Source of the DNA: Blastocatellia bacterium | GTDB taxonomy: Bacteria; Acidobacteriota; Blastocatellia; UBA7656; JADIYM01 | Assembly (NCBI GenBank): GCA_021463145.1 | Contig: JAJTWZ010000010.1 | Location: forward strand, 6,766 to 70,765 | Direction: 5' to 3' | Length of the DNA stretch: 64,000 bases | In this document: positions 1 to 64,000 of the stretch, piece after piece | Numbering within the stretch: the stretch's first letter is position 1 | Layout of the letters: each line of letters opens with the position of its first letter | The notes under the pieces: model-generated | Database searches by the model: none | Seen by the model: only the letters and a program-made list of their open reading frames with translations | Told to the model about the DNA's origin: nothing | Translations under genes and position numbers: made by a program

Positions 1-502
1 ACCAGATCACGTTCACGGGTCGCGACCGTGAGGGCCGCGAACGATCGGCAACACTGACACTGACGATCACGGCTGCCTGACGCGAGACGGCGTGGCACTG
101 GAGAATGGGGACTGACTTGCCGGAGTCAGTCACCATTGCTCCCACGATCGGAATCCGTGCCAGGTCGCGTTGCTCTTCCACTGGGATTCCACCTTCTCCC
201 GGGACTATGGACATTCGTTCGGCCGGGAACGGAAGTTCCGACGCCCCACGCCCCGCTTCACCCCTCGAGGGGCTTTGAACTTTTCCCTGCAGCATATCCA
301 CGGCTTCGCCGCGGGGGACGGGGTGCATTGGCGCCGACGCTCCCCGCCGCGTTCCCCGAGGCGGTTCAGGGCACTCCGCGAGCAAGGCTAACGCGTTCCC
401 CAGGCGGGCCGCGGAACACCAGTGGTGCGCCGAAGCATTCGTCCCGGCGGGAGATCAAAGCCACTTGCATCAAGCTGATCAGCGAGTCGGGGCGGTCGGC
501 GT

Positions 503-970
503 GTGGTAAGCTTCGCGCCGATCGTGTTGAACCGCGCACAACGGCCGCGTCACTGGCGGACCTGTCTCTATCGGTTGGTGGGGCTGCTCCTGCTGTTCAC
601 CTGCGTCGATATTCTGTCGCCCCAGACTTGCGCGGAAGATATGCTCGGTTTCTCCGCCGGCGGCGCCTCGATTTCCGCGACCGCTTCAGTGCCTTCCGCT
701 GCAGCTTCGAACTCGGCCGCGAACCCATCCTTCGAAGCCGCCTTGGATTCGCGCATGGCCGCCATCCAGGCGACGCCGTTGCATTCCGACGACAACAACG
801 CCTCGGAGCACGCCGACGAAGACTGCTTCTGTTGTTGTTCTCACCTCGTTGCAAGCGGCCGTATCACCCTTCAAGCCGTTCCGGCACAGGTGATGTCCGG
901 TAGCCCGACGCCATTCTCGATGTCTGTCGGCACGACTCAGTCGCTCTTCCGCCCTCCACGTCTCCTCTAG
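503..970 (+). CDS. Small putative exported protein with a Cys/His motif (HADEDCFCCCSH), possibly DUF2946-like and metal-resistance associated.
   Basis: The 155 aa ORF lies directly upstream of the czcCBA operon on the same strand. The N-terminus has a basic stretch followed by a hydrophobic segment (LVGLLLLFTCVDIL), which is signal-peptide-like. The C-terminal half carries a His/Glu/Cys cluster. The start is uncertain: the track uses a GTG at 503, and an internal ATG lies at about 641. Family assignment is from memory of small Cys-motif proteins found near copper and heavy-metal efflux genes and was not searched. Confidence 0.3.
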   Translation: MVSFAPIVLNRAQRPRHWRTCLYRLVGLLLLFTCVDILSPQTCAEDMLGFSAGGASISATASVPSAAASNSAANPSFEAALDSRMAAIQATPLHSDDNNASEHADEDCFCCCSHLVASGRITLQAVPAQVMSGSPTPFSMSVGTTQSLFRPPRLL

Positions 971-1146
971 TCCCTCGTATCGCTCCGTCACGATTTCCGC
1001 ACTGAAGGTGCCTGCGTCCCGTCCCCGGGGCGTCGGGGATCCCGGTGAGGTATGCCGCGCAGGGCCGTCGCCGGATAAATCCGTCGACCTTCGATGGCGA
1101 TTCTCGTGACGGACCCCGTCAGGCACGTCCCAGGAGAAGTATCGAA

Positions 1147-2733
1147 ATGATCACCAAAGTCATGGCGCGCGCCCGCTCCGGCGCTCGCGCATCCATCGCA
1201 ATAATGACATGTCTTTCGCTGCCGGCGATCGCACTTGCACAGGCTACGGGCCTACAGGTCTCGGGACCGCCGGCCGCCCACGCAATCGAACCTAAGGCAA
1301 CGAAGCCAGGCTCTTCGATCGAGCTCGTGCGCCGCGCGCTGGCTTCCAATCCTGGACTCGCCGCCGCTCGCCTGGATGTGGACCGCGCACGATCGCGGCT
1401 GCGCCAGGCCGGATTGATCCCGAACCCGACCTTCGAGGTCGAGCAGCGCACGGGCCGATTCACCGGCGCCGACGGCGAGGGCGAGACCACAGTGGGAGTC
1501 GCCGTTCCGCTGGAACTGTTCGGACAACGCGCCCGCCGCATCGACCTCGCCGAAATCGAAGTCGAAGCCTCGGAAGCTGCCATCGCCGAACGCGAGCGCC
1601 AGCTCGCCTCGCAGGTGCGTGCGCGATGCGCCGAAGTCCTCGGCGCCCGGCACGAACTCGCCCTCATCGACGAATTGACCTCCATCGACGAAGCTACCGC
1701 GAAGTTCGTTTCGGTGCGAGTGTCCGAAGGAGAATCCGCGCCACTCGAGCTCCAGCTCCTGAAGGTCGAAATCGACCGCCGGCTCTCTCGACGCGCTGTA
1801 GTCGAGGGCCGTCTGGAAGCCGCGATACTCGAGTTGAAAGTCCTGACCGGCGCCGCTGAAGGCGAGGACCTGAGACTGTCGGAAGACCTCGCGACGGCCG
1901 GTTGGGCCGGGGCGCCCTCGTCGCTCGGCGAGGCGGTCCGGATGGCGTTCGATTCGCGCCCGGATGTGCGGCTTGCGAGGCTCGAAGAAAGGGCCGCCCA
2001 GGCAGGGCTGCGGTTGATTCGTGCGCAGACCGGACCCGAAGTCACGGCCTTCAGCCGTTTTTCGGTCGAACGGTCGGTCTTCGACGACACTCCGGTCGGC
2101 GTAATCCGTGACCGGGACAAGACGCTGTCCTTCGGCATATCCATTTCGCTACCCGTCTTCAACCGCAACCAGGGCGCTCGCGCCGAAGCGGAGACCGCGG
2201 TCGCTCAATCGACGAAGCTCCGCGAGTACGCCGAGCAGCGGGTGCGCACAGAGGTTGCAGCAGCTTACGCCCGGCTGAAGGCGGCTGACTCGGCAGTCGC
2301 AACGTTCGAAGGCGGCGTCATCGCCCGGACGAACGAGACGATACGGTCCGTTCGCGGCGCATACGAGATTGGCGCCTTCAGCATTACCGAACTGCTCGCG
2401 GAACAGCACCGGTTCGCCGATGCCCGCAGCGAGTACGCCGGGACGCTTGCGGACCGCTACCAGGCGCTCTCGGACCTGCAGTCTGCAATGGGAGTCACCG
2501 CGCCATTCACCGAACGCACGCCGGCTGCAAAGCCCGACGTCACTGCCGCGTCCAGGTGGGCATATCCGGGTGTCGCGCTTGACGCCACACCCGCGCCTCC
2601 CGGCGATCCGGACGGCATCGTCGCGCCGGCCAGCAGGATCGGACCGCGCCGGCGCGATTCGTCCGAAGGCCGGACGGATCTCACTCCAATACCGGATTCA
2701 ACGGAACGCACATCGGCGCCCGGCCCGAAATAA
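1147..2733 (+). CDS. czcC: Outer membrane factor of a heavy-metal RND efflux system (TolC/CzcC family)
   Basis: The sequence resembles outer membrane efflux protein (OEP) family members over its length. An ATG at 1147 is preceded by an AGGAGAAG ribosome-binding site, and the N-terminus is signal-peptide-like (MITKVMARARSGARASIAIMTCLSLPAIALAQA). The gene is followed directly by an adaptor and an RND pump. Confidence 0.85.
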   Translation: MITKVMARARSGARASIAIMTCLSLPAIALAQATGLQVSGPPAAHAIEPKATKPGSSIELVRRALASNPGLAAARLDVDRARSRLRQAGLIPNPTFEVEQRTGRFTGADGEGETTVGVAVPLELFGQRARRIDLAEIEVEASEAAIAERERQLASQVRARCAEVLGARHELALIDELTSIDEATAKFVSVRVSEGESAPLELQLLKVEIDRRLSRRAVVEGRLEAAILELKVLTGAAEGEDLRLSEDLATAGWAGAPSSLGEAVRMAFDSRPDVRLARLEERAAQAGLRLIRAQTGPEVTAFSRFSVERSVFDDTPVGVIRDRDKTLSFGISISLPVFNRNQGARAEAETAVAQSTKLREYAEQRVRTEVAAAYARLKAADSAVATFEGGVIARTNETIRSVRGAYEIGAFSITELLAEQHRFADARSEYAGTLADRYQALSDLQSAMGVTAPFTERTPAAKPDVTAASRWAYPGVALDATPAPPGDPDGIVAPASRIGPRRRDSSEGRTDLTPIPDSTERTSAPGPK

Positions 2734-2745
2734 GGAACCACGGAA

Positions 2746-4179
2746 ATGACCGACAACGAATCGAGAACACCTTTCGGCGGCGACGTCCGCGATCGGGACG
2801 AAGAGACGCGGCGTCTGGGTCTGCGCAACAGGATCCTCGCGTCCGCGCTCGCCATAGTCGCAATTGCCGCCGTCGCGTTCGTCTTACTTTCCAGAGGCGG
2901 CGATGTCGCGACGCAAGGCGGGCATTCAGAGGCTGCCGGGCACGCCGACGGCGAGCACGGCGAGGAGATGGGCGAAGTCGAACTCGAGCCGGAAGCAATC
3001 GAGGCGGCCGGTATCGAGATAGAGGCCGTGACGGAGCGCCTCGCCGTGAGCCCACTAATCGTTACCGGAACGGTCGAGGCGAATCAGGAACAGACACAGC
3101 AGGCCTCGACGCTCGTCTCGGGCAGGGTCGAGCGCGTTTACGCCGCACTTGGCGACTTCGTGAAGAAGGGCGCTCCTCTGGCGGTGATCTCCAGCCCGGA
3201 AGCCGCCGAGATGAAGGGCAAGCTGCGCGAGGCCGAAACCCGTCTCGAACTGGCGCGCCGGAATGTGGATCGCGTCAAGCGAGCCGAGAACCGGGCGGGC
3301 GTTCTCGCTGCGAAGGCCAGGCTCGACGAAGCCGAGGCCACGCTTCGGCGGACGAAGAGACTGGTCGATCTGGGCGCCGGTGCGGGCAAGGACCTTACAG
3401 CCGCCGAGACCGCGTATGCGACGGCAAAAGCGGAGTTCGACTACCAGTCCAACATCGCCATCAGCCGCGAGGTACAGATTGCGCAGGCCGAGGTCGAGAC
3501 GGCGGCGACGGAAGTCAACCACCTTCGCCAGAGCCTTCAGGCGCTCGGAGCGGACACCGGCGATCAGGTCTCGGCCGTCACGCTGATGGCTCCAATCGCT
3601 GGCACCGTCACCGAGCGAACGGTGAATGCCGGCGCCGGCGTGGAAGCGGGCGCGGCGTTGTTCACGATCGGGAACCTCTCGACGGTCTGGGTGATCGCCA
3701 ACGTGCCGGAGTCGAAGGTAGCCGACCTGCGGGTGGGTTCGCCGGCCGAAGTTGTCACCGCCGCCCCCGGCGAGGATCCGCGATCTGGCCGAATCGATTA
3801 CATCGACCCGCGACTCGACGAGCAGACACGCACTGCTCGCGTACGGGTGGAGGTCGCCAATCCCGGCGAGAAACTGCGAGTCGGCATGTTCGTCCAGGTC
3901 GGGTTCCAGTCCGGCTCTGCGGGCGCCGACGCCGGGCCATCCGAACTGGTCGTCCGCTCGTCGGCCATTCAGCGCGTCGGTGAACGAGCGGTCGTCTTCA
4001 TTCCGAAAGACGACGAGCCCGGGCATTTCGAAGTGCGCGACGTCGAGGTCGGAGGAGAAGTGGCGGGCTACCGGAAGATCCTCGGCGGGCTGAGTCTCGG
4101 GGAGAAAGTCGTCACCAAGGGCAGTTTCACGCTCAAGACTCAGCTGATGAAGGGCGAGCTCGGGGAGCATTCACACTAG
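2746..4179 (+). CDS. czcB: Efflux RND periplasmic adaptor subunit (membrane fusion protein, CzcB/HlyD family)
   Basis: An N-terminal transmembrane anchor (ILASALAIVAIAAVAFVLL) is followed by coiled-coil, lipoyl and beta-barrel regions typical of membrane fusion proteins. The gene sits between an OEP and a CzcA-like pump, with an AAGGAA ribosome-binding site. Confidence 0.85.
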   Translation: MTDNESRTPFGGDVRDRDEETRRLGLRNRILASALAIVAIAAVAFVLLSRGGDVATQGGHSEAAGHADGEHGEEMGEVELEPEAIEAAGIEIEAVTERLAVSPLIVTGTVEANQEQTQQASTLVSGRVERVYAALGDFVKKGAPLAVISSPEAAEMKGKLREAETRLELARRNVDRVKRAENRAGVLAAKARLDEAEATLRRTKRLVDLGAGAGKDLTAAETAYATAKAEFDYQSNIAISREVQIAQAEVETAATEVNHLRQSLQALGADTGDQVSAVTLMAPIAGTVTERTVNAGAGVEAGAALFTIGNLSTVWVIANVPESKVADLRVGSPAEVVTAAPGEDPRSGRIDYIDPRLDEQTRTARVRVEVANPGEKLRVGMFVQVGFQSGSAGADAGPSELVVRSSAIQRVGERAVVFIPKDDEPGHFEVRDVEVGGEVAGYRKILGGLSLGEKVVTKGSFTLKTQLMKGELGEHSH

Positions 4180-4181
4180 CC

Positions 4182-7100
4182 ATGATCGACGCAATCATCC
4201 GGTTCGCTGTCTCGCAGAGACTTCTCGTCTTTCTGATGACGGGCATTCTCGTCGTGGCGGGTATCAACTGCCTGCGCCGCCTCCCGATCGACGCCGTTCC
4301 AGACGTCACGAACGTCCAGGTCCAGGTCCTGACAGCCGCCCCCTCGCTCGCCCCGCTCGAGGTCGAAAGGCAGATCACCTTTCCGGTCGAGGTGGCGATG
4401 TCTGGCCTGCCGGGAATCGAAGAAATCCGTTCCGTGTCGAAATTCGGCCTCTCTGCGGTGACGATAGTATTCGAGGACTCGACCAACATCTATTTTGCCC
4501 GTCAGCTCGTTCTCGAACGTCTCTCGGAGGCTCGCGAGCAGATTCCCGAAGGCATCGGATCGCCCGAAATGGGCCCGATCTCGACGGGTCTCGGCGAGAT
4601 CTATCAGTATGAGCTCGTTGCGGCGCCAGAGAGCGGCTACGACGCGACCAGTCTTCGAACCGTGCAGGACTGGATCGTGCGCAGGCAGATGCTCGGCGTG
4701 CCAGGCGTCGTCGAGGTCAACTCGTTCGGAGGACGCGAAAAGCAGTACCAGGTACGTCTCGACCCTGCCCGCCTGCAGGCTTACGACCTTACGCTTCGGG
4801 ACGTGCTCGACTCCGTGGCGCGAAACAATGCCAATGTCGGCGGTGCCTACATTGAGCACGGCGAGGAGCAGTATCTGCTGCGCGGTCTCGGCCTCGTCGA
4901 ATCGCCCGACGACATCAGGAACATCGTCGTGAAGACCGGACCCGAGGGCGTCCCGGTTTACGTCAGCGACGTCGGAGAGGTAGTGACAGGGGCGACGGTT
5001 CGCCAGGGAGCGGTGACGGCGGACGGCAAGGGCGAGATCGTCGCAGGCATCGCGATGATGCTCAAGGACGAGAACTCGCGAACCGTGATCGAACGCGTCA
5101 AGGAGCGTGTCGAGCAGGTCAGGAAGTCGCTCCCGAAGGGCGTCGAGCTGATTCCCTTCTACGACAGGACCGAGCTCGTCGACCGCACGATCCGGACGGT
5201 GGCGATCAACCTCGTGGAAGGGGCGATCCTCGTCGTCGTCGTCCTCATCCTCCTGCTCGGTAACTGGCGGGGCGCGCTCCTCGTGGCGACGATAATTCCG
5301 CTCTCGATGCTCTTCGCCGCGATCTGCATGGTCGCCTTCAAGGTTTCGGGAAACCTGATGAGCCTCGGTGCGCTCGATTTCGGATTGATAGTCGACGGCG
5401 CGGTGGTCATGGTGGAGAACGCCGTGCGTAGGCGGGCCGAGGCGCAACACGACCGGAAAAGCGAGCCGCCCGAACGGACCATCCTCGAGGCCTGCCTGGA
5501 GGTCGGCAGGCCGGTCGTATTCGCCGTGGCGATCATCATGATCGTCTATCTCCCGATCCTCTCGCTGCGGGGGATCGAGGGCAAGATGTTCATCCCGATG
5601 GCACTGACGGTGATCTTCGCACTCGCGGGCTCGCTGTTGCTCTCGCTTACGTTCATCCCGGCGGCGATGACGCTGCTGCTCAAAGGACACGTCTCCGAAA
5701 CCGAAAGCCCTGTCATTCGACTGGCGAAACGGTGGTACAAGCCGTCGCTCGCTTATGTCATGCGCCACCGGAACCCGGTCGTCTCGAGCGCTTTCGCGCT
5801 CGTTCTCCTGAGCGGCGCCGTCCTGCCGCTGCTGGGGTCCGAGTTCATCCCGCGCCTGGACGAGGGGTCGCTGGCGATTCAGGTCCAGCAGCTTCCAAGC
5901 GTCTCGCTCAGCCAGTCGATTGCGACCACAACCGAGGTCGAGAAGGTGCTGATGACGTTCCCCGAGGTGACAAAGGTGGTTTCGAAGACGGGCCGCGCCG
6001 AAGTCGCCACCGACCCCATGAGCGTCGACTTCTCGGATCTCTACATCGCGCTCGAACCGCAGGAAAAATGGACGAGCGCGCGCACTCGCGAGGAACTGGT
6101 CGAGAAGATGTCCAACGCGCTCGAGGCCGGCGTGCCAAACGCGAGCGTCAGCTTCTCGCAGCCCATCGAGTTGCGGGTTTCCGAGCTCATCTCGGGGGTG
6201 CGTTCCGATGTCGGCATCAAGCTGTTCGGCGACGATCTCGACACGCTAAAGGAGAAGGGGGACCAGATCGCCCGAGTCGTCAGCCGTGTTGCTGGCGCCG
6301 AGGACGTGAAAGCGGAGGCCGTGTCCGGCCTGCCGCAATTGCAGATCAGGCCGGACCGGGCGGCCATCGCCCGCCTGGGCCTCAACGTCGAGGACGTCAA
6401 CGACGTGGTCGAGTCGATCGTGGCCGGCAAGGAGGCCGGTCAGGTTTTCGAAGGCGAACACCGGTTCGCGCTTGTCGTGCGTTTCGCCGAGTTGAACGAG
6501 AAGAACGTCGAGTCGATCAGGAACCTCACGTTGATGGCTCCCGGTGGCGCTCGTGTCCCACTGGGACAGGTGGCCGACGTTTCGCTCGTGGAAGGAGCGG
6601 CGCAGATCTCGCGTGAGGACGCGCGCCGGAGAATCGCAGTCGAGTGCAACGTTCGTGGGCGCGACATCGGCAGCTTCGTCGGGGAGGCGCAGGCAGCCAT
6701 CGAGCGCGAAGTTGTCCTGCCACCGGGCTACTACGTGACGTGGGGTGGGCAGTTCGAAAACCTGGAGCGCGCGACGGAGAGACTGCTCATAGTGGTGCCG
6801 CTCGCGCTCGTTCTCATCTTCGTGCTGTTGTTCTCCACGTTCGGTTCGGTGCGGCTGGCGCTGCTGATTTATACGGGAATCCCGTTCGCCGTCGTCGGCG
6901 GGGTATTCGGACTTGCGGTACGTGGGATGCCCTTCTCGATCTCGGCGGGGGTGGGGTTCATCGCCCTCTTCGGAGTCGCCGTGCTCAACGGAGTGGTGAT
7001 GGTCAGCTACGTCGATCGTCTTCGAAAGGAGGGCCGGTCGCTTGCGGAAGCTGTGATCGAGGGAGCCGAGACGCGTCTCAGGCCGGTGTTGATGACGGCG

Positions 7101-7271
7101 CTCGTCGCGAGCCTCGGGTTCGTACCGATGGCGCTGGCGACTTCTGCCGGGGCCGAGGTTCAGAGGCCGCTGGCAACGGTGGTCATCGGAGGCCTCGTTA
7201 CATCGACCGTCCTGACGCTGCTGGTACTGCCGACTCTCTACAAGTGGTTCGAGCGCGAACCGGGAGAGTGA
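4182..7271 (+). CDS. czcA: Heavy-metal efflux RND transporter, CzcA/CusA (HME) family
   Basis: The 1029 aa protein has an N-terminus (MIDAIIRFAVSQRLLVFLMTG...PIDAVPDVTNVQVQVLT...ARQLVLERLSEAREQIPEG) that aligns closely with CzcA-type HME-RND pumps. Its start lies 3 nt after the czcB stop. Confidence 0.93.
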   Translation: MIDAIIRFAVSQRLLVFLMTGILVVAGINCLRRLPIDAVPDVTNVQVQVLTAAPSLAPLEVERQITFPVEVAMSGLPGIEEIRSVSKFGLSAVTIVFEDSTNIYFARQLVLERLSEAREQIPEGIGSPEMGPISTGLGEIYQYELVAAPESGYDATSLRTVQDWIVRRQMLGVPGVVEVNSFGGREKQYQVRLDPARLQAYDLTLRDVLDSVARNNANVGGAYIEHGEEQYLLRGLGLVESPDDIRNIVVKTGPEGVPVYVSDVGEVVTGATVRQGAVTADGKGEIVAGIAMMLKDENSRTVIERVKERVEQVRKSLPKGVELIPFYDRTELVDRTIRTVAINLVEGAILVVVVLILLLGNWRGALLVATIIPLSMLFAAICMVAFKVSGNLMSLGALDFGLIVDGAVVMVENAVRRRAEAQHDRKSEPPERTILEACLEVGRPVVFAVAIIMIVYLPILSLRGIEGKMFIPMALTVIFALAGSLLLSLTFIPAAMTLLLKGHVSETESPVIRLAKRWYKPSLAYVMRHRNPVVSSAFALVLLSGAVLPLLGSEFIPRLDEGSLAIQVQQLPSVSLSQSIATTTEVEKVLMTFPEVTKVVSKTGRAEVATDPMSVDFSDLYIALEPQEKWTSARTREELVEKMSNALEAGVPNASVSFSQPIELRVSELISGVRSDVGIKLFGDDLDTLKEKGDQIARVVSRVAGAEDVKAEAVSGLPQLQIRPDRAAIARLGLNVEDVNDVVESIVAGKEAGQVFEGEHRFALVVRFAELNEKNVESIRNLTLMAPGGARVPLGQVADVSLVEGAAQISREDARRRIAVECNVRGRDIGSFVGEAQAAIEREVVLPPGYYVTWGGQFENLERATERLLIVVPLALVLIFVLLFSTFGSVRLALLIYTGIPFAVVGGVFGLAVRGMPFSISAGVGFIALFGVAVLNGVVMVSYVDRLRKEGRSLAEAVIEGAETRLRPVLMTALVASLGFVPMALATSAGAEVQRPLATVVIGGLVTSTVLTLLVLPTLYKWFEREPGE

Positions 7272-7361
7272 CGCGGGCCGGCAGTCAATCTTCCCCCGGC
7301 AGGGGCGCCGCCGGTGGCGCCCCACCGTATCACATCTATAATGACGGTGGAGGACGATGTG

Positions 7362-8489
7362 ATGACCGATTCGAGTGTTCGTGTCGGGACGGTGCTTGGA
7401 ATCGAAGTTCGGGCGAGCCGCGCCTGGGCCTTCGTCATTCTGATCGTCGCGTTCCTGATGGCCTCGAATTACAGGGAGATGTATCCGGCCTGGCCGACGG
7501 CGAATCTCGTCGCCGCCGGCGCCGCCACGAGCGCACTCTTCGTCGCCTCGGTCGTCTTGCACGAGCTCGCGCATTGCGTCGTTGCCCGGGCGTTCGGCAT
7601 TCAGCCGCGCTGGATCACCCTTACGTTCTTCGGTGGAATGTCGTCGCTCGGAAGACAGGCAAGGCGGCCGATAGAGGAATTCTGCTACGCGATCGCGGGA
7701 CCCGGGGCAAACGTGCTCCTCGCCGTGTTTTTTCTGGTCCTGGACTACCTCCTGCGCGAGACTTTTCCGGTTGTCGCGGCAGTCCTGCATAGTGTGGGGC
7801 TGATCAACGTCATCCTTGCGGTGTTCAATCTCGTGCCCGGCTTTCCGCTCGACGGGGGCCGTGCGATGCGCGCCGGCATCTGGTGGGTCACGGGCAGCTA
7901 CGAAAAAGGCACGGTGGCGGCGGCAATATCCGGACAGGCCATCGCGGCGGTGCTGTTGATGGCCGGTATTGCGGCGGTGTTCGCGGGCAGTTTCGAGGGG
8001 ATAATGCTCGGCTTCGCGGGCCTTTACCTGCTCGGCCGGGCCCGAGCGAGTCTCGGGGAGGTCGCGATGCGACGCGCGCTCACGGGCCTGACCGTGCAGA
8101 GCCTCTGGCTCGAGACGCTGCCACAGGTCGAGCGCACCACCTCACTTGTGGAGTTCCTCCGCCAGCTTCCGCCTACTCGCGAAAGCGCGCCGGATCCGCA
8201 TTTCATGGTCGTCGACGAGGGTGTCATCTACGGCCTGATTCCCGCGTCGCGCGTCACCCGGATCGAGCCCGACAAATGGACCAGGCAGACGGTTGGCGAT
8301 GTCATGACGCCAATCGATCGTGTCGAGAAGCTGACGTTCGAAACGGAGATCGTCCGGGCTCTCGAGGCCGTCGCCGCGTCCGACGTCGACGAACTGCCGG
8401 TCATCGACGAGAACGTCGTGCAGGGCTTCGTCGGACGTGACGCGCTGATGCGGTTCGTTGCGAGCCGGCTCGCATCCGAGGGCGGATGA
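7362..8489 (+). CDS. Site-2 protease family (M50) zinc metalloprotease with C-terminal CBS domains
   Basis: The protein has the HELAHCVVA HExxH motif inside a polytopic membrane region. The C-terminus has a CBS-pair-like sequence (DVMTPIDRVEKLTFETEIVRALEA...ELPVIDENVVQGFVGRDALMRF). The start was chosen at the ATG at 7362, which is preceded by GGAGGA; the track ORF begins at a GTG at 7314. Confidence 0.8.
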   Translation: MTDSSVRVGTVLGIEVRASRAWAFVILIVAFLMASNYREMYPAWPTANLVAAGAATSALFVASVVLHELAHCVVARAFGIQPRWITLTFFGGMSSLGRQARRPIEEFCYAIAGPGANVLLAVFFLVLDYLLRETFPVVAAVLHSVGLINVILAVFNLVPGFPLDGGRAMRAGIWWVTGSYEKGTVAAAISGQAIAAVLLMAGIAAVFAGSFEGIMLGFAGLYLLGRARASLGEVAMRRALTGLTVQSLWLETLPQVERTTSLVEFLRQLPPTRESAPDPHFMVVDEGVIYGLIPASRVTRIEPDKWTRQTVGDVMTPIDRVEKLTFETEIVRALEAVAASDVDELPVIDENVVQGFVGRDALMRFVASRLASEGG

Positions 8490-10000
8490 GCACGATGCGC
8501 GCCCTCGAGCCGGCGCCTTCGAAGGCACTCGCAACCCGCCCCGGCGTTTCGAGGCCACGGCAGTGGGTTCGGACGGCCTCGATTCTCTGGACACTGGCCG
8601 GGTTCGTATTCCCGATGATCCTCGAGGAAGCGCGCGACCGGATTGCCGGACGCGGATGGGTGCGCCGTCGCGCCGAGCCTGCCGATGCCCGGCTTGCGCG
8701 GCACGGAGCCCGGCTGCGCGATCGGCTGCTGCGGCTCGGCCCGACGTTCATCAAGACCGGGCAGATGCTTGCTACGCGCGCGGATCTGCTGCCGGTGCCA
8801 TTCCTGAAGGAACTCTCGATTCTCCACGATCGGGTGCCGCCGTATCCCGACGCGCAGGCATTCGCAATCATCGAAGAGGACCTCGGACGCTCACTTGGCT
8901 CGGTGTTCTCCGAGATCAGCGAAGGGCCGATCGCGGCGGCGAGTCTGGGCCAGGTCTATCGGGCCCGCCTCCGGGCGACTGGAGAGACCGTCGCCGTGAA
9001 GGTGCGCAGACCGGATCTTGCGCGTCGGGTTGCGCTGGACATGGCCGTGCTCGATCGCGTCGCGAGATGGACGGAGTCGCTCGAGCGCCGGTCGGATCGA
9101 TACGACTTCCTGAAGTTCCTTCGGGGAGAATGGGTCTCGTCCATTCGCGAATTCGACCGTGTGCTGCACGAGGAGATGGACTATCGGCGCGAGGCCGTGA
9201 GCGCCAGGCGCTTCAAGGCCAACTTCGCATCGTGGAAGGGAGTGCACGTTCCCCGAATTCACGAAGCCTTTTCGACAGAGCGCGTTCTGGTAATGGAGTT
9301 CGTCGAAGGGACCAAGGTAACGGATCTGGATGAGCTTCGGCGGCGCGGTCATTCGCCGCGTGCCATCAACGAGCGGCTCTACCGTACCTACTTCAAGCAG
9401 CTCTTCGAAGACGGCTTCTTCCACGCGGACCCGCATCCGGGAAACCTGCTCGTCATGGCGGACGGACGGCTCGCGTTCTTCGACTTCGGAATGTCGGGCG
9501 AGCTCGACGACGTGTTGCGCGGCCGTATGGTAACGGCGTTCTTTCATATGGTGGAGCGCGACATCGACGGACTGATCGAAGACCTCTTCGCACTCGGGTT
9601 CCTGCCGCCCGGCGCGGACATCCGGGGTCTTCACGAGCTCGTGGCCGAGGCCTTTTCGCGCCGTCTCGACGTGAAACTCTCCGAAGTCCGTTTCCGCGAG
9701 ATGGTCTACGACCTCGCGCCAATCGTATTCGAGTACCCGTTCACGACGCCGGCCCGTTTCACGTTTCTGATCCGCGCGCTGATGACGCTTGAAGGGATCA
9801 GCGTGCAGATGAATCCTGACTTCAATTTCTTCGAGGTGGCCGGGCCATACGCGCGCGACTTCCTGTTCAAGCGAGAGGCCAGGGCGCTCCGCGGTCAGGT
9901 GCTCGAGAGCCTGAAGACCGCCGGAACCGGGAAGTTCGATTGGGGACGCATCTGGCGTCTTGCCCGCACGGCGTACGACGTCTACACGAGCGGGCGTTAA
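8486..10000 (+). CDS. ABC1/UbiB-family atypical protein kinase
   Basis: Conserved ABC1 kinase motifs are present (LGPTFIKTGQMLATRADLLP, AAASLGQVYRARL, TGETVAVKVRRPD, FHADPHPGNLLV). The start overlaps the upstream stop (ATGA), indicating translational coupling to the site-2 protease. Confidence 0.85.
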   Translation: MSTMRALEPAPSKALATRPGVSRPRQWVRTASILWTLAGFVFPMILEEARDRIAGRGWVRRRAEPADARLARHGARLRDRLLRLGPTFIKTGQMLATRADLLPVPFLKELSILHDRVPPYPDAQAFAIIEEDLGRSLGSVFSEISEGPIAAASLGQVYRARLRATGETVAVKVRRPDLARRVALDMAVLDRVARWTESLERRSDRYDFLKFLRGEWVSSIREFDRVLHEEMDYRREAVSARRFKANFASWKGVHVPRIHEAFSTERVLVMEFVEGTKVTDLDELRRRGHSPRAINERLYRTYFKQLFEDGFFHADPHPGNLLVMADGRLAFFDFGMSGELDDVLRGRMVTAFFHMVERDIDGLIEDLFALGFLPPGADIRGLHELVAEAFSRRLDVKLSEVRFREMVYDLAPIVFEYPFTTPARFTFLIRALMTLEGISVQMNPDFNFFEVAGPYARDFLFKREARALRGQVLESLKTAGTGKFDWGRIWRLARTAYDVYTSGR

Positions 10001-10007
10001 AGAGCCG

Positions 10008-10517
10008 TTACCAGTCGCCGGCCTTGATTCGCTTCTTGATCTTCCGCTTGATCAGGTCGCGTTTGAGCGCGCTGAGGTGGCTGATGAAGACGATGCCGTT
10101 CAGGTGGTCGTTCTCGTGAAGGATGCACCGGGCCGAAAGATCCGTCGTGTCGATATCGAACCAGTTGCCCTTGACGTCCTGCGCTCGCGCGATCACGCGC
10201 TGCGGGCGATCGACCTGAAAGTAGATGCCCGGGAAGCTGAGGCACCCTTCGTCGCCTACCTGGCTGCCTTCGGTGGAGACGATCTCGGGATTGATCAGGG
10301 CCAGACGCTCCTGAACTCCGTCCTTCGTCGAGCAGTCCATCACGAAGAGCCGCTTGGAAACCCCGACCTGCGGCGCAGCGAGCCCGACGCCCGGCGCGGC
10401 GTACATCGTTTCGAACATGTCGTCGACGAGCCGCTTCAATTCGGTGTCGAACTCCACGACCGGATCGGCCGTCCTGGCGAGCACCGGATCGCCGTACTTT
10501 CGAATCTCGCGCATCAT
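10008..10517 (-). CDS. def: Peptide deformylase
   Basis: The three deformylase motifs are present: GVGLAAPQVG, EGCLSFPG and HENDHLNG. The protein is 169 aa. Confidence 0.93.
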   Translation of the reverse strand: MMREIRKYGDPVLARTADPVVEFDTELKRLVDDMFETMYAAPGVGLAAPQVGVSKRLFVMDCSTKDGVQERLALINPEIVSTEGSQVGDEGCLSFPGIYFQVDRPQRVIARAQDVKGNWFDIDTTDLSARCILHENDHLNGIVFISHLSALKRDLIKRKIKKRIKAGDW

Positions 10518-10852
10518 TCCGCGTTGTCACTCCCTCTCGAGCGTTCGTCGAGCGCTTGCCGCTCGCGACGCTTCTCTTCTATCAGCGAATTCATTGCCGC
10601 GACTCGTTCGCGATAGTGGCCGATCTCGCGCCACGCCACGAGCGCAAGCCCCAGAACCGTCAGCACGACCCCATACAACGTGTGGGTCGCGTATCCGATG
10701 GCAAAGCCAACGAACAGGATCACGACCAGCAGGGAATAATACACGAGCCCGTGAGTACGGGTCGCGTCGATCGAAAGCTGCAACTCACGCAGTTCTTCGT
10801 CGACCTCGCCCAGACGTTTCCTCAGGCCGTCGTTGTCCATGTCCGGCCTCAA
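10514..10852 (-). CDS. Hypothetical small membrane protein (two predicted transmembrane helices flanked by coiled-coil or charged segments)
   Basis: The 112 aa ORF overlaps aroC upstream and def downstream by 4 nt each, which suggests operon membership. The hydrophobic core is [39 protein letters not shown]. No family was recognised. Confidence 0.5.
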
Positions 10853-12024
10853 TATCGGGCCACCTGCGCCAGATAGCCTTCAAGATTCCGGCGCATCTCG
10901 GAAAGAGAATCGCCGCCGAATTTCTCGCGCATCGCAGAGGCACAGACCATCGCGATCATCGCCTCACCAATGACGCCTGCCGCCGGGACGGCGGTAATGT
11001 CCGAGCGCTCGAAGGCCGCGTCGGACGGTTCCTTCGTTTCGACGTCCACGGACCGGAGCCGCGATCGCAGGGTGGCGATCGGCTTCAGATAGCCGCGGAC
11101 GCGCAACTCTTCACCTGAAGTGACTCCGCCTTCGAGGCCACCGGCCCGGTTCGACGATCGGCCGAACGCGGCGCTCTCCGCTTCGTAGGTGATCTCGTCG
11201 TGAACGGCCGATCCCGGCATCCGCGCAGCGGCGACACCGGTGCCGATCTCGACGCCCTTCACGGCGTGAATAGACATGACGGCCTGGGCGAGCCGTCCGT
11301 CGAGTTTGGTTGTCCAACTGGTATGCGAGCCGAGGCCCGGCGGCAATCCTCGGACCACGACCTCGAAAATTCCGCCAAGGGTGTCGCCGGCGCGGCGAGC
11401 TTCGTCCACAGCTTCGACCATCAGAGCTTCGACGCCCGGATCGGAGCAGCGGAGCGGGCGTTCGTCCCCGATGGCAACGATGTCTTCCCAGGCCACGAGA
11501 CCATCCGGGATTGCCGGCGGAATTGAGCCGAGCGAAATCACGTGACTCGCAACCTGTATGTCGAATGCCGAAAGCAACTGGCGAGCGAGACCACCCGCGG
11601 CCACGCGGGCCGCGGTTTCACGGGCGCTGGCACGCTCGAGCACGTCCCGCAGATCGTGCCTGTCGTATTTCAGTCCGCCTGCCAGGTCCGCGTGACCGGG
11701 CCGGGGCCGTGTGACGCGGCGGGCCTTCCCGGGATCGAGCTCGCGCGGCTCGGACGACATCACGTCAAGCCAGTTCTGGTGGTCACGATTCTCGATAAGC
11801 AGCGCGACTGGGGAACCGAGTGTCTCTCCGTGACGAATACCCGAGAGCACTTCGGCCGAATCGCGTTCGATCTTCATGCGGCCGCCGCGGCCGTAGCCCT
11901 GCTGCCGCCGCCAGAGTTGGTGGTTGACCGCGCCAAGATCGATCGGAACGCCGGCTGGCAGTCCCTCGACGATCGTCACGAGCGCGCGTCCATGCGACTC
12001 ACCGGCAGTGGTAAAGGTCAGCAC
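10849..12024 (-). CDS. aroC: Chorismate synthase
   Basis: Full-length similarity to chorismate synthases, with an N-terminus typical of the family ([22 protein letters not shown]...[11 protein letters not shown]). Confidence 0.93.
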
Positions 12025-12124
12025 GCGCGTGAGTATAGCCGCATCCGACTTCGCGCGTGGCTATTTGCCGGGCCGGCCCGGAACTGTCACGTCTCTGCGA
12101 ACGGCCCGGGTCCGCCTGGAGCGG

Positions 12125-12985
12125 CTACGCGTGCCGGCTCCGCGTCAGATACCGCACCGCCAGATTCAACGCGAGGATTAACAGGACGAGCGTGAATGCC
12201 GCCGCCCATGCCTTCCGATGCCAGTCGTCGTACGGCGAGATCGAGTACGAGTAAATCTGCGCAGGAATCGACGCCATCGGCTTGTGGAGCGACGTCGTCC
12301 AGAGTGTGCTCCCAAGCGCCGTGAAGAGCAGAGGCGCCGTCTCTCCCATTGCGCGCGACACGGCGAGCAGGACTCCGGTCGCGATTCCGCTCGCCGCCGA
12401 CGCGAGCACGACGTCGATCGTGACACGCCACTTCGGTGCGCCGACGGCGAGTCCCGCGTCGCGCAGCGACTGTGGGACGAGCCGGAGCGTCTCTTCGCTC
12501 GTACGGACGACGACAGGCAGCATGATGATCGCGAGAGCAACGCCACCGGCGAGACCCGAGAAGCTGCGCATCGGCAGCACGATGAGCGTATAGGCAAAGA
12601 TGCCTACGACGATCGACGGAATCCCGGCGAGGACGTCGGTCAGGAAGCGGAGGATCTGTGCGAACAGGCCCGTCCCGAACTCCGACAGGTAGATCGCCGC
12701 GAGGATTCCGACCGGCACCGAGATCGCCATCGCGAGCGCGAGCATGATTAACGAGCCGGCGATCGCGTTAACGATCCCGCCTCCCGTTTCGCCCGCCGGC
12801 TTCGGCAACTCGGTGAAGAACGCCACGTCGAGGGAGCCGACTCCCTTATAGGCCATGTACGCGAGAATGATGACGAGGATGGCGATAACGAGGACCGCCG
12901 CGGCGCCCGTTGCCAGGCGCGCCGCCGCGTCGAGGGCAATGCGCCATCGATAGCCACGACCGTACTGCGGCGCCGTTGCGCTCAT
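12125..12985 (-). CDS. pstA: Phosphate ABC transporter permease PstA
   Basis: The protein is a polytopic permease carrying the ABC-permease EAA-like loop. It lies directly downstream of pstC. The start is placed at the ATG at 12985 (MSATAPQ), preceded by a strong GGAAGGGAGGG ribosome-binding site and 1 nt after the pstC stop. The track ORF extends to 13057. Confidence 0.9.
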   Translation of the reverse strand: MSATAPQYGRGYRWRIALDAAARLATGAAAVLVIAILVIILAYMAYKGVGSLDVAFFTELPKPAGETGGGIVNAIAGSLIMLALAMAISVPVGILAAIYLSEFGTGLFAQILRFLTDVLAGIPSIVVGIFAYTLIVLPMRSFSGLAGGVALAIIMLPVVVRTSEETLRLVPQSLRDAGLAVGAPKWRVTIDVVLASAASGIATGVLLAVSRAMGETAPLLFTALGSTLWTTSLHKPMASIPAQIYSYSISPYDDWHRKAWAAAFTLVLLILALNLAVRYLTRSRHA

Positions 12986-12986
12986 G

Positions 12987-13964
12987 TCAGCCCTCCCTTC
13001 CGATCGACCGGCCGCGCGTCGCGCGCCAGACGAGAAGCTGCGCGAGCGCGCGAACACCGAAACTCACGAGAAACAACAGGACGCCGACCTCGATGAGTGC
13101 ACTCATATAGAGTTTCGAGTTCGCTTCGGGAAACTCGTTCGCGATGACGCTCGCCATCGAGTACCCGGGCGCGAAGAGCGACGCGTTGATATCCGCGCGG
13201 TTGCCGATCACCATCGTCACGGCCATCGTCTCGCCCACGGCGCGCGCAAGGCCGAGGATGATAGCCCCCGTGATGCCGGGAAGCGCGTACTGGAACACGA
13301 CACGGACAGCTTCCCATTGGGTGGCGCCGAGCGCGAGGGCGCCGTCGCGCTGATGCTGCGGCACCGCCGCGAGAACGTCGCGCGACACTGCCGTGACGAT
13401 CGGCGTGATCATGATGGCGAGAATCAGTCCGGACGTGAGCATACCGACGCCGTACGACGGACCTTCGAACAGCGGCATCCAGCCGAGCGCCGAGATGAAC
13501 GGTGGTGCGACGGTGTCGCGCATGAACGGCACGAGCACGAAGATTCCCCACAGGCCGAACGCGACGCTCGGAATGGCTGCGAGCAATTCGACGACTGAGA
13601 TGACGGGTCGCCGAAGCGCCATCGGGGCCTGGTAGGTCACGAAGAGCGCAACCGCGATGCTGATTGGAACCGCGACGACGAGCGCTACACCCGAACTGAC
13701 GATCGTTCCGTAGACGAACGGCAAAGCGCCGAACCGTTCGACCGGCGGGTTCCAGTCCGTCCCGTACACGAACGCGAGGCCGTACCGCGAGATCGTCAGC
13801 CACGAGCCTCGCAGCATCTCGAACAGCATCAACGCGATGAGGACGAGCACGGAGAATGCGAAGACGAACGTCACCGCGTGGAAGACGAAGTCGCCGGCAT
13901 GTGCCGGACGAAGCCGCCCGATGAGCGAAGCGCTCGGCTGCGGGCTCGGTACGGTAGTGTCCAT
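12987..13964 (-). CDS. pstC: Phosphate ABC transporter permease PstC
   Basis: The protein aligns with E. coli PstC from an internal ATG at 13964 (MDTTVPS...GLAFVYGTDWNPP...), which is preceded by GGAG. The track ORF starts at a GTG at 14033, which remains an alternative start. Confidence 0.88.
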   Translation of the reverse strand: MDTTVPSPQPSASLIGRLRPAHAGDFVFHAVTFVFAFSVLVLIALMLFEMLRGSWLTISRYGLAFVYGTDWNPPVERFGALPFVYGTIVSSGVALVVAVPISIAVALFVTYQAPMALRRPVISVVELLAAIPSVAFGLWGIFVLVPFMRDTVAPPFISALGWMPLFEGPSYGVGMLTSGLILAIMITPIVTAVSRDVLAAVPQHQRDGALALGATQWEAVRVVFQYALPGITGAIILGLARAVGETMAVTMVIGNRADINASLFAPGYSMASVIANEFPEANSKLYMSALIEVGVLLFLVSFGVRALAQLLVWRATRGRSIGREG

Positions 13965-14050
13965 CGTGGAGGGCTCCGTGGGCTGTGCTGGAAGCGCCGG
14001 GACGGAGCGAGTATCGACCACCCGCTCCGTCACGGTATGGCGGGAAGGGA

Positions 14051-15145
14051 CTACGCGAGAAGCGCCTTACCGGCGTGGTTCACGAGCTTGAGCTTCGCTT
14101 CGGCCTTCGCCCGAATCGCCGCCGGAAGCGGAGCGAAGACGAGCTCTCTGGCCATCGCCTCGCCGTCCTTCAACGCCCACGCGATGAAATCGACGAGGGC
14201 CTTGCCCTTTACTGCATCGTCCTGATCCTTGTAGACGAGGAGGTACGTGAAGCCAGAGATCGGGTACGACGCCTCACCGGCCGCATTCGTGATCGAAACG
14301 CGAAGATCGTCGGGGATCGACGTCGCCACGCCATCGGCCGCGGCCGTGACCGAGTCGAGCGTCGGCTCGACGAACTTGCCGGCCGAGTTCTTCATCTTTG
14401 CCGTGGCGAGCCCGTTGTTCTTCGCATAGATGAGCTCGACATAGCTGACCGCACCGGGCGTGTTCTTCACGTAACCGGCAACGCCGTCGTTGCCCTTGTT
14501 GCCCGGTCCGACCGGCCACTTCACCGTCGTGCCGGTTCCGACCTTCTCCTTCCACTCGGGACTGACCTTCGAAAGGAAGTCGACGAAGATCGCCGTCGTG
14601 CCGCTACCGTCTGCGCGGTTCGTCACGGCGATGTCGGAGCTCGGAAGCGCGCCGCCGGGGTTGAGCGCGGCGAGCTTCGGATCGTTCCACTTCGTGATCT
14701 TGCCGAGGAAGATCTCGGCGGTTGTCTCGCCATCGAGGTTCAGCGGTTCCTCGAGGCCGGCGAGGTTGTACGTCACGACGACCGCGCCGAGCACCGTAGG
14801 AATGTGGAGGATCTCCTTCGACGCCGTCTCGAGCTGCTCGTCGGTCATCGGCGCGTCGGTCGCGCCGAAGTCGACCGTTCGCTCGGATATCTGTTTGATG
14901 CCGCCTCCCGATCCGATCGACTGGTAGTCGATTCTTACGCCGGGGTTCGCGCGGTTGTACTCCGACGTCCATTTCGAATAGAGGGGGCCCGGAAACGAGG
15001 CGCCAGCGCCTTGCAGTGTAAGTCCCGCGCCAGTGCTGGACATTGCTCCCGGAGTTACCGGACCGTCGCTCGTTTGCCCGCACGCCGTGCCGAGCAGAAC
15101 GAGCGCGACGAATCCGGCCAGTGCTGCCCGTGTGTCAAGTCGCAT
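14051..15145 (-). CDS. pstS: Phosphate-binding periplasmic protein PstS
   Basis: The N-terminus is signal-peptide/lipoprotein-like (VALVLLGTACGQ). PstS/PBP-superfamily motifs follow (GAGASFPGPLYSKW, GSGGGIKQ, NRADGSGTT). An AGGAGA ribosome-binding site precedes the start. Confidence 0.9.
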   Translation of the reverse strand: MRLDTRAALAGFVALVLLGTACGQTSDGPVTPGAMSSTGAGLTLQGAGASFPGPLYSKWTSEYNRANPGVRIDYQSIGSGGGIKQISERTVDFGATDAPMTDEQLETASKEILHIPTVLGAVVVTYNLAGLEEPLNLDGETTAEIFLGKITKWNDPKLAALNPGGALPSSDIAVTNRADGSGTTAIFVDFLSKVSPEWKEKVGTGTTVKWPVGPGNKGNDGVAGYVKNTPGAVSYVELIYAKNNGLATAKMKNSAGKFVEPTLDSVTAAADGVATSIPDDLRVSITNAAGEASYPISGFTYLLVYKDQDDAVKGKALVDFIAWALKDGEAMARELVFAPLPAAIRAKAEAKLKLVNHAGKALLA

Positions 15146-15206
15146 CGCCGCGATCTCCTGTTCATAGTCGTCAGATTCCGAACGCCCGGAATGCTAGCGG
15201 GCGCGT

Positions 15207-15234
15207 GTGAACGGAGAGTGAAGCGGTTGTGAAA
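15207..15234 (-). promoter_or_regulatory. Candidate Pho box: three GTTCAC-type direct repeats at exact 11-bp spacing upstream of pstS
   Basis: The plus strand reads GTGAAC (15207), GTGAAG (15218) and GTGAAA (15229). On the pstS coding strand this is TTTCAC-N5-CTTCAC-N5-GTTCAC, oriented toward pstS and ending about 60 bp upstream of its start. The 11-bp periodicity matches PhoB/PhoP-type (OmpR-family) direct-repeat sites. Confidence 0.5.
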
Positions 15235-15276
15235 TGTACGTGTCTCGACCGGGCGGGATGAAGGCGGAGCGAGCGC

Positions 15277-16395
15277 TCATGGAAGCTCGTGCCGGGCCGG
15301 AAGCTCTACTATGAAGGTCGAGCCTTTCGACGGTTCGCTTTCGACCGAAACGGCGCCGCCGTGAGCCAAAGCGAGATGCTTCACGATCGCGAGTCCGAGT
15401 CCGGAGCCGCCGGCCACTCGAGACCGCGATCGGTCCGTACGGAAGAGCCGTTCGAACACGCGCGGCAGGTCCGTGGCCGAGATTCCGGCGCCTTCGTCGC
15501 GCACGCGGATGATCGACGCCCCCATCTCGCCCCGCCCGGCGCGGACCTCGACGCGCCCGCCCGGTTGACTGAACTTGATCGCGTTGTCGATCAGGTTGTC
15601 GAGAATCTGTTCGAGGCGATGGCGATCGGCGACGACGCGGAAGCCTCCAGTGACTCCATTTTCCAGAGAAACGCCGGCGGATCTCGCGCGCAACGAGGCG
15701 AGCGTGAACATCTCGTCGACGATCACCGACAGGTCGTGGGCCTCGACGTTGAGTGCGACTTCACCCGACTCGATCATCGACAAGTCGGTGAGGTCGTGCA
15801 CGAGCGACTGCATGCGAAGCGCGTTCTTCTGGACGATTTCGAGAAATCGAACGTTGTTGGCAGGGTCTTCGATCGCGCCGCCGAGCAGCGTTTCGATGCT
15901 GGCGAGCACTGCAGTCAGCGGCGTCCGCAACTCGTGCGAGAGGTTGGCGAGGAAGTCGCGCCGGATTCTCTCCAGGCGCTCGATCTCGGTAATGTCGAAG
16001 AAGACGCCGGCGGCGCCCGCGATCCCCGGTTCGGGACTTGTGGGGCCAATTGGTGCGACGTTGAGCGAGAATGTCCGCATCCCGCGACGGCGCACCTCGA
16101 CGCGACGCTGCTCGGGGGTCCCGGAAGTCAATACGGACCGGAAGGCGGCGTTGATGTCCGGGTCGCGCGTTACGTCGATGAGTCTTGGGCGCGGTAACGG
16201 GTTGCGCTCCGGCAGATCGAATATGCTGGCGGCGGCGTGGTTGTACAGGATCACCTCCGTCCTGCTGTCGATCGCGACGATGCACTCCTGCATGCCGTCG
16301 AGGACCGCTTCCATCAGTTGACCAATGTCATCCATCACTTGCGATACCGGCCTCTCCTCGGAACCTGGCGGTGCCTTCTTTCTGGTGCGAGGCAT
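15277..16395 (-). CDS. phoR: Phosphate regulon sensor histidine kinase PhoR (PAS, HisKA and HATPase domains)
   Basis: The H-box is LSHELRTPLTAV, and N, G1 and G2 ATPase motifs are present (DNAIKF, DEGAGI, GGSGLGLAIV). An N-terminal PAS-like region is present. The gene is adjacent to phoB and phoU. Confidence 0.85.
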   Translation of the reverse strand: MPRTRKKAPPGSEERPVSQVMDDIGQLMEAVLDGMQECIVAIDSRTEVILYNHAAASIFDLPERNPLPRPRLIDVTRDPDINAAFRSVLTSGTPEQRRVEVRRRGMRTFSLNVAPIGPTSPEPGIAGAAGVFFDITEIERLERIRRDFLANLSHELRTPLTAVLASIETLLGGAIEDPANNVRFLEIVQKNALRMQSLVHDLTDLSMIESGEVALNVEAHDLSVIVDEMFTLASLRARSAGVSLENGVTGGFRVVADRHRLEQILDNLIDNAIKFSQPGGRVEVRAGRGEMGASIIRVRDEGAGISATDLPRVFERLFRTDRSRSRVAGGSGLGLAIVKHLALAHGGAVSVESEPSKGSTFIVELPARHELP

Positions 16396-16439
16396 TCAGT
16401 CCTCAGTCGATGTCCGCAGTGAAGGCCGTTCCGTTGCGC

Positions 16440-17171
16440 TCACGGCTCCGATCGCGAGTTCTTCGTCTGGCCGACGAAACGATATCCGACACCTATGACG
16501 GTTTCTATGTACGAATCGAGGTTCAACTTCTTGCGCACACGCCGGATATGCACGTCCAGCGTGCGCGATTCGCCGTAGTAGTCGAGGCCCCAGACCCTGT
16601 CGAGCAGGTAGTCGCGCGTGAGCACGCGGCCCTTCGCCTCCGAGAGCAGGCGAAGCAGCGCGAACTCCTTGCGGGTGAGACCGACTGTCTCGCCGTCGAC
16701 GGAGACGATGAAATTGTCGTAGTCGATGAAGAGGCGATCGTCGGAGTAGGTGGGCGCCGGCCCCGAATCGCTCTCGGTGCGCCGCAGCACGGCGTGGATG
16801 CGTGCAACCAGTTCTCGCATGCTGAAAGGCTTGACTATGTAGTCGTCAGCTCCCAGTTGAAGGCCCAGCACCCGGTCGTTCTCGTCCGTTCGCGCCGTCA
16901 AAAGGAGAATCGGAATGCGCGATGTCTCTTCGTCGCGGCGCAGCCGGCGGCATAGCTCGAAGCCACTCATGAGCGGCAGGTTGACATCGAGAATCACGGC
17001 GGCCGGGGGCGATCGCAGGATCTCGTTCAGCCCCGCCTCGCCCGTACTAGCCGTCCGAACGTCGTACGTGCCCTCGCGTTCGAGGTTGTAGCGGATGGAA
17101 CTTGCGATGTCTTCATCGTCCTCGACGATCAGGACACGGCGCCGTACTGATCCCGTCGATCCCATTGTCAT
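16440..17171 (-). CDS. phoB: OmpR-family response regulator PhoB
   Basis: The receiver domain (VLIVEDDEDI...ILDVNLPLMSGFELC...KPF) is followed by an OmpR/PhoB winged-helix domain (LTRKEFALLRLL...VLTRDYLLDRVWG...RTLDVHIRRVRKKL). The gene overlaps the phoU stop by 4 nt. Confidence 0.9.
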   Translation of the reverse strand: MTMGSTGSVRRRVLIVEDDEDIASSIRYNLEREGTYDVRTASTGEAGLNEILRSPPAAVILDVNLPLMSGFELCRRLRRDEETSRIPILLLTARTDENDRVLGLQLGADDYIVKPFSMRELVARIHAVLRRTESDSGPAPTYSDDRLFIDYDNFIVSVDGETVGLTRKEFALLRLLSEAKGRVLTRDYLLDRVWGLDYYGESRTLDVHIRRVRKKLNLDSYIETVIGVGYRFVGQTKNSRSEP

Positions 17172-17827
17172 TCCTCGATGACGTGCTTGATGACGTTACC
17201 GCGCTTTATGTACACGACGAGCTCGCAGAGGTTCGTGACATAGTCGGCAATTCGCTCGAGGTGCTTGCTCACGAGCACGAGCTCCACGGCGCGCGGCACG
17301 CACGCTGGATCTTCCATCATGCACGCCGTGAGCTCTCGGGTGACCTGCCGATGCATCGCGTCCACTTCGTCGTCGCGGCGGATGACCCCCCAGGCGCGAT
17401 CGGGATCCACGCTGGTGAAGGCGTCGAGCCCGGCGACGAGCATCTCCTGGACGATCGCGCTCATGCGCGGAATGTCGACATAGACCTTCATCTGCGGTTC
17501 GTTGTTGAGCTTGATTGCGTGCTTCGCAATGTTGACCGCGTGATCGGCAATTCGCTCGATGTTGGGAGCGGCTTTTGCGACTCCTACAACGAAACGGAGG
17601 TCAGACGCCGCGGGCTGTTGCAGGACAAGCGTGTCGATGCACGCTTCGTCCAGCTCGAGCTCGAGCCGGTCGATTCGATCGTCGTCACTGATGACCTGGT
17701 TGGCGATGGACGAGTCTCGCTCGACCAGCGCGCGAGTCGCGCGCGCGATGGCGGATTCCGCTGCTCCCCCCATGATGAGAATCTTGTCGCGGAGCAGGTG
17801 AAGATCGGGATCTATCGGTCTGTGCAT
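17168..17827 (-). CDS. phoU: Phosphate signalling complex protein PhoU
   Basis: The protein has the two-repeat PhoU architecture (DDRIDRLELELDEAC ... DDEVDAMHRQV; paired ERIADHAVNIAK and ERIADYVTNLCE motifs). Confidence 0.9.
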   Translation of the reverse strand: MHRPIDPDLHLLRDKILIMGGAAESAIARATRALVERDSSIANQVISDDDRIDRLELELDEACIDTLVLQQPAASDLRFVVGVAKAAPNIERIADHAVNIAKHAIKLNNEPQMKVYVDIPRMSAIVQEMLVAGLDAFTSVDPDRAWGVIRRDDEVDAMHRQVTRELTACMMEDPACVPRAVELVLVSKHLERIADYVTNLCELVVYIKRGNVIKHVIEE

Positions 17828-17851
17828 CGCCGTTCCTTTCGCCGTTCGTCT

Positions 17852-18736
17852 TCAGCCAAACCGGCCTGTGACGTAATCCTCGGTCATCCGTTCGTCCGGA
17901 TTAGTGAAAATCTGCTCCGTCGGATTGAATTCGACGAGCTTACCGAGCCAGAAGAATGCCGTGAGATCGGAGACCCGCGCTGCCTGCTGCATATTGTGCG
18001 TGACGATGACGATAGTGTATTCGCCCTTCAGCTCGGCTATCAGTTCCTCGATCTTCTGCGTCGCGATGGGGTCGAGCGCCGAACAGGGCTCGTCCATGAG
18101 AATGACTTCGGGCTCGACGGCGAGCGCCCGGGCGATGCACAGCCGCTGCTGCTGCCCGCCCGAGAGGCCGAGCGCCGAGTCCTCGAGACGGTCCTTCACC
18201 TCGTCCCAGAGCGCGGCGCCGCGCAGTGCGCGCTCGACGCGGGCGTCGAGATCCGGCTTCGACGCGTGCATCCGGTTGATCCGAATGCCGTACGCGGTGT
18301 TGTCGTAGATCGACTTCGGGAACGGGTTCGACTTCTGGAATACCATTCCGACCCGGCGACGCAGGCCCACGACGTCGGTGCGGGGCGCGTATATGTCGCA
18401 ACCGTCAATTGCGATTCTCCCTGTCACCCGAGAGCCTGGTATTGTGTCGTTCATCCTGTTGAAGCAACGCAGAAGCGTAGACTTGCCGCATCCGGACGGT
18501 CCGATGAAGGCCGTGACCTTGCCGGCCGGGATGTTCATCGAGACGTCGAAGAGTGCCTGCGTCGGGCCATAAAAGAAACTTGCATCATCGACGGCGAACT
18601 TCTGCGCCGTGCCGGCTTCTGATCGCCCGTGCCATTCGGACCCGTCCGCTCCAGGCGCAGGCCGGCCTGCCGCGCCTGGAAAGTCGTTTTCATTGCTGAC
18701 GTTCACGGGTTGAAATTCCACTTGGTATCCGTCCAT
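17852..18736 (-). CDS. pstB: Phosphate ABC transporter ATP-binding protein PstB
   Basis: The Walker A motif is GPSGCGKST, the signature is [14 protein letters not shown] and the Walker B is [11 protein letters not shown]. PstB-typical flanks are present ([12 protein letters not shown]; [12 protein letters not shown]). The track ORF has an N-terminal extension of about 40 aa with no internal ATG, so the true start may be a downstream GTG or TTG. Confidence 0.9.
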
Positions 18737-18771
18737 TCGATTCGATCCGCATTCCTCCGCCGGTCCACGCT

Positions 18772-20277
18772 TCAGAACGAGTAAACAACGTCCAGCTGGA
18801 ATCTATTCAGCCAGCGATTGACGGGCGACACGGTCTGCAGCCGTCGTTGGAGGAAGTACCTGCCCGACAGCTCCACGTTCCTTCGAAGCATATAAGCCGC
18901 CATGGCCCAGTGAAGCACGGAGTTCGTCTGCAACGTGTCGCTTTCCATGAAGACCGACGGGTAAACGTCGCGCTCCGCTTTCCAGAATGCGTAATTGAAG
19001 TACCAGTCGCCCTGCTGCTGGCGCTGTCCGAGTGTGACGAATGCGTAGCCACCGTCTCGCTGGTTGTCGAAGGCGCCGGTGTTGTGCAGCCATTCGACCG
19101 AGAACATCAGCGGAAAGCGCGGATGTAAGCCGGTGTAAGTCAGCTCCCCGAGAGCGTTGACAACCCGGAAGTCGGAACGAAACTCGAGTGCGTTCGTGAA
19201 CGGGTTCCGGACGATTGCGTTCGTGGAACCGTACTCGAGCGAGCCGTTGACGTCCGTCGAGCCTCCGTTTAGCGCAGGCGGGATGACGTTGGCCTGCTCG
19301 AAGTCGTGAAAAGTACCCGCAATCGTCGATGACCAGTTCTTCGACCAACTCCATTCGGTGAGAATCTGTCCACCCAGGATGGTCGCGTCAGCGCCGGCCG
19401 ACCGCTCGCGAAACGGAAGTTGCCACGCGATCAACTGGACGGCGCGCAGCGGGCGGTCTTTGCTGACCCTGAAGCGCAGCCGTTCCGAAGCTCCTTCGAC
19501 GGTCAGGTCGTTGTCGAACGTGAACGCTGTTCGCTTCCAGGTCGGCTCGAACTTTCCGGCGTGCAATTCGAGGTTCACGGGATCGGAGTCGGTTGTGAAT
19601 CTAAGGAACGCGCGCTCGAGGGATACAGGCTTGCGCTCGTAGAAATCGGAGAGGGTCTGATTGGGCGAGATCGGATCCGTGAACGTTCCCGTCGATAGCC
19701 GGAGTCCCCAATCGAAATGGTTGTCGATCCTGCCGCTGATGCCGGCCCGGACGCGAACCCGGAAGCGGTTGCGCGGGCCGGTATCTGCGGGCAGATCGAA
19801 TCCCTGGTTGTAGAAACCCTCGTATCGGAATCGAATATCGCCGGAGAACCTGAAGTTCCCGAAGCGCTTCTCGAGCGTCTCGAGCCGGGTTGCGACCGCG
19901 TCGGCATCTTGATTCGCTGCCGCTGCATCGAGATCCGGCCTCGATGGCGCCGGGGGGGAAACGGATGATTCGGGCGACACGGATGGCAGCTGACCCGGGA
20001 TTGGCGCGACGGATGTCCTGCTGGCGACTTCGGCCTCGAGCCTGGCGATCCGTTCCTGCTGCGCGAGGACGAGACGCTCGAGTCGTTCGAGCGTTTCGGA
20101 CTGGCGGCGGAGCATTTCTTCGACCGTGGCAGGCTTTTCAGCGGGTGCGCCGGCGCGGGGGGCGTGCCTGTCGGCTGTGTCGTCGCCTGCGAGAGCCGCG
20201 GATGTGCTCGCCAGCACTGTAGCTGCAATCGTCAGGAGGCGGAACGGGCGGAACAATCCTGGGGTCATTGGTTTCAT
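18772..20277 (-). CDS. Putative phosphate-selective porin (OprO/OprP-like outer membrane beta-barrel)
   Basis: A signal peptide ([17 protein letters not shown]) is followed by an N-terminal coiled coil and a long region of alternating amphipathic strands that ends in a C-terminal F (VYSF). The gene heads the pstB-phoU-phoBR unit. The family call is from architecture and context and was not searched. An alternative ATG lies 9 nt downstream. Confidence 0.6.
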
Positions 20278-20421
20278 CTCCGTCGAAGTCTCGGTCCTGA
20301 ATGTGTCTGAACGGCGGAATGATCTTCACGCGGATGGAAGTCTGCAACGGTCAGTTCGACCAGTTCTCGGCGAGGTTCGTACATTCGAGTCGAATTGTTG
20401 GCGGCACGCTCTTACGGGGCC

Positions 20422-20460
20422 GTGAACGCAATGTGAAATCCATGAGAACGATGCAGGAAA
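20422..20460 (-). promoter_or_regulatory. Candidate Pho box: four direct repeats at exact 11-bp spacing upstream of the porin-pstB-phoU-phoBR unit
   Basis: The plus strand reads GTGAAC (20422), GTGAAA (20433), GAGAAC (20444) and AGGAAA (20455). On the coding strand these are GTTCAC-like repeats oriented toward the porin start, about 145-185 bp upstream. The repeat unit is the same as upstream of pstS. Confidence 0.45.
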
Positions 20461-20543
20461 TTGGCAGGGGAGTGGCGCGACGTTCTCCTCGTGACCGGCA
20501 GGGAGTCCGGGCCGCTTCTGGCGTGATTCTTCGCCCGCGCCGT

Positions 20544-20825
20544 CTACTCGTCGGGATGTGTCCGCTTCCGGGCCACGCTGGACGGCCGGATCGTAGGATC
20601 GCGATCCTCCGGATGGAAGACGAAGCTGCTGGCTACGTATATTGCCGCGAATGCAGCCGCGCCGCAGCCGACTGCCCAGAGAAGGTGTCCGGCAGATGCG
20701 AGGTCGTAGGCGACGAGACCGACGATCAGGCCGGCCGCGGCAGCCAGGCATAGGTTCAGATGTCGCACGGTCCTTTTCCTTTTGGGGGCACTTCGGGAAT
20801 ACACGGACCGCCGCCGGAATGTCAA
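20544..20825 (-). CDS. Hypothetical small membrane protein
   Basis: The 93 aa ORF lies in a roughly 1 kb intergenic region. It has two hydrophobic segments (LCLAAAAGLIVGLVAY; AVGCGAAAFAAIYVASSFVF). No family was recognised, and it could be spurious in this high-GC DNA. Confidence 0.25.
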   Translation of the reverse strand: MTFRRRSVYSRSAPKRKRTVRHLNLCLAAAAGLIVGLVAYDLASAGHLLWAVGCGAAAFAAIYVASSFVFHPEDRDPTIRPSSVARKRTHPDE

Positions 20826-21304
20826 GGAAGGTCTCCCGGATGTCGTTGTAAAGAGCCTCGTCTACGTGCTCAGCAGTTCCCCGCGCGACTGCGGCGCACC
20901 CCCTCGGATGAAACGAGCAGCGTTACGGGTTCGCGGGCCATACTGAAGCGCCGGAGCAACGGTGTTTCCTGTCAACGTGGAAATGCCTCGAGTTTGGCTT
21001 CTCGGAAGGCCAGACTCGAAGCATTTCCGGCTTCACAGGAAAAAGCGTTGCTCTGGCGCCCCGGAACCGGCCTGTCGCTGCTGTGCACGGTGCCGCCTCC
21101 AGCGCCCCGGACCGGGCGGGACTCCAGGGATGCCGGCCCGGCTTCGTGCATTCGGCGCTCCGGAGGAGTTGCGTCCCAGGCGACCTCCTCCCGCCCTGGG
21201 GATACAGGGCATCCGCAACCGCGTCCGGTTCGAAATCCTACGCGCGGACCCTGTGCTACACTCGGGCACAGGGAGGCTTTCACCTCGTGGCACCGTCCGA
21301 TGTG

Positions 21305-21811
21305 ATGGGGATCATTCTGATTTTCGTGGCGCTCCTGATGTTCGCGCTCGAACTGAAAGCACCGGGACTCGGCGTACTCGGCGTTGCCGGCGTGATAGCG
21401 TTTGCAGGCGGGATGATCATGATTTTCGGCGCGAGTTGGGCGACGATGCCCGTAATTCTGGTTATCGCGCTCGCGTTTTCCGCGGTCCTCGCGTTCCTCT
21501 CCGTCCTCGCGCATCGCGCCCGCCGAAACAAAGTCGTGACGGGGAATTCGGGCATGGTCGGGCTCGAGGGACGAACCGAATCGGCGCTCGAACCCGATGG
21601 CCGCGTGCTCGTTCGCGGCGAATTGTGGGACGCCTGGTCGCCGGTTCGCCTGGAACGCGGGCAAGCCGTCCGGGTAACCGGCGTTCGAGGACTCAGGCTC
21701 GAGGTCGAGTCAGTCAGTCTTGGGCTTTGCGACGTCCAACCCGTTTCCGTGATCCAACTCGACGACGACGCTCGTGAACCCGCGCAGCGCACTTCCAGAG
21801 GTAAGCTATGA
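21305..21811 (+). CDS. NfeD-family membrane protein (short YuaF/YbbJ-like form with a C-terminal OB-fold)
   Basis: N-terminal transmembrane helices ([40 protein letters not shown]...) are followed by a beta-rich C-terminus. The gene is coupled to the SPFH gene downstream by a 4-nt overlap. The start is the ATG at 21305; the track ORF extends upstream to 21083. Confidence 0.7.
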
Positions 21812-22698
21812 ACTGGCTCTTCGTTCTCATGGTCGGAGTCGCTGTTTTCGGACTCTGGGTCTTTTCGGCCATCAAGGTTCTCGCGGAGTACGAGCGCGCC
21901 GTCGTGTTTCGACTCGGCCGGTTGCTCGAGCGACCGAAGGGACCGGGTCTCGCGTTCGTCTTCTGGCCGATCGACAGGATGGTGCGCGTTTCGCTTCGGA
22001 CGGTCGTGCTCGACGTTCCGCCACAAGACGTCATTACTCGCGATAACGTGACGGTCAGCGTCAATGCGGTGGTCTATTTCCGCGTGCTCGAGGCGAGCAA
22101 GGCCGTCGTCGAAGTCGAGAACTTCCTGTACGCGACTTCGCAACTCGCGCAGACGACCTTGCGGTCCGTGCTCGGCGAATACGAGCTCGACGACCTTCTC
22201 GCCAGTCGCGAGCAGCTCAACGAGCGCCTGCAGACAATCCTCGACCAGCATACCGATCCGTGGGGAATCAAGGTTTCCATGGTCGAAGTGAAGACGGTTG
22301 ATCTGCCTCAGACGATGCAGCGGGCGATGTCCAAGCAGGCGGAAGCCGAGCGCGAGAAGCGCGCGAAGATGATTCATGCCCAGGGTGAATTGAACGCTTC
22401 GCAAATGCTTGTCGAAGCGGCGAGCACGATTGCAGCGGAGCCAACGGCAATCCAGCTCCGGTATCTGCAAACCCTTGCCGAGCTCGGCGTGGAAAAGAAC
22501 ACGACGATCGTCTTCCCGCTTCCGATGGATCTCATCGAGGTATTCATGAAGCCCGGCACGACTCGTGCGGATCGCCGGACCAGTGCAGTCGCGCCGATAG
22601 CTGCGGAGGCGGTCCAGTTGACGCTGCAGCCGTCCGAGGCCGGCTATGTCGAGCCCGCGCGGCTTGCTGCCGACGCCGAGGAGCCAATCGAGCCCTGA
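21808..22698 (+). CDS. SPFH/band-7 (stomatin/prohibitin-like) domain protein
   Basis: An N-terminal membrane anchor is followed by an SPFH core ([12 protein letters not shown]...[20 protein letters not shown]...[21 protein letters not shown]) and a coiled-coil tail. The gene is paired with nfeD. Confidence 0.88.
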
Positions 22699-23132
22699 TG
22701 GGGGCTATTCGTATGCTTGGATCCCTCTCGAGCCGCGAACGTGCCGCGATCTACGCCTTTGGCGGAGGCGCTTTCTTTTTGCTGCTCGTCTTTGCGGCTG
22801 GCGCATTCATGGGGCGGCTCTCGGGACCGTCGCAGCCGGCTCCGCCAGTGGTAGAGGCATCGACGGCTGGGCCCGAGCAGGTCGAGACCGAGAGGTTCCT
22901 CGTCGAAGCCGGCAGCTTCGATTCACCTGCAACCGGAGAGGACACGTTGCTTCAACTCCGCCGGCAGTACACGAGCGCGTGGGGGGCGACCGATCCTGAC
23001 GACCGGCGTTATCACGTCTATGCCGGTCCCTATCTCTCGTCCGAAGCGGAGAAGGTGGCGTCCGAGTTGCGAGCGCGCGGACTCGAGAACGTGACTATCC
23101 GGCCCTACGCGCCGAAGTCGCCTGCCCGATAA
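22698..23132 (+). CDS. SPOR-domain (peptidoglycan-binding) membrane protein
   Basis: A transmembrane helix (AFFLLLVFAAGAFMG) is followed by a C-terminal SPOR-like domain (FLVEAGSFDSPATGEDTLLQLRR...YHVYAGPYLSSEAEKVASELRARG). The start overlaps the SPFH stop. Confidence 0.6.
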   Translation: MGAIRMLGSLSSRERAAIYAFGGGAFFLLLVFAAGAFMGRLSGPSQPAPPVVEASTAGPEQVETERFLVEAGSFDSPATGEDTLLQLRRQYTSAWGATDPDDRRYHVYAGPYLSSEAEKVASELRARGLENVTIRPYAPKSPAR

Positions 23133-23165
23133 AGCGATACTAGTTGCGCTGGCTCCGTCGCGGCC

Positions 23166-23927
23166 CTAGAAAAGCCTGGGAATGTAGACGTTGAGCATCT
23201 GCCGCCAGGTCGGCCAATCGTGCGCGATATCGTAGCCCCAAAGGTCGAGCTCGTTAGGCACGCCCTTGCTCCATAGAATCTCCGACATGCGGCGCGATTG
23301 GTCCGGCGCCTCGTAGGCTCCCTGGCCGCTTACGATGTGGATTCGGGTCTGACGAAGCTGGTTCAGGTACCAGTCGTCTTCCAGCCTTGGGATGTAATCG
23401 ACCGGATTGTTGAAGTAGACGTTGTCGTCGTAGTAGTCCTTGCAGTATCCGCGAAGGTCGTACGAGCCGCTCATCGCGATGAGCGTGTCGAACTGGTCCG
23501 GGTGCTTGAACACCGTGTTCGCTGCGTGGAAGGCCCCAAAGGACGCGCCCGTCGTCGCAATCCCGATTCCAGGCGTGCGGCAGTTGTCCCAGATGAAAGG
23601 AACGACCTCCTGCGTGACGTACCGGTCATATTCGACCTGCCGCCATGCGCGCTGGCCGGGATGCAGGTTGTCGTTGAGCCAGCTCTCGCGATTGATACTG
23701 TTGATCGAATAGACCTTCACGCGTCCCGAGTAAATGTGAGGCGCGATCGCGTCGATGAGTTGGAAACGCTCGTACTCCTCGAAATCGGCTGCGGCAGTAG
23801 GGAACAGAAGCAGCGGGGCGCCGAAGTCGCCATAAACAGCGATCGGCATTTCCTGATTGAGATTCGGGCTGTGCCAGTAGTGAACGTCTTTCTTCAAGAT
23901 GGTGCTCCGTACGACGGGGGATTCCAC
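23166..23927 (-). CDS. Esterase family protein (esterase D or enterochelin esterase-like alpha/beta hydrolase)
   Basis: The protein is 253 aa and carries a nucleophile-elbow-like GASFG motif with esterase-family flanks (IGIATTGASFGAFHAANTVFKHPDQF). Confidence 0.65.
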   Translation of the reverse strand: MESPVVRSTILKKDVHYWHSPNLNQEMPIAVYGDFGAPLLLFPTAAADFEEYERFQLIDAIAPHIYSGRVKVYSINSINRESWLNDNLHPGQRAWRQVEYDRYVTQEVVPFIWDNCRTPGIGIATTGASFGAFHAANTVFKHPDQFDTLIAMSGSYDLRGYCKDYYDDNVYFNNPVDYIPRLEDDWYLNQLRQTRIHIVSGQGAYEAPDQSRRMSEILWSKGVPNELDLWGYDIAHDWPTWRQMLNVYIPRLF

Positions 23928-24015
23928 GGCAAAGGCAGGCAGCGGTTATACCGACGCGATAGGGAAAAGGCAAGGAGTTGCCCTCGACGCGCTGGGTCCT
24001 ATGGCGGCAGCGGTT

Positions 24016-24100
24016 CAGTACCGCGAGCGGCAGCGAGCGGGTGGACCGTGATCAGGTGCGACGTTGAGGCAGTACCCGCTCGCTATCGCTCGCGGTACTG
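24016..24100 (-). other. Long near-perfect inverted repeat (27-nt arms, two mismatches) about 28 nt downstream of the rodZ stop
   Basis: The left arm is CAGTACCGCGAGCGGCAGCGAGCGGGT (24016-24042) and the right arm is ACCCGCTCGCTATCGCTCGCGGTACTG (24074-24100), separated by a loop of about 31 nt. No U-tract follows on either strand. Confidence 0.5.
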
Positions 24101-24127
24101 ACTTCGCCACGCCGGTCAACTGGCAGG

Positions 24128-24931
24128 TCAGTTGATCAGCAGATCCTTGGCCGTTTCGGGTGTGATCGTCAGCCGGCGGAGGACGATGCCGGTGTTGTCC
24201 GGAAAACGGGCGTTTTGACCGTTGATCTGCAATGCGATCGCGCGCGTGTTGCCGATGCTCAGGTCCACGGATTCGGTCGCGCGAATCATGGCTTCCTCTC
24301 CAATCTGCAGTTCCTTCTGCACCGGCTCGCCATTATCCGCGGTGTACTTCACCCAGCAGGTGTCTAGCGCCTTTAGCGTCACACGAATCTCTCCGTCGAC
24401 GACTTCAGGTTGGATTGAGACAGGCGATCCGCCCGGCGCCGCCGACGGTTCGGGATTGGGCTCGGCTTTGGGATTCTGCGACGGCCTGGTCACGGGCGCG
24501 ACCGCCGCAGGCTGCTGCGAGTATCTCCAGACGGCGTAAGCTCCGCCGATGAACACGACGGCGAGCAATCCCGCCACGATTGCGGCCGGCCAGAACCCGG
24601 CCGACGGCTCCTTGAACACGAACGGTTCGGCGTCGTCGAGCGGTGGCACGTCGGGATCGCAGACGGCGGCCTCTGCCCCCGTTTGCTGCTGATAGAGCGA
24701 CACGGCCTCGTCCTCGTCCATCTTGACGTACCTTGCGAACGCCTTGACGAACGATCGAGCATAAATGCCTTCGGGAAGGACACCGAACTCGTCGGCCTCG
24801 ATCGCTTTCAGGAAGCGAGTGCCGATCCGGGTGGATTCCGCGATTTCCGTCAGCGACAGGCCCAGTGCCTCGCGCCGACGCTTCAGTTCTTGTCCGAGCA
24901 TATTCAACGCCTCGACCGGAACGTCGGCCAT
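24128..24931 (-). CDS. rodZ: RodZ-like cytoskeleton protein (helix-turn-helix, transmembrane segment and C-terminal DUF4115-like domain)
   Basis: The N-terminus is an XRE-type helix-turn-helix (LGQELKRRREALGLSLTEIAESTRIGTRFLKAIEADEFGVLP). A single transmembrane helix and a Pro-rich linker follow, then a C-terminal beta-rich domain. Confidence 0.75.
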   Translation of the reverse strand: MADVPVEALNMLGQELKRRREALGLSLTEIAESTRIGTRFLKAIEADEFGVLPEGIYARSFVKAFARYVKMDEDEAVSLYQQQTGAEAAVCDPDVPPLDDAEPFVFKEPSAGFWPAAIVAGLLAVVFIGGAYAVWRYSQQPAAVAPVTRPSQNPKAEPNPEPSAAPGGSPVSIQPEVVDGEIRVTLKALDTCWVKYTADNGEPVQKELQIGEEAMIRATESVDLSIGNTRAIALQINGQNARFPDNTGIVLRRLTITPETAKDLLIN

Positions 24932-25158
24932 GCCGCCGGGCGTCGCTCACTTCGCCATGCGGTGCCTGTACTTCCTCTGGGCAATGACGGGGCCACCCAA
25001 ATACTAGTCCCGCTTCGCTTTAGTGTCAACTTTTCAGATTTGGAAGCGGTCCCCGGGCCAATCTTGCACATGGGTCCGGAGCTTTGGTAGCGTAGGGCTT
25101 CCCTCGGCAACGTCCTGTTCGCCCGCCGCGGCGAGACACACATAAGGAGACAGTCAGC

Positions 25159-25545
25159 ATGGCTATGGAAGCGCTCGGAATGGTCGAGACCAAGGGCTTC
25201 GTCGGTGCGGTCGAAGCCGCCGATGCGATGGTCAAGGCCGCGAACGTGATCCTCATCGGCAAGGAATACATCGGGTCGGGCTACGTGACCGTATTCGTTC
25301 GCGGTGACGTCGGTGCGGTAAAGGCCGCGACCGACGCCGGTGCGGCCGCAGCTCGACGCGTGGGCGAGCTCGTGAGCGTTCACGTCATTCCGCGGCCCCA
25401 CGTCGAGGTCGAGCGAGCCCTGGCGGCGCGAGGCATAGCGGTTCCGGCACACCTGGGAGCCGGAGCGGACAGGGCGCAGTTGACGGGCGGTGACGGCAGC
25501 CACTCGCTTCCGTCGACCGGCGCCAAGGATCGCGAGAAGAAGTAA
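25159..25545 (+). CDS. Bacterial microcompartment shell protein, BMC-H (PduA/EutM/CcmK family)
   Basis: The BMC-domain signature ([81 protein letters not shown]) is followed by a C-terminal tail of about 40 aa. An AAGGAGA ribosome-binding site precedes the start. Confidence 0.9.
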
Positions 25546-25650
25546 CACTCCACGCCGCGGTGTCCGTGCCGCGTAGCGCCGATGCTAGAGCTCCGAATGC
25601 GCGTGACGCACCGGGGCTCTTGTTCACCTGGCTGGGAAAGTGAGCCGCTA

Positions 25651-27366
25651 ATGCCGAACGACAAGGATCTCGAGTCGGTCCAGCAAGCGCGAAATCTCGT
25701 CGATGCGGCGCACGAGGCGCAGCAGCGCCTCGCCGGATTCGACCAGGCACGGATCGATCGCATTTGCGAGGCCATGTCAGCCGCCGGTCTCGCCGAGGCC
25801 GAGCGCCTCGGACTGCTTGCGCACGAGGAGACGGGATTCGGTATCCCGTCCGACAAGACCGTGAAGAACACGTTCGCGGCCGGCGACGTGCACGCATTCT
25901 TCAAGCCGATGCGGACGGTAGGGATCATCAGGCAGACCGAGACAATTCTGGAGATCGGGTCGCCGCGCGGCGTCGTGGCCGCCATCATCCCTTCCACGAA
26001 TCCGACGTCCACGGCAATCTTCAAGTGCCTGATCTCGATCAAGTCGCGAAACGGTGTGGTGTTGAGCCCGCATCCGAGTGCGGCTCGCTGCATCGCCGAG
26101 AGTGTCCGGATCATGTCCGAAGCCGCGGTCGCCGCAGGCGCGCCTCCCGGAATCATCGGGTGTATGACCGTTGCGACCGTTGAAGGCACCGAAGCGCTGA
26201 TGAAGCACAAGCGCACGGCAGTCATCCTCGCGACCGGCGGAATCGGACTCGTGCGCGCCGCTTACAGTTCCGGCAAGCCTGCATTCGGAGTCGGTCCCGG
26301 CAACGTGCCTGCCTATGTCGACGGCTCCGCGGACGTAAGCAAGGCGGCGCGCGACATCCTGACCGGCACCTGCTTCGACAACGGGACGATTTGCGCCTCT
26401 GAGCAGTCTGTCGTTGCGGACAGAGCCGTCGACGGTGCCCTCAGGGCAGCTTTCGAGGATCACGGGGCGCGCTTCCTGACCGCCGATGAAGCAGAGAAGC
26501 TGACCAGGGTCGTCGCGACTGGCACGAATGCGCTCAACCCGAAGGTCGTAGGGAAGCCCGCCAGGGTTATCGCGGAGATGGCCGGCATATCGTTGCCCGA
26601 CGGTGTCCGCTGCATGATCGCGGAGGTCGCGGGAGTCGGTCGCGACTATCCGCTCTCGATGGAGAAGCTCTCTCCGATCCTCACTTACTACACTGTCGAC
26701 GGGACGGCCGACGGCGTCGAGCTCTGCCAGAAAGTATTGCAATATGGCGGGATGGGCCATACCGCTTCGATCCATTCGCGCAAGCGGGATGTGATCGAGT
26801 TTTACGGCGAGCGCATCCCCGCGTCGCGAGTCATCGTGAACTCTCCGTCCACACACGGCGCCATCGGCTTCTCGACGGATCTGGAGCCGAGCATGACGCT
26901 GGGGTGCGGAAGCTGGGGTGGCAACGTTACGTCGGACAACATCTCGCCCTGGCACCTGATGGACATCAAGCGCATCGCGTTCGAGACGCGCGAGGTCGTT
27001 CCGAATGCCGCGCCGAAACCCGTGGCCAAGCGACCGGCCGCGACGTCGATTTCGCCGGCCCTCGCGGCGGCGCCGATCGAACGTGCCGACATCGCATCGC
27101 TCGTCGACCGCTTCATCGCCGAGCGCCGCAGCGAGGCTCCGCCGGCAGAGCCGGCACCGGCCGCGGCGCCCGCGGCTGCACCGGCCGCGACGTCGGAGCC
27201 AGCGCCCCCCGCACTGGCACCGGGACCTGCGTCCGAGTTCGTCTGCGAGGACGACGTCCGCCGCGCCATCAACGAGGGCCGCAAGATTCCGATCGATGCA
27301 AAGACCATCATCACGCCGGCTGCCCGTGAGCTCGGCGACGCGCGCGACGTCTTCGCGCGCCGGTAG
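25651..27366 (+). CDS. CoA-acylating aldehyde dehydrogenase (PduP/EutE-like) with a C-terminal Ala/Pro-rich linker and an encapsulation-peptide-like helix
   Basis: The aldehyde dehydrogenase core spans residues about 1-460 ([31 protein letters not shown]...CASEQS...GCGSWGGN). A linker of about 70 aa follows ([23 protein letters not shown]...[32 protein letters not shown]), then an amphipathic segment ([31 protein letters not shown]). The start is the ATG at 25651; the track ORF begins at 25582. Confidence 0.88.
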
Positions 27367-27375
27367 GAACCGCTC

Positions 27376-27711
27376 ATGTTTCTCGGGCACGTCGTCGGCA
27401 CCGTCTGGTCCACCAAGAAGACCCCGAACCTCGAGGGCATCAAGTTCCTCATCGTGCACCCGTACAACCTCAACAAGGAGCCGGGCACGGACATCGTCGT
27501 CGTGGCCGATCGTCTTGGCGCCGGCATCGGCGAAACGGTGATCTGCGCCTACGGGAAGGCGGCCCGTTCGGCGATCGGCGATCAGGATATGTCGATCGAA
27601 GCGGCTGTCGTCGGAATCGTCGACAGAATGGATCTTCAGGACTGCGGCTCGGACGATACCGTCGAAGCGGCGCGCCGCCTTCGGTCCGCGGGCGAGGGAG
27701 GCGCTGTCTGA
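27376..27711 (+). CDS. Bacterial microcompartment vertex protein, BMC-P (EutN/PduN/CcmL family)
   Basis: The sequence matches the EutN/CcmL pattern throughout (MFLGHVVGTVWSTKKTPNLEGIKFLIVHP...VVVADRLGAGIGETVICAYGKAARSAIGD...AAVVGIVD). It starts 9 nt after the aldehyde dehydrogenase stop. Confidence 0.88.
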   Translation: MFLGHVVGTVWSTKKTPNLEGIKFLIVHPYNLNKEPGTDIVVVADRLGAGIGETVICAYGKAARSAIGDQDMSIEAAVVGIVDRMDLQDCGSDDTVEAARRLRSAGEGGAV

Positions 27712-28673
27712 TGGCGAAGCGACGAACGACTGCTCCGCTCACCTCGGACGAACTGCAGGAACACCTGGTCGACATCTCTCCAGACGAGGTGCTCGAGCGG
27801 TTCGACGAGATTTTCGGACGGGACATCGATCTTCCGGAATCCCTTGAAGAGCTCTTGTCGCTCGACGACTACGTCGACTCGGAGTTGCGGGAGATGTTCC
27901 AGTCGATCATTGCTCAATATATGCGGCCGATCGAGTATGCGATCGAGCAGATTGGCGCCGGCGAGGCGACGCGGCGGACGGCCGAGGAAGCGGTCGAGGC
28001 GCTTCGTCCCATACGCGAGGCCTCCGAGTCGCTCGAGTACGACGACATCACGGAGATCCTCATCCGGATCGAGCAGCCGCTCGCCGAGTTTGCGAACGGC
28101 ACGAAGCGGAAGCTCATCAAGCGTGACATCACTGAGTTGAACGACGCCTGGAAACAGCTCGGCATGCTCCTCAGGCGCGAGTCCGATCGCGACGCGTCGC
28201 TGCCGACCTTGCTCTCGCTTGGAGGGCTGCCGCGCTACCTCGACGGCGTGACGACGGCACAGGTTCGCAGCCTGCGTGCGGCGGGCATAACGTCGCTCAA
28301 CGATCTCGCGGACGCGCCGGTCGAAGACATCATGGCCGTCGCCGGGCTGTCGCGCACGAGCGCCGAGCGGATCAGGGCCTTCTCGGCGGGGTCGGTGTCG
28401 GTCGCGGCGGCGGAGAATCGCGTCGGCTCGTCGGGGAAGCTTCCCGACGGCTGGATGCGCCTCGACATCGAGAGCGACACATTCCGCGGGCGAATCACCT
28501 TCGAGTACGCATCGATCGCGAAGTACCTCGAGCCGATCCTTGCGAAGCTCTCCGAAGACGGAAAGAAATCCCGCGTCGCGAAGCCGAAGTCCCGTCGAAC
28601 GACGAAGCCGCTCGTTTCGCAGCCCAAGCCCGCGCCGCGCGCGAAGCGCAGTCCCAGGAAAGCCACGACATGA
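27711..28673 (+). CDS. Hypothetical protein in the BMC operon: acidic helical N-terminus, helix-hairpin-helix-like motif and strongly basic C-terminal tail
   Basis: The 320 aa ORF is coupled to the BMC-P gene by a TGATG overlap. A helix-hairpin-helix-like segment is LRAAGITSLNDLADAPVEDIMAVAGLSRTSAERI. The tail is Lys/Arg/Pro-rich (KKSRVAKPKSRRTTKPLVSQPKPAPRAKRSPRKATT). No family was recognised. Confidence 0.6.
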   Translation: MAKRRTTAPLTSDELQEHLVDISPDEVLERFDEIFGRDIDLPESLEELLSLDDYVDSELREMFQSIIAQYMRPIEYAIEQIGAGEATRRTAEEAVEALRPIREASESLEYDDITEILIRIEQPLAEFANGTKRKLIKRDITELNDAWKQLGMLLRRESDRDASLPTLLSLGGLPRYLDGVTTAQVRSLRAAGITSLNDLADAPVEDIMAVAGLSRTSAERIRAFSAGSVSVAAAENRVGSSGKLPDGWMRLDIESDTFRGRITFEYASIAKYLEPILAKLSEDGKKSRVAKPKSRRTTKPLVSQPKPAPRAKRSPRKATT

Positions 28674-29122
28674 CCGAAGAGCAGATCATCTACGAGATCA
28701 CGAAGGCCGTCTTCAACCGCCTCGGCACGTCCGTCGAGCGATCGACGGTCGAGGATCTCGTCGCCGACGTGTATCGCGCGGTGCGACCTGCGGTGGCGGC
28801 CGGACCGGGCGCCGCCGCCGCTGCTGCGCCGCGCGACGAACGCGGTTCGCAGGATCGCGTGATCATCTCGGTCTTCGGGCTCGACCGGCCAGGCATCGTG
28901 TCGGCCGTGAGCTCGGTGCTTGCCGACGCCGACTGTTCGATCGTCGACATCAACCAGACGGTGGTGGGCGGGAAGTTCGCGATGGTGCTCGTGGCCGACA
29001 GCCGCCGTTCGACAACGGGCGTGGCCGAACTGAAGGACCGGTTCCGCGAGGCCGGACAGCGGCTCGGTGTGAACATCTACGCCCAGCGGGAAGACCTCTT
29101 CATCGCGATGCACCGCGTCTGA
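28670..29122 (+). CDS. ACT-domain protein with an N-terminal amphipathic-helix extension and Ala/Pro/Gly linker (possible BMC cargo or regulator)
   Basis: The ACT-like fold spans RVIISVFGLDRPGIVSAVSSVLADADCSIVDINQTVVGGKFAMVLVADS. The N-terminus has amphipathic helices (EEQIIYEITKAVFNRLG, VEDLVADVYRAV) followed by a linker (PAVAAGPGAAAAAAP). The gene is coupled to the upstream gene by an ATGA overlap. Confidence 0.65.
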   Translation: MTEEQIIYEITKAVFNRLGTSVERSTVEDLVADVYRAVRPAVAAGPGAAAAAAPRDERGSQDRVIISVFGLDRPGIVSAVSSVLADADCSIVDINQTVVGGKFAMVLVADSRRSTTGVAELKDRFREAGQRLGVNIYAQREDLFIAMHRV

Positions 29123-29142
29123 CGCGGCGCGCCGCGATTTGT
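29123..29142 (+). terminator. Intrinsic terminator closing the BMC operon
   Basis: A GC palindrome CGCGGCGCGCCGCG (29123-29136) begins immediately after the ACT-gene stop and is followed by ATTTGT. Confidence 0.5.
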
Positions 29143-29268
29143 AGGATCGACTCGTCGAACGCCGTCCGCGACCGCTCCGCGGTCGTACGCGCCGAGTGTG
29201 TAAACTGATCCACGACGCGAGATTACGGCGAGTCTCCGTCCCAGATGCGCTTGCATCGTGTCCAGCGA

Positions 29269-29283
29269 TGACTAGAATAGTCA
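29269..29283 (+). promoter_or_regulatory. Palindromic operator candidate (TGACTA-GAA-TAGTCA) for the toxin-antitoxin operon
   Basis: A perfect 6-bp inverted repeat lies 14 nt upstream of the antitoxin start codon, in a locally AT-richer stretch. This placement is typical of autoregulated type II toxin-antitoxin operons. Confidence 0.4.
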
Positions 29284-29296
29284 CGAGGCATTCATA

Positions 29297-29581
29297 TTGG
29301 AAACCGTCAACATCGCGCAGCTCAAGAGCGAACTGAGTCGATATCTCTCGCTGGTGCGTGCCGGATCGGAGGTCATTGTCCGCGATCGCAATATTCCGGT
29401 GGCAATGCTCGTGCCGATCGATCTCGAGGACCTGACCTTGGAAGACATTGCCTTGGTAGCCTCGGGACGTCTGCGCCCACCCCGGTCGAAGCTGTCGAGC
29501 GATTTCTGGCGACGAACTCGCCCGAGCGTGAACATCGAGGATCTTGACCGTGCCATCGAAGCGGATCGCGAGGATCGCTGA
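29297..29581 (+). CDS. Type II antitoxin, Phd/YefM family
   Basis: The 94 aa protein has an N-terminus (VNIAQLKSELSRYLSLVRAGSEVIVRDRNIPVAMLVPID) matching the Phd/YefM fold pattern. It uses a TTG start and overlaps the downstream PIN-domain gene. Confidence 0.7.
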   Translation: METVNIAQLKSELSRYLSLVRAGSEVIVRDRNIPVAMLVPIDLEDLTLEDIALVASGRLRPPRSKLSSDFWRRTRPSVNIEDLDRAIEADREDR

Positions 29582-30008
29582 ACACGCGTTCTGGGACGCG
29601 AGCGCGGTTGCGCCACTGTGCATTCGGCAGCCTGCATCGGCAGACTCGCGCGTCCTTGCCCGGCGATACGGCATCGTGGCCTGGTGGGGCACACCCGTGG
29701 AGGTCACCAGCGCGGTCGCTAGACTCGCGCGTGAAGGCGTGCTCGATGTGGTGTCGGCTTCGAAGGCACTCGACGTACTTGACGCCCTCGAGCAATCGTG
29801 GCTCGAGGTTGTTCCGAGTGACGAAATCCGGGACGTGTCGCGACAATTGTTAAGGGCCTACTCGCTGCGGGCGGCGGACTCGCTGCAACTTGCGGCGGGA
29901 CTCGTCTGGTCGAACTCGAAGCCGTCCGGACGGGTGTTCATCTGCAGGGACAACCGGCTTGCTGATGCGGCCACGGCAATCGGCTTCGACGTTCGGCGGC
30001 CCAGTTGA
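29550..30008 (+). CDS. vapC: Type II toxin, PIN-domain ribonuclease (VapC family)
   Basis: The protein is about 150 aa with PIN-like acidic positions (FWDASAV...; ...DSLQLAAGL...). It overlaps the antitoxin gene. The start is ambiguous between a TTG at 29544 and a GTG at 29550. Confidence 0.65.
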   Translation: MPSKRIARIAEHAFWDASAVAPLCIRQPASADSRVLARRYGIVAWWGTPVEVTSAVARLAREGVLDVVSASKALDVLDALEQSWLEVVPSDEIRDVSRQLLRAYSLRAADSLQLAAGLVWSNSKPSGRVFICRDNRLADAATAIGFDVRRPS

Positions 30009-30203
30009 TGCGTGTAACGATGAAGGCATTTGCTCGACGAGGTTGGTATCGTGCCTACGAGAACCTGCTGGTCTCGACAAGTGGGTCGTCGAGACTACAC
30101 GTGTTCGACCTGTCGCCTTATGCGCACGGAGCCACGACAAAGCTATGAACAACCTAGCGAAGAGTAGTGCAAAGGGAGCGGGGAAGCGAAAGCTGTCTCC
30201 TGA

Positions 30204-30713
30204 ATGACTCGAATGTCAGACGATCCACGAACACTCAGTCACGTCGATGCGGATGGACGCATCCGCATGGTCGACGTCGGCGACAAGCCCGTGACTTCGC
30301 GGGTCGCGACCGCGTCCGGGTTCGTGCGCATGAGCGCGGCGACGGTCGACGCGATCCGCGAGCGCCGGACACCGAAGGGCGATCCGCTCGAGACCGCGCG
30401 CCTCGCCGGTATCATGGCCGCGAAGCAGACTGCGACGCTCATTCCGCTCTGTCACTCGCTCGCGCTCTCGTCGGTCGACGTGCGCGCCGAACTAGTCGAC
30501 GACGGCGTCCGCCTCGAGGCGACGGCCCTCGTCGACGGCCGCACCGGCGTCGAGATGGAAGCGCTCACGGCCGTTTCGGTCGCGGCGCTGACGATCTACG
30601 ACATGTGCAAGGCGATCGATCGTGAGATGGTCATCGGCGAGATCCGGCTCGAGCGAAAGTCCGGCGGGCGGTCCGGGGACTACCAGCGCGCGACCGAACC
30701 GTCCGGGACGTGA
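30204..30713 (+). CDS. moaC: Cyclic pyranopterin monophosphate synthase MoaC
   Basis: The sequence matches MoaC across its length ([29 protein letters not shown]...[31 protein letters not shown]...). Confidence 0.9.
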
Positions 30714-31570
30714 GCCGCAGGCCGCCAAAGAACCCGCACCTGAAGACGCTCGAGGCAGCGCTCGCCGAACACTTTGGCTGGCAGCCCGGCGGTGCGATCC
30801 GTGACGCGATCCTCTCGGTCCTCACTCGCAAGGCCGATCGTATCGGCGTCGACGAGGTGAGCTACTGCCGGATGGCGAGCCGCTCGCCCGGCGAGCTCAA
30901 CGCCCTCGCCGAAGAGGTCGCGCCCGGTGGCACGGCGTTCTTCCGCGACGAAGCACAGGCCGAAGCGCTCGCCGAGCGCGTCGTGCCGGGGCTCGTCGCG
31001 GCACGGGCCGCCGAGCATCGGCTGCGGATCTGGTCGGCGGCGGCGTCGACCGGCGAGGAAGCCTATTCGCTCGCGATCCTCGCGCGTGAGGCGCTTCCGC
31101 CCGACAGCGACTTCCGCGTCGAGATCCTCGCCACGGACCTGCAGGGACAGGCCATCGTCGCGGCGAGCCGTGGCCGGTACCGCGCGTCGCAGATCCGCGG
31201 GATGGATGCGACGCTCCGCAACCGCTACTTCATCGGTGTCGACGAGCCCGGACCGGATCGCGCCTTCGACGTCCTGCCGCTCGTCCGGCGGCTCGTCCTC
31301 TTCCGGCGCGTCAATCTCTGCGACGCGAACGCGTGGCGACTCGTCATCGGGTCCTTCGATCTCATTTCGTGTCAGAACGTGCTGGTATACTTCCACCCGC
31401 GCGCTGCGAACGAGCTCCTCGAAAGGCTCAGCTCGGCCCTCGCAGTTGGCGGATACCTCGTGGTGGCGGCTTCGGAGGCGGCGTTGGTGACGAATCGCGA
31501 ACTCGTTGCGGATCCGACGCTCCCGGCCGGTTTCTTCCGGAAGGCCGATCGCGAACCCAAGGACGACTGA
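30710..31570 (+). CDS. CheR-type SAM-dependent protein-glutamate O-methyltransferase family protein (orphan, with no che genes nearby)
   Basis: A CheR N-terminal helical domain is followed by a methyltransferase domain ([52 protein letters not shown]). The start overlaps the moaC stop. Confidence 0.85.
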
Positions 31571-32331
31571 TGACGACCGACCCATTCCGCACCGTCGACG
31601 CAGCTCCCCGAGTGGCGGAAGCCTCGCACCAGGTCGATGCGCTCGATTCGTTCCGCCACGTGCTCGCGGCGTCGGCGCTGACCTTCGTCCTGTGGTTCAT
31701 CCCGTTCGTCGGGCTGCTGCTCTACCCGATCCGCTTCTTCGTGACCTACGTGCACGAGCTCTGCCACGCGCTAGCGGCCGTGTTCACGCTCGGGTGGCCG
31801 ATCGGCATCCAGATGTTCCTCGACACGTCCGGCGTGACGCACACGCTTGGCGGTCTCGGCCTCGTCATCAGCTCGGCGGGCTACGTCGGGACGCCGATCG
31901 TGGGTGCTCTGTTGCTGCTGCTCGCGTCGCGACGCGCGATGATCCGCCCGGCGCTCATCGGCGCCGGCGCGATCTGCGTGATCACGGCCCTCTGGCTCGG
32001 CGCTAACTTTCTCGCGTGGGCCGGTGGGATCGTCATCGGTGCCGCGCTCATCGGCACGGGCCTGAAGGCGTCGAATCGCGTGACGCGCTTCACGCTGAGC
32101 TTCCTCGCGGTGCAGTGCATGCTGAATGCGCTCTCCGACCTGCGATTTCTGTTCTGGCTCTCGGTCGGGAGCGACATCCCGACGGATGCGCAGAACATGT
32201 CGAACGCGACCGGGGGATTGATACCGGCCGTTATCTGGACGGCGTTCTGGGCATTGACCGCCGTCGCCGTTCTCGGAACGGCGCTCCGGCTCTACTATGT
32301 CACGACGGTGCGCCGATCGATCGGCGAGTGA
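31570..32331 (+). CDS. Peptidase M50B-like polytopic membrane protein
   Basis: A putative HExxH motif (VTYVHELCHALAAVF) sits inside the first transmembrane region and is followed by multiple transmembrane helices. The start overlaps the cheR-like stop (TGATG). The track ORF begins upstream at 31333. Confidence 0.6.
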   Translation: MTTDPFRTVDAAPRVAEASHQVDALDSFRHVLAASALTFVLWFIPFVGLLLYPIRFFVTYVHELCHALAAVFTLGWPIGIQMFLDTSGVTHTLGGLGLVISSAGYVGTPIVGALLLLLASRRAMIRPALIGAGAICVITALWLGANFLAWAGGIVIGAALIGTGLKASNRVTRFTLSFLAVQCMLNALSDLRFLFWLSVGSDIPTDAQNMSNATGGLIPAVIWTAFWALTAVAVLGTALRLYYVTTVRRSIGE

Positions 32332-32490
32332 TGGGCAACCCGATTCCGGCCGGGCGCAACACAGGGGACGAACTCGCAAACAGACACTTTAGTTTTCTCA
32401 TCCTGAGCGCTGTATCGCAGAGCGACAGAAGCCGCGCTCCGTCGCGTTGGCGGGTGCGACCGGCCTCTAACATCGACTGGAAATACTCGA

Positions 32491-35004
32491 ATGGCAGACG
32501 TTGAAACCATCAAGACTCTTGGCGGCCGGCTCGACGCGGTCTCGCGCGGTGTGCAGTCGTTCTTTCGAAAGCACATGTTTCTCGGGCTGATCCTGCTGAC
32601 GCTCGTCGCGGGATCCATGTTCGGCGCGACCGTCGCCTACCAGTCGAGCCTGTCGGACGAGGCGCGGCAGGTGCGGGCGCTTTCCGATTTCCGGCCATCG
32701 GCCGTCACACGGGTTTACGCGTCGGACGGCCGCACCGTCATCGGTCAGTTTGCGATGGAGAGGCGAATTCCAATCGCTTACTCCGATATCCCGGCCGATA
32801 TGAAGAATGCCATCCAGGCCATAGAGGACTCGCGCTTCTACAAACACATCGGGGTAGATCCGCTCGGTATCGCGCGGGCGACGGTCAAGAACGCCGCTGC
32901 AGGTCGCACCGTCGAGGGCGGTTCGACGCTCACGCAACAACTGACCAAGATTCTGTTCCTCAGCCCTGAACGCACGTTCAAGCGAAAGATCCGTGAGGCT
33001 TTGATCGCGCTCCAGATCGAGCGGATGTTCTCGAAAGAGCAGATCATGGAGATGTACTGCAACCAGATCTTTCTCGGTGGTGGCGCATACGGCGTCGAGG
33101 CCGGGTCGCAGTACTACTTCGGCCATTCAATTCGCGAGGCCACGCTCGAGGAATGCGCGATGCTGGCGGCGCTCCCGAAGGCTCCGTCGCAGTATTCGCC
33201 GGTGCTCAATCCGAACGATGCGAAAGAGCGCCGAAACCTCGTGCTCAGGAACATGCTCGAGGAGGGGTTCATCGACAGGGCGACGTATGACGCGGCCGTC
33301 GCGAAGCCGATCACTCTCAACATCACGTCGGCCACGAACACGGTCAGCCCGAACGACTCGGCCTTCGGATACGCAGTCGAGGAGATCAGGCAGTCGATGG
33401 AGCGGCAGTTCGGCACCCGCGTAACCCAGACCGAAGGCCTGCAGATACACTCGACGATCGATGCCGACGCGCAACGCGAAGCAGTCAGGGCCATCCGGCG
33501 AGGACTTCACTCGTATGAAGCCCGTCACGCCAAGCCGTGGCGCGGCGATTTGCCGAATGTCTCCGCTGCCTTCAAGGACCTCAGCCGCTACTGGCACCAC
33601 GATTGGGACGACGAGCCAATTCCGAACACCTACATCTTCGGGCTGGTCACGAAGGCGACCGGCGAGACAGCCGAGGTCAGATTCGGCAATTACACGGCGA
33701 AACTGACGTCTGCCAATACGAAGATTGCCGGCAAGGCGCCGGGCGCGGCGCTAAAGGCCGGCGACATCACGCCATTCAAGATTCAGAAGGTGGACAAGGA
33801 GGCGCACACTATCGAGTGCGACCTTTCGCAAGTCCCCTCCGTTGCCGGAGCGCTCGTCTGCATCGAAGCGTCGACCGGAAACGTCGTCGCTATGGTCGGT
33901 GGATACGACTTCGCGCTCGTGAAGTTCAACAACGCGACCCAGGCCGAACGGCAGACGGGCTCTGCGTTCAAGCCCTTCATCTACACGGCAGCGATGGAGC
34001 GCGGCTACACACCGGACACGGTCGTTTCCGGGGCGACGGTTTCGATCGCCGGGTGGACTCCGCACAACTACGACGGATCGACGTCGAGCGCATCGGTGCC
34101 GCTCAAGGTCGCGCTGGCGAAGTCTCTGAACATCAATGCAGTCAACACCCTCCGGTCGGTAGGTGTCGACGCCGGCGCCGACTGCGTTCGGAGGTTCGGA
34201 CTGCCGAACCCGATGCGAAGGGTGCTTTCGTCGGCTCTTGGCGCAACCGAGGAGCCGCTACTGAACATGGTTTCGGCCTATTCGGCGTTTCCGAATCGCG
34301 GCGAGCGCGCGGAACCGCACCTCTATACTCGGGTCGAGGATCGCGACGGCGTGACGAAATGGGAGTGGAAGCCGACGACGCAGCGCGCCACGAGCGCCTA
34401 CGTCGCAGCGAACATGGTCGAGGCGATGCGCGGCGTGGTCGATGGCGGCACCGCCTCGGCGATTCGCGGCAACCGCGAGCTTGCGAAGCGCCCGATGGCG
34501 GGCAAGACAGGCACGGTGAACGACTTTACCGATGCGTGGTTCATTGGCTACAGCCCATCGTATGCAACCGGGGTCTGGATCGGATATCCGGGCTCGAAGC
34601 GGCCGCTTGGAGAGGGTGAAACAGGCGGGCACGCCGCGCTGCCCATGTGGATCGACTTCATGGAGGATTTCCTGAAGGGCAAGCCCGCCGACAAATTTGC
34701 GGAGAAGCCTCCTGTCGATGCCGAAACGAAGGCGGAGCAGGATCGCCGTCGCGGAGAAATAGCGGCCGAAGTAAAGGCGCAGGTCGACCAGGCTGCGGAG
34801 GACGCGACGTCGGATACGGGAATCGACGACGTGAAGAAGGGTGGAGGAGGAGCGCCGGCCGACGAGATCGGGATTCCGAAGCCCAAGTCCGACAAGCCGA
34901 AGGACGACGGTGAAGTGAAGTCCGATCGGCCGCGGCAGGTAAATCCCGACAAGAAGGACAAGAAGGACAACAAGCCGGGCGACAAGCGCGGCAAGACTGG
35001 CTGA
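32491..35004 (+). CDS. mrcA: Penicillin-binding protein 1A (class A PBP with glycosyltransferase and transpeptidase domains)
   Basis: Glycosyltransferase family 51 motifs are present (EDSRFYKHIGVDPLG, GGSTLTQQL, RKIREALIALQIE). The transpeptidase motifs are SAFKP, SxN and KTGT (AGKTGTVND). The C-terminal tail is low-complexity and basic. Confidence 0.92.
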   Translation: MADVETIKTLGGRLDAVSRGVQSFFRKHMFLGLILLTLVAGSMFGATVAYQSSLSDEARQVRALSDFRPSAVTRVYASDGRTVIGQFAMERRIPIAYSDIPADMKNAIQAIEDSRFYKHIGVDPLGIARATVKNAAAGRTVEGGSTLTQQLTKILFLSPERTFKRKIREALIALQIERMFSKEQIMEMYCNQIFLGGGAYGVEAGSQYYFGHSIREATLEECAMLAALPKAPSQYSPVLNPNDAKERRNLVLRNMLEEGFIDRATYDAAVAKPITLNITSATNTVSPNDSAFGYAVEEIRQSMERQFGTRVTQTEGLQIHSTIDADAQREAVRAIRRGLHSYEARHAKPWRGDLPNVSAAFKDLSRYWHHDWDDEPIPNTYIFGLVTKATGETAEVRFGNYTAKLTSANTKIAGKAPGAALKAGDITPFKIQKVDKEAHTIECDLSQVPSVAGALVCIEASTGNVVAMVGGYDFALVKFNNATQAERQTGSAFKPFIYTAAMERGYTPDTVVSGATVSIAGWTPHNYDGSTSSASVPLKVALAKSLNINAVNTLRSVGVDAGADCVRRFGLPNPMRRVLSSALGATEEPLLNMVSAYSAFPNRGERAEPHLYTRVEDRDGVTKWEWKPTTQRATSAYVAANMVEAMRGVVDGGTASAIRGNRELAKRPMAGKTGTVNDFTDAWFIGYSPSYATGVWIGYPGSKRPLGEGETGGHAALPMWIDFMEDFLKGKPADKFAEKPPVDAETKAEQDRRRGEIAAEVKAQVDQAAEDATSDTGIDDVKKGGGGAPADEIGIPKPKSDKPKDDGEVKSDRPRQVNPDKKDKKDNKPGDKRGKTG

Positions 35005-35040
35005 GCCCGGAACCGGCGATTGAGCGGAGTCGAGCCCAAA

Positions 35041-35106
35041 GCGCCAGCGACGGGCCGACCTGCGATCGGATGTCTCGCGATGCGCGTGTCGACCCGTCGC
35101 TGGCGC
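35041..35106. terminator. Hairpin between the convergent PBP1A and TonB-receptor genes (putative bidirectional terminator)
   Basis: A perfect 14-bp inverted repeat GCGCCAGCGACGGG (35041-35054) pairs with CCCGTCGCTGGCGC (35093-35106) around a 38-nt loop. It lies between the two stop codons. Confidence 0.4.
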
Positions 35107-35127
35107 TCCGGGTTCACGTCGCCTGAG

Positions 35128-37350
35128 CTAGAAGAACCGCATCGTGTAGCTGACGCGGACGCCGCGGCCGATCTCCGGCGCCAGTTCCTTGATGAGCGAG
35201 AGGTGGTTCCGGTAGAGCCGATCGCCGAGGTTGAACGCGTTGACCGAGATCACGTGCACGAAGTGCTGGTAGCCCCACGTGTAGGACGCGTCCAGATCGA
35301 AGCGCGCGTAGCCGGCCGTGCGCGTCTCGTTCGCGAAGAGCTGGTCCTGGTCGCTCACCAGCGTGATCTCCGGTCGCATCCGGAAGCCCTTGTACGTGAC
35401 GTCAACACCCACACGACCACGGAGCGGGGGAATTCGCGGCAGCGGCGTGCCCGCGTCCGTCCGCTCCGCGTCGACGGCATCGAGCATGAAACTGAGCGTC
35501 ACGTTGCGGTGCACGTCGACGTCGAGCCCGAGCTCGCCGCCCACGAACCGGCTGTCGCCCTGGCGGTAGTTCGCGACCGGGAACCCGTCTTCCTCCTCGC
35601 CCGCTGGGGCGAGGAACACGAAGTCCGAGAGCCGGTAGAAGTAGAAGTTTGCCAGCGCGCGAACGCGGTCGCGCGAGTGGCGCAATGACAGCTCGACACC
35701 GTTGCTGCGCTCGTCTTCGAGGTTCGGGTTGCCGACCTCGAAGGTCAGGTTCGCGACGTGCGGCCCGAAGTTGTACAGCTCTTCGAGCGAGGGCGCGCGC
35801 TGCGAGTGCGTGTAGTTCGCGACAAAGGAACCGCCCGCCCACAGCGGAACGTTGATGCCGGCCGCACCCGAGAAGCCCGTGAACGATCGGTCCGGCAGCT
35901 CGATCGGCTCGATGTCGTATGTGGTGCGCTCGATGCGCCCTCCGAACTGAAGACGAGCATGCTCGAAGTCGACGTGCTCGAGCGCGAACACGGCAAAGCC
36001 ATTCTGTACGACCGGCGGGGCGAGCGCCTCTTCGCCAACCGTCACGTAGTCGCGGTGCAGTCCCGAGAAGCCGAACGAACCCGAGAATCGGCCTGCCTGC
36101 TTGTGGTCCAGGTCGCCGCGGTAGGAGAAGACGTCGTTATCGAAGGTGGTGCCGATCGCCTCGCCCTCGAGCTCCACGTGGTTGTAGTTCGTGGCGTTGA
36201 ACTGGAATCGGCCATTGACGATCGGCGAGTCGAGGTCGCGGAACCCGCCGATGAGCCGCACGTTGTGCCGCCTGAGGGCCACGCTGACAAGCTCTTCTTC
36301 TTCTCCTCCTTCCTCCTCGTGGTGTCCGTGAAACTCGGCCGCGAAGGGAATACCATACCGGGAATTCTCGTAGCTGTAGTTCGCGCTGAAGAATCCACGC
36401 TCCCCAAAATAGCCGCCGCCGCCCGACACGTTGCCAGTGCGCGACCTGGAATTCGGAATCTCGCCGATCGGCGTGTCGTAGTCGCCCGTCCGTATGCCAC
36501 CGCCGTTGGCCCAGAACATGAATTCGTCGGTTCCGAACTCGACACCGGCGCCGACACCTGCCAGCGCATTCGTCGAGCCGCCGGCGGCATTCACGTAGCC
36601 TCGGACACCTTCGTGAGCGTGGTCGTGGATCTGGCCGTGTCCGCTGATGGTGTTCACGACGCCGCCGATGGCGTTACTGCCGTAGAGCAGCGTCGCAGGG
36701 CCTTTCACGACCTCGACCTTGTCTAGGGTGAGCACGTTAAAGCTCTCGCCGTGGTCGGCGGACTGTGACGACAGCGTTCCGGACGTGACGCCGTCCTGCA
36801 GGATGAGCACGCGGTCGCCGTCGAAGCCGCGGATGACCGGACGCGCTCCGCCCGGGCCGAAGCTCTTCTTTGCCACACCCGGCTCGTCCTCGAGCACTTC
36901 GCCGATCGACGTGTTCGCCTTCTGCGTCAGCTCGATCGAGTTGAGCGTCGTGACGGTCTGGAACGTATCGAGCGTGCTCTCTTCATGACCGGTTGCCGTG
37001 ACGGTGACTTCTTCGTCGATCGAGGTGAGACTCAGCTCGAAGTCCACTTCGTTCACGGCGCCCGCGGCGACCGTGATGGTCTCGACGAAGTCGGGGAATC
37101 GATCGAGGTGGGCGAGGATCGTATACCGGCCCGGAGGGACGTTTTCGATCGTGTACTCCCCGCTCTGGTTCGTCTCGGTCGAGCGATGCAGTTGAACGAT
37201 CTGGACGGTCACGTTGTGCAGCGGCGAGCCGTTGCTCTTGAGGGTGACCGTACCGCGGACGGTCCCGCCCGACTGTGCCTTGCCAACGCTCGGGAAGAGT
37301 AACGAGACGACGAGGGTCAGGCTGACGGCCAGTATTCGGGACAATCGCAT
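35128..37350 (-). CDS. TonB-dependent outer membrane receptor with N-terminal carboxypeptidase-regulatory-like domain
   Basis: A signal peptide (MRLSRILAVSLTLVVSLLFPSVGKAQS) is followed by a CarbopepD_reg-like domain (TVRGTVTLKSNGSPLHNVTVQIV...GRYTILA). The plug domain follows (FGPGGARPVIRGFDGDRVLILQDGV), then a beta-barrel ending in an aromatic C-terminus (RFF). The start is the ATG at 37350, preceded by GGAGGG; the track ORF extends to 37539. Confidence 0.88.
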   Translation of the reverse strand: MRLSRILAVSLTLVVSLLFPSVGKAQSGGTVRGTVTLKSNGSPLHNVTVQIVQLHRSTETNQSGEYTIENVPPGRYTILAHLDRFPDFVETITVAAGAVNEVDFELSLTSIDEEVTVTATGHEESTLDTFQTVTTLNSIELTQKANTSIGEVLEDEPGVAKKSFGPGGARPVIRGFDGDRVLILQDGVTSGTLSSQSADHGESFNVLTLDKVEVVKGPATLLYGSNAIGGVVNTISGHGQIHDHAHEGVRGYVNAAGGSTNALAGVGAGVEFGTDEFMFWANGGGIRTGDYDTPIGEIPNSRSRTGNVSGGGGYFGERGFFSANYSYENSRYGIPFAAEFHGHHEEEGGEEEELVSVALRRHNVRLIGGFRDLDSPIVNGRFQFNATNYNHVELEGEAIGTTFDNDVFSYRGDLDHKQAGRFSGSFGFSGLHRDYVTVGEEALAPPVVQNGFAVFALEHVDFEHARLQFGGRIERTTYDIEPIELPDRSFTGFSGAAGINVPLWAGGSFVANYTHSQRAPSLEELYNFGPHVANLTFEVGNPNLEDERSNGVELSLRHSRDRVRALANFYFYRLSDFVFLAPAGEEEDGFPVANYRQGDSRFVGGELGLDVDVHRNVTLSFMLDAVDAERTDAGTPLPRIPPLRGRVGVDVTYKGFRMRPEITLVSDQDQLFANETRTAGYARFDLDASYTWGYQHFVHVISVNAFNLGDRLYRNHLSLIKELAPEIGRGVRVSYTMRFF

Positions 37351-37550
37351 CGAGAGAAACCCTCCTTGGTGATCGAAGTGGCTGTGGAACGGCACGACTA
37401 ACCCGCGAATGGTAGGCGGGTGCTGACTACTCACTACCCGATGTCCAACTAACGGCGGAATTCGTCCGATGAGCGATCGGCGGTCCGGCCCCAGCGGCCG
37501 CACACGAATGAGCCTCGCGGCGTTGACTGGCGCTGACAATGAACGACCAC

Positions 37551-37578
37551 GGCCCCGCGGAGCGAACTCCGCGGGGCC
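37551..37578 (-). terminator. Intrinsic terminator after the M36 protease gene
   Basis: A perfect palindrome GGCCCCGCGGAG-CGAA-CTCCGCGGGGCC lies 26 nt beyond the stop codon and is followed on the coding strand by a U-rich stretch (GUGGUCGUUCAUU). Confidence 0.5.
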
Positions 37579-37604
37579 GTTCTCACGCTCAGCGATCCGC
37601 CTCG

Positions 37605-40583
37605 TTACTGACCGTCGAAATCTCCGACAGTTGCAACGCCGCCGCCCGCACCGAACGCGTATGCGCGGTCAGCCGGGCCGCTCGTGTTCGAGTTGCGCAG
37701 GAAGATCACTCCCGACGCCACGACATAGATACCGATCGTGTCCGTGCCATCGTCGTTCCAGTCGCCGGCGAGAGGTTGAACCGCGCCTCCGGCACCGAAC
37801 GAGAACGTCAGGTCGGCCACGCCGTTCGTATTCGAATTGCGCAGGAAGAACGCACCCGTCACCGGATCGAACACGCCGATCGTATCGGTGCCGTCTCCAT
37901 TCCAGTCACCCGCGATCGGGACGAGGCCCGCGCCGCCGGCGCCGAACGTGAAGAGGACGTCCGCCGGACCGGACGAATTCGTGTTGCGGAGGAAGAACGC
38001 GCCAGTGGCCGGGTCGTACACGCCTATCGTGTCCACGCCGTCACCGTTCCAGTCGCCGACGAGTGGAACGGCAGTTCCACCCGCGCCAAACGTGAAGACG
38101 ATGTCAGCTGCGCCTGGAGTGTTCGAGTTGCGAAGGAAGAACGCTCCCGTCGTTGCCTCGTACGCTCCAATGTTGCTCGCGCGGTCCGCGCCGACTCCCG
38201 AACCTCCATCCCAATTTCCGGAGAGAGGCCTCATCGTCGCGCTGCCGTACGAGAACTGAAGATCGGCCGCGCCGCCCAACTGCACGTTGCGAAGGAAATG
38301 GCCACCGGAAACCGACACCGCGACCGTGTCGTTCGGCATGGCGACCGGCGCAACGAACGACTCCGTAATGCCGGAGTGATTGTTGCTTCCGCTCACGGGA
38401 CTGACGGCGCCTTCGCCGAGGCCCCGCTTCGCAAAGGCCTGCCACACCAGAGGCACGTCCTCGGGATGCGAGGCGTTCGCCGCCGTGACGATGCCGTCGC
38501 GCGCCTGCCCGAAAGTAGGTGCGTTCGGCGTGTTCTTCAGGCCGTCGGCGGCATACTGCATCGCGCGCGTCCGGCCTTCCTCGACGCCGTAAGTCTTCAT
38601 CAGCGACGCGGCCATTTCCCAGACCATGTTGCACCAGACTTCGCCCGAGTTGTGGACTTCGGATGCCGATCCACCGACGTTCGTATTTCTCGGCACCCCG
38701 CCGGGGAACGTAAGACCAGGACCGATGTCCTTGAAGGTGAGAGGGAAGATGTCCTTCCGAGTCGAGTACGGATACCGGCGGATGCCGTAGTAATAGTTGT
38801 TCGTGTAACCGGACCAGAGGAGGTATGTAGCCCACGCTCCCGTCGTGTACACGCCGTCGAGATTGTCACCCTCGCGGATGATGTTCACGAGGGCATTCCA
38901 GTCGCCCCAGCCCTCACCCATCGATCCTCCCTGACGGTTCGACAGTCCGGAGGCGTTGCCGACGAGGCGGTTCGACATGAAGTGCATCCACTCGTGCGCC
39001 ACGATGCCGAAATCGGTAGACGAGTCGCGATCGGGCTCCGGAGCCGAGAACCTGTACATCTGCATGCGCGGACGTGCACCGTCCGCAGGCGTGCTCATAT
39101 TGGCGTTGTTCGTACCGCCCTGGTCCTCGCCCTCGCCCTTGATGCTGTCGCTCTGGGCCCCGCCACGTCCGTAGTTGTTCGTCTGTGCGTTCAGCGATAC
39201 TTCGTTGAAGCCGCGCTGATACCACACGTCGTGGAGCCAGTTGTTGTAGAAGAACATGTGGACGGCCTTGGACTGGCGAACAGCCGCGTCCTGGCTCGAG
39301 TTCGTGTGCGACCAATCCGGAAAGAACTGTCCTGGCGCCGTCACGGCCCCTCGAATGTCTCCCGGGGAGAAGCCGTCGGAGCCGGTAACGTCGAGATACG
39401 AATCGACGTTGTTTCCAGTCGTCTCGACCGCGCCCGGCGGAAGCCACGGATCGGACGATCCGAGCAGGCTTTCGATCGAGATATCGTTCGTCGTCACTCC
39501 CGCGGCCTGGAAATTGTCCGGCAGGCCAGTCGGGTGCGGAGTGCCCGTGATTCCCTCCGGACTGTCGAACGGGCGGAACGGCGCCGCCGCATCGGCGAAC
39601 AGCCGGTACGTGAACGTGTCGTCCGCGGTCAGGTTCATCCTGAACAGGATCTGACCGTCGACAGCGCTGACGACATAAGAATAGTACGGACCCGCACCTG
39701 CCCCTTCGCCAGTCAGGTTGAGTTCGACGTAGTAGGCCGGAATGGCTTCGCCGGCATCGATCGGGAAAATGACCTGGCGGACGCGAAGGCCTTCTCCATA
39801 CATCGGATTGACCACTATTGCCGAACTGTCAGGGCGGTATCGGAGCATTGTGTAGCCCGAATCGTCCGTGCCGGCCGTCTCGTAGTCGCCCGCGATGAAC
39901 GTGCGCGAGGGAGCGAGGTCCTTCGACGCGCGCGCGACAGCGTCAATAGGCGAAAGCGACAGTGCCTTGCTTCCGGCTCCGGCCGCGACGCTGGGGAAGA
40001 TCGTGCCCGTCGTGCCGACGACAGCGTTCTCGCCAGCGGTCATCACGACCGAGAAATCGCTGCGGAAAACAGGAATTCCACCCACTTTCTGCTGTAGGCG
40101 AACGATCGTGGCCCCGCCCTCCGGCGACGTCACGAATACCTTCTCGAGCGTCGAAAGATCGCGAGCCGTGACGCCGTAGACGTCGGCGTTGGTGGCCAGG
40201 AAGTTCCGTGCGGCCGTCTCCGCGTCACGCGCGCCCCTGCCGGAGAGTCGCTCGCCGGCGGCAACTGTCGTGACCATTAGAGGCAATCCCGAGACCTCGT
40301 CCAGATGGAGCGTGAAGCCCTTGGCTCGTTCGGCCAGGCGATTCGTGGCTGCGGTTCGAGCGGCGCTGACTTCGTGCTTTCCGGCACGCGCGCTGACGAG
40401 CTCCTGTCTGTAATCGAAGTTCTGGGGGAACGAAGCGGCCTGTCTAGCGGTTTCCAGAACCGGATCGCGCTGCTCTGGGGTCGAGGCGAGGGCAATCTGG
40501 CTCAGTGGAGACAGCAGTGAGATCAGGCACGCGCTCGAGACGGCTGTCCGGAACGACCCGGACGCGAATCGGGATTCACGCAT
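37605..40583 (-). CDS. Secreted M36 (fungalysin-family) zinc metallopeptidase with FTP-like propeptide and C-terminal FG-GAP-like repeats
   Basis: The signal peptide is MRESRFASGSFRTAVSSACLISLLSPLSQIALA. The catalytic motif is HEWMHFMSNRL followed by GEGWGDW, which resembles the fungalysin HEYTHGLSNRL and EGWSD motifs. The C-terminus has five repeats of about 50 aa with FG, GG and DWNGDGxDTIG motifs. The start is the ATG at 40583, preceded by AAGGAGA; the track ORF extends to 40688. Confidence 0.85.
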   Translation of the reverse strand: MRESRFASGSFRTAVSSACLISLLSPLSQIALASTPEQRDPVLETARQAASFPQNFDYRQELVSARAGKHEVSAARTAATNRLAERAKGFTLHLDEVSGLPLMVTTVAAGERLSGRGARDAETAARNFLATNADVYGVTARDLSTLEKVFVTSPEGGATIVRLQQKVGGIPVFRSDFSVVMTAGENAVVGTTGTIFPSVAAGAGSKALSLSPIDAVARASKDLAPSRTFIAGDYETAGTDDSGYTMLRYRPDSSAIVVNPMYGEGLRVRQVIFPIDAGEAIPAYYVELNLTGEGAGAGPYYSYVVSAVDGQILFRMNLTADDTFTYRLFADAAAPFRPFDSPEGITGTPHPTGLPDNFQAAGVTTNDISIESLLGSSDPWLPPGAVETTGNNVDSYLDVTGSDGFSPGDIRGAVTAPGQFFPDWSHTNSSQDAAVRQSKAVHMFFYNNWLHDVWYQRGFNEVSLNAQTNNYGRGGAQSDSIKGEGEDQGGTNNANMSTPADGARPRMQMYRFSAPEPDRDSSTDFGIVAHEWMHFMSNRLVGNASGLSNRQGGSMGEGWGDWNALVNIIREGDNLDGVYTTGAWATYLLWSGYTNNYYYGIRRYPYSTRKDIFPLTFKDIGPGLTFPGGVPRNTNVGGSASEVHNSGEVWCNMVWEMAASLMKTYGVEEGRTRAMQYAADGLKNTPNAPTFGQARDGIVTAANASHPEDVPLVWQAFAKRGLGEGAVSPVSGSNNHSGITESFVAPVAMPNDTVAVSVSGGHFLRNVQLGGAADLQFSYGSATMRPLSGNWDGGSGVGADRASNIGAYEATTGAFFLRNSNTPGAADIVFTFGAGGTAVPLVGDWNGDGVDTIGVYDPATGAFFLRNTNSSGPADVLFTFGAGGAGLVPIAGDWNGDGTDTIGVFDPVTGAFFLRNSNTNGVADLTFSFGAGGAVQPLAGDWNDDGTDTIGIYVVASGVIFLRNSNTSGPADRAYAFGAGGGVATVGDFDGQ
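37608..38357 (-). repeat. Five tandem coding repeats of about 150 nt (FG-GAP-like modules) at the 3' end of the M36 protease gene
   Basis: The protein-level repeats are of the form GAFFLRNSNTxGxADxxFxFGAGGxxxPxxGDWNGDGxDTIGVYDP. Coordinates are approximate. Confidence 0.6.
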
Positions 40584-40856
40584 CAATTGAGTTCTCCTTG
40601 AAGACTTGAGTCGGTTCGACGGACTGATCGGACAAAGGATGAAGTCTACCGGCGACTTCGCGGTCGTGTCAAAGGAATGGAAGGCCATGCCGGGGGGTAT
40701 CGATCAGCGACTCGCGGGAGTGCGCGTCAGGCATAGGGTGCACCGATGCGTGTCGCGTCGATCTCGAGCGTTCGAGCGCGGCTTGAACTCGGCCGTGCGG
40801 GACCGTTCGGCCGCCGGCGTCACCCTTCAGCCCGAAACCGCCGACCGGACGGCAGG

Positions 40857-42587
40857 CTAACCGTCCGCGAAACGCTTCAGCACCACCATCGTGATGTCGT
40901 CGCCCTGTGGCATTCCCGCCGCGAATGCGAAAACGTCTTCATACACGCTGTCCAGGAACTCGAGCGCCGGCCGATCCGCCCCGGCCCGAGCCAGCCCGAG
41001 CAGGCGTTCCTCTCCGTACTCCTCGTCATCCGTGTTCGCCGCTTCGGTCACGCCGTCGGTGTACATGACGAGCAAGTCGCCGGCGCCGATCGTCACGCTC
41101 CCGTGCTCGTATGTCGAGCCCGGCATCAGACCCACCGGCAGGCCGCCGGCGTCGAGAGTCTCGGACGCCCCGCCCGCGCGGAGGAGAATCGGCGGATTGT
41201 GCCCCGCGTTCGTGTAGACGAGCGTGTGCTCGGCGGGATCGAGGATCCCGTAAAAGAATGTCGCGTACTTGTTGAAGTCCGTGTTCGCGTAGATGATCTC
41301 GCTGATCCTTCCGGCATTGGCCGCAAGATCCATCTCCGGCCCTGCCAGCGCGCGTAGCGAAGCCTGGACGTTGCTCATCAACAGCGCCGCCGGGACTCCC
41401 TTTCCCGACACGTCGGCAATCGCAATGAGCACTCGTCCGTCTCCGAGCTCGATCGTGTCGTAGTAGTCGCCGCCGACGTGGCGCGTCGGCGTCGAGCGCG
41501 CAGCTAGCTCGTAGCCCGAGATCGACGGCAGCGATTTCGGGAAGAGCAACGACTGGATGTTGCTCGCAATCGCGAGTTCTTCCTCGAGTCGCCGATTCTC
41601 GATCGTCTCTTCGATCAACCATGCATTTTCGAGTGCGACTATCGCCTGGTTCGCAAGTGCAGACGAAAACTCGAATTCGTCGGTCGAGTAAGGCCTCCCG
41701 CCGGCGCGCGGTCCGAGGCCGACGAAGCCGTGCGTAACGTCTTCCTTTCGAATCGGGACGATGCCGGAAATTCCCAGCCGTGCCAGCTCGGGCGGACAGG
41801 ACGCGTCGATCGGGCCCGGACCATCCAGACCGGCGAGCGCGTCCCAGAAGGAATCCTCGTTCCACGCCGGCGAATCGGACGGACTGATGCCGCGCAAGTG
41901 CACGATCGGTCCCGCCGGCCGCCGGAGGACGATCGCAAATTTCGTCAGCAGCAACTGGCCCATCAACGCGTACGCGAACAGCTTCAGTACCTCGGCCGCT
42001 TCGAGCGTGCCGACGAATCGCCGCCCGATCTCGAACAGAGTGTTCAACTCGTGAATCTTCCGGTCCAACCTTGCCGCAAGAGATTGCAGCTCGCCGTAGA
42101 CCCGCGAATTCTCGATCGCCGGCGAGGCGACGTTGGCAATCGACGTGAGGAATTCGAGTTCTTCCGGATGGAACGGCTTTCGTGTGAGTTTGACGCCGAG
42201 CGCAAGTACGCCAAGGCACTGTCCGGCAGCGCGCCGCAGCGGAATCACGACTGCCAGTTTGCGGTCGATGAAAAATCGAAAAGCTTCGTCTTGCGAATCG
42301 CCGATCTCGAGCATCTCGCCGGGCGGGTCGCCGAGCGCGAACTCGGTGCCGACAGGAGTGTCGGGAAGGCCTTTCGCAGCTGCAACGCGGTAGCTACCGT
42401 CCGGTCCCGGAAGGGCGAAGGCTCCACGGCCGATCGCGAAACGGCCCATCGACGCGAGCAGCAGGTGATTGAGGATCGTCTCGAGCTCCAGTGACTGGTT
42501 GAGCGTCTGACTGATCTCGAGCAGGTCCGAGAGCTCGATCAGTCGTCTCTCGTTGTCTCGTCCCTGGCGTTCCGGAGAGCCGCTCAT
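40857..42587 (-). CDS. GAF-domain PP2C-type serine phosphatase (RsbU/RsbP/SpoIIE-like)
   Basis: The N-terminus has tandem GAF-like regions. The C-terminal PP2C domain carries VGGDYYD, AIADVSGKGVPAALLMS, YTDGVTEA and DDITMVVL motifs. Confidence 0.85.
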   Translation of the reverse strand: MSGSPERQGRDNERRLIELSDLLEISQTLNQSLELETILNHLLLASMGRFAIGRGAFALPGPDGSYRVAAAKGLPDTPVGTEFALGDPPGEMLEIGDSQDEAFRFFIDRKLAVVIPLRRAAGQCLGVLALGVKLTRKPFHPEELEFLTSIANVASPAIENSRVYGELQSLAARLDRKIHELNTLFEIGRRFVGTLEAAEVLKLFAYALMGQLLLTKFAIVLRRPAGPIVHLRGISPSDSPAWNEDSFWDALAGLDGPGPIDASCPPELARLGISGIVPIRKEDVTHGFVGLGPRAGGRPYSTDEFEFSSALANQAIVALENAWLIEETIENRRLEEELAIASNIQSLLFPKSLPSISGYELAARSTPTRHVGGDYYDTIELGDGRVLIAIADVSGKGVPAALLMSNVQASLRALAGPEMDLAANAGRISEIIYANTDFNKYATFFYGILDPAEHTLVYTNAGHNPPILLRAGGASETLDAGGLPVGLMPGSTYEHGSVTIGAGDLLVMYTDGVTEAANTDDEEYGEERLLGLARAGADRPALEFLDSVYEDVFAFAAGMPQGDDITMVVLKRFADG

Positions 42588-42588
42588 G

Positions 42589-43014
42589 TCACGCGCTCAG
42601 CCGCTTGATCAGGCGAAGCCTGTTGTGACCGTCCTCGTCGACGTCGACCTCGAGCTCGTCGGTGCCCATTCGCATAAGGCGGATGCCCATACCGCCCTTG
42701 TGACCGACCAGATCCTTGAGCTCGAGTGCCTTGTGCGTATTCGGATCGAACCGGTTTCCGGAGTCGATGACGTCTACCTCGATCTTCGACTTGTCGAACC
42801 AGACGTGAACGGTGAGCTCTCGAGTCGCGTCGCTGTTGTAGGCGTGTTCGATTACGTTTGCGCACGCTTCGTCCACGGCGATCTTGAGCCGTTCCATCTC
42901 ACCGTCGCCGATCGGCGAGCGCCGCGCCGCCATCTCGACGAAATCGCGGATGACCGCGAGATTGACGGTGTCGCTCGGAACGCTGAGTTTGAAGGTCTGC
43001 TGGACGTGCTCCAC
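42589..43014 (-). CDS. Anti-sigma regulatory factor-type Ser/Thr kinase (RsbW/SpoIIAB-like, HATPase_c_2)
   Basis: The 141 aa protein has the N-box (EACANVIEHAY) and G-box (GGMGIRLM) motifs. It lies directly downstream of a STAS-domain gene. Confidence 0.8.
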   Translation of the reverse strand: MEHVQQTFKLSVPSDTVNLAVIRDFVEMAARRSPIGDGEMERLKIAVDEACANVIEHAYNSDATRELTVHVWFDKSKIEVDVIDSGNRFDPNTHKALELKDLVGHKGGMGIRLMRMGTDELEVDVDEDGHNRLRLIKRLSA

Positions 43015-43024
43015 CTCGCCTCCT

Positions 43025-43381
43025 TTACGCCGTGAACTTGCCCGCCGCTTCTTCCTCGGTCGGCGTCAGGTCGTAGAGCTGGTGGAAGCCGAGGAGCTCG
43101 AACACGTGGTAGACCTTCGGGACGAGGTTGGAAATCTTGATGTCGCCGCCGAGATCGCGCACCTGCTCGATGCATCCCATGAAAACGCCGAGCCCGGCGC
43201 TCGAAATGTAGTCAAGGTCCCTGCAGTTGACGATGATCTGGACGCGCCCGCCTTCGATCGCCTTCTGCAACTCGGTCTCGAAGTCGGGAGCCGTGTGCGC
43301 GTCGAGGAAGCCTTGCGGGTAGACGATCGTCAGGTTTCCGTCATCGCGTCGCGAGACCTTGAACCCTTCGTTCTTACTCAT
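43025..43381 (-). CDS. STAS-domain anti-sigma-factor antagonist (RsbV/SpoIIAA-like)
   Basis: The 118 aa protein has a conserved phosphorylatable Ser context (LDYISSAGLGVF). A GGAG ribosome-binding site precedes the start. Confidence 0.85.
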   Translation of the reverse strand: MSKNEGFKVSRRDDGNLTIVYPQGFLDAHTAPDFETELQKAIEGGRVQIIVNCRDLDYISSAGLGVFMGCIEQVRDLGGDIKISNLVPKVYHVFELLGFHQLYDLTPTEEEAAGKFTA

Positions 43382-43452
43382 TGTTTCTCCGGAAATGCCG
43401 TCGATGGACGGCAGCAGTATGCCCGAACTAACGTCGAATACGCCACATGCGG

Positions 43453-45996
43453 CTATCGGAAACGCACCGCGACGAGGGTGATGTCGTCGTGTTGCTGAGC
43501 GCGTCCCGCAAAAGTCCTGACGTCACGGAGCAGCGCGTTGACGACGTCCGCGGCAGTTGCGGACGTGCGGGCAATGTTGCGGGCGAACGCAATGAGACGG
43601 TCGTCCCCGTACTCGTCGCCGCGCACGTCCATCGCTTCGGTGACTCCGTCGGTATAGAGGAGCAACAGGTCGCCCGGCCTGGCCTCGACCGACTCTACGC
43701 GCAGGATGCCGTCGAGTGTGCCGGAGGCGACGGCGCCGAGTGTGACGCCGGGCGCCGAAAGGAAATCGCCATCGCCGTCCGCGCGGATCAGCAGCGGCGG
43801 ATTGTGCCCGGCGCGCGCGTATGCAATCTGGCGCGACTTGCCGTCGACGATGGCGTACGCCATCGTGACGAACGTGCCGCGGGCGAGGTTTCTGCGCAGG
43901 TGATCGTTTACGCGCGAAAGAACGCGAGCCGGATCGGCCGCCTGCCGAGTCTGCGTCACCATGTAGCTCTTCGTGAGCGTCATGTATATCGCGGCCCCGA
44001 CGCCCTTTCCCGACACGTCGCCGACCGCGATGCCCAGCCTTCCGTCCTTCAGGTCGAAATAGTCGAAATAATCGCCGCCGACCTCATTGGCGGGCACGCA
44101 TAGACCGGCAACGTCCAGCCCCGGCGAGTTCGGTGCGGCCGACGGCAGGAGCTGCGCCTGGACGCCACGCGCGACGTCGAACTCCTGTGTGATCCGGAGC
44201 CGGTCTATGGCCCGCCGCACGTGTGACGGCATTGCATCGGCCCCGCCGTCCCGCCTTGGACGCATCGTTCCGTAGATCGCGAGACCAAAAAAACCGAAGG
44301 ACGCCGCGAGCGCCCACGAGCCCATTGCCACGTGCCGGGGATTCATCGTCAGAACCACCGGGTAGGCACTGACGAAGACCATGTAGACGAAAACCGCCGT
44401 CGTCGAGGCGAGCGGCCCGCTGCGAACGAACAGGATCACAAGGCCCACTATGAGCCCGACGTAGACGATGGGAGCAATGCCCGAAGACGCGGGGAAGAAC
44501 TGCGTCAGAGAGAACGCCGCCCGCACCGACAGCATCGCGATCGTGCCAACGACGAGCAGCACCCAGATGCGTCTCGTGCGAAGCCGCGCATACGTCATCG
44601 CAAGAATTCCCGAAACCACCGTCAGCGTAATTCCCGTGACGATGCCGGAAGTGATCGGCGCAACCATCGAGGGCCACGAATTGAACCCGAACAGCGAAGC
44701 GATGGACGGCTGCGACGCGCGCGGCGAGACAAGTCCAAGGAGAGTGACTGCGCCAAGCGCCGCGAACGCCGACAAGTAACCGGCTGTCACCGGCTCGAGT
44801 GCCTCGCGGGTTCGGAAATCGCCGCGCATCCAAGCGGAAAATGGCCGCAGATTCTGTTGGGGCCAGACGAGGTATGCCTGACTCTCTCCGACGGCCCACG
44901 CGCCAGCGACGACGAACGACACCAGGAAGATCCCTATCGGCGACGTGATCGCAATGTTGAGGAAGCCGAGCCAGACTGCGATCGTTCCCGCCGAATTTCC
45001 GAACATTGCCGCAAACGTGCCTAGCATCATGATGATGCTCGCGACGGAGCCGAGGAAGATCCCCGCGAAGAGCAGAGCGGGCGAGCGCAGGTCCAGCTCG
45101 CCTTGCCGGCGCCTCACGACGAGAAGGACTCCGACGATAGTGATACCCGCCAGAATTCCGAGCACCGGAACGAGGTCGAGAGACGTGCCTACCCAGTCGA
45201 AGCTTGACGGCTCCTCCCGCCGCAGCGGGTCTACGAGGTCGAAGTCATACGCGGCCAACCTGTCGCCCCATATGATGGCTCGCGTACGCTCGGTGGATCC
45301 GAAGGGACCTTCGCGGTCCCACGTGAAATAGACTAACCGCACCCTGTCGGACGTAGATCGCGCCAGCGTCGACGTGGGGTTTCCGTCGCACTGGATCGCG
45401 TGGCGGTCAAAGAACGCCCGCGCGATCTCGAGCGCGCGTTGTTGGTCTTGTTCGGACAAGTTTGTCCGATTGTCGCTGTCGACGCCGAACAGATCATTCG
45501 TGTTCAACTCCGGAAAGGGGGGCGTCCGGGTTGCGGTCGGTCTCGAGATCGTCGTCGTGCCCGCGATCGGGGACGACGCTTCCACGTACTGAACTACGCG
45601 GCCTTCCGGAGTAGTCGCAATCGAGAGGATCGGGTCCGGTTGCCTCCGTTGCATCAGGGAAGTTCGAAGCGATCCGGGGTTCGTGAAGATCGCGGTCTCC
45701 CATCCCGGATCCGGCAACGTCCGGCGGTCCGGCGGCGGCGTTCCGGCGGCTTCTGCCAGTCTGCGTACGGTCTCGTAGTCGTCGCCCTCGACGGGAACGG
45801 TCTGGACGACGCGATTCGGGGACGTCCAGCCCTCGGCGGCGGCAAAGTCGAGCGCGACCTCCGAGATGTCGTCGCGCGAGAGCGGCATTGGACGGACGTC
45901 GCGCATGAACGCGAACCTGAAGAGCGCCAGAAATACAATCAGGCCCGCACCACCGGCGATAAAGAGTTTCGGGTGCGCTCTGAAGAAGGTCTTCAT
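43453..45996 (-). CDS. Polytopic-membrane PP2C serine phosphatase (SpoIIE-like: N-terminal extracytoplasmic domain, about 10 transmembrane helices, C-terminal PP2C)
   Basis: The 847 aa protein has an N-terminal transmembrane helix and a domain of about 250 aa before a multi-transmembrane core. The C-terminal PP2C domain carries VGGDYFDYF, AVGDVSGKGVGAAIYMT, YTDGVTEA and DDITLVAV. Confidence 0.8.
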   Translation of the reverse strand: MKTFFRAHPKLFIAGGAGLIVFLALFRFAFMRDVRPMPLSRDDISEVALDFAAAEGWTSPNRVVQTVPVEGDDYETVRRLAEAAGTPPPDRRTLPDPGWETAIFTNPGSLRTSLMQRRQPDPILSIATTPEGRVVQYVEASSPIAGTTTISRPTATRTPPFPELNTNDLFGVDSDNRTNLSEQDQQRALEIARAFFDRHAIQCDGNPTSTLARSTSDRVRLVYFTWDREGPFGSTERTRAIIWGDRLAAYDFDLVDPLRREEPSSFDWVGTSLDLVPVLGILAGITIVGVLLVVRRRQGELDLRSPALLFAGIFLGSVASIIMMLGTFAAMFGNSAGTIAVWLGFLNIAITSPIGIFLVSFVVAGAWAVGESQAYLVWPQQNLRPFSAWMRGDFRTREALEPVTAGYLSAFAALGAVTLLGLVSPRASQPSIASLFGFNSWPSMVAPITSGIVTGITLTVVSGILAMTYARLRTRRIWVLLVVGTIAMLSVRAAFSLTQFFPASSGIAPIVYVGLIVGLVILFVRSGPLASTTAVFVYMVFVSAYPVVLTMNPRHVAMGSWALAASFGFFGLAIYGTMRPRRDGGADAMPSHVRRAIDRLRITQEFDVARGVQAQLLPSAAPNSPGLDVAGLCVPANEVGGDYFDYFDLKDGRLGIAVGDVSGKGVGAAIYMTLTKSYMVTQTRQAADPARVLSRVNDHLRRNLARGTFVTMAYAIVDGKSRQIAYARAGHNPPLLIRADGDGDFLSAPGVTLGAVASGTLDGILRVESVEARPGDLLLLYTDGVTEAMDVRGDEYGDDRLIAFARNIARTSATAADVVNALLRDVRTFAGRAQQHDDITLVAVRFR

Positions 45997-48626
45997 AAGG
46001 AAGCCACGTCCTCCGCGCGCACGACGACGACGGTGATGTCGTCGTGCTGGGCAGCGTCGCGCGAGTGTTCGGCGACGGCTTCGAGAAGACCATCTGCTAC
46101 GGCGCGCGCCGTGCGTCCGTCGTGCAGCCTTACGAGCGAAGCCAGGAGACGATCCTCGCCGAACTGCTCGCCCGTCTTGCTCATGGCTTCCGTCACGCCA
46201 TCCGTGTAGAAGACGAGCGCGTCGCCGCGTCTCAATTCGAGGCGTTCCGAGGTGATCAACTCAGCGAAGCGCGCCTCGTCCGCCGCGCCGAGCGCCGTTC
46301 CCGAAGGTGCCGCGAACGACGCCTCGCCATCCGCGCGAATCACCGCCGGTGGATTGTGACCGGCCCTGGCGTACTGGACCGTCATTGCTTCCGGGTCGAG
46401 AACAGCGTAGGCCATCGTGACGAAGGTCCCGCGCGCGAGGTATTCGCGCAGGTGGCCGTTTGCGGCGGAGAGCACGTCTCCAGGATTCCGTGATGCGTCG
46501 GAGGCAACCTCCATGAAGCCCTTTGTCAGCGTCATGCAGAAGGCGGCCGGCACGCCCTTGCCCGAGACGTCCCCCACCGCAAGTCCGAACCTGCCGTCCT
46601 CGAACGGAAAGTAGTCGTAATAGTCGCCACCGACCTCGTTGGCGGGCAGGCAAGTTCCGGCGATGTCGAATCCCTGCACCGACGGATCACGCGAAGGCAG
46701 CAGTCCGGCCTGGACACGCCGGGCGATATCGAGTTCTTCGTGGCGCCTCGCCTGGTCCATCACGGCGGATACCCTGGGCGGCGGGGCCTCACGGACGTTC
46801 GCCTCCGGGAGCCGGGAACCCGCAATGACCGATGCGATGGCAGGCGCAAGAAATACGGCGATCCCGAAGCCCGCCGCGAGACGGTCGCCCGTCGATGCCG
46901 ACACGATCGCGCCGACCGAATAGAAGAATACCGAAAACGTGAACAGCGCGAACGAGGCCGTCAGGAATCCGCGGCGAACAACCAGCAGAATGCAGATCGC
47001 AGACACGAGCAGCCCCCAGGAGACACTTCCCGGAAGCAGGTCGAACCGAAGATCGGCAAGCTCGAATGCGGCCGCGAACGGCGCGGCGACGGTAGCTGCA
47101 ACCGGAACGGCGATCCACGTGCGCCTGGTAAGGCGATGAAGCCAGGCCGGCAGGAAGAGAAGGAAAACCACTGCGTGGACGAAAACAGCCGGCAGCATGG
47201 TGATCGCGAAAAGGGCCGACGGCCGGGCATCGGCAGCGAAGAACGCGGGGCGTTCAATGACGAACTCCGGACCGAGCCAGGACGCAACTATCGCGCCGGT
47301 ACACGCGAGGACGCCAAGCAGAATCCAGCCCCAGAACGTGCCTTCGATGGCTTCGCGGGCGACCTGTCGCGAGTGGAGCCTGCCGGTCAAGGCGGCGAGT
47401 GCTCCCTCGGTCGAACTCTTTCCCCACGCGAAATAGGCGTCGGCTTCGCCGGCCGTCCACGCCGCGACAAGGATGAACCCGACCGGTAGCCCGACCAGGA
47501 ACTGCAGGGCATAAACGGCAATGCCCGAGTTCGACCAGTGGGAGCCGACGATCGTGGACGCTATCATCGTCGCCACGAATAGAAGTCCAACCAGACACGC
47601 GCGCCAGATGCTGACGAAGTCGCGGGTGATCAGGCGGAAGGCGAATGCTCCGATCAGAATGACGACGAGAAGGACCGAAGCGCCTCCGACTGCAATTCCT
47701 TCTATTACCTGCGAGACGACGCCGCGCGTTCCGATCGTGGCGATACCCTCGGGCCGCGTCCGGCTCTCGAACTCGACGATTCCGACCGAGTTGACGCGGG
47801 CCTCGATGCTTCGCCTGACGTTGGGGAACCGGGCGTCAGTCTGTTCGAAGACGAATTTGTGCTCGGATTTCGCGCTGTTCTCCGCGCCTTCGGATTCCCG
47901 CGGCCCATCGCCTCGCGTGTCGTCTCGCTCGCCGGACTCGCCGCGGCGCCGGCTTCGAATCCCCGCGGAGTCTCCGTGAGCGTCATCGTCGTCATCGTCC
48001 ATCACGACGATCGGAACTTCGTTGTTGCCGAAGTTGATCGCGACGTTCGTGGCGGCTTCGCCACGCTCGGTGAAACCGGTCACGTCCACGCCGGCGTCGC
48101 GGAGTTGCGACTCGACCCTGGCCCTGGCGTCACTTCTTTCGAACTTCTCGCCCTTGCCATCGCGAGTATGAAATGAGGCGCCGACCACGGTTCCGTTTCC
48201 GGCCAGCGTGACCGAGAATCCACCCGGATCCTCGTCCAAATCGCTCGTCATCAACTGGCGGCGGAAATCGACCTGCCACACGGGAATCGCGAGCTCGTCC
48301 GCTCGTGCCGCCTGCCGCAATCGCTCGAGGCCAACGCGCTCGACCAGCGGTTCGAGGTGGACGGATTCGATCCACGCAGGGTGGACGATGGCGCCGGACC
48401 CCGTGACGTCGATGGACTGAGCCGCCGCGTAGTTGCGAGCTCGGACCTCGGCCTCATCGGAACCGATCGAGCCTTTCGGAAGCCAGGCTCCGAGGCCGAA
48501 GCCGTAAAGCGAGATCGCCAAGACGAGACCGACGGTGCCGGCGATGGCAACGAGCGGCGAGATCCCGAGCATGCGATCGGACAACGGTTTGCAAACCCCC
48601 AACACTAAATCAGCCATCGAGGGCAC
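45993..48626 (-). CDS. Paralogous polytopic-membrane PP2C serine phosphatase (same architecture, tandem duplicate)
   Basis: The 877 aa protein has PP2C motifs VGGDYYDYF, AVGDVSGKGVPAAFCMT, YTDGVTEA and DDITVVVV. Its N-terminal domain includes an acidic DDDDDD stretch. It overlaps the downstream paralog by 4 nt. Confidence 0.8.
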   Translation of the reverse strand: MPSMADLVLGVCKPLSDRMLGISPLVAIAGTVGLVLAISLYGFGLGAWLPKGSIGSDEAEVRARNYAAAQSIDVTGSGAIVHPAWIESVHLEPLVERVGLERLRQAARADELAIPVWQVDFRRQLMTSDLDEDPGGFSVTLAGNGTVVGASFHTRDGKGEKFERSDARARVESQLRDAGVDVTGFTERGEAATNVAINFGNNEVPIVVMDDDDDDAHGDSAGIRSRRRGESGERDDTRGDGPRESEGAENSAKSEHKFVFEQTDARFPNVRRSIEARVNSVGIVEFESRTRPEGIATIGTRGVVSQVIEGIAVGGASVLLVVILIGAFAFRLITRDFVSIWRACLVGLLFVATMIASTIVGSHWSNSGIAVYALQFLVGLPVGFILVAAWTAGEADAYFAWGKSSTEGALAALTGRLHSRQVAREAIEGTFWGWILLGVLACTGAIVASWLGPEFVIERPAFFAADARPSALFAITMLPAVFVHAVVFLLFLPAWLHRLTRRTWIAVPVAATVAAPFAAAFELADLRFDLLPGSVSWGLLVSAICILLVVRRGFLTASFALFTFSVFFYSVGAIVSASTGDRLAAGFGIAVFLAPAIASVIAGSRLPEANVREAPPPRVSAVMDQARRHEELDIARRVQAGLLPSRDPSVQGFDIAGTCLPANEVGGDYYDYFPFEDGRFGLAVGDVSGKGVPAAFCMTLTKGFMEVASDASRNPGDVLSAANGHLREYLARGTFVTMAYAVLDPEAMTVQYARAGHNPPAVIRADGEASFAAPSGTALGAADEARFAELITSERLELRRGDALVFYTDGVTEAMSKTGEQFGEDRLLASLVRLHDGRTARAVADGLLEAVAEHSRDAAQHDDITVVVVRAEDVASL

Positions 48627-48671
48627 GCGGAGTGCCGCCGATGGCTGGCTTGCGGCTCAATCCAGAAAGAA

Positions 48672-50291
48672 TCAGCGGCGCTTCTTGGACTTCTTCGGCG
48701 CGGATTTCTGCTTCGACTTCGAGGACGGCTTGACCGTCTTCGCCCGATAGGAGGACTTCCGAACCGGCTTGTCCACGTACCGATCCATCGCGGGCTTTGC
48801 CGGAATCCGGATCTCCTGACCAGCCACGAGGTCGGCATTGGACGGGATGCGATTCACGCGAGCAAGCTCGGTAGTCGAGATCCCGTGGCGCGAAGCGACC
48901 GACGAGAGCGTGTCTCCGGCCTTCGTGCGGTAAGCGACAGTCGAATTTCCGCCGCCGAAGCCCGAAACGGAACGTGGACGCGTGGAGTCGGAGTCGCTGG
49001 AGGCCAATTCGTCGTCGGCCAACTCCACCGTGCGGCCGAGGCGCTCGGCAGGCGACAAGGCGGCCCAAGCAGTTTCGAAATCCTTGCGCCTTCCGTTGGG
49101 AACCTTGAGGTAATAAGCACCCGGAGGCGTCATGTCGCGGCGGAGGTGGGGATTGAGGTCACGGATGACATCGGGCGATGTCGAGCAGAGTTCCGCGACG
49201 ACGTCCAGGTCGGTCTGCGTCGTGACCTGCGCAAGGTCGTACTTGAGCTCGGACTCGGGAGTGACGGAGAAGTTGTAGCGCTTCTGGTTGTTCGCAACGA
49301 TTATGACGGCGAGGATGGCCGGCACGTAATTGCGCGTCTCGTTAGGCAGGAAGCCGGCGCGGTGGATTTCCCAGAAATCGGCGTAGCCCGAGCGGGCAAT
49401 GGCCTTCGATACATTCCCTTCGCCGCTGTTGTAGGCGGCCATCGCCAGCAGCCAGTCGTCGCCGAAGTAGTTGTGGAGGAACTTGAGGTATCGGGCCGCC
49501 GCGCGCGTGGACATCTCAGGGTCGGATCGCTCGTCGACCCAGTTGTCCTGGTCGAGACCGAATCGGCGGCCCGTCGAGGGAATGAACTGCCAGATGCCCT
49601 TTGCGGCCGCGTGGCTAAGGGCAGCGGGCTTCCACACGCTTTCGACCTGAGCAAGCCAGATCAGGTCGGTCGGAACGTTCTCTTCCTTGAATATCTTCTC
49701 GGCCATCTTCCGGTAGCGGCCGGAGCGCCGAAGTCCCGACTCCATCGTTCCGCGCCCGCGGCCCGCAGTGAAGTAGGAAATGAACTGGAAGACAGGCGCG
49801 TCAACAGTGAAGTTGAAGTCGTAATCGCCGTCGATAGATGCGAGTTGGCCGTCACCGAGCGACGCAAGGTCGGTGGCCGAGAGGCTGGCGAGTTCGGACT
49901 CGGCAGGGACGTATGCCTGGTCGGCGAATCCGTCCGTCTCGAGGTTCTGCGCCGACAACTGGTGGCGGTGAATCTTCTCGATCAGCTCGCGGTAGTAGCT
50001 CTGGAGCGGCTCGTTACGGCGAATGTCGATGTTGCTGACGAGGATTGCATCGATCGAGTCGTCGAAGGCCCTGCGTGCCCGGTCCAGATCGTTCTGGCGG
50101 AATGCCGTCTCCCCCATCTCGAACAGATACTGGGCACGATCAATTACGGCCTGCGTCTGCGAATCCGCGACACGTGGTGCGCCGGACGGGGAATCGGCCG
50201 AGAAATTCGCCTGGGGTGTCTGGGCCGAAACGGCCCCAGATGAAAGCGCGAGACAGAGCGCCAATGAGAGCGATGCGTTCAGTCGATTCAT
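48672..50291 (-). CDS. mltD: Membrane-bound lytic murein transglycosylase D-like protein (SLT domain and C-terminal LysM)
   Basis: A signal peptide (MNRLNASLSLALCLALSSGAVSAQT) is followed by an SLT domain (ESVWKPAALSHAAAKGIWQFIPSTGRRFGL...LLAMAAYNSGEGNV) and a LysM domain (YRTKAGDTLSSVASRHGISTTELARVNRI). The C-terminal tail is basic. The start is at 50291; the track ORF extends to 50429. Confidence 0.85.
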   Translation of the reverse strand: MNRLNASLSLALCLALSSGAVSAQTPQANFSADSPSGAPRVADSQTQAVIDRAQYLFEMGETAFRQNDLDRARRAFDDSIDAILVSNIDIRRNEPLQSYYRELIEKIHRHQLSAQNLETDGFADQAYVPAESELASLSATDLASLGDGQLASIDGDYDFNFTVDAPVFQFISYFTAGRGRGTMESGLRRSGRYRKMAEKIFKEENVPTDLIWLAQVESVWKPAALSHAAAKGIWQFIPSTGRRFGLDQDNWVDERSDPEMSTRAAARYLKFLHNYFGDDWLLAMAAYNSGEGNVSKAIARSGYADFWEIHRAGFLPNETRNYVPAILAVIIVANNQKRYNFSVTPESELKYDLAQVTTQTDLDVVAELCSTSPDVIRDLNPHLRRDMTPPGAYYLKVPNGRRKDFETAWAALSPAERLGRTVELADDELASSDSDSTRPRSVSGFGGGNSTVAYRTKAGDTLSSVASRHGISTTELARVNRIPSNADLVAGQEIRIPAKPAMDRYVDKPVRKSSYRAKTVKPSSKSKQKSAPKKSKKRR

Positions 50292-50589
50292 ATGACGATG
50301 GATTTGCCTTGAAAATTTGGTCGGGGCGCAGCCGGCCTCGATTCGGTGGTGCCGGCGTAAATACAACTCTCTATTGGAGTTACAACAAAAAGACTCCGAA
50401 TGGTAGCACGTGGCGGAAATCAAAGTCAAACAAGGAGTTCCGGCTGAGGGGGGTGCTGGGCGGGAGGCGGTCGTGGAGCGAAAGCCCGGTTCGAGCGCCG
50501 CAAGTTCGAAAGCATCGCTTGCGCGGAAGGACCGTCACGCACGGCGAGAGCCGCAGTGTTCCATTCATATGAGGACAAGTTCTCTCAGA

Positions 50590-50651
50590 GGGCGAAAGGC
50601 CCACACGGGAATCTGCCAGACTCGCACACGGTCCCCCGGGCCCTTTCGCCC
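50590..50651. other. Stable hairpin in the mltD-rimO divergent intergenic region
   Basis: A 13-bp stem (GGGCGAAAGGCCC, 50590-50602) pairs with GGGCCCTTTCGCCC (50638-50651) around a 35-nt loop that contains two copies of CACACGG. Function is unknown. An AT-richer stretch at about 50360-50400 carries sigma70-like -35 and -10 hexamers oriented toward mltD. Confidence 0.35.
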
Positions 50652-50868
50652 GTCCGGGGCGCTGGCCTCGTTCCCGTCGGTCACACAAGGCGTATGCCAT
50701 AGGCAACGGTGCATTCGCTCCCACGGCGATCTTCGGCCGGTCGAGTTCCAGCGCCGGAACGGAGTCCCTCCGCTCGTCCGGCCCCGGTAACCCAGGTTGG
50801 CGCATTCGCGCATCGTCCCGTATGATTGCCCGCTTGCGCGGGATGCGCGGGGCACGGGAAGTGTCAAC

Positions 50869-52221
50869 ATGAAGAGCATCGGCATGGTCAGCCTCGGCTG
50901 TCCGAAGAACCTCGTCGACAGCGAAGTCATGATGGGCGTGCTGCGCCGTCACGGCTTCCAGCTCACGTCGGACCCCGCGACCGCAAACGTCGTCGTCGTG
51001 AACACCTGCGGCTTCATCGACACGGCGAAGCAGGAATCGATCGACACCATTCTCGAAATGGCCGAGTTGAAAAAGACCGGCTCGCTCGAAAAGCTCGTCG
51101 TCGCGGGCTGCCTCGTCGAGCGCTACCGCAACGACCTGCGGAACGAAATCCCCGAGATCGACGCCGTCCTCGGCACGAGCCAGATCGAGCAGATCGCCGA
51201 AGCCTGCTCCGATCCCGCGTCCTTCGGCCGCCAGGAACAGGCCAATGCCGGCCGCGACGCCATCACATACCTCTACTCCGACCAGACGCCCCGCGTGCTC
51301 GCGACCGCGCCGCACAGCGCCTACATCAAGATCAGCGAAGGCTGCGACCGTCCGTGCACGTTCTGCGTGATTCCGGAAATGCGCGGCCATTTCCGCAGCC
51401 GCTCGCCCGAGTCGATCCTTCGCGAAGTCGAGCAACTCGGCGCCGCCGGCACGCGCGAAGTCGTTCTCATCGCCCAGGAGTCGACGCTGTACGGCTCGGA
51501 CCTCGGACTGCGGCACGGGCTCGCGGACCTGCTCGACAGGATGGCGGCGGCCGGCGCCGTCGACTGGATCCGGTTCCTCTACGCGTATCCGACGACGGCC
51601 TCGGACCGGCTCTTCGAGGTCATGGCGGCACACGACTCGCTCTGCAACTACCTCGACGTGCCGCTCCAGCATGCGTCGCGCGACGTCCTGAAGCGGATGA
51701 AACGTCCGGGCGACCGCGGCTACTACGAGAAGCTCGTCGACCGTGCGCGCTCGATCGTTCCCGACATCGCCATCCGGACGACGTTCATCGTCGGATTTCC
51801 GGGTGAGACGGACGCCGATTTCGACGAGCTCGCCGGGTTCGTACGCACGGCGAAGTTCGACCGCATGGGTGTGTTCACGTATTCCGACGAAGAGGGCACC
51901 GGCGCGTATCTGCTCGACGGCAAGGTCGATCCCGCCGTCGCAACCGAACGCCGCGACATCCTGATGGAAATCCAGCGCGAGATCTCGCTCGAGCGGAACC
52001 GCGAGCACGTCGGCACGGTCGTCGACGTGATGATGGAAGGACGCTCGGAAGAGACCGACCTGCTGCTGCAGGGCCGGATGCGTTCCCAGGCGCCCGAAAT
52101 CGACGGGGTCGTGCTCGTCAACGAACTGCTCGACGACGAGTCGATACCCGAGGAAGGCGACATCGTCCGTGTCGAGATCACCGACGCCCACGAGTACGAC
52201 CTCGTCGGGAGGCTCGTATGA
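50869..52221 (+). CDS. rimO: Ribosomal protein S12 methylthiotransferase RimO
   Basis: The protein has the MTTase N-terminal domain (IGMVSLGCPKNLVDSE), a radical-SAM cysteine motif (CDRPCTFC) and a C-terminal TRAM domain. The start is the ATG at 50869; the track ORF begins at 50797. Confidence 0.88.
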   Translation: MKSIGMVSLGCPKNLVDSEVMMGVLRRHGFQLTSDPATANVVVVNTCGFIDTAKQESIDTILEMAELKKTGSLEKLVVAGCLVERYRNDLRNEIPEIDAVLGTSQIEQIAEACSDPASFGRQEQANAGRDAITYLYSDQTPRVLATAPHSAYIKISEGCDRPCTFCVIPEMRGHFRSRSPESILREVEQLGAAGTREVVLIAQESTLYGSDLGLRHGLADLLDRMAAAGAVDWIRFLYAYPTTASDRLFEVMAAHDSLCNYLDVPLQHASRDVLKRMKRPGDRGYYEKLVDRARSIVPDIAIRTTFIVGFPGETDADFDELAGFVRTAKFDRMGVFTYSDEEGTGAYLLDGKVDPAVATERRDILMEIQREISLERNREHVGTVVDVMMEGRSEETDLLLQGRMRSQAPEIDGVVLVNELLDDESIPEEGDIVRVEITDAHEYDLVGRLV

Positions 52222-52754
52222 CGGTGGACGCCGCGCCGTCCGCACCTTCGGCGCTCGATCGGCTCGCGCGATTCATTGCTTCCGGCGGAGGCGCGGGCTT
52301 TCTGCCGATCGCGCCCGGCACGTGGGGATCGGGAATCGTCACGGGCGGGCTCTGGCTTCTGCACCTGTTCGTTCCGGGCATCGTCGTGCGCCCGATCGCC
52401 GGGCTGATCATGCTCGCCGCCGCACTCGCACTTGCGTGGATCGGCATCTGGGCTGGCGACCGCGTCGCCAACCGGCTCGGCAACGACGATCCGGGCGAAG
52501 TGGTCATCGACGAAGTCGTCGGGCAGTTGCTCACATACAGCCTGTTGCCGTTCGCCGGACGCGAGTGGACCGGCTGGTCGTTCGAGATTGCGCTGGCCGC
52601 CGGGTTTTTTCTGTTTCGCGGGCTCGACATCCTGAAACCGGGCCCGATCGACGACCTTCAGAATCTGCACGGCGGGCTCGGCATCATGGCCGACGACTTT
52701 CTCGCCGGCATCGTCGGCGCGTGCGCAATGCTCGGCGCGGCGATGTTGCTTTGA
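52218..52754 (+). CDS. pgpA: Phosphatidylglycerophosphatase A
   Basis: The 178 aa protein has PgpA motifs GFLPIAPGTWGS and VIDEVVGQ. It overlaps the rimO stop by 4 nt. Confidence 0.85.
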   Translation: MTVDAAPSAPSALDRLARFIASGGGAGFLPIAPGTWGSGIVTGGLWLLHLFVPGIVVRPIAGLIMLAAALALAWIGIWAGDRVANRLGNDDPGEVVIDEVVGQLLTYSLLPFAGREWTGWSFEIALAAGFFLFRGLDILKPGPIDDLQNLHGGLGIMADDFLAGIVGACAMLGAAMLL

Positions 52755-52764
52755 GGGCGCTGGA

Positions 52765-54000
52765 ATGAATGCCGAGATCATTGCGATCGGATCCGAACTG
52801 CTTACGCCCGACCGCGTCGACACGAACTCTCTCTGGCTGACGGAGCGGCTCAACGCGATCGGCATCGACGTCCGGCTGAAGACTATCGTTGGCGACGACG
52901 ACCTTCGGCTCGAAGAAGCCGTTCGAGACGCGATTCGGCGCACTGACCTGTTGATCGCGACCGGAGGCCTCGGCCCGACCGAAGACGACATCACGCGAAA
53001 AATATTCGCGCGCGTGCTTGGCCGTCCGCTGGTGTTGGACGATACGGTGCTCGAGGGCATTCGCGACAGGTTCCGCCAGTTCGGGCTGACGATGACGTCG
53101 AACAACGAGCGTCAGGCGCTGGTGCCGCGAGACGCGGAAGTGCTGCCAAACGCCCGCGGCAGCGCGCCGGGTCTGCTCATCCAGCACGAGCGGACGCTGA
53201 TAGTGCTTTTCCCCGGTCCACCGCGCGAGATGATGCCCATGTTCAGCGAACAGATCGAAGCTCGGCTCGAGAAGCTGTCGCACGGCGAGCGGATCCGTAA
53301 GCGGGTGATGCGCTCAACCGGCATTGGCGAGTCCGCGCTCGACCAGAGAATCGCGCCGATCTACGGTCAGTACTCGAATCCGGCGACGACGATTCTTTCG
53401 AAACCTGGCGAGGTAGAGATTCACCTCACGGCCACGTCCGAGACGGCCGAGATGGCGGAGAAACTCCTCGACGAGCTCGCCGGCAGGATCGAGGACGAGC
53501 TGTTTCCAGCGATCTTCTCGCATCGCGGCGAGTCGCTGGAGGAGATCGTCGGGCTGGGACTAACCGTCAAGGGCTACACGCTCGCGACGGCCGAAAGCTG
53601 CACGGGCGGCCTCGTCGCCAAGCGAATTACCGACGTGCCGGGAAGTTCGGCATTTTTTCTCGAGGGCCACGTCACATATTCGAACGCCTCCAAGACGCGG
53701 ATGCTCGGAGTCCCCGATTCGCTCATCGCCGAACACGGCGCCGTGAGCGCGGAAGTGGCTGAAGCCATGGCGCTCGGTGTGAAGGAGGTCTCGGGCGCCA
53801 CGATCGGAGTTGCAACAACGGGCATCGCGGGGCCGGGAGGCGGATCGGAGGAGAAGCCGGTCGGACTCGTATACATCGCCATAGCCGACGACGTGCAGGC
53901 CGAGGCGAAACCGTACACGCTGTTCGGGTCACGCTCCGAGATCCGCGAGCGCGCCTCACAGATCGCCCTCGACCTCATCCGCCGCCGCTTCCTACTTTAG
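52765..54000 (+). CDS. cinA: CinA-family protein (competence/damage-inducible protein A; NMN deamidase-type C-terminal domain)
   Basis: The protein has an N-terminal MoCF-biosynthesis-like domain (MNAEIIAIGSELL...) and a C-terminal CinA domain (LATAESCTGGLVAKRITDVPGSS...GVATTGIAGPGGG). Confidence 0.9.
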   Translation: MNAEIIAIGSELLTPDRVDTNSLWLTERLNAIGIDVRLKTIVGDDDLRLEEAVRDAIRRTDLLIATGGLGPTEDDITRKIFARVLGRPLVLDDTVLEGIRDRFRQFGLTMTSNNERQALVPRDAEVLPNARGSAPGLLIQHERTLIVLFPGPPREMMPMFSEQIEARLEKLSHGERIRKRVMRSTGIGESALDQRIAPIYGQYSNPATTILSKPGEVEIHLTATSETAEMAEKLLDELAGRIEDELFPAIFSHRGESLEEIVGLGLTVKGYTLATAESCTGGLVAKRITDVPGSSAFFLEGHVTYSNASKTRMLGVPDSLIAEHGAVSAEVAEAMALGVKEVSGATIGVATTGIAGPGGGSEEKPVGLVYIAIADDVQAEAKPYTLFGSRSEIRERASQIALDLIRRRFLL

Positions 54001-54055
54001 TACCGAAGGGCCGAGCGATACTGCTCTTCAACATCTGGATGTCACATTTCACTCT

Positions 54056-55078
54056 ATGAAACTCTTCATTACGGGCGGAGCCGGGTTCATCGGCTCGAAC
54101 CACATCAGACTGCTCCTGGCTTCGGATCCCGACGTCGAGATCGTCAACTTCGACGCACTCACGTACGCGGGCAATCTCGAGAACCTGAGAGACATTGCGG
54201 AGGATCCGCGCTATCGCTTCGTTCGCGGCAACATCACGAACGCGTCCGAGGTGCTGGGCTCGCTCGAGGAAGGCGTCGATGCGATAGTGAACTTCGCGGC
54301 CGAGTCGCACGTCGACCGGTCGATCGAATCGGCCGCCGAGTTCGTGTTGACGAACGTAGCCGGTACGCAGGTGCTGCTGGATGCGGCGCGTATGCGCAAG
54401 GTGCCGCGCTTCGTTCACGTTTCGACGGACGAGGTGATGGGCTCGCTCGACGATGGTGGGTTCTTCACGGAGGATTCGCCGCTTGCGCCGAACAGTCCGT
54501 ATGCGGCGTCGAAAGCGGCGGCCGAGCATCTCGTTCGCGCGGCGATGAAGACGCATGGGCTGGACGTCGTCATCACAAGGTGCTCGAACAACTACGGTCC
54601 GTATCAGTTCCCCGAGAAGTTGATCCCGTTGGTAATCGCGAACGCGATGGAGGGAAAGATCGTGCCGGTCTACGGAGACGGGCTGCAGGTGCGCGACTGG
54701 ATCTACGTCGACGACCACTGCCGAGCGGTCGACGCGGTGATGCGTAAGGCCGCGACGGGCTCGGTCTACTGTATCGGCGCCCGGTCCGAGCGAGCGAATC
54801 TGGAGGTCATCCGGACAATTCTGGATGCGGTAGGTGCACCGCACTCGCTGATCACGTACGTGAGCGACCGGCCGGGACACGATCGGCGCTACGCCATCGA
54901 TCCGGTGCGGGTCGAGTCCGAGGTCGGCTGGTCGCCACAGGTGACGTTCGAGGAGGGAATCGCGAAGACGGTCGCCTGGTACCGTGATAGTGCGGAGTGG
55001 ATTGCGCACGCGCGGTCCGGCGAGTATCGGGAGTTCTACGAGAAGAACCTCGCCTGGCGTGAGACGATGAAGAGCTGA
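54056..55078 (+). CDS. rfbB: dTDP-glucose 4,6-dehydratase
   Basis: The Rossmann motif is GGAGFIGSN. The SDR catalytic residues sit in the YAASKAAAE context, and the overall length and alignment pattern match RmlB (VHVSTDEV..., NNYGPYQFPEKLIP). Confidence 0.92.
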   Translation: MKLFITGGAGFIGSNHIRLLLASDPDVEIVNFDALTYAGNLENLRDIAEDPRYRFVRGNITNASEVLGSLEEGVDAIVNFAAESHVDRSIESAAEFVLTNVAGTQVLLDAARMRKVPRFVHVSTDEVMGSLDDGGFFTEDSPLAPNSPYAASKAAAEHLVRAAMKTHGLDVVITRCSNNYGPYQFPEKLIPLVIANAMEGKIVPVYGDGLQVRDWIYVDDHCRAVDAVMRKAATGSVYCIGARSERANLEVIRTILDAVGAPHSLITYVSDRPGHDRRYAIDPVRVESEVGWSPQVTFEEGIAKTVAWYRDSAEWIAHARSGEYREFYEKNLAWRETMKS

Positions 55079-55157
55079 CAGGATTGCAGGATTGACAGGA
55101 TTCTTTCGGCATTCAGCAATCCTGTGAATCCTGCAAAATCCGGCAATCCTGTCAGCT
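55073..55157. terminator. Bidirectional terminator hairpin between convergent rfbB and mdh, built from CAGGATT heptamer repeats
   Basis: The left arm is AGCTGACAGGATTGCAGGATTGACAGGATT, which overlaps the rfbB stop. The right arm is AATCCTGTGAATCCTGCAAAATCCGGCAATCCTGTCAGCT. The sequence CTCTTTCTCTCT follows, and GATGAAGAG precedes it (U-rich on the minus strand). The region is locally AT-richer. Confidence 0.55.
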
Positions 55158-55165
55158 CTTTCTCT

Positions 55166-56095
55166 CTACAGCCCCATCAGATCGACCAGCTCCTGCACCG
55201 CCGCCGCGGACTTGTGCAGCGCCGCGCGCTCCTCGGACGTAAGCCCGACCTCGACGATCTGCTCGATGCCGCCCGATCCGAGCTTTACCGGCACGCCGAC
55301 GTACAGCCCGTTGATCCCATACTCGCCCTCGAGGTAGGCCGCGCACGGCAGGATCTTCTTCTTGTCCTTGAGGATCGCTTCGCACATGTCGACCGTCGCC
55401 GCCGACGGCGCGTAGTACGCCGATCCCGTCTTGAGCAGCGCGACGATCTCCGCACCACCCGACGCCGTCCGAGCGTTGATCTTCTCGATCGTGTCCGCGG
55501 GCAGCAGCTCCGTGATCGGGATGCCCGCACACGTCGAGTACCGCGGAAGAGGCACCATCGTGTCGCCGTGACCGCCGAGCACGAACGCGTTGATGTTCTC
55601 CACCGAGCAGTTCAGCGCCTCGGCGAGGAAGCACGCCATGCGGGCAGAGTCGAGCACGCCGGCCATGCCGATGACGCGCTCCTTCGGGAAGCCCGACTCC
55701 TTGAGCGCGACCTGGCACATCGCATCGAGCGGATTCGACACGATGATGATGATGCAGTTCGGCGAGTGACGTACGACTTCCTTCGTGACGCTGCGGACGA
55801 TGTCCGCGTTGGTCTTGAGCAGGTCGTCGCGGCTCATGCCCGGCTTGCGCGCGATGCCCGACGTGATGACGACGATGTCGGAGTCGGCCGACTCCTTGTA
55901 GCCGTTCGACCCCGTCAGCCGGCAATCGTATCCGAGGATCGGCGCCGACTCGGCGAGGTCGAGAGCCTTGCCCTGCGGCATTCCCTCGACAATGTCGATC
56001 AGTACGACGTCGGCGAGTTCCTTGTCTACGAGCCGGTGTGCGGCGGTCGCGCCTACGTTACCCGCCCCGACGACGGTGACTTTCTTGCGTGCCAT
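55166..56095 (-). CDS. mdh: Malate dehydrogenase (LDH-like MDH family)
   Basis: The N-terminal Rossmann motif is [13 protein letters not shown]. The substrate-specificity arginine and the catalytic histidine (GGHGDTMVP) are present. The protein is 309 aa. Confidence 0.93.
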
Positions 56096-56113
56096 GGCTG
56101 CCTCCTTTGGGTA

Positions 56114-57367
<1,254 letters not shown>

Positions 57368-57524
57368 CTCTCGAATGATGTACCGGTCGCCGATGCGGAT
57401 GCGCAGCCCGCCGGCCCGGGAAAGAAGCCGCGGAGTCTACCAACCGCCCTTTGGGGTGTCAACGAACGGGTCCGGGCGCAAATCCGGCCTTTGCGGGACC
57501 GCGCGCGGCGTGCAGAATCGCGGT

Positions 57525-58037
57525 ATGACGGACGCGAAAAGAGGCGAATCGGCGCCGCTGGTCGGCGTGATCATGGGCTCGACATCGGACTGGGAAACGA
57601 TGTCGCACGCGGTCGAAGTGCTCGAGAAACTCGGTGTGCCACACGAGGTTCGCGTCGTCTCGGCGCACCGCACGCCGGACCTGCTCTTCGAGTACGCGTC
57701 GTCGGCGGAGGCGCGCGGGATCCTCGTGATCATCGCGGGTGCGGGAGGCGCTGCGCACCTGCCGGGGATGACGGCGTCGAAGACCGTATTGCCGGTGCTC
57801 GGCGTGCCCGTGGAGTCGAAGGCGCTGAAGGGCATGGACTCGCTGCTCTCGATCGCGCAAATGCCGGGCGGGATCCCGGTCGGCACGCTTGCGATCGGTA
57901 CGGCCGGCGCGATCAATGCGGCGCTGCTCGCGACGTCAATTCTCGGGACGTCGATGCCGGAGTTCCGCGCGGCGCTTCACCGGTATCGCGAGGATCAGAC
58001 GAACGCCGTGCTCGCGACGCCCGATCCGCGAGGTTGA
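57525..58037 (+). CDS. purE: N5-carboxyaminoimidazole ribonucleotide mutase PurE
   Basis: The protein has the PurE core ([40 protein letters not shown]...[14 protein letters not shown]) and is about 170 aa. The start is the ATG at 57525; the track ORF extends upstream, antisense to icd. Confidence 0.9.
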
Positions 58038-58302
58038 GGAAGGTGGAGCGATGGAAATCGACATCAGTCGCGCTGGCGAACGCGGCAGTTCGACGTCAGG
58101 AAGGGTTGGACGTCTACGGGCGTGAGTCGTCCCGGTCGCCCACTACCGGCACGGCGCCGGGCGGAGCCGTCGTTGCCATCGACTCCGAATCCTGATACTT
58201 GTGTCACGCACACCAACGAGGTGTCGCTACCCTATCCCGGTTCAGGAGTTCGCGCCGTTGACCGCTTCCGGAGCGCCCGCGCGGCGTAGGTCGCCAGACT
58301 CA

Positions 58303-59181
58303 ATGCAGGAGAACGCTCATCCGAAGGTGAACGGGGAAGACGTGTCCGAGTTCGACGCCTTCGAACCCGAGGTGGAGTCCGGTCCGCCCACGGCAATGGA
58401 TCGGGTGCGGCTTGCGCGCCATCCGGACCGTCCTTACACCCTCGACTTCATCGAGCGGATCTTCGACGACTTCTTCGAAATGCACGGTGACCGCGCTTTC
58501 GCCGATGACCCCGCGATGGTATGCGGTTGCGCGCGGTTCCGCGGACGTCCGGTCGTCGTCATCGGTCACCAGAAGGGCCGCTCGACGCGTGACCGCCAGC
58601 ACCGGAACTTCGGGATGCCGATGCCCGAGGGGTATCGAAAGGCCCTTCGAGTAATGCAGTTTGCCGAGAAGTTCGGAATGCCGGTCATCACGTTCATCGA
58701 CACGCCCGGCGCGTATCCCGGCATCGACGCCGAAGAACGCGGCCAGGCGGAAGCCATCGCCTTCAATCTGCGTGAGATGGCGAAACTGAGGGTGCCCGTC
58801 GTCTGCACCGTGACTGGCGAAGGCGGATCGGGGGGCGCTCTTGCGATCGGCGTCGGCGACGTCGTCCAGATGCTCGAGAACGCCGTCTACTCTGTCATCA
58901 CGCCCGAGGGATGCGCGGCGATTCTCTGGAAGGACTCGTCGCAGGCTCCGCGCGCGGCCGAGGCGTTGCGGATTACCGCGCCGGAATTGCTGGCCCTTGG
59001 CATCGTCGACCGGGTGATCCCCGAACCAGGCGACGGCGCTCACAACGACTTCGACGAGGCCTCGCGCCTTCTTGGCGACTCGATCGACGAGGCGCTCGCG
59101 AAGGTTGGAGCCATGCGCCCGGAAGAGCGTGTCATTGCAAGGTACGAGAAGTTCCGCCGGATGGGGCGGTACTCCGAATAG
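58303..59181 (+). CDS. accA: Acetyl-CoA carboxylase carboxyltransferase alpha subunit
   Basis: AccA motifs are present ([53 protein letters not shown]; [15 protein letters not shown]). The start is the ATG at 58303 within the track ORF. Confidence 0.88.
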
Positions 59182-59358
59182 TCTGCAGGGGCAGGACCTG
59201 GAGGATCGCCCGAAGACTGGCGGGAATTTCCGGACAGAGGCGGTCGCTTTCGGCGGTCCCGCTGGTCCACCGACGATACCGCGAATCCTGTCCACTCTCA
59301 CTTCTCGATGGTATAGTGCGCGGTCTTTCGCGGACATTACCATTCTGAGGAGACCCAA

Positions 59359-60231
59359 GTGGCAGTTCTCGTCGATAGAAACACACGTTTGGTGGTGCAG
59401 GGACTAACGGGCAAGGAAGGCAGCTTCCACGCGCGCCAGATGGTCGAATACGGAACGAACGTCGTCGGTGGCGTCACCCCGGGCAAGGGTGGCACGACGC
59501 ACGAGAACATTCCGGTGTTCAACACGGTCGAGGATGCCGTTCGCGAAGCCGGCGCGAACGCAAGCGTCATCTACGTGCCGCCTCCGTTCGCTGCCGACGC
59601 GATCATGGAGGCTGCCGACGCGGGCATCGCCCTCGTCGTCTGCATCACCGAGGGCATCCCTGCGCGCGACATGGTTGGCGTTCACGCTTATCTCGCGAAT
59701 CGCAACACTCGCCTCGTCGGCCCGAACTGTCCTGGCGTCATCAGTCCCGGAATGTGCAAGGTGGGCATCATGCCCGGCCACATCCACAAGGAAGGCTCCA
59801 TTGGCGTGGTCTCGCGCTCGGGAACGCTGACGTACGAGGCCGTTCATCAGTTGACCCAACTCGGGCTGGGACAGTCGACGTGCATCGGCATCGGCGGCGA
59901 TCCGATCATCGGAACGAACCACGTCGACGCGCTCGCGCTATTCCAGGGCGACCCGGACACCGAGGCCGTCGTGATGATCGGCGAGATCGGCGGCACGGCC
60001 GAGGAAGCGGCGGCCGAGTACGTGAAGGCGAACATGACCAAGCCCGTCGTCGGCTTCATTGCGGGTCAGACGGCGCCACCGGGAAGGCGTATGGGCCACG
60101 CGGGCGCAATTATCGCGGGTGGAAAGGGAACAGCCGCCGAGAAGATGGCAGCCATGCGCGATGCAGGCATCCACGTAGTCGAGAGCCCGGCCGAACTCGG
60201 CTCGATGATGAAGTCGGTGCTGGGCCGATAG
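59359..60231 (+). CDS. sucD: Succinyl-CoA synthetase alpha subunit
   Basis: The protein aligns closely with SucD ([46 protein letters not shown]...CPGVISPG...MGHAGAII). It uses a GTG start preceded by GAGGAG. No sucC lies upstream. Confidence 0.93.
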
Positions 60232-60341
60232 GCAAGAGCCGCGAGCGATTGCGACCGGGCCCGATGTCCGGGCCGGCAGGTCGGAAGGTTGCCGTCCGTG
60301 TTGACGGCCCTGCAGTGATATCGGTAGAGGAGACAACAAGA

Positions 60342-60761
60342 GTGGCAGATCACACATTGGCAATCGTCAAGCCCGACGCGGTCGCGACGGGCAAGACTGG
60401 AGAGATTCTTCGCAGGTACGAAGCCGCCGGCTTCAGGATTCGGGCGCTGAAGATGGTGCAACTCAGCAAGGGCGACGCGGAACGCTTCTACGCGGTTCAC
60501 CGCGAGCGGCCCTTCTTCGGCAGCCTGACGGACTTCATGTCGAGCGGACCGTGCGTTCCGGTCTGCCTCGAAGGCGACGACATCGTGCCGCGCCTCCGCG
60601 AACTGATGGGCGCGACCGATCCGGCAAAGGCCGCCGAGGGAACGATTCGCAAGGACCTCGCCGAGTCTATCGAACGCAACGCCGTTCACGGCTCCGACTC
60701 GAACGAGAACGCGGCAATAGAACTCGCGTTTTTCTTCAGCGGTCTGGAGACGGTTCAGTAG
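60342..60761 (+). CDS. ndk: Nucleoside diphosphate kinase
   Basis: Ndk motifs are present ([10 protein letters not shown], catalytic His in NAVHGSD) and the protein is about 139 aa. The start is the GTG at 60342, preceded by GAGGAG; the track ORF is a longer upstream extension. Confidence 0.9.
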
Positions 60762-60981
60762 CGGGGACTGGACGGGATTTAAGGGATTAGACAAGGACTC
60801 GAGGGACTTCCCGAGTTACTGGCCGGCGAATTGGACTTCGCGCGAAATAGCCTGCCGCCATTGAGTCCTTTCAATTTCTCGTCGCATCCCGTTCATCCTG
60901 ACCATTTCCGGCCCCCGATTGCCCGCCGGCCCCCGTCGCGGTTAGAATGCCGAGTAATCAAGGTCGACGGAGGCTCGTGCC

Positions 60982-61722
60982 ATGATGTTGCGAATGAAGG
61001 GTTTGTTACTTGCCGCGTGCTTCGTGGCACTCGCCGGTACGGCGTCGGCGCAAGAACCCACGCCGACACTCCACACTGACGACTTGGTCAGTTATCCGCA
61101 CAGCGACACGAACGCAAGGGCCGTGGCCGATGCCAAACTGGCCGAAGCGGCTCGGGCGGAAGCTGCAGTTGCGGCGGCGTCAGGACCGGCAGAGGCTGGC
61201 TACGTTCGAGTTGACTCGCCCAGCGGCTATTCCTTCGAGAGGCCCGAGACCTGGACACCCGTCCCCGATCTCGTTGCGAAGGACGCGCCCGGTTATCTGC
61301 GATACGACGGGGTCTTTCAGGATCCGAAGACCGGCTCGGTCATCTCGGCAATTTCGGTGGATCGCACGCAGCTTCAGTCGCCAATCGACGTGGGCGATTC
61401 GGGATCCGTATCCACACTTCTCGCTACGATGCTCAATCCCAGCGGCTCGAAGGAAGGAGTCAAACTCTTTCGTCAGACGACTGGTGTCTCGAAGAACGGT
61501 GCCAAGTGGTTCCGTGTCAAAGCGCAGGGCGCCGGAAAGGCCGTCGACGGTTCGTCGGTCGATACGACCTATTGGGTACAACTGATACAGAGCGACTCAG
61601 TCCTGGCGCTGGTCGCCGTCGCTTACCCTACCGGGCAGCAGGAAGCTGCCGCCCAACGGGCGTTCCACACAGTCCGCACGCTCGAGGTCGCCGGCAACGC
61701 AGCCGCCGCGGCGAAGAAGTAG
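60982..61722 (+). CDS. Hypothetical secreted protein (signal peptide; no recognised domain)
   Basis: The N-terminus is signal-peptide-like (MMLRMKGLLLAACFVALAGTASAQ) and a GGAGG ribosome-binding site precedes the start. The protein is 246 aa and Ala-rich. Confidence 0.55.
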   Translation: MMLRMKGLLLAACFVALAGTASAQEPTPTLHTDDLVSYPHSDTNARAVADAKLAEAARAEAAVAAASGPAEAGYVRVDSPSGYSFERPETWTPVPDLVAKDAPGYLRYDGVFQDPKTGSVISAISVDRTQLQSPIDVGDSGSVSTLLATMLNPSGSKEGVKLFRQTTGVSKNGAKWFRVKAQGAGKAVDGSSVDTTYWVQLIQSDSVLALVAVAYPTGQQEAAAQRAFHTVRTLEVAGNAAAAAKK

Positions 61723-61929
61723 GGGAGAGACCACGGGATTGTAAGGATCTGAGGAGGAGTGACCGGAACGCCCGAGGGGCATTCGGGATGCGTCAGTTCG
61801 TTTCGAGACGTTTCCTGTCCTGCTTCTCCGCTGTTCACGTGAATCCTGCCCAGAATCCCGCCGATCCTGTCCTCTCCCACTGTTTGACAGAAAATGGCAT
61901 GCGTTCGTATGATCCGCGACGCGCCGAGA

Positions 61930-62004
61930 GCGGGTGTAACTCAATGGTAGAGTGTCAGCTTCCCAAGCTGAAAGTTGCGAGTTCGAGCCTCGTCACCCGC
62001 TCCA
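61930..62004 (+). tRNA. tRNA-Gly (anticodon CCC)
   Basis: The cloverleaf folds cleanly. The acceptor stem pairs GCGGGTG with CACCCGC. The D-arm is ACTC-AATGGTA-GAGT. The anticodon arm is TCAGC-TTCCCAA-GCTGA. The T-arm is GCGAGTTCGAGCCTCGT, which resembles E. coli tRNA-Gly. The discriminator is T and CCA is encoded. The molecule is 75 nt. Confidence 0.9.
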
Positions 62005-62034
62005 ACCTCTTTCGCCGGTCCTGAAGTCGAACCA

Positions 62035-64000
62035 ATGGACCCGGAACCGAGCGTCCGCATCGGCATCGACACGGGAGGCACGTTCACCGACGTCGTCGTC
62101 GGGTCGCGCGGCCATTTCCAGGCATTCAAAGTGCCGTCGACGCCCGGCGATCCGTCCGCAGCGATCGTAGAGGGGATCGCGCGCGCCCTCGCCGCAGTCG
62201 GAGAAGCCGCCGAAGTCGACGTCGTGCACGGGACTACCGTCGGGACCAACGCCTTGCTCGAGCGGAAAGGCGCTCGCACGGCGCTCGTTTCGACCGCGGG
62301 GTTCGAAGACGTGCTGTCGACGCGACGGCAGGCCCGGCCCGAGCTCTATAACCTCGACGTCGTGCCCCCGGCGCCGCTCGTCGCTCCCGAACTGACATTC
62401 GGCCTCGCCGAGCGTGTCGCGTCCGACGGCTCGGTCGTTCGAGCTCTGGTGCAGTCCGACGTGGACGAGCTCGCTCGGATGCTTCGCGCCTTCGGTGCGG
62501 AGTCGGTCGCTGTCTGCCTGCTCTTCTCGTTCGCGAACCCCGACCACGAGCGCGCGCTCGAGGACCGATTCGCGACGCTCGGTATACCGGTGTCGATTTC
62601 GCACCGTTTGCTTCCCGAATACCGCGAGTACGAGCGCGCTTCGACGGTCGCGGTGAACGCCTACCTTGCTCCTCGGATGCGCGTCTACCTGGACCGGCTC
62701 ACCGCGAAGGCCGCAGCGGCCGGCGTCGGGAAGCTTCGCGTGATGCAGTCGAGCGGCGGCATCGCTTCGGCTGCAACCGCAGCGCGCGAACCTGTACGGA
62801 CGATCCTGTCGGGACCGGCCGGCGGACTGGTCGCCGCCGAGCGCCTTATTACGGAGGCGAATCTCGGCGACCTGGTGACGTTTGACATGGGTGGGACCTC
62901 GACGGACGTTGCGCTGATCGCGGATGCTCGCGCGCGTACGACCAACGAAGCAGTCGTGGCCGGCGTTCCGGTTGCCGTTCCGATGCTCGACATCCACACG
63001 GTCGGCAGCGGCGGAGGCTCGATTGCCCGCGTCGATGACGGCGGAGCGCTTAGAGTCGGACCCGAGAGCGCCGGCGCCGATCCGGGCCCTTCCTGCTACG
63101 GCCGCGGCGATTTGCCGACCGTCACGGACGCGAACGTCGTGCTTGGACGCATCCGGCGGCTGCTAGGTGGAGCATTCGAAATCGACGTCGGCCGCGCCCG
63201 TGCCGCGATCGACAGGCTTGCGACGGAAATGGCCGAGGCATCGGGCGCGCCGGTCACTCGAGAAGCCGCCGCAGCCGGCGTGCTGCGTGTGGCGGAAGCC
63301 AATATGGAGCGCGCCCTGCGCCTCGTCTCGATCGAACGCGGCTACGACCCTCGCCGCGCGTCGCTGCTCAGTTTCGGCGGCGCCGGCGGCCTTCACGCGT
63401 GCGCGCTCGCCGGTGCGTTGCGCATGAGAAGAGTTGTCGTGCCCGTCCATCCTGGCGCGTTTTCGGCGCTTGGTCTGCTGTCTGGCCGCTTCGTCCGTGA
63501 CGTCAGCAGGACGGTGCTCGGCCGCGATTTCGATCCGGAAGCAGTGATGGCGGAACTGGAATCGGAGTCGGGAGCTTCGCTGACCGCCGAGGGCATCGAC
63601 GCGGCCCTCATCCAGTTCGAGCGTTCCGCGTCGCTGCGCTATTCGGGCCAGTCGTTCGAGATCGACGTGCCATGGGACGCCGATTCCCTCGAGGCATTTC
63701 ACCGGGAACACGGCCGGCGCTACGGACATTCGGATCGGGACCGCAGCGTCGAGACCGTCCATCTGCGTGTGCGGGCGTTCGCCGCGGCGCCGGCTATCCC
63801 ACTGGCAATGGTTACGGGCAAGCGGCTGGCCGCTGTCGCAGACTCGTCGGCACGGGTCTGGTTCGAGGAGGGAATGGTTGCGGTGAAGGTCTATGACCGG
63901 GCGGCGCTCGAGGCGGGCAATACCCTGTCCGGTCCCGCGATCGTGGAGGAATACGGCTCGACAACGCTCGTCCCTGCGGACTGGACCTTCGAAGTCGATC
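62035..64000 (+). CDS. Hydantoinase A / 5-oxoprolinase subunit A family protein (3' end truncated by the window edge)
   Basis: The N-terminus has the hydantoinase_A motif (RIGIDTGGTFTDVV) and internal motifs SHRLLPEYREYERASTV and IHTVGSGGGSIA. The reading frame was checked at several points and stays open to position 64000. Confidence 0.85.
   Translation, partial: MDPEPSVRIGIDTGGTFTDVVVGSRGHFQAFKVPSTPGDPSAAIVEGIARALAAVGEAAEVDVVHGTTVGTNALLERKGARTALVSTAGFEDVLSTRRQARPELYNLDVVPPAPLVAPELTFGLAERVASDGSVVRALVQSDVDELARMLRAFGAESVAVCLLFSFANPDHERALEDRFATLGIPVSISHRLLPEYREYERASTVAVNAYLAPRMRVYLDRLTAKAAAAGVGKLRVMQSSGGIASAATAAREPVRTILSGPAGGLVAAERLITEANLGDLVTFDMGGTSTDVALIADARARTTNEAVVAGVPVAVPMLDIHTVGSGGGSIARVDDGGALRVGPESAGADPGPSCYGRGDLPTVTDANVVLGRIRRLLGGAFEIDVGRARAAIDRLATEMAEASGAPVTREAAAAGVLRVAEANMERALRLVSIERGYDPRRASLLSFGGAGGLHACALAGALRMRRVVVPVHPGAFSALGLLSGRFVRDVSRTVLGRDFDPEAVMAELESESGASLTAEGIDAALIQFERSASLRYSGQSFEIDVPWDADSLEAFHREHGRRYGHSDRDRSVETVHLRVRAFAAAPAIPLAMVTGKRLAAVADSSARVWFEEGMVAVKVYDRAALEAGNTLSGPAIVEEYGSTTLVPADWTFEVD

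Follow-up and report, generated by a model that had tools for sequence, protein, structure and literature searches.

What are the evenly spaced repeats that lie between phoR and pstS in this Blastocatellia contig, which protein would read them, and do they place the phosphate transporter genes under phosphate control? We addressed these questions in the whole stretch of DNA available (64,000 nucleotides, hereafter the window), following up an earlier note that had read three of the repeats as a candidate binding site of a PhoB-type regulator.

The genes concerned are all transcribed from the minus strand. The pstS gene (14051..15145) encodes the substrate-binding protein of the phosphate ABC transporter (NCBIfam TIGR00975, 3.7e-120; TIGR02138, 4.6e-86; TIGR00974, 2.2e-84) and is followed by pstC (12987..14033), pstA (12125..13057) and, after pstA in transcription order, aroC (10849..12024). 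Upstream of pstS and separated from it by a 131-bp spacer is a second operon, whose first gene encodes a Porin_5-family outer-membrane porin (18772..20277; Pfam PF16930, 1.4e-22), followed by pstB (17852..18736; TIGR00972, 2.6e-119), phoU (17168..17827; TIGR02135, 1.7e-64), a gene encoding a phoB-type OmpR-family response regulator with Pfam Response_reg and Trans_reg_C domains (16440..17171), and a gene encoding a phoR-type histidine kinase with PAS-HisKA-HATPase architecture (15277..16395). A cognate PhoR/PhoB-type pair, as expected for a Pho box, is encoded next to pstB-phoU. The order porin-pstB-phoU-phoB-phoR and then pstS-pstC-pstA (12125..20277, minus strand) is a permutation of pstSCAB-phoU that places the transporter ATPase gene inside the regulatory operon, and it is kept in three related loci (L001, L165 and L166). 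The kinase lacks an N-terminal hydrophobic segment and is presumably soluble, and it would have to sense phosphate via PstB/PhoU. Two distant homologues of the porin (P0077 and P0079) additionally show PF07396.

Thirty further genes of the window were assigned by Pfam to efflux, cell-wall, partner-switching and central metabolism functions, and no other phosphate-starvation gene was found among them. The nearest PstS relatives come from Blastocatellia and Pyrinomonadaceae metagenome-assembled genomes (MAGs). Four contigs with an identical PstS, including JADLGM010000603.1 (MAG GCA_020849315.1), are 100% identical to the window and thus uninformative on conservation, and a metagenome scan with PstS found no relative closer than 62%.

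Phased repeats upstream of pstS and of the porin operon

Direct reading of the minus strand, which is the pstS coding strand, from 15234 to 15207 gives TTTCAC (15234..15229), aaccg, CTTCAC (15223..15218), tctcc and GTTCAC (15212..15207), exactly the TTTCAC-N5-CTTCAC-N5-GTTCAC series that the earlier note had described. These units lie in the phoR-pstS spacer (15276..15146) with a period of exactly 11 bp, in agreement with the claim that they are one helical turn apart, and 61 nt separate the end of GTTCAC from the pstS ATG (15145), where about 60 bp had been given. The count of three units holds for the perfect ones; the array has four, as a degenerate AGACAC (15245..15240) lies 11 bp upstream of TTTCAC and extends it to 15245..15207. 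This distal unit 1 aligns with GGTCAC of L001 and L166. At least two direct-repeat units at 11 bp, each with about 7 conserved and 4 variable nt, are expected of a Pho box, and here three perfect TTCAC and one degenerate unit are present. Downstream of the promoter-proximal unit 4 (GTTCAC), after 10 nt, the sequence reads TAGCAT (15191..15196, minus strand), a candidate -10 hexamer of the TAN3T type, and a ribosome-binding site, AGGAGA (15154..15159, minus strand), is found 8 nt before the pstS ATG.

When up to two mismatches are allowed, TTCAC-N6-TTCAC-N6-TTCAC is matched three times in the 64-kb window, where 0.06 matches are expected, and no shuffled sequence out of 100 had three or more. 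With a relaxed four-unit score, the pstS-side array, including AGACAC, reaches 19/20, and only two sites in the window score 19/20 or more (15244..15207 and 20448..20411), while 0.01 are expected per Markov-shuffled window. According to these shuffle counts, and to the conservation in relatives described below, a chance origin of the repeats is excluded. Neither spacer gave a hit with a generic repeat finder; this was not counted against the repeats because their cores are only 5-6 nt long and the spacers between them are unconserved.

The second of these sites, at 20459..20411, is the only one besides the pstS-side array that reaches 17/20 or more in the 64 kb, and it lies on the same strand. 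According to the motif scan, this second array (20411..20459) contains four to five units, TTCCT, TTCTC, TTCAC, TTCAC and GTAAG, with an 11-bp period, and precedes the porin ATG by about 130-180 nt. The arrays precede both phosphate-related operons of the window, which are its only two, and none is found elsewhere in the 64 kb; at window scale, the motif is shared by both phosphate operons but not by unrelated genes, as expected of a Pho box. The earlier note had proposed a motif search upstream of other phosphate genes, and at this scale the search found the second array at the only other phosphate operon.

Upstream of the porin gene of L166, in register with the five units of the window, the sequence shows TTCAC, TTCGC, TTAAC, TTCAC and GAAAC, followed by 10 nt and TAAGTT. 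This alignment supports a five-unit porin array with a putative -10 near 20400..20394. In the window, the second array has only a poor -10, whose identity is ambiguous between CAACAA/AACAAT (20400..20394) and TAAGAG (20414..20409). The corresponding region of L165 was unhelpful as a footprint, being about 95% identical to the window, and L166 was the informative locus instead. That identity covers the porin upstream region and first codons (20278..20560, minus strand; 1850..2290 in L165), in loci that are about 80% identical overall, and points to either a strong constraint on a long leader or a recent exchange.

Conservation in relatives and across Acidobacteriota

The three loci used for footprinting, L001, L165 and L166, have the same gene order as the window and 70-86% DNA identity to it. 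Their pstS promoters read TGTCAC-aaccg-CGTCAC-acgcc-GTTCAC-atgcgctcga-TAGCTT in L165, GGTCAC-gaaca-TGTCAC-agcga-TGTCAC-atggc-GTTTAC-acacgcccga-TAGCGT in L166, and GGTCAC-gaaca-TGTCAC-agcga-TGTCAC-atgac-GTTCAC-acgatcccga-TAGCGT in L001. In the alignment of these promoters with the window (A3), TCAC of unit 2 (15229..15234) and unit 3 (15218..15223), GTT.AC of unit 4 (15207..15212), TAGC.T and the ribosome-binding site are invariant. Unit 4 takes the form GTT(C/T)AC, within a kept CGTT(C/T)ACA, the ribosome-binding site lies within a conserved GAA.AGGAGA, and the spacing between units is kept. The upstream half of the phoR-pstS spacer is unalignable, and the spacer varies in length from 131 to about 240 nt. 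In BLASTN of L165 against the window, homology stops after phoR and restarts exactly at 15244, at the first unit. Orthologous promoters thus keep the array while the sequence around it has diverged, according to alignments A1 and A3, the BLASTN break point and a survey of 145 loci.

This survey used a motif of four units [TG]T[CA]A[CG] with an 11-bp period, scored out of 20 across the fetched loci; some of the surveyed loci had served to design the motif, but not the metagenome loci L081-L160, which are independent of it. Of 145 pstS upstream regions, 40 scored 18/20 or more, compared with 24 of 7255 pieces of 250 bp taken as background, and 18 of the 40 belong to the independent metagenome loci. 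A four-unit array together with a -10 is kept before pstS in dozens of Acidobacteriota loci. Alignment of 27 promoters in register gives tGTTaAC-N4-a.TTCAg-N4-aGTTCAG-N4-ATGTAACACc, followed by 8 nt and TAga.T; TAGCAT of the window has the same offset, with TA and the final T in common. In 20 or more Pyrinomonadaceae-type pstS promoters the counterpart of unit 4 is ATGTAACAC. The unit sequence thus varies by lineage (TCAC, TTAAC, TTCAG, GTAAC), while the 11-bp phasing is constant. Elsewhere in the surveyed loci there are 19 high-scoring sites, and at least nine precede phosphate-related genes, which encode Porin_5 porins (L011, L089 and L018), PhoB-like regulators (L049 and L137), PsiE (L048), a second PstS (L149) and a domain-only OmpR-type protein beside pstS (L002).

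A porin paralogue in L167, with 64% identity, served as negative control and shows no repeat array. The gene of this Porin_5 protein and its neighbours (355..11553), which include Pfam matches to LMWPc, PHO4 and ArsA_ATPase as well as a molybdopterin oxidoreductase and its Fe-S and NrfD partners, form a cluster that looks arsenic-related.

In at least ten Pyrinomonadaceae-type loci, pstS is immediately preceded by a gene whose product, of about 110-120 amino acids, is an OmpR/PhoB-type winged-helix DNA-binding domain on its own. It is found in L002 (about 2200..2600) and also in L003-L007, L009, L081, L083 and L097. Trans_reg_C is the sole Pfam match of these receiver-less proteins, whose stop-to-stop frames range between 119 and 154 amino acids, and in L002 a four-unit array lies upstream of this gene too. 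It is unusual for a pst operon to encode a PhoB-like protein that lacks the receiver, and the window has none.

The literature searched contains no description of a Pho box or PhoB site for Acidobacteria or Acidobacteriota. We are inclined to regard the window and its relatives as the first Pho-box architecture for this phylum, with four (pstS) or five (porin) phased 11-bp units that end 10 bp before a TAGNNT -10 hexamer. The unit sequence would have drifted, to TCAC in this clade and to TTAAC, TTCAG or GTAAC in Pyrinomonadaceae, while phasing and promoter distance stayed fixed, and in Pyrinomonadaceae the architecture would coincide with a gene for a receiver-less PhoB-type protein beside pstS. 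If so, the consensus would make it possible to predict phosphate regulons throughout a soil phylum that is abundant and mostly uncultured. Soil communities are shaped by the scarcity of phosphate, and few groups of soil bacteria are as abundant as the Acidobacteriota. The conserved motif is a practical handle for predicting which genes uncultured Acidobacteriota switch on without phosphate.

The presumed regulator and published Pho boxes

The presumed binder of the arrays is the response regulator encoded at 16440..17171. Its best NCBIfam match is TIGR02154 PhoB (4.1e-66), with a score of 222.5 bits against a curated cut-off of 296.2 bits, and because the score is below this cut-off 'PhoB' is used here as a context-based name. 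The best solved relative of the whole protein is RegX3 (2oqr, 4.3e-54), and its DNA-binding domain is also closer to RegX3 (8.8e-22) than to E. coli PhoB (2e-13); other OmpR-family chains near this domain are 8hml, 8hig and 8hih. The PhoB-type regulator named in the earlier note is encoded where it had been placed, at 16440..17171, but with a DNA-binding domain nearer to that of an actinobacterial protein. The recognition helix, RTLDVHIRRVRK, is identical in 10 of 12 residues to that of E. coli PhoB, RTVDVHIRRLRK (checked against 1QQI and 1GXP), and both proteins share RT.DVHIRR.RK. In the wing, Ile takes the place of E. coli Arg219 in the alignment. Arg219 of E. coli PhoB reads the A/T-rich minor groove in the 1GXP complex, and a regulator without its counterpart would fit the G+C-rich spacers found here.

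PHO boxes are described as pairs of 11-nt direct-repeat units with the cores CTGTCAT in E. coli and GTTCACC in S. coelicolor (PMC4415409), which bears out what the earlier note had said of the 11-bp units and of GTTCACC as the Streptomyces consensus. Compared with GTTCACC, unit 4 (GTTCACA) matches at six of seven positions, and units 2 and 3 match in TTCAC only. The Mycobacterium smegmatis RegX3 site, G(T/G)TCAcc-n4 as given in PMC7884335, fits the window and its relatives better in that form than the Streptomyces one does. The arrays resemble the actinobacterial PHO boxes of Streptomyces PhoP and RegX3 in their 11-nt units, G(T/G)TCAC core, variable unit number and location upstream of pstS and other phosphate genes (PMC4415409; PMC7884335), with GTTCAC, CTTCAC and TTTCAC in the window and TGTCAC, GGTCAC and GTTCAC in the relatives. 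They differ in the host, a diderm Acidobacteriota MAG, in the seventh position, which is A or T and not C, and in the kinase without a membrane segment. A regulator gene inside a pstB-phoU-phoB-phoR operon is not typical of actinobacteria either.

The E. coli pstS Pho box (CTGTCAT, an A/T-rich spacer and CTGTCAC/T) has in common with the window array the 11-bp period, the TCA core, the replaced -35 and the location 10 bp before a TAN3T hexamer (PMC1906773). In contrast to E. coli, the base before TCA is T in the window, while it is G in E. coli and in the relatives of the window; the spacers are G+C-rich and not A/T-rich, Ile replaces Arg219 and the gene order is permuted. The enterobacterial form, a TGTCA core with an A/T-rich 4-nt spacer, is accordingly absent from the window, which has TTCAC cores and the G+C-rich spacers aaccg and tctcc, although its relatives do have TGTCAC. 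The E. coli pstS promoter has four units, i.e. two boxes, and the number of units is likewise four here. Upstream of pst operons, cyanobacterial SphR Pho boxes also consist of at least three tandem units, CTTAACCT, with a period of 11 bp (PMC1906773). The GTTAAC-like units of the Pyrinomonadaceae-type relatives are similar to these; those of the window differ from them, being of the TCAC and not the TTAA type.

The repeats are very probably the operator of a PhoB-dependent pstSCA promoter, formed by two tandem Pho boxes with four 11-bp units and the core (T/G)TCAC. A Pho box before pstS is of the textbook type and in the expected place, and it is not a new kind of system. The alternative that retains most weight, while still unlikely, is that the array serves as operator for another OmpR-family regulator, for example a GlnR-, MtrA- or PolR-like one that is encoded elsewhere and controls pst genes incidentally, instead of the adjacent PhoB-type one. 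Binding of 11-bp-spaced direct repeats is general among OmpR-family proteins, and the Microlunatus regulator PolR, which is not a Pho protein, has a footprinted GTTCACnnnnnGTTCaC site on the pstS, pit and ppk promoters (PMC6754071); the score of the local regulator under the curated PhoB cut-off and the closeness of 8hml, 8hig and 8hih to its DNA-binding domain would also fit. Against this, each array of the window stands before a phosphate operon, in one case the operon that includes the regulator gene, and the motif of the relatives is likewise associated with pstS, porin, phoB-like and psiE genes. Furthermore, the recognition helix is almost identical to that of E. coli PhoB and the unit has the TCA core of E. 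coli, and the annotated genes of the window include no other response regulator.

Promoter, leader and proposed control of pstSCA

In E. coli, the Pho box is located 10 bp upstream of a TAN3T/A -10 (as quoted in PMC1906773). In the window, a sigma-70 consensus scan of the phoR-pstS spacer found no -35/-10 promoter. Replacement of the -35 by the box, with a TAN3T hexamer about 10 bp further on, is expected of a Pho-box promoter; here GTTCAC occupies the place of the -35, where no -35 consensus is seen, 10 nt separate it from TAGCAT, and the offset is kept in relatives.

Conservation is highest in the proximal unit and the TAGCNT hexamer, and both lie at promoter distances, as they would if the array were a promoter element, upstream or -35-like, read by RNA polymerase with a housekeeping or alternative sigma factor and no activator. 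This explanation is improbable. Recognition by sigma factors does not involve four to five phased repeats spread over 40-50 bp, and the spacer holds no -35/-10 consensus. In addition, the sequence of the repeats drifts between lineages while their phasing stays, which fits a co-evolving DNA-binding protein. Least credible of all is a chance repeat, excluded by shuffles and conservation, or an RNA-level element, such as a structure or a processing site between the two cistrons of a phoR-pstS read-through transcript: with no terminator predicted between phoR and pstS, transcription may extend through the region, but direct repeats do not pair together, and an RNA element was rejected on the spacer fold (z = -0.09 compared with shuffled sequences) and on an Rfam scan of the whole window, which matched only a tRNA.

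The earlier note had placed pstSCA under direct PhoB control from a promoter of its own. The array, its distance to the TAN3T hexamer and their conservation support such a promoter, while read-through from the upstream operon probably contributes as well: because no terminator was predicted on the gene strand after phoR, pstSCA mRNA probably comes both from the pstS promoter and from transcripts that began upstream.

For the PhoB-dependent operator, the features read from the sequence suggest the following mechanism. Under phosphate limitation, the soluble PhoR, freed from PstB/PhoU inhibition, would phosphorylate the regulator encoded at 16440..17171. The phosphorylated regulator would bind head-to-tail, with one winged-helix domain per unit, so that two dimers would cover the four units. 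Activation would be of the class II type, in which the proximal protomer, at the place of the -35 and 10 bp from TAGCAT, may recruit sigma-70 RNA polymerase. The predicted transcription start, near 15184, would leave a leader of about 40 nt that carries the strong AGGAGA ribosome-binding site. The second array would bring porin-pstB-phoU-phoB-phoR under the same control, and thus lead to positive autoregulation of phoBR and to induction of the porin, pstB and phoU. The phoBR operon of E. coli is also autoregulated (PMC1906773).

Some minor features remain. A short inverted repeat, ATTCCG-ggcgtt-CGGAAT (15176..15193, minus strand), follows the candidate -10 directly, where the leader is predicted to begin, and is not conserved in L001, L165 or L166. 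The only Rfam match of the window is a tRNA gene at 61930..62001 (plus strand), and, away from the phosphate genes, three consecutive large genes at 40857..48626 (minus strand) encode SpoIIE-type PP2C phosphatases of 576, 847 and 877 amino acids, which adjoin an anti-sigma-type kinase (42589..43014) and a STAS protein (43025..43381) and form with them an expanded partner-switching module.

Follow-up and report, generated by a model that had tools for sequence, protein, structure and literature searches.

A five-gene aldehyde dehydrogenase cluster in a Blastocatellia genome as a probable satellite locus of the ACI-type acidobacterial metabolosome

The closest described counterpart of the cluster considered here is ACI, a metabolosome found only in Acidobacteria, in which the aldehyde dehydrogenase (AldDh) is consistently encoded on a satellite locus (Sutter 2021, Nat Commun 12:3809, Supplementary Data 2; PMC8217296). 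In the ACI AldDh, an encapsulation peptide (EP) close to the C-terminus precedes an uncharacterized domain of ~50 aa, and the enzyme is sometimes joined by a BMC-H with the standard motifs and a fourth BMC-P; the same catalogue includes an HMM for ACT domains labeled with both ACI and MIC3 and lists an ACI main locus for Blastocatellia AA13 (PMC8217296). Two further systems bear on individual proteins of the cluster. In the Eut organelle, residues 9-41 of EutQ (helices H1/H2) bind the shell, as shown in 2025 (PMC12487888), and EutQ and EutT have in common a motif of ~40 aa, F/L-[IV]-[TC]-x-x-D-[IV]-R...G...I...[IL]-[IT]-TP-x-ARE. Stand-alone ACT proteins of the UPF0237/PRK00194 type are represented by 1ZPV (91 aa).

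The whole stretch of DNA that was analyzed, 64 kb in length, is referred to as the window. Its relevant features are the following.

24128..24931, - strand: RodZ-like membrane HTH protein (HTH_25 and RodZ_C; PF13413 2e-20, PF13464 2e-10)
25001..25029, - strand: sigma-70-like promoter of the RodZ-like gene, TTGACA/17 nt/TAGTAT (scan, 10/12 matches)
25159..25545, + strand: BMC-H hexamer shell protein, 128 aa (PF00936 9e-29)
25556-25573, + strand: small CGCGG-loop-CCGCG hairpin in the BMC-H/AldDH spacer, described in the first-pass annotation
25588-25626, + strand: second hairpin, GAGCTCCG...CGGGGCTC (stem-loop 25588-25619), then TTGTTCA (MFE and centroid folds)
25651..27366, + strand: CoA-acylating aldehyde dehydrogenase (AldDH), 571 aa (PF00171, TIGR02518)
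27076..27129, + strand: encapsulation-peptide-like amphipathic helix, AldDH residues 476-493 (conservation)
27235..27363, + strand: terminal 43-aa AldDH domain, putative homologue of the EutQ/EutT N-terminus (alignments below)
27376..27711, + strand: BMC-P pentamer (vertex) protein, 111 aa (PF03319 8e-28)
27711..28673, + strand: helix-hairpin-helix (HhH) protein, 320 aa (PF14520 1e-7)
28670..29122, + strand: ACT-domain protein of the UPF0237/PRK00194 type, 150 aa (PF13740 2e-15)

The five-gene microcompartment cluster on the + strand is real: profile searches matched all five products with the domains assigned to them in the first-pass annotation, and BMC-H, BMC-P, and the aldehyde dehydrogenase were recovered with PF00936, PF03319, and PF00171, respectively. 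As first described, its central enzyme is an acylating aldehyde dehydrogenase, the remainder of the metabolosome core is missing, and two uncharacterized companions are present. BMC-H is preceded by the ribosome-binding site AAGGAG and displays a KAAN motif (residues 26-29), a GSG pore loop (38-42), a PRPH motif (78-81), and a low-complexity C-terminal tail of ~45 aa; its orthologues, equal in length, comprise more than 120 clusters at ≥70% identity. BMC-P ends in a tail of ~28 aa. The tight coupling originally ascribed to the operon holds for the last four genes, with AldDH and BMC-P only 9 nt apart, BMC-P and HhH overlapping by 1 nt, and HhH and ACT by 4 nt. It does not hold for BMC-H and AldDH, which lie 105 nt apart because the AldDH start, previously placed at 25582, is replaced by the ATG at 25651 (571 aa), as annotated in every public contig. 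Gene order and flanks are conserved across sister genomes, and the identities to sister L007 (BMC-H 93%, AldDH 86%, BMC-P 92%, HhH 77%, ACT 90%) are consistent with purifying selection. Pfam searches of the remaining larger ORFs in the window detected no PduL, Pta, Fe-ADH, or BMC-T, in agreement with the earlier list of missing core partners; class II aldolase, 2-hydroxyacid dehydrogenase, and DUF711 were not detected either, and gene tables of the flanks likewise list none of these. No second BMC-H or BMC-P was found in the 64-kb window by tblastn.

The cluster resembles ACI in several respects: (i) its AldDH is encoded apart from the aldolase and BMC-P triplet, neither of which was found in the 64 kb, (ii) the C-terminal region of the enzyme contains an EP and, beyond it, a domain of ~45 aa, and (iii) it is accompanied by a KAAN/PRPH BMC-H, an ACT protein, and an additional BMC-P in an acidobacterial host. 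Homologues of the cluster proteins bear the name Blastocatellia bacterium, and Blastocatellia is presumably the subdivision 4 named in the ACI catalogue entry. One component departs from ACI, namely the HhH/basic-tail protein between BMC-P and ACT, which is missing from the catalogue text and HMM table. Taken at the sequence level, these traits make it probable that the cluster is the AldDH module, i.e., a satellite locus, of an ACI-type metabolosome in this Blastocatellia genome. The main locus (PF00596 aldolase, PF00389/PF02826 dehydrogenase, and BMC-P triplet) was not found in the 64 kb and short flanks, nor within +/-10 kb of the cluster in sister genomes, and satellite status is inferred from the catalogue match and from related clusters. 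The incomplete core reported initially is upheld, whereas the accompanying picture of a compact, possibly self-contained locus probably gives way to that of an ACI satellite fragment. The first-pass annotation had set a satellite fragment of known type, pdu- or eut-like, against its own reading; a satellite is what the evidence favors, with ACI as the type.

MIC3 from Planctomycetes is also bipartite, with an AldDh locus apart from the locus of the BMC-P triplet and class II aldolase. At the C-terminus of its AldDh, a long flexible linker leads to a final domain of ~40 aa, and its ACT HMM is common with ACI. The terminal domain of MIC3, however, contains four conserved cysteines and is not accompanied by an EP, while in the window the domain has one invariant cysteine and a motif like that of EutQ/EutT, and an EP is present. 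MIC3 further differs from the cluster in its amidohydrolase, BMC-T proteins, and planctomycete host.

The AldDH matches acetylating acetaldehyde dehydrogenases, scoring 1e-172 against NCBIfam TIGR02518 (acetylating ACDH) and 7e-162 against the AdhE N-terminal domain, with 5J78, an acetylating acetaldehyde dehydrogenase (1e-148), and 3K9D as best PDB matches. The catalytic core spans residues 1-~470 and includes the Cys motif TICASEQ (residues 246-252). In the tail beyond it, two elements are conserved, and the Pro/Ala linkers that separate them vary. The first, the EP-like helix, is a conserved island, I[AS]xLVD[RK]F[IL][AS][EQ]R, across eight lineages, flanked by Pro/Ala-rich linkers that differ in length and sequence among lineages, and it agrees with the EP near the C-terminus described in the catalogue (Sutter 2021). 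The second, the terminal domain, has 19 invariant columns among 7 lineages and aligns with the EutQ/EutT motif. BLASTP against residues 3-39 of E. coli EutQ gives E = 2e-4; Smith-Waterman scores were reached by 0/5000 shuffles for EutT and 6/5000 for EutQ; and hhalign probabilities are 88.6% (EutT) and 82.4% (EutQ), over a similarity of ~40 residues that is not decisive. Homology of the terminal domain to the EutQ and EutT N-termini is thus suggested, if not decisively, and by analogy the domain may be a shell-binding module. The arrangement differs from that of Eut: the module lies at the C-terminus of a cargo enzyme rather than at the N-terminus of a separate adaptor/kinase, the AldDH has no cupin or adenosyltransferase domain, and its binding to the shell is only predicted.

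The ACT protein is composed of a helical hairpin (residues 3-43), a variable linker (44-61), and an ACT fold (62-150). The last of these matches stand-alone UPF0237/PRK00194 proteins, with 89 bits against NF001220 (cutoff 74) and 8e-14 against 1ZPV at profile positions 61-149. Relative to 1ZPV, there is an extra 60-aa N-terminal hairpin and linker that resembles an encapsulation signal; the AF2 model (pLDDT 87.9) places helices at residues 3-18 and 24-43, and the hairpin pattern resembles the encapsulation peptides of E. coli EutE and EutC. Across 18 homologues, down to 58% identity, the N-terminal part stays conserved while the linker varies. Judged from these features, the ACT protein is probably cargo.

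The HhH protein is assembled from (i) an acidic, HPt-like four-helix bundle (residues ~40-160), (ii) an (HhH)2 domain (170-239), (iii) a beta-hairpin and helix (247-288), and (iv) a disordered basic tail (285-320), with net charges of -18 over residues 1-165 and +13 over residues 286-320. The matches of the bundle to HPt/CheA P1 domains are generic, and it lacks a conserved phospho-accepting histidine; the protein, whose (HhH)2 domain resembles the RAD51/NusA type, has neither a kinase nor a recombinase domain. The family is wide and unannotated.

The two companions could instead act outside an organelle: the HhH protein would be a nucleoid protein or DNA-binding regulator that happens to be encoded in the operon, and the ACT protein a cytosolic regulatory subunit like other UPF0237 members, paired elsewhere with DUF711. 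The (HhH)2 domain does resemble DNA-binding RAD51 N-terminal and NusA/alpha-CTD-type domains, the tail is basic, and members of the wider family are also found outside BMC contexts; in L021 and L022, a single ORF separates the ACT gene from a nearby DUF711/UPF0210 gene, while the window has no DUF711. Against this, the HhH gene, situated between BMC-P and ACT, is coupled to them translationally and is tied to the module, with its position kept, in at least two divergent lineages whose proteins are only 27% identical, and the ACT protein has a conserved N-terminal hairpin and variable linker missing from 1ZPV. Roles outside the organelle are therefore rather unlikely, though the most credible of the alternatives.

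The related clusters bear on whether the locus could stand alone. That of AA13 consists of two genes only, BMC-H (80% identical) and AldDH (60% identical, same tail). The L026 module has BMC-H, AldDH, HhH-like, and ACT genes, and that of L021 and L022 comprises BMC-H, AldDH, BMC-P, ACT, DUF711, and BMC-H. BMC-P is thus found in window-type and L021-type modules and missing from the AA13 and L026 versions. Because content varies in this manner, the module appears to lean on shell genes elsewhere. A self-sufficient minimal microcompartment, in which one hexamer and one pentamer would enclose AldDH, ACT, and perhaps HhH and detoxify in-diffusing aldehyde with no other BMC locus, agrees with the presence of BMC-H and BMC-P beside the enzyme in the window type, the stable inheritance of the five-gene block, and the absence of any other BMC gene from the 64 kb and from +/-10 kb in sisters. 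It is quite improbable given the modules without BMC-P, one of them in AA13, which has a catalogued ACI main locus; the consistently satellite position of the ACI AldDh (PMC8217296); and the lack in the cluster of an enzyme for NADH or CoA recycling inside a closed shell. A decaying remnant that has lost its organelle function would account for the incomplete core, but is highly implausible given five intact reading frames, shell proteins 92-93% identical between sister lineages as opposed to 77% for HhH, an EP and terminal domain conserved over lineages of 42-68% GC, and identical proteins recurring in dozens of metagenome contigs.

The RodZ-like gene, initially considered likely unrelated, may be linked after all: it adjoins BMC-H divergently in six lineages (the window, L007, L017, L025, L021, and L022) despite differing flanks. 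It is not beside the cluster in AA13 or L026. A role for the protein in regulating or anchoring the cluster is possible. At the promoter of the gene, TGTCAA and AAATAnTA blocks are invariant or nearly so in an alignment of six lineages.

The first hairpin (25556-25573) is present, with a stem that L007 and L015 retain around different loops; support for it is weak overall. It is missing in L017, L019, and L010 and lies outside the single-sequence MFE fold. The second hairpin (25588-25619) precedes a T-rich run; L007 and L015 also have it, with a TTTTATT tail, and it shows one compensatory G-C to A-U change. It is better, if still weakly, supported than the first and is a tentative candidate for a partial terminator/attenuator between the shell and enzyme genes. 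The spacer hairpins are common to three sequences only; in other lineages the spacer is short or contains a different hairpin, and the whole spacer does not fold better than its shuffles (z = -0.4). The GC-rich terminator thought to close the operon is not borne out: beyond 29122, no + strand terminator is detected by a consensus scan, and the fold there is also no better than shuffles (z = +1.4). In sister genomes, same-strand moaC-cheR follow ACT by 0-27 nt, and the sole difference of the window downstream of ACT is an inserted Phd/YefM pair.

If the cluster is an ACI satellite, its products could cooperate as follows. AldDH would enter the cargo core by means of its EP-like helix and be docked on the inner shell surface by its terminal domain, as EutQ is by H1/H2 in the Eut organelle. 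The N-terminal hairpin and flexible linker would carry the ACT protein into the lumen, where it may bind a small molecule and modulate enzyme chemistry. The HhH protein may be an accessory adaptor that attaches to the organelle by its N-terminal part and, through the HhH domain and basic tail, to DNA or some other polyanionic surface; both this role and the encapsulation of ACT are predictions from sequence. Hairpins in the 105-nt spacer may cut read-through, yielding more shell protein than cargo. The aldehyde would be supplied by a class II aldolase and NAD+ recycled by a 2-hydroxyacid dehydrogenase, which, with a BMC-P triplet and another BMC-H, would form the main locus elsewhere in the genome. 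While the ACI organelle is already catalogued, the likely homology of the AldDH tail to EutQ/EutT, the N-terminal hairpin of the ACT protein, and the architecture of the HhH protein are new points.

The genes of the bacterial microcompartment (BMC) cluster (25159-29122, + strand) are as follows.

Genes of the cluster and their profile matches
25159-25545, + strand: BMC-H shell protein (PF00936, 9e-29)
start at 25651, + strand: CoA-acylating aldehyde dehydrogenase (AldDH), 571 aa (PF00171; TIGR02518, 1e-172)
27376-27711, + strand: BMC-P shell protein (PF03319, 8e-28)
fourth gene, + strand: HhH protein (sole Pfam match HHH_5, 1e-7)
fifth gene, + strand: ACT protein (89.4 bits against NCBIfam NF001220, PRK00194/UPF0237, cutoff 74)

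Pfam bears out the five genes and the domains (BMC-H, AldDH, BMC-P, HhH, ACT) that the first-pass annotation had proposed. The best NCBIfam models for AldDH are the acetylating acetaldehyde dehydrogenase TIGR02518 and the N-terminal half of AdhE, and its nearest solved structures are 5J78 (1e-148) and 3K9D. Its start had been placed at 25582, an in-frame ATG farther upstream; public gene calls all begin at 25651, yielding 571 aa, and this codon is preceded by the ribosome-binding site GGGAAAG. The spacing between BMC-H and AldDH is therefore 105 nt. The downstream junctions comprise a 9-nt gap (AldDH/BMC-P), a 1-nt overlap (BMC-P/HhH), and a 4-nt overlap (HhH/ACT). An Rfam search of the cluster gave zero matches. 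BMC-H terminates in a low-complexity tail of ~45 aa (residues 86-128) with a loosely conserved end motif, “(S)LP...K(D/E)..KK”, that is found in three divergent lineages (the window and the comparison loci L021 and L026).

By Pfam, the cluster has at least one PF00936 gene and one PF03319 gene, the generic signature of a BMC locus, and contributes the acylating AldDH (PF00171) of a canonical metabolosome core. The absence of the remaining core enzymes, noted at first pass, holds: no signature aldehyde-generating enzyme, phosphotransacylase (PduL or Pta), or alcohol dehydrogenase occurs in the cluster or among the other window ORFs surveyed with Pfam, and the same enzymes were likewise not seen in the flank gene tables of sister loci. 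The Pfam survey of the other larger window ORFs also gave no aldolase II, 2-hydroxyacid dehydrogenase, Fe-ADH, or DUF711. What it did identify includes phosphate transport, PhoR/PhoB-type regulators, MiaB, PgpA, CinA, an epimerase, malate and isocitrate dehydrogenases, AccA, and SucD, among others. No further BMC-H or BMC-P copy was found in the 64-kb window by tblastn with both shell proteins as queries, and ~2.8 kb more sequence past the window edge holds no BMC genes.

These features most closely recall ACI, a BMC type of 125 loci confined to Acidobacteria, mainly subdivisions 4 and 6 (Sutter et al. 2021, PMC8217296). The ACI main locus encodes a PF00596 aldolase bearing an encapsulation peptide (EP), a PF00389/02826 hydroxyacid dehydrogenase, a BMC-P triplet, BMC-H, and three unknown proteins, while a fourth BMC-P and a BMC-H having standard motifs are sometimes found alongside its AldDh (PMC8217296). 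The HMM table of the same catalogue includes an ACT model whose name refers to ACI and MIC3 (PMC8217296), the latter being a BMC type with the same bipartite logic as ACI. The window resembles this satellite arrangement, in which AldDh lies apart from the main locus, in several respects. The host is an acidobacterium whose nearest named homologues are Blastocatellia bacterium MAGs, with synteny to GCA_963852865.1; AldDH carries an EP near its C-terminus followed by a small domain (~50 aa in the catalogue); BMC-H has the KAAN and PRPH motifs; and BMC-P and ACT are identified by Pfam. Every testable ACI satellite feature is present, with shell-protein class assigned by Pfam and motifs. Judged by gene content and motifs, the cluster is most likely a variant of the catalogued satellite locus of a known, uncharacterised BMC type. 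The compact BMC locus with an incomplete core and two uncharacterised companions described at first pass is real, but more ordinary than was thought, matching the catalogued ACI satellite in the features compared. A literature search found no paper after 2021 characterising ACI.

The module recurs widely among relatives. Exact copies of the window proteins occur in dozens of Logan assemblies (public sequencing runs) and in one 97,478-bp NCBI contig, and close homologues are annotated Blastocatellia bacterium. Four further sister lineages (L007, i.e., GCA_963852865.1, L017, L019, and L025) keep the five genes in the same order between the same flanks: NfeD, Band7, SPOR, an esterase, and a RodZ-like gene at one end and MoaC, CheR, peptidase M50B, and PBP1A at the other, with some loci showing only part of this flank gene set. 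Identities to L007 are 93% (BMC-H), 86% (AldDH), 92% (BMC-P), 77% (HhH), and 90% (ACT), and that of HhH falls to about 54% across the sister lineages. The best 120 BMC-H homologues listed are all satellite-type orthologues. At L016 7915-11385 (Blastocatellia MAG AalE_18-Q3-R2-46_BATAC.155), AldDH, HhH, and ACT each align in two frames, which most likely reflects long-read assembly frameshifts and not pseudogenes.

More distant versions differ in composition. Blastocatellia AA13 has only BMC-H (80% identical) and AldDH (60% identical, with the same tail), and the module of L026 (GCA_016789295.1, 42% GC) consists of BMC-H, AldDH, an HhH-like protein of 443 aa, and ACT, and lacks BMC-P; AldDH is 64-65% identical to those of L021 and L026. 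The missing BMC-P in the AA13 and L026 versions argues independently that the module relies on pentamers encoded elsewhere. In the catalogue BMC-P tree (PMC8217296), AA13 is entered as “ACI (main)”, which links a relative of the window module to a genome with a main locus. The order in L021 and L022 is BMC-H, AldDH, small ORFs, BMC-P, ACT, an unknown protein, DUF711, another unknown, a second BMC-H, and DUF3667, so that two uncharacterised genes, ACT (UPF0237) and DUF711, share a BMC locus. In these two loci (L021 10001-15001, L022 10001-14637), the protein after ACT is disordered/transmembrane, the DUF711/UPF0210 gene is followed by a small ORF, and the second BMC-H precedes DUF3667 membrane zinc-ribbon proteins (one in L022, two in L021). 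Their ACT proteins resemble those of Pyrinomonadaceae.

A RodZ-like HTH_25 gene (with its promoter, window 24128-25029, - strand) lies next to BMC-H, divergently transcribed, in six lineages, including L021 and L022, and its promoter, TTGACA-17-TAGTAT, is invariant or nearly so in all six. The other flanks differ among these lineages, and the gene is not adjacent to the module in AA13 or L026. The RodZ-like protein may have a functional link to the BMC module, either regulating it or anchoring it to the membrane.

An intrinsic terminator 3′ of ACT, which had been read from a GC-rich stretch, is rejected because a consensus scan gives no + strand terminator-like site there, the 14-nt GC palindrome folds no better than shuffles (z = +1.4), and ACT in sister genomes leads directly into moaC-cheR on the same strand. 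In the window, ACT and moaC are separated by two overlapping genes (29297-30008), a Phd/YefM antitoxin gene (PF02604, 6e-9) and a partner ORF of 154 aa that has no Pfam match; the pair is missing at the same position in L007, L017, L019, and L025 and is therefore a recent insertion. Since moaC and cheR (window 30204-31570) directly follow the cluster in all sister lineages and moaC overlaps the ACT stop codon in L017, the gene arrangement suggests that the BMC operon may be co-transcribed with unrelated housekeeping genes in sister genomes.

The hairpin proposed at 25556-25573 in the BMC-H/AldDH spacer is real, its stem being kept with altered loops in the two nearest lineages, but it is absent from the short spacers elsewhere. 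A second hairpin, at 25588-25619 with a T-rich run after it, survives in both MFE and centroid folds and shows one G-C to A-U exchange. The whole spacer is not unusually stable (z = -0.4), and the hairpins are common to only three sequences, the other lineages having 30-50-nt spacers without them. The unrelated relative L021 has a separate hairpin of ~30 bp right after the BMC-H stop. It is plausible that the spacer hairpins act as an attenuator setting the shell-to-cargo ratio.

The AldDH tail consists of two conserved islands separated by Pro/Ala linkers that vary in length across eight lineages.

Islands of the AldDH tail
residues 476-493: EP-like island, I[AS]xLVD[RK]F[IL][AS][EQ]R, conserved across eight lineages
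residues 529-571: terminal domain of 43 aa; 19 columns are invariant in seven lineages

Neither Pfam nor PDB gave a match for the terminal domain, which resembles the N-termini of two E. coli Eut proteins. The EutQ N-terminus (residues ~3-41) aligns to it with a BLASTP E of 2e-4, a score reached by 6 of 5000 shuffles, and an hhalign probability of 82%; for the EutT N-terminus, none of 5000 shuffles reaches the score and the hhalign probability is 89%. Searched against 4721 ORFs, the domain HMM scores EutT and EutQ above every other non-self ORF. In Salmonella EutQ, residues 9-41 (H1/H2) bind the Eut shell, whereas H3/H4 bind cargo EPs (2025 study, PMC12487888). Because of the homology to EutQ and EutT and the shell binding by EutQ 9-41, we infer that the ACI dehydrogenase may carry its own shell-docking module. 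Within the E. coli K-12 eut operon (L020 18503-20004), the N-termini of EutT and EutQ have in common a ~40-aa motif, F/L-I-T-x-x-x-[IL]-R...G...I...[IL]-TP-x-ARE-[LV], which recurs as the C-terminal domain of the acidobacterial AldDH; this motif may represent a general shell-association module in BMC proteins.

The ACT family is much wider than the HhH subfamily, with 3991 proteins matching at E up to 0.001, and full-length ACT homologues at about 60% identity are annotated Pyrinomonadaceae. Comparison of 18 homologues shows strong conservation over the first ~40 residues and almost no variation in the ACT domain, while residues ~42-60 vary in length and composition. In the AlphaFold model (pLDDT 87.9), two confidently predicted helices (residues 3-18 and 24-43) are followed by a linker of low confidence and then a standard ACT fold; the match to the solved UPF0237 protein 1ZPV is limited to residues 61-149. 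The first helix (EEQIIYEITKAVFNRL) follows the encapsulation-peptide pattern of E. coli EutE and EutC, and the simplest reading is that the ACT protein would be targeted to the BMC lumen. A literature search on UPF0237, DUF711, and UPF0210 found no functional study.

The HhH protein is modeled by AlphaFold (pLDDT 70.7) in four parts.

Parts of the HhH protein
N-terminal part: acidic helical bundle, net charge -18 over residues 1-165
following the bundle: (HhH)2 domain, then a beta-hairpin and helix
C-terminal part: disordered basic tail, net charge +13 over residues 286-320

Pfam and PDB searches gave nothing useful for the termini. A word-indexed search returned only 35 clusters, few of them with a source name, which is Blastocatellia bacterium, and an alignment scan found the protein in only three species-representative genomes, all three loci being the same cluster. 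The full profile search uncovered a wide unannotated family: at E up to 1e-3 it has 414 representatives, and in most of them the match spans the bundle and HhH. In the L026 module a relative of 27% identity sits at the same position, and in L037 a family member adjoins BMC-P; a purely lineage-specific insertion is rejected on the basis of these contexts and the profile search. Other members have no BMC genes nearby (L031-L036) or no BMC neighbours (L028, Logan SRR26538806), the latter lying among two response regulators, PatA_N, PilZ, and a HEAT-repeat protein. Neighbours in L036 are a cyclophilin, a SpoU methylase, and a DUF4388-DnaJ-TPR protein, and the gene for the last, DUF4388(PatA_N)-DnaJ-TPR, lies ~3.4 kb from the family member (L036 7845-9224). 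The distant members in L028 and L036 combine an HPt-like bundle, HhH, a coiled coil, and a basic C-terminus. HPt phosphotransfer by the HhH protein is rejected, as no histidine is conserved on the four-helix bundle. With BMC linkage in L026 and L037 and non-BMC settings in L028 and L031-L036, the genomic contexts indicate that the HhH protein is a recurrent, not universal, partner of the AldDH-ACT module. A role as adaptor or DNA tether is conjecture.

The boldest interpretation makes the HhH protein a new BMC accessory class, in which the acidic bundle would hold the organelle while the HhH domain and basic tail bind DNA, tethering or positioning the metabolosome on the nucleoid, and makes the EP-bearing ACT protein an encapsulated small-molecule sensor that would gate AldDH from the lumen. 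We consider this combination improbable. To our knowledge, neither nucleoid tethering nor lumenal ACT sensing has been described for any metabolosome.

The ACI type and its AldDh satellite locus are already known from the catalogue of Sutter et al. 2021; genuinely new are the EutQ/EutT-like putative docking domain on AldDH, an EP-like signal carried by ACT, and the family of HhH partner proteins, three leads that leave the overall metabolosome picture unchanged. ACI is among the largest uncharacterised BMC types and is found in abundant soil Acidobacteria, and the window provides a clean five-gene version of its dehydrogenase module. If the AldDH terminal domain is a EutQ-like shell binder, some cargo enzymes would dock directly on the shell, without an adaptor. 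The apparent targeting of ACT to the lumen hints at allosteric control inside the organelle, and if the HhH/basic-tail partner binds DNA, the organelle might be linked to DNA.

Follow-up and report, generated by a model that had tools for sequence, protein, structure and literature searches.

A probable satellite-locus aldehyde dehydrogenase of the ACI microcompartment and its candidate two-part association tag

The locus and its aldehyde dehydrogenase

The window, that is, the whole stretch of 64,000 nucleotides analysed here, harbors an aldehyde dehydrogenase (AldDh) gene enclosed by two microcompartment (BMC) shell genes. The main genes of the locus are the following.

25159..25545, + strand: BMC-H shell hexamer gene, directly upstream of the AldDh gene (Pfam PF00936, E=9e-29, residues 5-80 of 128)
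25651..27366, + strand: complete gene of an aldehyde dehydrogenase with a C-terminal extension (open reading frame of 571 amino acids plus stop)
27376..27711, + strand: BMC-P shell pentamer gene, directly downstream (Pfam PF03319, E=8e-28)
28670..29122, + strand: ACT-domain protein gene (Pfam ACT_6, E=1.7e-15, residues 64-136)

The AldDh reading frame lies on the + strand and ends at 27366. Its start at 25651 (MPNDKDL...) coincides with the N-termini of 55 homologues, M1 being at least 90% conserved, and these N-termini disfavour an upstream ATG at 25582 as the start. Full-length homologues (n=120) are 558-627 residues long, display 60-97% identity and, where named, belong to the Acidobacteriota/Blastocatellia. 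The source organism is a soil acidobacterium.

The gene product is a CoA-acylating aldehyde dehydrogenase of the pfam00171 family. The Pfam Aldedh domain (PF00171) spans residues 10-402 (E=2.5e-19), and the closest solved relative is 5j78, an acetylating acetaldehyde dehydrogenase aligned over residues 3-463 (E=1e-148). PDB entry 3k9d, a structural-genomics aldehyde dehydrogenase, is also matched (E=4e-140). The AF2 model of the core has pLDDT values mostly >85. The sequence-only reading had called an aldehyde dehydrogenase gene at 25651-27366 with adjacent BMC-H and BMC-P genes; the reading frame, the homologue starts, Pfam Aldedh and 5j78 bear out the former, and the PF00936 and PF03319 matches on its two flanks the latter.

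The BMC-H product carries a C-terminal extension of ~40 residues. [quoted passage not shown] Related loci, taken as the best 80 of at least 537 genome loci, display the conserved order RodZ(-) | BMC-H, AldDh, BMC-P, ACT, BMC-H. BMC-H is present in 75 of these 80 loci and precedes AldDh wherever it is found upstream, and BMC-P follows AldDh in 37. Compared with ~27 of the 80, however, the window locus is devoid of the second BMC-H after the ACT gene. The best 80 of the at least 537 loci come from Acidobacteriota MAGs, save five labelled Heliobacteriaceae, Heliomicrobium or Clostridia, the loci of which look the same as the acidobacterial ones. The N-terminus of the ACT protein consists of a conserved pair of amphipathic helices followed by a variable linker, with a motif (MANEELIYRITRAVYGRLG...VE.LVTDIYRAIEP) conserved in 37 loci; this conserved member of the satellite locus is possibly a further BMC-associated protein.

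A helix and a mini-domain in the C-terminal tail

The core is followed by a tail of ~110-125 residues, against ~130 claimed in the sequence-only reading. Its segments, given here with the core, all lie on the + strand.

25651..27000, + strand: CoA-acylating aldehyde dehydrogenase catalytic core, residues 1-450 (Pfam PF00171, PDB relatives, AF2)
27001..27072, + strand: linker 1, low-complexity and variable, residues 451-474 (homologue length, pLDDT)
27073..27135, + strand: E1, amphipathic helix resembling an encapsulation peptide (EP), residues 475-495 (consensus, AF2 helix, residue spacing)
27136..27231, + strand: linker 2, Pro/Ala-rich, residues 496-527 (homologue length, composition, pLDDT)
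27232..27363, + strand: E2, mini-domain of 44 residues, residues 528-571 (invariant columns, AF2, profile matches)

What had been taken as one Pro/Ala linker is thus composed of two Pro/Ala-rich stretches, predicted to be disordered, with a conserved helix, E1, inside. Linker 1 varies from 17 to 37 residues across homologues and has a pLDDT <50 at residues 455-473; linker 2 varies from 22 to 82 residues across 120 homologues, contains 28% Pro and 21% Ala, and has a pLDDT <50 at residues 493-522. In the homologue alignment the linkers are variable whereas E1 and E2 are conserved. Both are kept in at least 537 species genomes, a conservation far beyond chance.

The E1 consensus, vDRAEIAALVDRFLAERh, is found in 120 of 121 sequences, with a per-column conservation of 0.7-1.0. 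AF2 predicts a helix of 15 residues (478-492), in which I481, L484, V485, F488 and I489 form a hydrophobic face with the spacing i, i+3, i+4, i+7, i+8, as read from the sequence; helical-wheel angles were computed. Canonical EPs, such as the N-termini of PduP, PduD, EutC and EutE, consist of an amphipathic helix of ~15-20 residues with a flexible linker (Aussignargues et al. 2015). E1 conforms to this description of a single amphipathic α-helix attached through a flexible linker of low conservation, with the same hydrophobic spacing and disordered linkers on both sides, and its hydrophobic pattern is comparable to those of PduM (LQRIVEEIVSR) and GrpD (LSQLLDRVIAE). Unlike canonical EPs, this candidate EP is internal in the tail and not terminal, because E2 comes after it.

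Two further approaches discriminate little. The hydrophobic moment is 0.12 for the 18-mer of E1 and 0.64 for its best 11-mer, compared with 0.23-0.53 for known EPs, and the highest 11-residue moment of the whole protein (0.86, at residue 536) sits in the first helix of E2. As an EP criterion the moment is therefore not decisive, and helix prediction and residue spacing were relied upon. An E1 HMM run against the eut, grp and pdu open reading frames retrieved no known EP, a result uninformative either way since EP sequences are not conserved. With this blank and with moments that are not distinctive, the assignment of E1 as an EP draws on pattern, context and published annotation.

The last 44 residues have another character. 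In the AF2 model E2 is a compact β-α-β-β-α-β unit, with helices at residues 533-542 and 556-564 and short strands; its pLDDT is 87-95 as part of the full-length model and 92 in a separate prediction of E2. Twelve columns of its alignment are invariant, among them acidic residues; F530, E533, D535, T552, P556 and R559 belong to the invariant positions. C532 is nearly so: a few AldDh sequences have Ser in its place, and ribose-5-phosphate isomerase B (RpiB, see below) has Thr. A Pfam scan of the tail gave zero matches, a Foldseek search of the E2 model against the PDB gave no match better than E=0.8, and E1 and E2 each occur only once in the window.

This architecture bears on the amphipathic helix previously placed at residues 533-563, a segment that AF2 makes part of the β-α-β-β-α-β unit. 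Two helices of 9-10 residues and two prolines are found there, not one EP of ~15-20 residues; helix prediction, one of the checks that the sequence-only reading had proposed, returns a helix for E1 and no single helix for the quoted segment. More generally, the last ~30-60 residues might be a single-helix EP and everything before them linker. The peak hydrophobic moment in the first E2 helix would suit such a peptide, as would the confinement of E2-type sequences to BMC-linked proteins in the searches made, and the first 99 residues of EutQ, which include an E2-like part, suffice to target GFP (see below). It is nevertheless very unlikely: AF2 gives a 44-residue α/β unit with two short helices, the segment contains the two prolines and a conserved β-hairpin-like KIxIxxKTIITP, its 12 invariant columns make it far more conserved than EPs, a separate helix with the EP pattern lies upstream, and the published description sets the EP apart from a domain of ~50 residues. 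The proposal of an EP-like tail stands inasmuch as the tail is a linker-joined microcompartment-association device, as in the published BMC catalogue, which covers ~7,000 loci; the EP-like helix in it is E1 and not the quoted segment.

That description concerns the ACI BMC, reported to be found only in Acidobacteria (Sutter et al. 2021, Nat Commun 12:3809). Its main locus encodes a class II aldolase, a hydroxyacid dehydrogenase and a BMC-P triplet (Sutter et al. 2021), and in the description of its satellite AldDh, "an EP close to the C-terminus" precedes a domain of ~50 residues of unknown function (Sutter et al. 2021, Supplementary Data 2). All the features described are present in the window gene: the named homologues are from Blastocatellia/Acidobacteriota, the neighbouring shell genes lie alongside it, apparently apart from the main locus, and the C-terminus bears E1 (478-492) and then E2 (528-571). 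Compared with the published ACI locus, the window has an additional HHH-domain gene between the BMC-P and ACT genes. Taken together, these features make the gene probably the satellite-locus AldDh of the Acidobacteria-specific ACI microcompartment, with a two-part E1+E2 association tag on Pro/Ala linkers. The tail of the ACI satellite AldDh is already known as an EP plus a small domain, and the gene is a further member of this family; since the tail had been described, its detection in the window changes nothing by itself.

A C-terminal EP had been considered the less common arrangement, which has to be qualified, as it defines a whole AldDh clade, the EUT2-dominated type I (IPR013357; Sutter et al. 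2021). Having 3k9d as a close relative and a C-terminal tag, the window AldDh is consistent with type I; the phylogenetic link given for the ACI AldDh is to MIC3 only (Sutter et al. 2021). The MIC3 AldDh, phylogenetically the nearest to ACI, likewise ends in a domain of ~40 residues that sits behind a long flexible linker (Sutter et al. 2021). According to its description, however, the MIC3 domain possesses four conserved cysteines with no EP detected, in contrast to the single replaceable Cys of E2 and the EP before it.

Relatives of E2 in other metabolosomes

A profile built from AldDh tails only was run with hmmsearch on all open reading frames (ORFs) of three characterised operons. At E<0.01 its matches are confined to the N-termini of EutQ and EutT among the 389 ORFs of E. 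coli eut, to the C-terminus of GrpD among the 741 of the grp locus, and to the C-terminus of PduM among the 577 of Salmonella pdu. These four score 11.8-15 bits, against a top unrelated score of 7.7 bits among 17,455 control ORFs. A chance likeness between E2 and EutQ was considered and rejected, because the control sets gave nothing above 7.7 bits and the same AldDh-only HMM picked EutT, GrpD and PduM as the sole operon matches. The weakest statistics are those of EutQ (0.003-0.011) and PduM (0.004-0.005), both from hmmsearch on small ORF sets. The weakest links are those to the two experimentally studied proteins, EutQ and PduM, and the strong ones those to RpiB, GrpD and EutT.

Alignment to the AldDh E2 profile with hhalign gives E=2.5e-10 for the RpiB E2 alignment (5e-7 for a single RpiB sequence from locus L015), 1.5e-5 for GrpD, 3.3e-5 for EutT and 6.4e-5 for EutQ, in which residues 5-39 are covered. 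When 34 E2 variants were compared with 18,950 NCBIfam models, TIGR02536 was matched by 20, EutT by 11, EutQ by 6 and PduM by 1. The GrpD C-terminus itself matches positions 109-152 of 153 of the PduM model and positions 105-152 of Pfam PF15953 (PDU_like); against the Pfam PduM model, GrpD, RpiB and other such relatives score only below threshold. With a combined AldDh and RpiB HMM, the E-value of EutT improves to 1.1e-7 and that of GrpD becomes 3.4e-10, and no false positive appears below E=0.1. The similarity extends over ~35-40 residues around a core h-h-T/C-E-x-D-V-R ... I-I-T-P-x-A-R-D/E. These profile comparisons indicate that E2 has homologues at the N-terminus of both EutT and EutQ and at the C-terminus of both GrpD/TIGR02536 and PduM; RpiB, GrpD and EutT are the best-supported relatives, whereas EutQ and PduM are moderately supported.

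Two other searches brought less. Of the 656 matches of a whole-library HMMER search with the E2 profile, the best 150 are C-terminal AldDh fragments on short contigs, and a homologue search with a two-sequence motif alignment, a method that misses short domains inside longer proteins, returned only 38 short EutQ fragments.

The order of parts varies among these proteins. EutQ shares with E2 two short helices around the conserved ..IITPxARE.. core; its module, however, is N-terminal, with no EP before it and with the H3/H4 EP-receptor and a cupin domain after it. PduM and GrpD/TIGR02536 (PF15953) display the same N-to-C order as the AldDh tag, with an EP-like helix at the N-terminus and an E2-like unit of ~40 residues at the C-terminus: residues 1-23 and about 129-157 of 163 in PduM, and MDNQTLSQLLDRVIAEVL... 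and residues 193-237 of 241 in GrpD. Both are stand-alone structural proteins of low abundance with a body between the two parts, whereas in the AldDh a Pro/Ala linker takes the place of the body and the tag is fused to an enzyme. According to a 2025 paper, PduM is without known homology outside Pdu compartments.

Acidobacterial RpiB possesses an N-terminal E2 in 120 of 120 close homologues. Among those inspected, the majority have an EP-like helix and then a linker ahead of E2; in homologues of the L015 type (P0309-P0316), E2 is found without the upstream EP helix. The EP-linker-E2 tag is portable, occurring also at the N-terminus of acidobacterial RpiB. Other proteins of the 80 related loci bear no E2, except RpiB in L015 and a 56-residue remnant in L007. 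E2 is found at either terminus, always with a linker between it and the enzyme, and its carriers, namely AldDh, RpiB, the adenosyltransferase EutT, the cupin EutQ and the flavoprotein-like GrpD, are unrelated in fold and chemistry. In every ORF set searched they are BMC-linked, the RpiB carriers being usually encoded away from shell genes. Both the AldDh and the RpiB are encoded in the complete acidobacterial genome OY969418.1. The homology of E2 and the tag of RpiB are what is new here, the homology being a modest and testable lead.

Possible roles of the two-part tag

Functional data exist for EutQ and PduM, on which core-to-shell fastening depends in the two best-studied metabolosomes. The N-terminus of EutQ is required for EutM pull-down, residues 1-99 direct GFP to Eut BMCs, and deletion of H1/H2 (residues 9-41) makes shell and cargo separate; the role given to H1/H2 is shell binding, and that given to H3/H4 is the binding of EPs (Held et al. 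2016; Sci Adv 2025, eadx9774). The shell assignment of H1/H2 comes from deletion and localisation data and AlphaFold, not from a mapped interface, and the EP site was located by NMR and ITC in H3/H4, residues 63-99 (Sci Adv 2025, eadx9774). [quoted passage not shown] 2022). It is also published that the PduM body without its EP associates only weakly with MCPs.

On this basis, a role can be proposed for each part. The AldDh core would convert aldehyde made inside the compartment to acyl-CoA, E1 (478-492) would act as a canonical EP that draws the enzyme, along with other EP-bearing proteins, into the cargo core, and E2 (528-571), by analogy with EutQ H1/H2 and PduM, would most likely work at the shell-cargo junction, on its shell side. 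With E1 directed to the cargo core and E2 to the shell, the dehydrogenase would be packaged and at the same time anchored beneath the shell. The partner of each part, cargo for E1 and shell for E2, is what we infer from these comparisons. As no separate EutQ or PduM protein is reported in the published description of ACI loci, the tagged enzymes may themselves provide the linking function. Since PduM follows the cargo, the target of an E2-like domain may be another adaptor or an EP-like peptide borne by a shell protein, and not the shell tile itself.

The behaviour of PduM also allows E2 to be seen as a cargo-side or adaptor module that binds EP-like helices, so that tagged enzymes cross-link into the cargo condensate. 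The EP-like partners could then be E1 in trans, EPs of the aldolase or other cargo, or the N-terminal peptide of a shell protein. This is a rather unlikely reading, though several observations speak for it: PduM remains with the cargo when PduB(1-37) is removed and is placed between an EP-like peptide and the enzymes, its body is only weakly MCP-associated without the EP, and the joint occurrence of EP and E2 on AldDh, most RpiB inspected, PduM and GrpD has the look of a self-complementary pair. In EutQ, however, the EP site is H3/H4, and residues 2-62, which contain the E2-like part, displayed no shift with EutC(1-20) (Sci Adv 2025, eadx9774); some RpiB, those of the L015 type, carry E2 with no EP helix upstream to pair with.

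It is scarcely likely at all that E2 is a regulatory, cofactor-binding or oligomerisation appendage unrelated to compartment assembly. The literature gives the domain no function, the near-invariant C532 and the invariant acidic residues could suggest ligand binding, and Foldseek provides no structural match pointing either way. The same domain is observed, however, on enzymes of unrelated folds and chemistry, at either terminus, always via a linker and, in the sets searched, on BMC-linked proteins only, and the Cys gives way to Ser in some AldDh and to Thr in RpiB.

Returning to the shell-side reading, we tentatively suggest that E2 may be an unrecognised adaptor domain of ~40 residues across metabolosome types, forming the shell-side half of a portable EP+E2 tag. 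If so, the tag would do in cis what the EutQ and PduM linker proteins do in trans. It would also reveal compartment cargo encoded far from shell genes, and the EP-E2-tagged RpiB would be a hidden ACI cargo, in line with the sugar or sugar-phosphate role proposed from the ACI class II aldolase. Being shared by EutQ, EutT, PduM, GrpD and acidobacterial enzymes, E2 would offer one object for mutation and binding assays, and possibly a small tag of natural origin with which engineered shells could be loaded. The spread of the domain covers EutQ and EutT of EUT1, PduM of PDU, GrpD/TIGR02536 of GRM, the ACI AldDh and acidobacterial RpiB, and the family name of TIGR02536 implies ethanolamine-utilisation loci as well.

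Anatomy of the AldDh tail

The gene for the CoA-acylating aldehyde dehydrogenase (AldDh) is flanked by two shell-protein genes:

25159-25545, + strand: BMC-H gene, upstream neighbour of AldDh
25651-27366, + strand: AldDh ORF, 571-residue product with N-terminus MPNDKDL...
27376-27711, + strand: BMC-P gene, downstream neighbour of AldDh

The start at 25651 proposed by the sequence-only reading is correct, since the same Met begins 55 aligned homologues (consensus MxSDKDL); a purine-rich stretch lies 7-16 bases 5' of it. The aldehyde dehydrogenase domain covers residues 10-402 (Pfam), and the closest solved structures are those of CoA-acylating enzymes: 5j78 (residues 3-463 aligned), 3k9d, and AdhE aldehyde dehydrogenase domains. 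The 120 closest homologues, 558-627 residues long, align over their full length with 60-97% identity, and their named members belong to the Acidobacteriota/Blastocatellia.

The tails of these homologues display two conserved blocks with variable low-complexity spacers of 17-37 and 22-82 residues between them, the second spacer being 28% Pro and 21% Ala. The first block, the encapsulation-peptide (EP)-like helix E1 (consensus vDRAEIAALVDRFLAERh, residues 475-493 here), is found in 120 of 121 sequences. The second, E2, forms the final 44 residues (528-571) and has 12 invariant columns. An AlphaFold2 model calculated with a 56-sequence alignment predicts the E1 helix at 478-492, with pLDDT below 50 at residues 455-473 and 493-522, and a confident compact unit at 530-570 (pLDDT 87-95) composed of a strand, a helix (533-542), two short strands, a second helix (556-564), and a last strand. 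E2 modelled on its own retains this topology (pLDDT 92). The hydrophobic residues of E1 (I481, L484, V485, F488, I489) follow the i, i+3, i+4, i+7, i+8 spacing of encapsulation peptides, as in PduM (LQRIVEEIVSR) and GrpD (LSQLLDRVIAE).

The C-terminal extension with Pro/Ala linkers announced from sequence is therefore real, but that observation was only partly right: the segment it named an amphipathic helix is the small alpha/beta domain E2 in the AlphaFold2 model, and the stretch it named linker conceals the actual helix, E1. It also held C-terminal placement to be the less common arrangement. This needs qualification, as such placement is an established class among BMC aldehyde dehydrogenases, in which type I carries a C-terminal and type II an N-terminal EP (Sutter et al. 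2021). The tail is a real, ordinary member of a published family.

In some more distant tails (P0268 and P0225, AldDh C-terminal fragments from a representative search), two EP-like helices precede E2, e.g. ERDLIAAAVERYLAERN and AAEIVDRFLASRA, so tags differ in how many EP helices they contain. In locus L007, a 56-aa ORF (7525-7692, + strand) about 2 kb 3' of AldDh holds a partial E2 copy, DDFVCEEDVQQAVKAGETI, probably a remnant of duplication or rearrangement.

The E2 family and its occurrence on RpiB

The "domain of unknown function" published for the AldDh of the Acidobacteria-specific (ACI) microcompartment is a member of a small family common to EutQ, EutT, PduM, and GrpD.

Table. Matches (E<0.01) of an E2 HMM, built from acidobacterial AldDh tails only, in three characterised operons, with every ORF searched
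E. coli K-12 eut region; 389 ORFs; EutQ N-terminus, 0.0029, and EutT N-terminus, 0.0035
E. coli plasmid grp (glycyl-radical propanediol) locus; 741 ORFs; GrpD C-terminus, 6.8e-4
Salmonella pdu operon; 577 ORFs; PduM C-terminus, 0.0036

These matches reach 11.8-15 bits; in the controls (1,041 window ORFs and 16,414 acidobacterial-locus ORFs), no unrelated match exceeds 7.7 bits. Using hhalign, the E2 profile aligns with EutQ residues 5-39 (E=6.4e-5), EutT residues 3-43 (E=3.3e-5), and GrpD residues 201-224 (E=1.5e-5). When 34 E2 variants were scanned singly against 18,950 NCBIfam models, 20 matched TIGR02536, an ethanolamine-utilisation family that GrpD also matches in part, below the model's own cutoff; 11 matched the EutT model, six the EutQ model, and one the PduM models, while no unrelated family was matched by more than two. 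At its C-terminus, GrpD also fits the PduM models over their final 45 positions (TIGR04493, E=2.5e-5; Pfam PF15953, E=2.6e-4). E2 itself has no model in Pfam, and no solved structure resembling it was found. Residues 6-92 of E. coli EutQ (eut locus L001, 18303-19004, - strand) match positions 2-88 of the NCBIfam EutA model NF007991 (E=1.6e-9), and some EutA reactivase variants also seem to carry the entire N-terminal region of EutQ.

The tag is portable. In a related acidobacterial locus (L015), ribose-5-phosphate isomerase B (RpiB; 7246-7887, + strand), encoded upstream of BMC-H, has an N-terminus resembling E2 (E=7.9e-5 among 16,414 ORFs; hhalign E=5e-7). The E2-like domain is present in all 120 closest RpiB homologues (P0309-P0428; 203-261 aa), from Blastocatellia and other Acidobacteriota, preceded in most of those inspected by an EP-like helix (e.g. 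RDEIRNLVRETLRRQI) and a Pro/Ser/Ala linker. Compared with each other, the E2 versions of AldDh and RpiB match at 96.8% probability (E=2.5e-10). An HMM combining both improves EutT to 1.1e-7 and GrpD to 3.4e-10 and retains PduM (0.0047) and EutQ (0.011), with zero false positives at E<0.1. PduM and GrpD likewise have an EP-like helix at their start and an E2-like unit at their end, so that the EP-then-E2 order recurs on four different proteins.

The RpiB gene adjoins BMC-H and AldDh in L015 only and is absent from the window; E2-bearing RpiB genes usually adjoin aminotransferase and phosphoribosyltransferase genes, with no shell genes nearby (loci L084, L086). Its omission from a catalogue built on shell-gene neighbourhoods would follow from this. 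Besides the tie of the published domain to the EutQ/EutT/PduM/GrpD family, what is new here is that the EP-E2 tag marks RpiB as a candidate extra, hidden cargo of the ACI compartment. Neither claim was found in the searchable literature outside subscription journals.

Putative roles of E1 and E2

In EutQ (Held et al. 2016; Sci Adv 2025 eadx9774), the N-terminal 100 residues are required for EutM pull-down, and residues 1-99 alone suffice for GFP targeting. Shell and cargo separate when H1/H2 (residues 9-41), the E2-like part of the protein, are lacking. The authors attribute shell binding to H1/H2 and EP binding to H3/H4; residues 2-62 are unaffected by EP in NMR. In PduM, described in a 2025 study as having no known homology outside Pdu compartments, residues 1-23 are a core-targeting EP, and loss of the protein partly uncouples shell and core.

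By analogy, E1 would carry the dehydrogenase into the cargo core and E2 would work at the shell side of the shell-cargo junction, the flexible linkers letting a single enzyme fill both roles. What the analysis shows is the anatomy, conservation, predicted fold, homology, and portability of the tag; the partners that E1 and E2 bind are inferred. The main rival concerns the partner of E2, which may be another adaptor, or a peptide attached to the shell, instead of a shell tile, because PduM stays with the cargo once the PduB N-terminal peptide is removed (Yang et al. 2022).

The satellite locus and its relatives

The ACI type was defined by Sutter et al. 2021, who described its satellite AldDh as having an EP near the C-terminus and, behind it, a ~50 aa domain of unknown function, and reported that in some cases an extra BMC-H and a fourth BMC-P accompany this gene. 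Scanning species genomes with the E2 profile gives matches in at least 537. Almost all of the 80 best come from MAGs of Acidobacteriota (Blastocatellia, Pyrinomonadaceae, Vicinamibacterales, Terriglobia, Chloracidobacterium), and in each of these 80 loci the dehydrogenase terminates in E2. Their prevailing order is RodZ-like (- strand), BMC-H, AldDh, BMC-P, and an ACT-domain gene, often with a second BMC-H. The window agrees, except that an HHH-domain gene follows BMC-P and the second BMC-H is absent; no further shell-gene match or tail-element copy occurs elsewhere within the 64 kb. The window's BMC-H has a ~45-residue C-terminal extension (residues 81-128) past the BMC domain, Gly/Ala-rich and ending KDREKK. 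Downstream of BMC-P lie:

27711-28673, + strand: 320-aa protein, HHH_5 at residues 178-222, Lys/Pro-rich C-terminus; start overlapping the stop codon of BMC-P
28670-29122, + strand: ACT-domain protein, ACT_6 at residues 64-136 (Pfam)
29297-29581, + strand: Phd/YefM antitoxin gene, overlapping the next ORF
29544-30008, + strand: ORF, PIN-like by eye, with no Pfam match

For the HHH-domain protein, only one of the 80 related loci yielded a homologue, and its gene, placed between BMC-P and the ACT gene, has the look of a lineage-specific insertion. The ACT gene comes after BMC-P in 37 related loci. Its product begins with about 40 conserved residues resembling two amphipathic helices (MANEELIYRITRAVYGRLG...VE.LVTDIYRAIEP), followed by a variable low-complexity linker. 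Absent from the published ACI description, it looks like another EP-tagged member of the satellite locus. The antitoxin/PIN-like pair occupies the place that the second BMC-H takes after the ACT gene in many related loci.

Loci of the same appearance as the acidobacterial ones also occur on five MAG contigs with the labels Heliomicrobium, Heliobacteriaceae, or Clostridia (L021, L022, L023, L045, L064), with 64-68% AldDh core identity to the window and a GC content of 51-59%; these labels are probably binning errors.

What the first reader, a model, noticed from the sequence alone, without database searches (positions are those of the whole stretch)
27711..28673. Helix-hairpin-helix protein with a Lys/Arg/Pro-rich tail encoded inside the BMC operon: possible nucleic-acid-binding or scaffold component
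The protein is translationally coupled on both sides (TGATG and ATGA overlaps). Its N-terminal third is acidic and helical, and includes an amphipathic stretch (EVLERFDEIFGR) that could itself be a targeting helix. The central region has a helix-hairpin-helix-like motif. The last roughly 35 residues are extremely basic, in a histone- or ribosomal-protein-like way. BMC loci rarely encode such proteins; the closest known analogy is the nucleic-acid-binding C-terminal domain of EutK. It could be a novel regulator, a cargo-organising scaffold, or a nucleic-acid tether.
Basis: inference. Interest (0 to 1): 0.6.

Follow-up and report, generated by a model that had tools for sequence, protein, structure and literature searches.

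The report
DNA-binding-type adaptor protein in microcompartment operon
A real, conserved gene inside a soil Acidobacteria microcompartment operon encodes an acidic helical protein with a helix-hairpin-helix domain and a histone-like basic tail. It most likely links the protein organelle to DNA, but it is an optional, lineage-specific extra and its function is untested.

Summary
ORF 27711-28673 (+) encodes a 320-aa protein, overlapping BMC-P by 1 nt and an ACT-domain gene by 4 nt.

**Anatomy:**
- acidic N-terminus
- four-helix bundle whose predicted fold resembles HPt domains but has no conserved His
- Rad51-N/NusA-type (HhH)2 domain
- beta-beta-alpha module
- K/R/P/A-rich tail (+14, no acidic residues)

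**Locus:** it matches the AldDh "satellite" of the ACI-type microcompartment of Acidobacteria (Sutter 2021). That catalog's ACI description does not mention this protein.

**Conservation:**
- Full-length orthologues form one small Blastocatellia family. In every contig inspected they lie between BMC-P and ACT.
- A second subfamily (about 25% identity) has a C-terminal coiled coil instead. It sits between AldDh and ACT in some loci, but away from shell genes in Chloracidobacterium.
- The bundle+HhH core also occurs in hundreds of uncharacterised proteins outside BMC loci.
- 62 of 64 untruncated ACI AldDh loci sampled lack the gene. It is therefore an optional accessory.

**Best reading (about 0.4, inferred):** a single-protein BMC-to-nucleoid tether or adaptor, analogous to PhaH, PhaF, PhaM and AlgP.

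**Rivals:** a luminal scaffold, an ACT-linked regulator, or an unrelated nucleoid protein.

It does not meet the McdB or EutK criteria tested. Interest is moderate.

The parts
25159..25545 (+). BMC-H shell hexamer gene (128 aa, with a C-terminal extension); first gene of the operon
   Evidence: PF00936, E 9e-29; EutM-like by NCBIfam
25651..27366 (+). ACI-type acylating aldehyde dehydrogenase. The true start is M24 of ORF 25582. The encapsulation-peptide-like helix [18 protein letters not shown] is at 27076-27129. It is followed by an A/P-rich linker and a conserved ~43-aa terminal domain (27235-27363).
   Evidence: PF00171; TIGR02518, E 1e-172; alignment of 6 orthologues; coordinates. Matches the Sutter 2021 description of the ACI satellite AldDh.
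27376..27711 (+). BMC-P pentamer (vertex) gene, 111 aa; its stop overlaps the start of the HhH gene by 1 nt
   Evidence: PF03319, E 8e-28; sequence
27711..28673 (+). The finding: a 320-aa HhH protein (whole gene including the stop codon)
27711..27830 (+). aa 1-40. Contains the N-terminal motif (K/R)(K/R)xTTAPLT, invariant in this subfamily only, and two short acidic helices that include EVLERFDEIF. Net charge is -6.
   Evidence: Invariant T6, T7, P9, L10; pLDDT 41-66; charge
27831..28193 (+). aa 41-161. Acidic four-helix bundle (net -12) carrying the family signature ELRxMFxxIxxQYxxP. The fold resembles HPt domains, but there is no conserved His.
28212..28412 (+). aa 168-234. (HhH)2 domain with two hairpins (DGV at 178-180, AGL at 211-213) and a connector around G192. 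Net charge is 0.
   Evidence: PF14520, 32.7 bits; RAD51 NTD E 3.8e-8, NusA AR E 2e-6, L32e E 8e-5; pLDDT 82-89; G192 is invariant even in the broad family
28437..28574 (+). aa 243-288. Beta-hairpin (GWMRLDIE / FRGRITFEY) followed by an amphipathic helix (IAKYLEPILAKL, pattern hxxhhxxhh). It follows a variable linker and is found only in this subfamily. It is a candidate oligomerisation or shell-docking module.
28575..28670 (+). aa 289-320. Disordered K/R/P/A/S/T-rich tail of the histone-H1 / PhaF type.
   Evidence: 14 K/R and 0 D/E in the last 37 aa. The composition is conserved in 22/22 homologues (net +5 to +14) although the sequence is not. pLDDT below 50.
28670..29122 (+). ACT-domain protein (UPF0237-like), 150 aa. 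It has an N-terminal encapsulation-peptide-like helix (28676-28726) and an A/G/P linker. Its start overlaps the HhH stop by 4 nt.
   Evidence: PF13740, E 2e-15; NF001220, E 1.5e-25; coordinates

Best explanation
**Proposal.** The protein is an accessory adaptor of the ACI-type microcompartment that physically links the organelle to nucleic acid, most likely the nucleoid.

**Proposed mechanism (inferred, not shown).**
1. The acidic N-terminal half (the TTAPLT motif, the short helices and the four-helix bundle), the beta-beta-alpha module, or both, dock onto a BMC component. The candidates are BMC-P, BMC-H, or EP-bearing cargo such as ACT.
2. The beta-beta-alpha module makes the protein multivalent. 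In the sister subfamily the coiled coil would do this.
3. The near-neutral (HhH)2 domain and the histone-H1-like tail bind DNA without sequence specificity.
4. The result is that BMCs are spread over the nucleoid and inherited at division without a ParA-type motor. PhaH (HhH domain) and PhaF, PhaM and AlgP (basic tails) do this for PHB and polyphosphate granules.

**What is shown.** The domain anatomy, the operon position and coupling, and the conservation pattern.

**What is inferred.** DNA binding, BMC binding, location outside the shell, and any positioning role.
For: 1. Two independent modules are of a non-specific nucleic-acid-binding type. One is a canonical (HhH)2 with conserved Gly hairpins and roughly zero net charge, unlike the acidic, protein-binding NusA AR repeats. 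The other is a K/R/P/A tail whose charge, but not its sequence, is conserved in all 22 homologues.
2. Gene position is fixed between BMC-P and the EP-bearing ACT gene, with spacing of -8 to +13 nt. This holds in every orthologue contig inspected, at 50-100% identity.
3. A sister subfamily at about 25% identity has a different C-terminus (a coiled coil ending in an RRRKR...RRR patch). It sits at the equivalent place, between AldDh and ACT, in L008, L072 and L097. Both forms therefore share the plan [quoted passage not shown].
4. That plan resembles the documented single-protein organelle-nucleoid tethers. In those, the N-terminus binds the granule, and the C-terminal histone-like tail or HhH binds DNA non-specifically (review PMC13052382).
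5. The bundle+HhH core also occurs outside BMC loci. The conserved activity is therefore BMC-independent, as DNA binding would be, and the lineage-specific ends would supply cargo specificity.
6. No ParA/MinD-type Walker A (KGGxGK[ST] or GGxGK[ST]) is encoded anywhere in the 64-kb window.
Against: - No binding of any kind has been tested.
- (HhH)2 domains can be purely protein-binding, as in NusA AR1/AR2.
- A basic tail could equally bind acidic protein surfaces.
- The topology problem is unsolved. If the amphipathic helices act like encapsulation peptides, the protein would be luminal and could not reach the nucleoid.
- The gene is absent from 62 of 64 untruncated ACI AldDh loci sampled. Most ACI BMCs therefore do without it.
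- BMC-P sequences do not differ between loci with and without it.
- In Chloracidobacterium the closest coiled-coil homologue is not linked to shell genes.
- Homology to PhaH could not be tested.
Confidence: 0.4

Rival explanations
1. **Luminal scaffold or condensation factor**, working like CsoS2, CcmM or CcmN. The acidic N-terminal half and the basic tail form a diblock polyampholyte. This would coacervate with itself, with EP-bearing cargo (AldDh, ACT) and with the inner shell surface, nucleating the cargo core. The HhH domain would then be a protein-protein module.
For: - Charge segregation is strong: -18 over aa 1-161 and +14 in the tail.
- Two helices fit encapsulation-peptide heptad patterns. 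VLERFDEIF at aa 27 matches the pattern of the ACT EP. IAKYLEPIL at aa 269 matches the hxxhhxxhh pattern of the AldDh EP and follows a variable linker.
- The gene is translationally coupled between a shell gene and a cargo gene.
- Only weak COMM-like matches hint at an oligomerising beta-beta-alpha module.
Against: - The bundle+HhH core is shared with many proteins that are not in BMC loci. The core is therefore not a BMC-lumen invention.
- The N-terminal helix is also present in the unlinked Chloracidobacterium homologue and lacks the flexible linker typical of EPs.
- The same heptad pattern also occurs inside the bundle (aa 59, 63), so it is not specific.
- Most ACI loci assemble without the protein.
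Confidence: 0.25
2. **General nucleoid-associated or cell-organisation protein with no BMC-specific role.** Its gene would merely have landed in the operon in a few Blastocatellia lineages.
For: - Remote homologues lie next to unrelated genes. These include PPIase/SpoU in Chloracidobacterium, LpxD, a DUF4388-PilZ-HEAT-Arf-GTPase operon, and an AAA_22 ATPase.
- The gene is absent from most ACI loci.
Against: - Two subfamilies with different C-termini both sit immediately upstream of the EP-ACT gene, inside the BMC operon.
- Start/stop overlaps are conserved from 50 to 100% identity.
- This subfamily has its own conserved N-terminal motif and beta-beta-alpha module. These are not found in the unlinked relatives.
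Confidence: 0.15
3. **DNA-binding half of a two-protein regulator.** The downstream ACT protein would sense a metabolite and modulate the HhH protein, as the DNA-binding-domain-less ACT protein GcvR acts through GcvA. Together they would control BMC gene expression.
For: - The HhH gene always sits directly upstream of ACT and is coupled to it.
- The ACT domain belongs to the ACT_6 class that includes GcvR.
- The bundle has an HPt-like predicted fold, and some remote homologues neighbour response regulators.
Against: - HhH domains and H1-like tails bind DNA without sequence specificity.
- The ACT protein carries an EP-like helix plus linker, and it keeps them in the 32 loci that lack HhH, where it pairs with DUF711 instead.
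- No conserved His or Asp is available for phosphotransfer.
- No repeated operator-like element was looked for or seen.
Confidence: 0.1

Closest known systems
PhaH of Caulobacter crescentus (HhH-containing phasin) and PhaF, PhaM and AlgP (histone-like-tail tethers of PHB and polyphosphate granules)
   Same: These are single polypeptides with an organelle-binding N-terminal helical part and a C-terminal non-specific DNA-binding part. The DNA-binding part is an HhH domain in PhaH and a K/A/P-rich tail in PhaF, PhaM and AlgP (PMC13052382). From my own knowledge, PhaF also has an oligomerisation element between the two parts. The window protein combines both kinds of DNA-binding module.
   Different: The organelle here is a protein-shelled metabolosome, not a polymer granule. 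There is no phasin domain. DNA binding and positioning are unproven here.
McdB (carboxysome positioning adaptor) and McdB-like proteins near PDU/GRM loci
   Same: It would be a BMC-associated adaptor connecting the organelle to the nucleoid. It is charge-rich and partly disordered, and it is encoded next to BMC genes (PMC11321042).
   Different: McdB acts through a ParA-type ATPase (McdA) and does not bind DNA itself. It has an invariant Trp or aromatic residue within the last few residues. Here there is no ParA-like gene in 64 kb, no aromatic residue in the last 37 residues, and there are intrinsic DNA-binding-type modules instead.
EutK C-terminal domain
   Same: A nucleic-acid-binding-type fold encoded in a metabolosome locus, with no known role.
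   Different: EutK's domain is a helix-turn-helix fused to a BMC-H shell domain. This protein is free-standing, has no BMC domain, and uses (HhH)2 plus a basic tail.
RAD51/RadA N-terminal domain, NusA AR1/AR2, RNAP alpha-CTD, archaeal L32e N-terminal domain ((HhH)2 / HHH_5 class)
   Same: These give the best sequence and structure matches to aa 170-235.
   Different: This is a domain-level relationship only. None of them has the bundle, the beta-beta-alpha module or the tail.
ACI-type BMC satellite locus (Sutter et al. 2021)
   Same: The genomic setting is the same: Acidobacteria; BMC-H plus an AldDh carrying an EP followed by a ~50-aa domain; and occasionally an extra BMC-P.
   Different: The published description mentions neither the HhH protein nor the ACT or DUF711 genes.

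Membership tests
ACI-type BMC, AldDh satellite locus (Sutter 2021) | Found only in Acidobacteria (mainly subdivisions 4 and 6) | tested here: met
   Named homologues of the HhH protein and the AldDh come from Blastocatellia, Pyrinomonadaceae and Acidobacteriota MAGs. A few bins carry other names (Heliomicrobium, Clostridia).
ACI-type BMC, AldDh satellite locus (Sutter 2021) | AldDh with an encapsulation peptide near the C-terminus, followed by a small ~50-aa domain; BMC-H adjacent; sometimes a fourth BMC-P | tested here: met
   The helix IASLVDRF(I/L)AERR, an A/P-rich linker and a conserved 43-aa terminal domain are present in 6/6 aligned orthologues. BMC-H lies upstream and BMC-P downstream.
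ACI-type BMC, AldDh satellite locus (Sutter 2021) | A main locus elsewhere in the genome (pfam00596 aldolase with C-terminal EP, hydroxyacid dehydrogenase, BMC-P triplet) | not testable with these tools
   There are no further BMC-H or BMC-P genes in the 64-kb window. The rest of the genome is not available.
(HhH)2 domain, Pfam HHH_5 (PF14520) | Two helix-hairpin-helix motifs with Gly-containing hairpins in a five-helix domain, scoring above the Pfam gathering threshold | tested here: met
   32.7 bits against a 27-bit cut-off, aa 178-222. The profile matches RAD51 NTD at E 3.8e-8. The AF2 domain has pLDDT 82-89. G192 and G212 are invariant.
(HhH)2 domain, Pfam HHH_5 (PF14520) | Non-sequence-specific DNA binding | not testable with these tools
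   This needs EMSA or anisotropy. The only indirect evidence is the domain's roughly zero net charge.
McdB | Cognate ParA-type ATPase (McdA), usually encoded adjacent | tested here: not met
   There is no KGGxGK[ST] or GGxGK[ST] motif in any frame of the window. A distal gene cannot be excluded.
McdB | Invariant Trp (or Tyr/Phe in McdB-like proteins) within the last few C-terminal residues | tested here: not met
   The last 37 residues contain no aromatic residue in the window protein, and the homologue tails are equally free of them. The feature is defined in PMC11321042.
Encapsulation-peptide-bearing BMC cargo | A terminal ~15-20-aa amphipathic helix joined to the folded part by a poorly conserved flexible linker, and specific to BMC-associated homologues | tested here: inconclusive
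   The N-terminal helix (aa 24-36) is amphipathic but has no low-complexity linker, and it is retained in the non-BMC-linked paralogue. The C-terminal helix (aa 266-288) follows a variable linker and fits hxxhhxxhh, but it is part of a beta-beta-alpha unit, and the same pattern also occurs inside the bundle.
HPt (histidine phosphotransfer) domain | Four-helix bundle of HPt topology | tested here: met
HPt (histidine phosphotransfer) domain | Conserved phospho-accepting His on the second helix; sequence match to PF01627 | tested here: not met
   There is no His among the 48 invariant columns, and the corresponding helix reads ALRPIREAS. There is no Hpt hit at E<=0.1 and no HPt chain in the PDB profile search at E<=10.
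EutK-type nucleic-acid-binding shell protein | BMC (PF00936) domain fused to a C-terminal helix-turn-helix domain | tested here: not met
   The protein has no BMC or HTH Pfam hit.
PhaF/PhaM/AlgP-type histone-like tethers | C-terminal K/A/P-rich histone-H1-like tail | tested here: met
   Composition only: 18-37-residue tails with 7-14 K/R plus P and A in 22/22 sequences. No sequence homology is claimed.
PhaF/PhaM/AlgP-type histone-like tethers | N-terminal phasin or PhaC-binding domain; demonstrated nucleoid attachment | tested here: not met
   There is no phasin-family Pfam hit. Nucleoid attachment is not testable here. The relationship is therefore an analogy, not membership.

The most novel reading that the evidence does not exclude
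The protein is the first direct, ParA-independent DNA tether for a metabolosome-type microcompartment. More broadly, the uncharacterised "HPt-like bundle + (HhH)2 + oligomeriser + basic end" family (hundreds of representatives, variable N-termini) would be a general class of adaptors that anchor different cellular structures to the nucleoid. A more extreme reading is also not excluded, at roughly 0.03 probability: the basic tail faces the lumen and recruits nucleic acid into the shell, as in a capsid.
Probability: 0.3. Interest if true: 0.75.

Novelty: new variant of a known kind. Interest (0 to 1): 0.5.

Why it matters
How metabolosomes (non-carboxysome BMCs) are spaced and inherited is largely unknown. 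The only characterised BMC positioning system is McdAB, which needs a ParA ATPase.

A BMC-operon protein carrying its own non-specific DNA-binding modules would give a simple, testable second route, the one already used for PHB and polyphosphate granules. It would also be a compact part for engineering the placement of synthetic microcompartments.

It adds an undescribed component to the ACI organelle, which has no known function and occurs in abundant soil Acidobacteria. It also exposes a sizeable uncharacterised protein family built around a bundle+HhH core.

If the protein is instead a luminal scaffold, it would be a rare example of a dedicated cargo-organising protein in a metabolosome.

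Tried and rejected
- **Genome scan with a mixed alignment (A2).** It failed because no stretch was conserved enough. I used the AldDh alignment instead.
- **afdb50 fold library.** It was not available.
- **Word-indexed search with a broad-family profile.** It returned only the already known close family plus two alignment members.
- **Cluster look-ups of 10 distant representatives.** They gave no names or taxa.
- **PhaH paper (PubMed 37487601).** It is not held, so PhaH homology could not be tested.
- **Precomputed neighbour annotations "McdB (weak)" (L016) and "MamI" (L106).** Neither could be reproduced with the Pfam copy at hand. I did not use them as evidence.
- **Promoter/terminator scan of 24800-30300.** It was at background level.
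- **Comparison of BMC-P from loci with and without the HhH gene.** No HhH-specific feature appeared.
- **Ferritin-like or di-iron reading of the bundle.** Rejected, because there are no conserved ExxH motifs.
- **True HPt domain.** Rejected, because there is no conserved His and no sequence signal.
- **McdB and EutK membership.** Rejected (see the membership table).
- **Metagenome scan with A1.** It added only 4 loci, all with the same gene order.
Full report
**1. The observation**

The ORF at 27711-28673 (+) is real and reads as described.
- Its ATG shares one base with the TGA of the upstream EutN/CcmL-type BMC-P gene (27376-27711).
- Its TGA lies inside the ATGA that starts the downstream ACT-domain gene (28670-29122).
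- A GGAGG precedes the start.
- GC3 is 0.83 against 0.64 for the window.
- The protein has 34 other homologue clusters, nearly all of similar length, with 48 invariant columns in a 22-sequence alignment.

It is therefore a gene under selection. The long antisense ORF is a high-GC artefact.

All four descriptive claims hold:
- The N-terminus is acidic and helical: 18 D/E against 6 K/R in the first 60 aa.
- EVLERFDEIFGR lies at aa 26-37.
- The HHH_5 Pfam match at aa 178-222 is above the gathering cut-off.
- The tail is basic: 14 K/R, no D/E and 6 P in the last 37 aa.

**2. Anatomy**

The AlphaFold2 model built on the family alignment has a mean pLDDT of 70.7. It gives five parts.

1. *aa 1-40.* Low-confidence short helices, preceded by the motif (K/R)(K/R)xTTAPLT, in which T6, T7, P9 and L10 are invariant.
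2. *aa 41-161.* A confident (pLDDT 76-93), acidic four-helix bundle.
   - There is no conserved His and no sequence-level HPt signal.
   - At most it has an HPt-like fold that cannot accept phosphate.
3. *aa 168-234.* An (HhH)2 domain with pLDDT 82-89.
   - The family profile matches the RAD51 N-terminal domain (E 3.8e-8), NusA acidic repeats (2e-6) and the archaeal L32e N-terminal domain (8e-5).
   - Its net charge is about zero across the family.
4. *aa 243-288.* After a variable Ala/Ser/Gly linker comes a beta-hairpin plus an amphipathic helix.
   - Modelled alone, the hairpin reaches pLDDT 84-92.
   - This is a hint, no more, that the module is an oligomerising unit rather than a free-standing fold.
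5. *aa 289-320.* A disordered K/R/P/A/S/T tail. Its composition and charge (net +5 to +14) are conserved in all 22 homologues, although its sequence is not.

**3. The locus**

The operon runs in this order:
- BMC-H (25159-25545).
- An acylating AldDh. Its true start is 25651. It has an EP-like helix, an A/P-rich linker and a conserved 43-aa terminal domain.
- BMC-P.
- The HhH protein.
- An ACT protein with an N-terminal EP-like helix and linker.

This matches the published "satellite" locus of the ACI-type BMC:
[quoted passage not shown] - The AldDh has an EP near its C-terminus, followed by a ~50-aa domain.
- There is occasionally a fourth BMC-P (Sutter et al. 2021, PMC8217296).

That description mentions neither an HhH protein nor the ACT gene. 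PF14520 and "HHH" do not appear in the catalog supplements as held, although some files were cut when stored. No other shell gene lies in the window, so the main ACI locus, if present, is elsewhere in the genome.

**4. Conservation and distribution**

*Close family.*
- A search of 5.8 billion protein clusters found only 35, all Blastocatellia-type and nearly all about 303-327 aa.
- A filter-free HMM search of 1.84 billion 50%-identity representatives found a single full-length representative.
- In every contig inspected, at 50-100% identity, the order is BMC-P, HhH, ACT, with -8 to +13 nt between genes.

*Sister subfamily.*
- Proteins of 443-499 aa share the N-terminal helices, the bundle and the HhH domain at about 25% identity (E 1e-30 to 1e-21).
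- They replace the beta-beta-alpha module and tail with a long coiled coil that ends in an RRRKR...RRR patch.
- In L008, L072 and L097 this form lies between AldDh and ACT, with no BMC-P.
- In Chloracidobacterium the same form lies between a PPIase and a SpoU methylase, away from shell genes. Another copy follows LpxD.

*Broad family.*
- 414 representatives (E<=1e-3) share only the bundle+HhH core (profile positions about 50-230). Their N- and C-termini vary.
- Their neighbours are unrelated to BMCs. They include a recurring DUF4388-PilZ-HEAT operon, followed by an Arf-like GTPase in one of the two cases, and an AAA_22 ATPase.
- None of these proteins has a known function.

*From the other side.* I scanned species-representative genomes with an AldDh alignment. 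This gave 588 relatives, of which 80 were kept. Of the 64 loci with enough downstream sequence:

| Downstream of AldDh | Loci |
|---|---|
| BMC-P, ACT, Zn-ribbon membrane protein, DUF711, BMC-H (no HhH) | 32 |
| No BMC-P, HhH or ACT | 30 |
| Coiled-coil HhH plus ACT | 2 |

The HhH protein is therefore an optional, lineage-specific accessory. BMC-P itself does not differ between loci with and without it. Among ACT-containing loci that extend far enough downstream, ACT is accompanied either by DUF711 downstream or by HhH upstream, never by both.

**5. Mechanism**

The most economical reading is an adaptor that links the BMC to nucleic acid. The evidence is:
- Two modules are of the non-specific DNA-binding kind: an uncharged canonical (HhH)2, and a histone-H1-like tail conserved in charge only.
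- Both subfamilies follow the same plan: an acidic helical part, then HhH, then a putative oligomeriser (beta-beta-alpha or coiled coil), then a basic end.
- Both subfamilies occupy the same slot, directly upstream of the EP-ACT gene.
- The plan resembles the proteins known to tether other bacterial organelles to the nucleoid. PhaH uses an HhH domain, and PhaF, PhaM and AlgP use histone-like tails. In each, the N-terminus binds the organelle and the C-terminus binds DNA non-specifically (PMC13052382).
- No ParA-type ATPase is encoded in the window.
- The core occurs outside BMC loci, so the conserved activity is BMC-independent, as DNA binding would be. The subfamily-specific ends would confer cargo specificity.

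All binding steps, the outside-the-shell location and any positioning effect are inferred. I put this reading at about 0.4.

**6. Rivals**

- *Luminal scaffold (0.25).* This rests on the striking charge segregation and on two helices with encapsulation-peptide-like heptad patterns. Against it: the N-terminal helix is also present in the unlinked paralogue and lacks a linker; the pattern also occurs inside the bundle; and the core is not BMC-specific.
- *Unrelated nucleoid or cell-organisation protein (0.15).* This fits the remote homologues' contexts and the gene's rarity among ACI loci. It fits poorly with the conserved coupling and with two subfamilies sharing the same slot.
- *ACT-linked regulator (0.1).* This is suggested by the constant HhH-ACT adjacency and by GcvR-class ACT domains. 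Against it: HhH domains and H1-type tails are not sequence-specific, and ACT keeps its EP and pairs with DUF711 where HhH is absent.
- *Nucleic-acid packaging into the lumen (about 0.03).* This cannot be excluded.

**7. Comparison with known families**

- The protein is not a McdB. It has no partner ATPase nearby, no C-terminal aromatic residue, and intrinsic DNA-binding-type modules.
- It is not EutK-like in architecture.
- It is not a functional HPt domain.
- It is a member of the (HhH)2/HHH_5 domain class.
- It is a component of an ACI-type satellite locus.
- Its relationship to PhaH, PhaF, PhaM and AlgP is "plausibly works like", not membership. Homology to PhaH could not be tested.

**8. 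Verdict**

Its interpretation is partly supported.
- The tether option is the best of the three it offered.
- The proposed N-terminal targeting helix is not BMC-specific.
- The gene is neither core to the ACI BMC nor unique to BMC loci at the family level.

It is a new variant of a known kind: an organelle adaptor with DNA-binding-type modules, here in a metabolosome operon. It sits in a BMC type of unknown function, and it opens onto a sizeable uncharacterised family. Interest is moderate (0.5), and would be higher if DNA tethering is shown.

Noticed in passing
L024:9365-11948 and 31 other loci (for example L036, L050); absent from window 1-64000: In Pyrinomonadaceae-type ACI satellite loci, the EP-bearing ACT (UPF0237-like) gene is followed by three genes. 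These are a Zn-ribbon membrane protein, a DUF711/UPF0210 gene (PF05167, E 4e-180) and a second BMC-H. HhH and DUF711 never co-occur in a locus. Where enough downstream sequence is available, ACT always has one or the other next to it. The ACI description in the BMC catalog mentions neither ACT nor DUF711.
   Followed up: partly
L013:1190-4986 and L106:4304-8745: Two remote bundle+HhH homologues (P0046, P0067) sit in the same operon: DUF4388/PatA_N, PilZ, a ~510-aa HEAT-repeat protein, then the HhH protein. In L106 these are followed by an Arf-like small GTPase and coiled-coil proteins. In L013 they are preceded by two response regulators. This looks like an uncharacterised cell-organisation or signalling module.
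   Followed up: partly
L106:24-591 (-) and L016:10495-11343 (+): Precomputed annotations list two MamI-family (PF26391) genes 6.5 kb from P0067, and a weak McdB-family (PF26392) hit two genes downstream of P0059, beyond an AAA_22 ATPase gene. Neither hit could be reproduced with the Pfam copy available, so they remain unverified leads linking the broad family to organelle systems.
   Followed up: partly
window 27235-27363: The AldDh ends in a ~43-aa domain ([35 protein letters not shown]) after its EP and an A/P-rich linker. It is rich in invariant positions across 6 orthologues at 58-88% identity and has no Pfam match. This is the "~50-aa domain of unknown function" noted by Sutter et al.
   Followed up: partly
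window 29297-30008: A Phd/YefM antitoxin gene (PF02604) and an overlapping 154-aa ORF that is probably its toxin partner (no Pfam match, so unconfirmed) are inserted between the ACT gene and moaC. Syntenic relatives (L001, L004, L005) go straight from ACT to moaC. The wider neighbourhood (porin, NfeD/Band_7, SPOR, esterase, RodZ, [BMC operon], MoaC, CheR, M50B peptidase, PBP1) is otherwise syntenic.
   Followed up: partly
window 27711-27749 (aa 1-13 of the HhH protein): The N-terminal motif (K/R)(K/R)xTTAPLT is invariant (T6, T7, P9, L10) in this subfamily but absent from the coiled-coil subfamily. It is a basic, unstructured, conserved peptide of the kind that usually docks onto a partner. 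From my own knowledge, T-x-x-L is also an FHA-type phosphothreonine context. Its partner is unknown.
   Followed up: no
window 25582-25650: The mechanical ORF for the AldDh starts 23 codons upstream of the start conserved in all orthologues (M24, MP(N/S)[11 protein letters not shown]). The gene should be annotated from 25651.
   Followed up: yes
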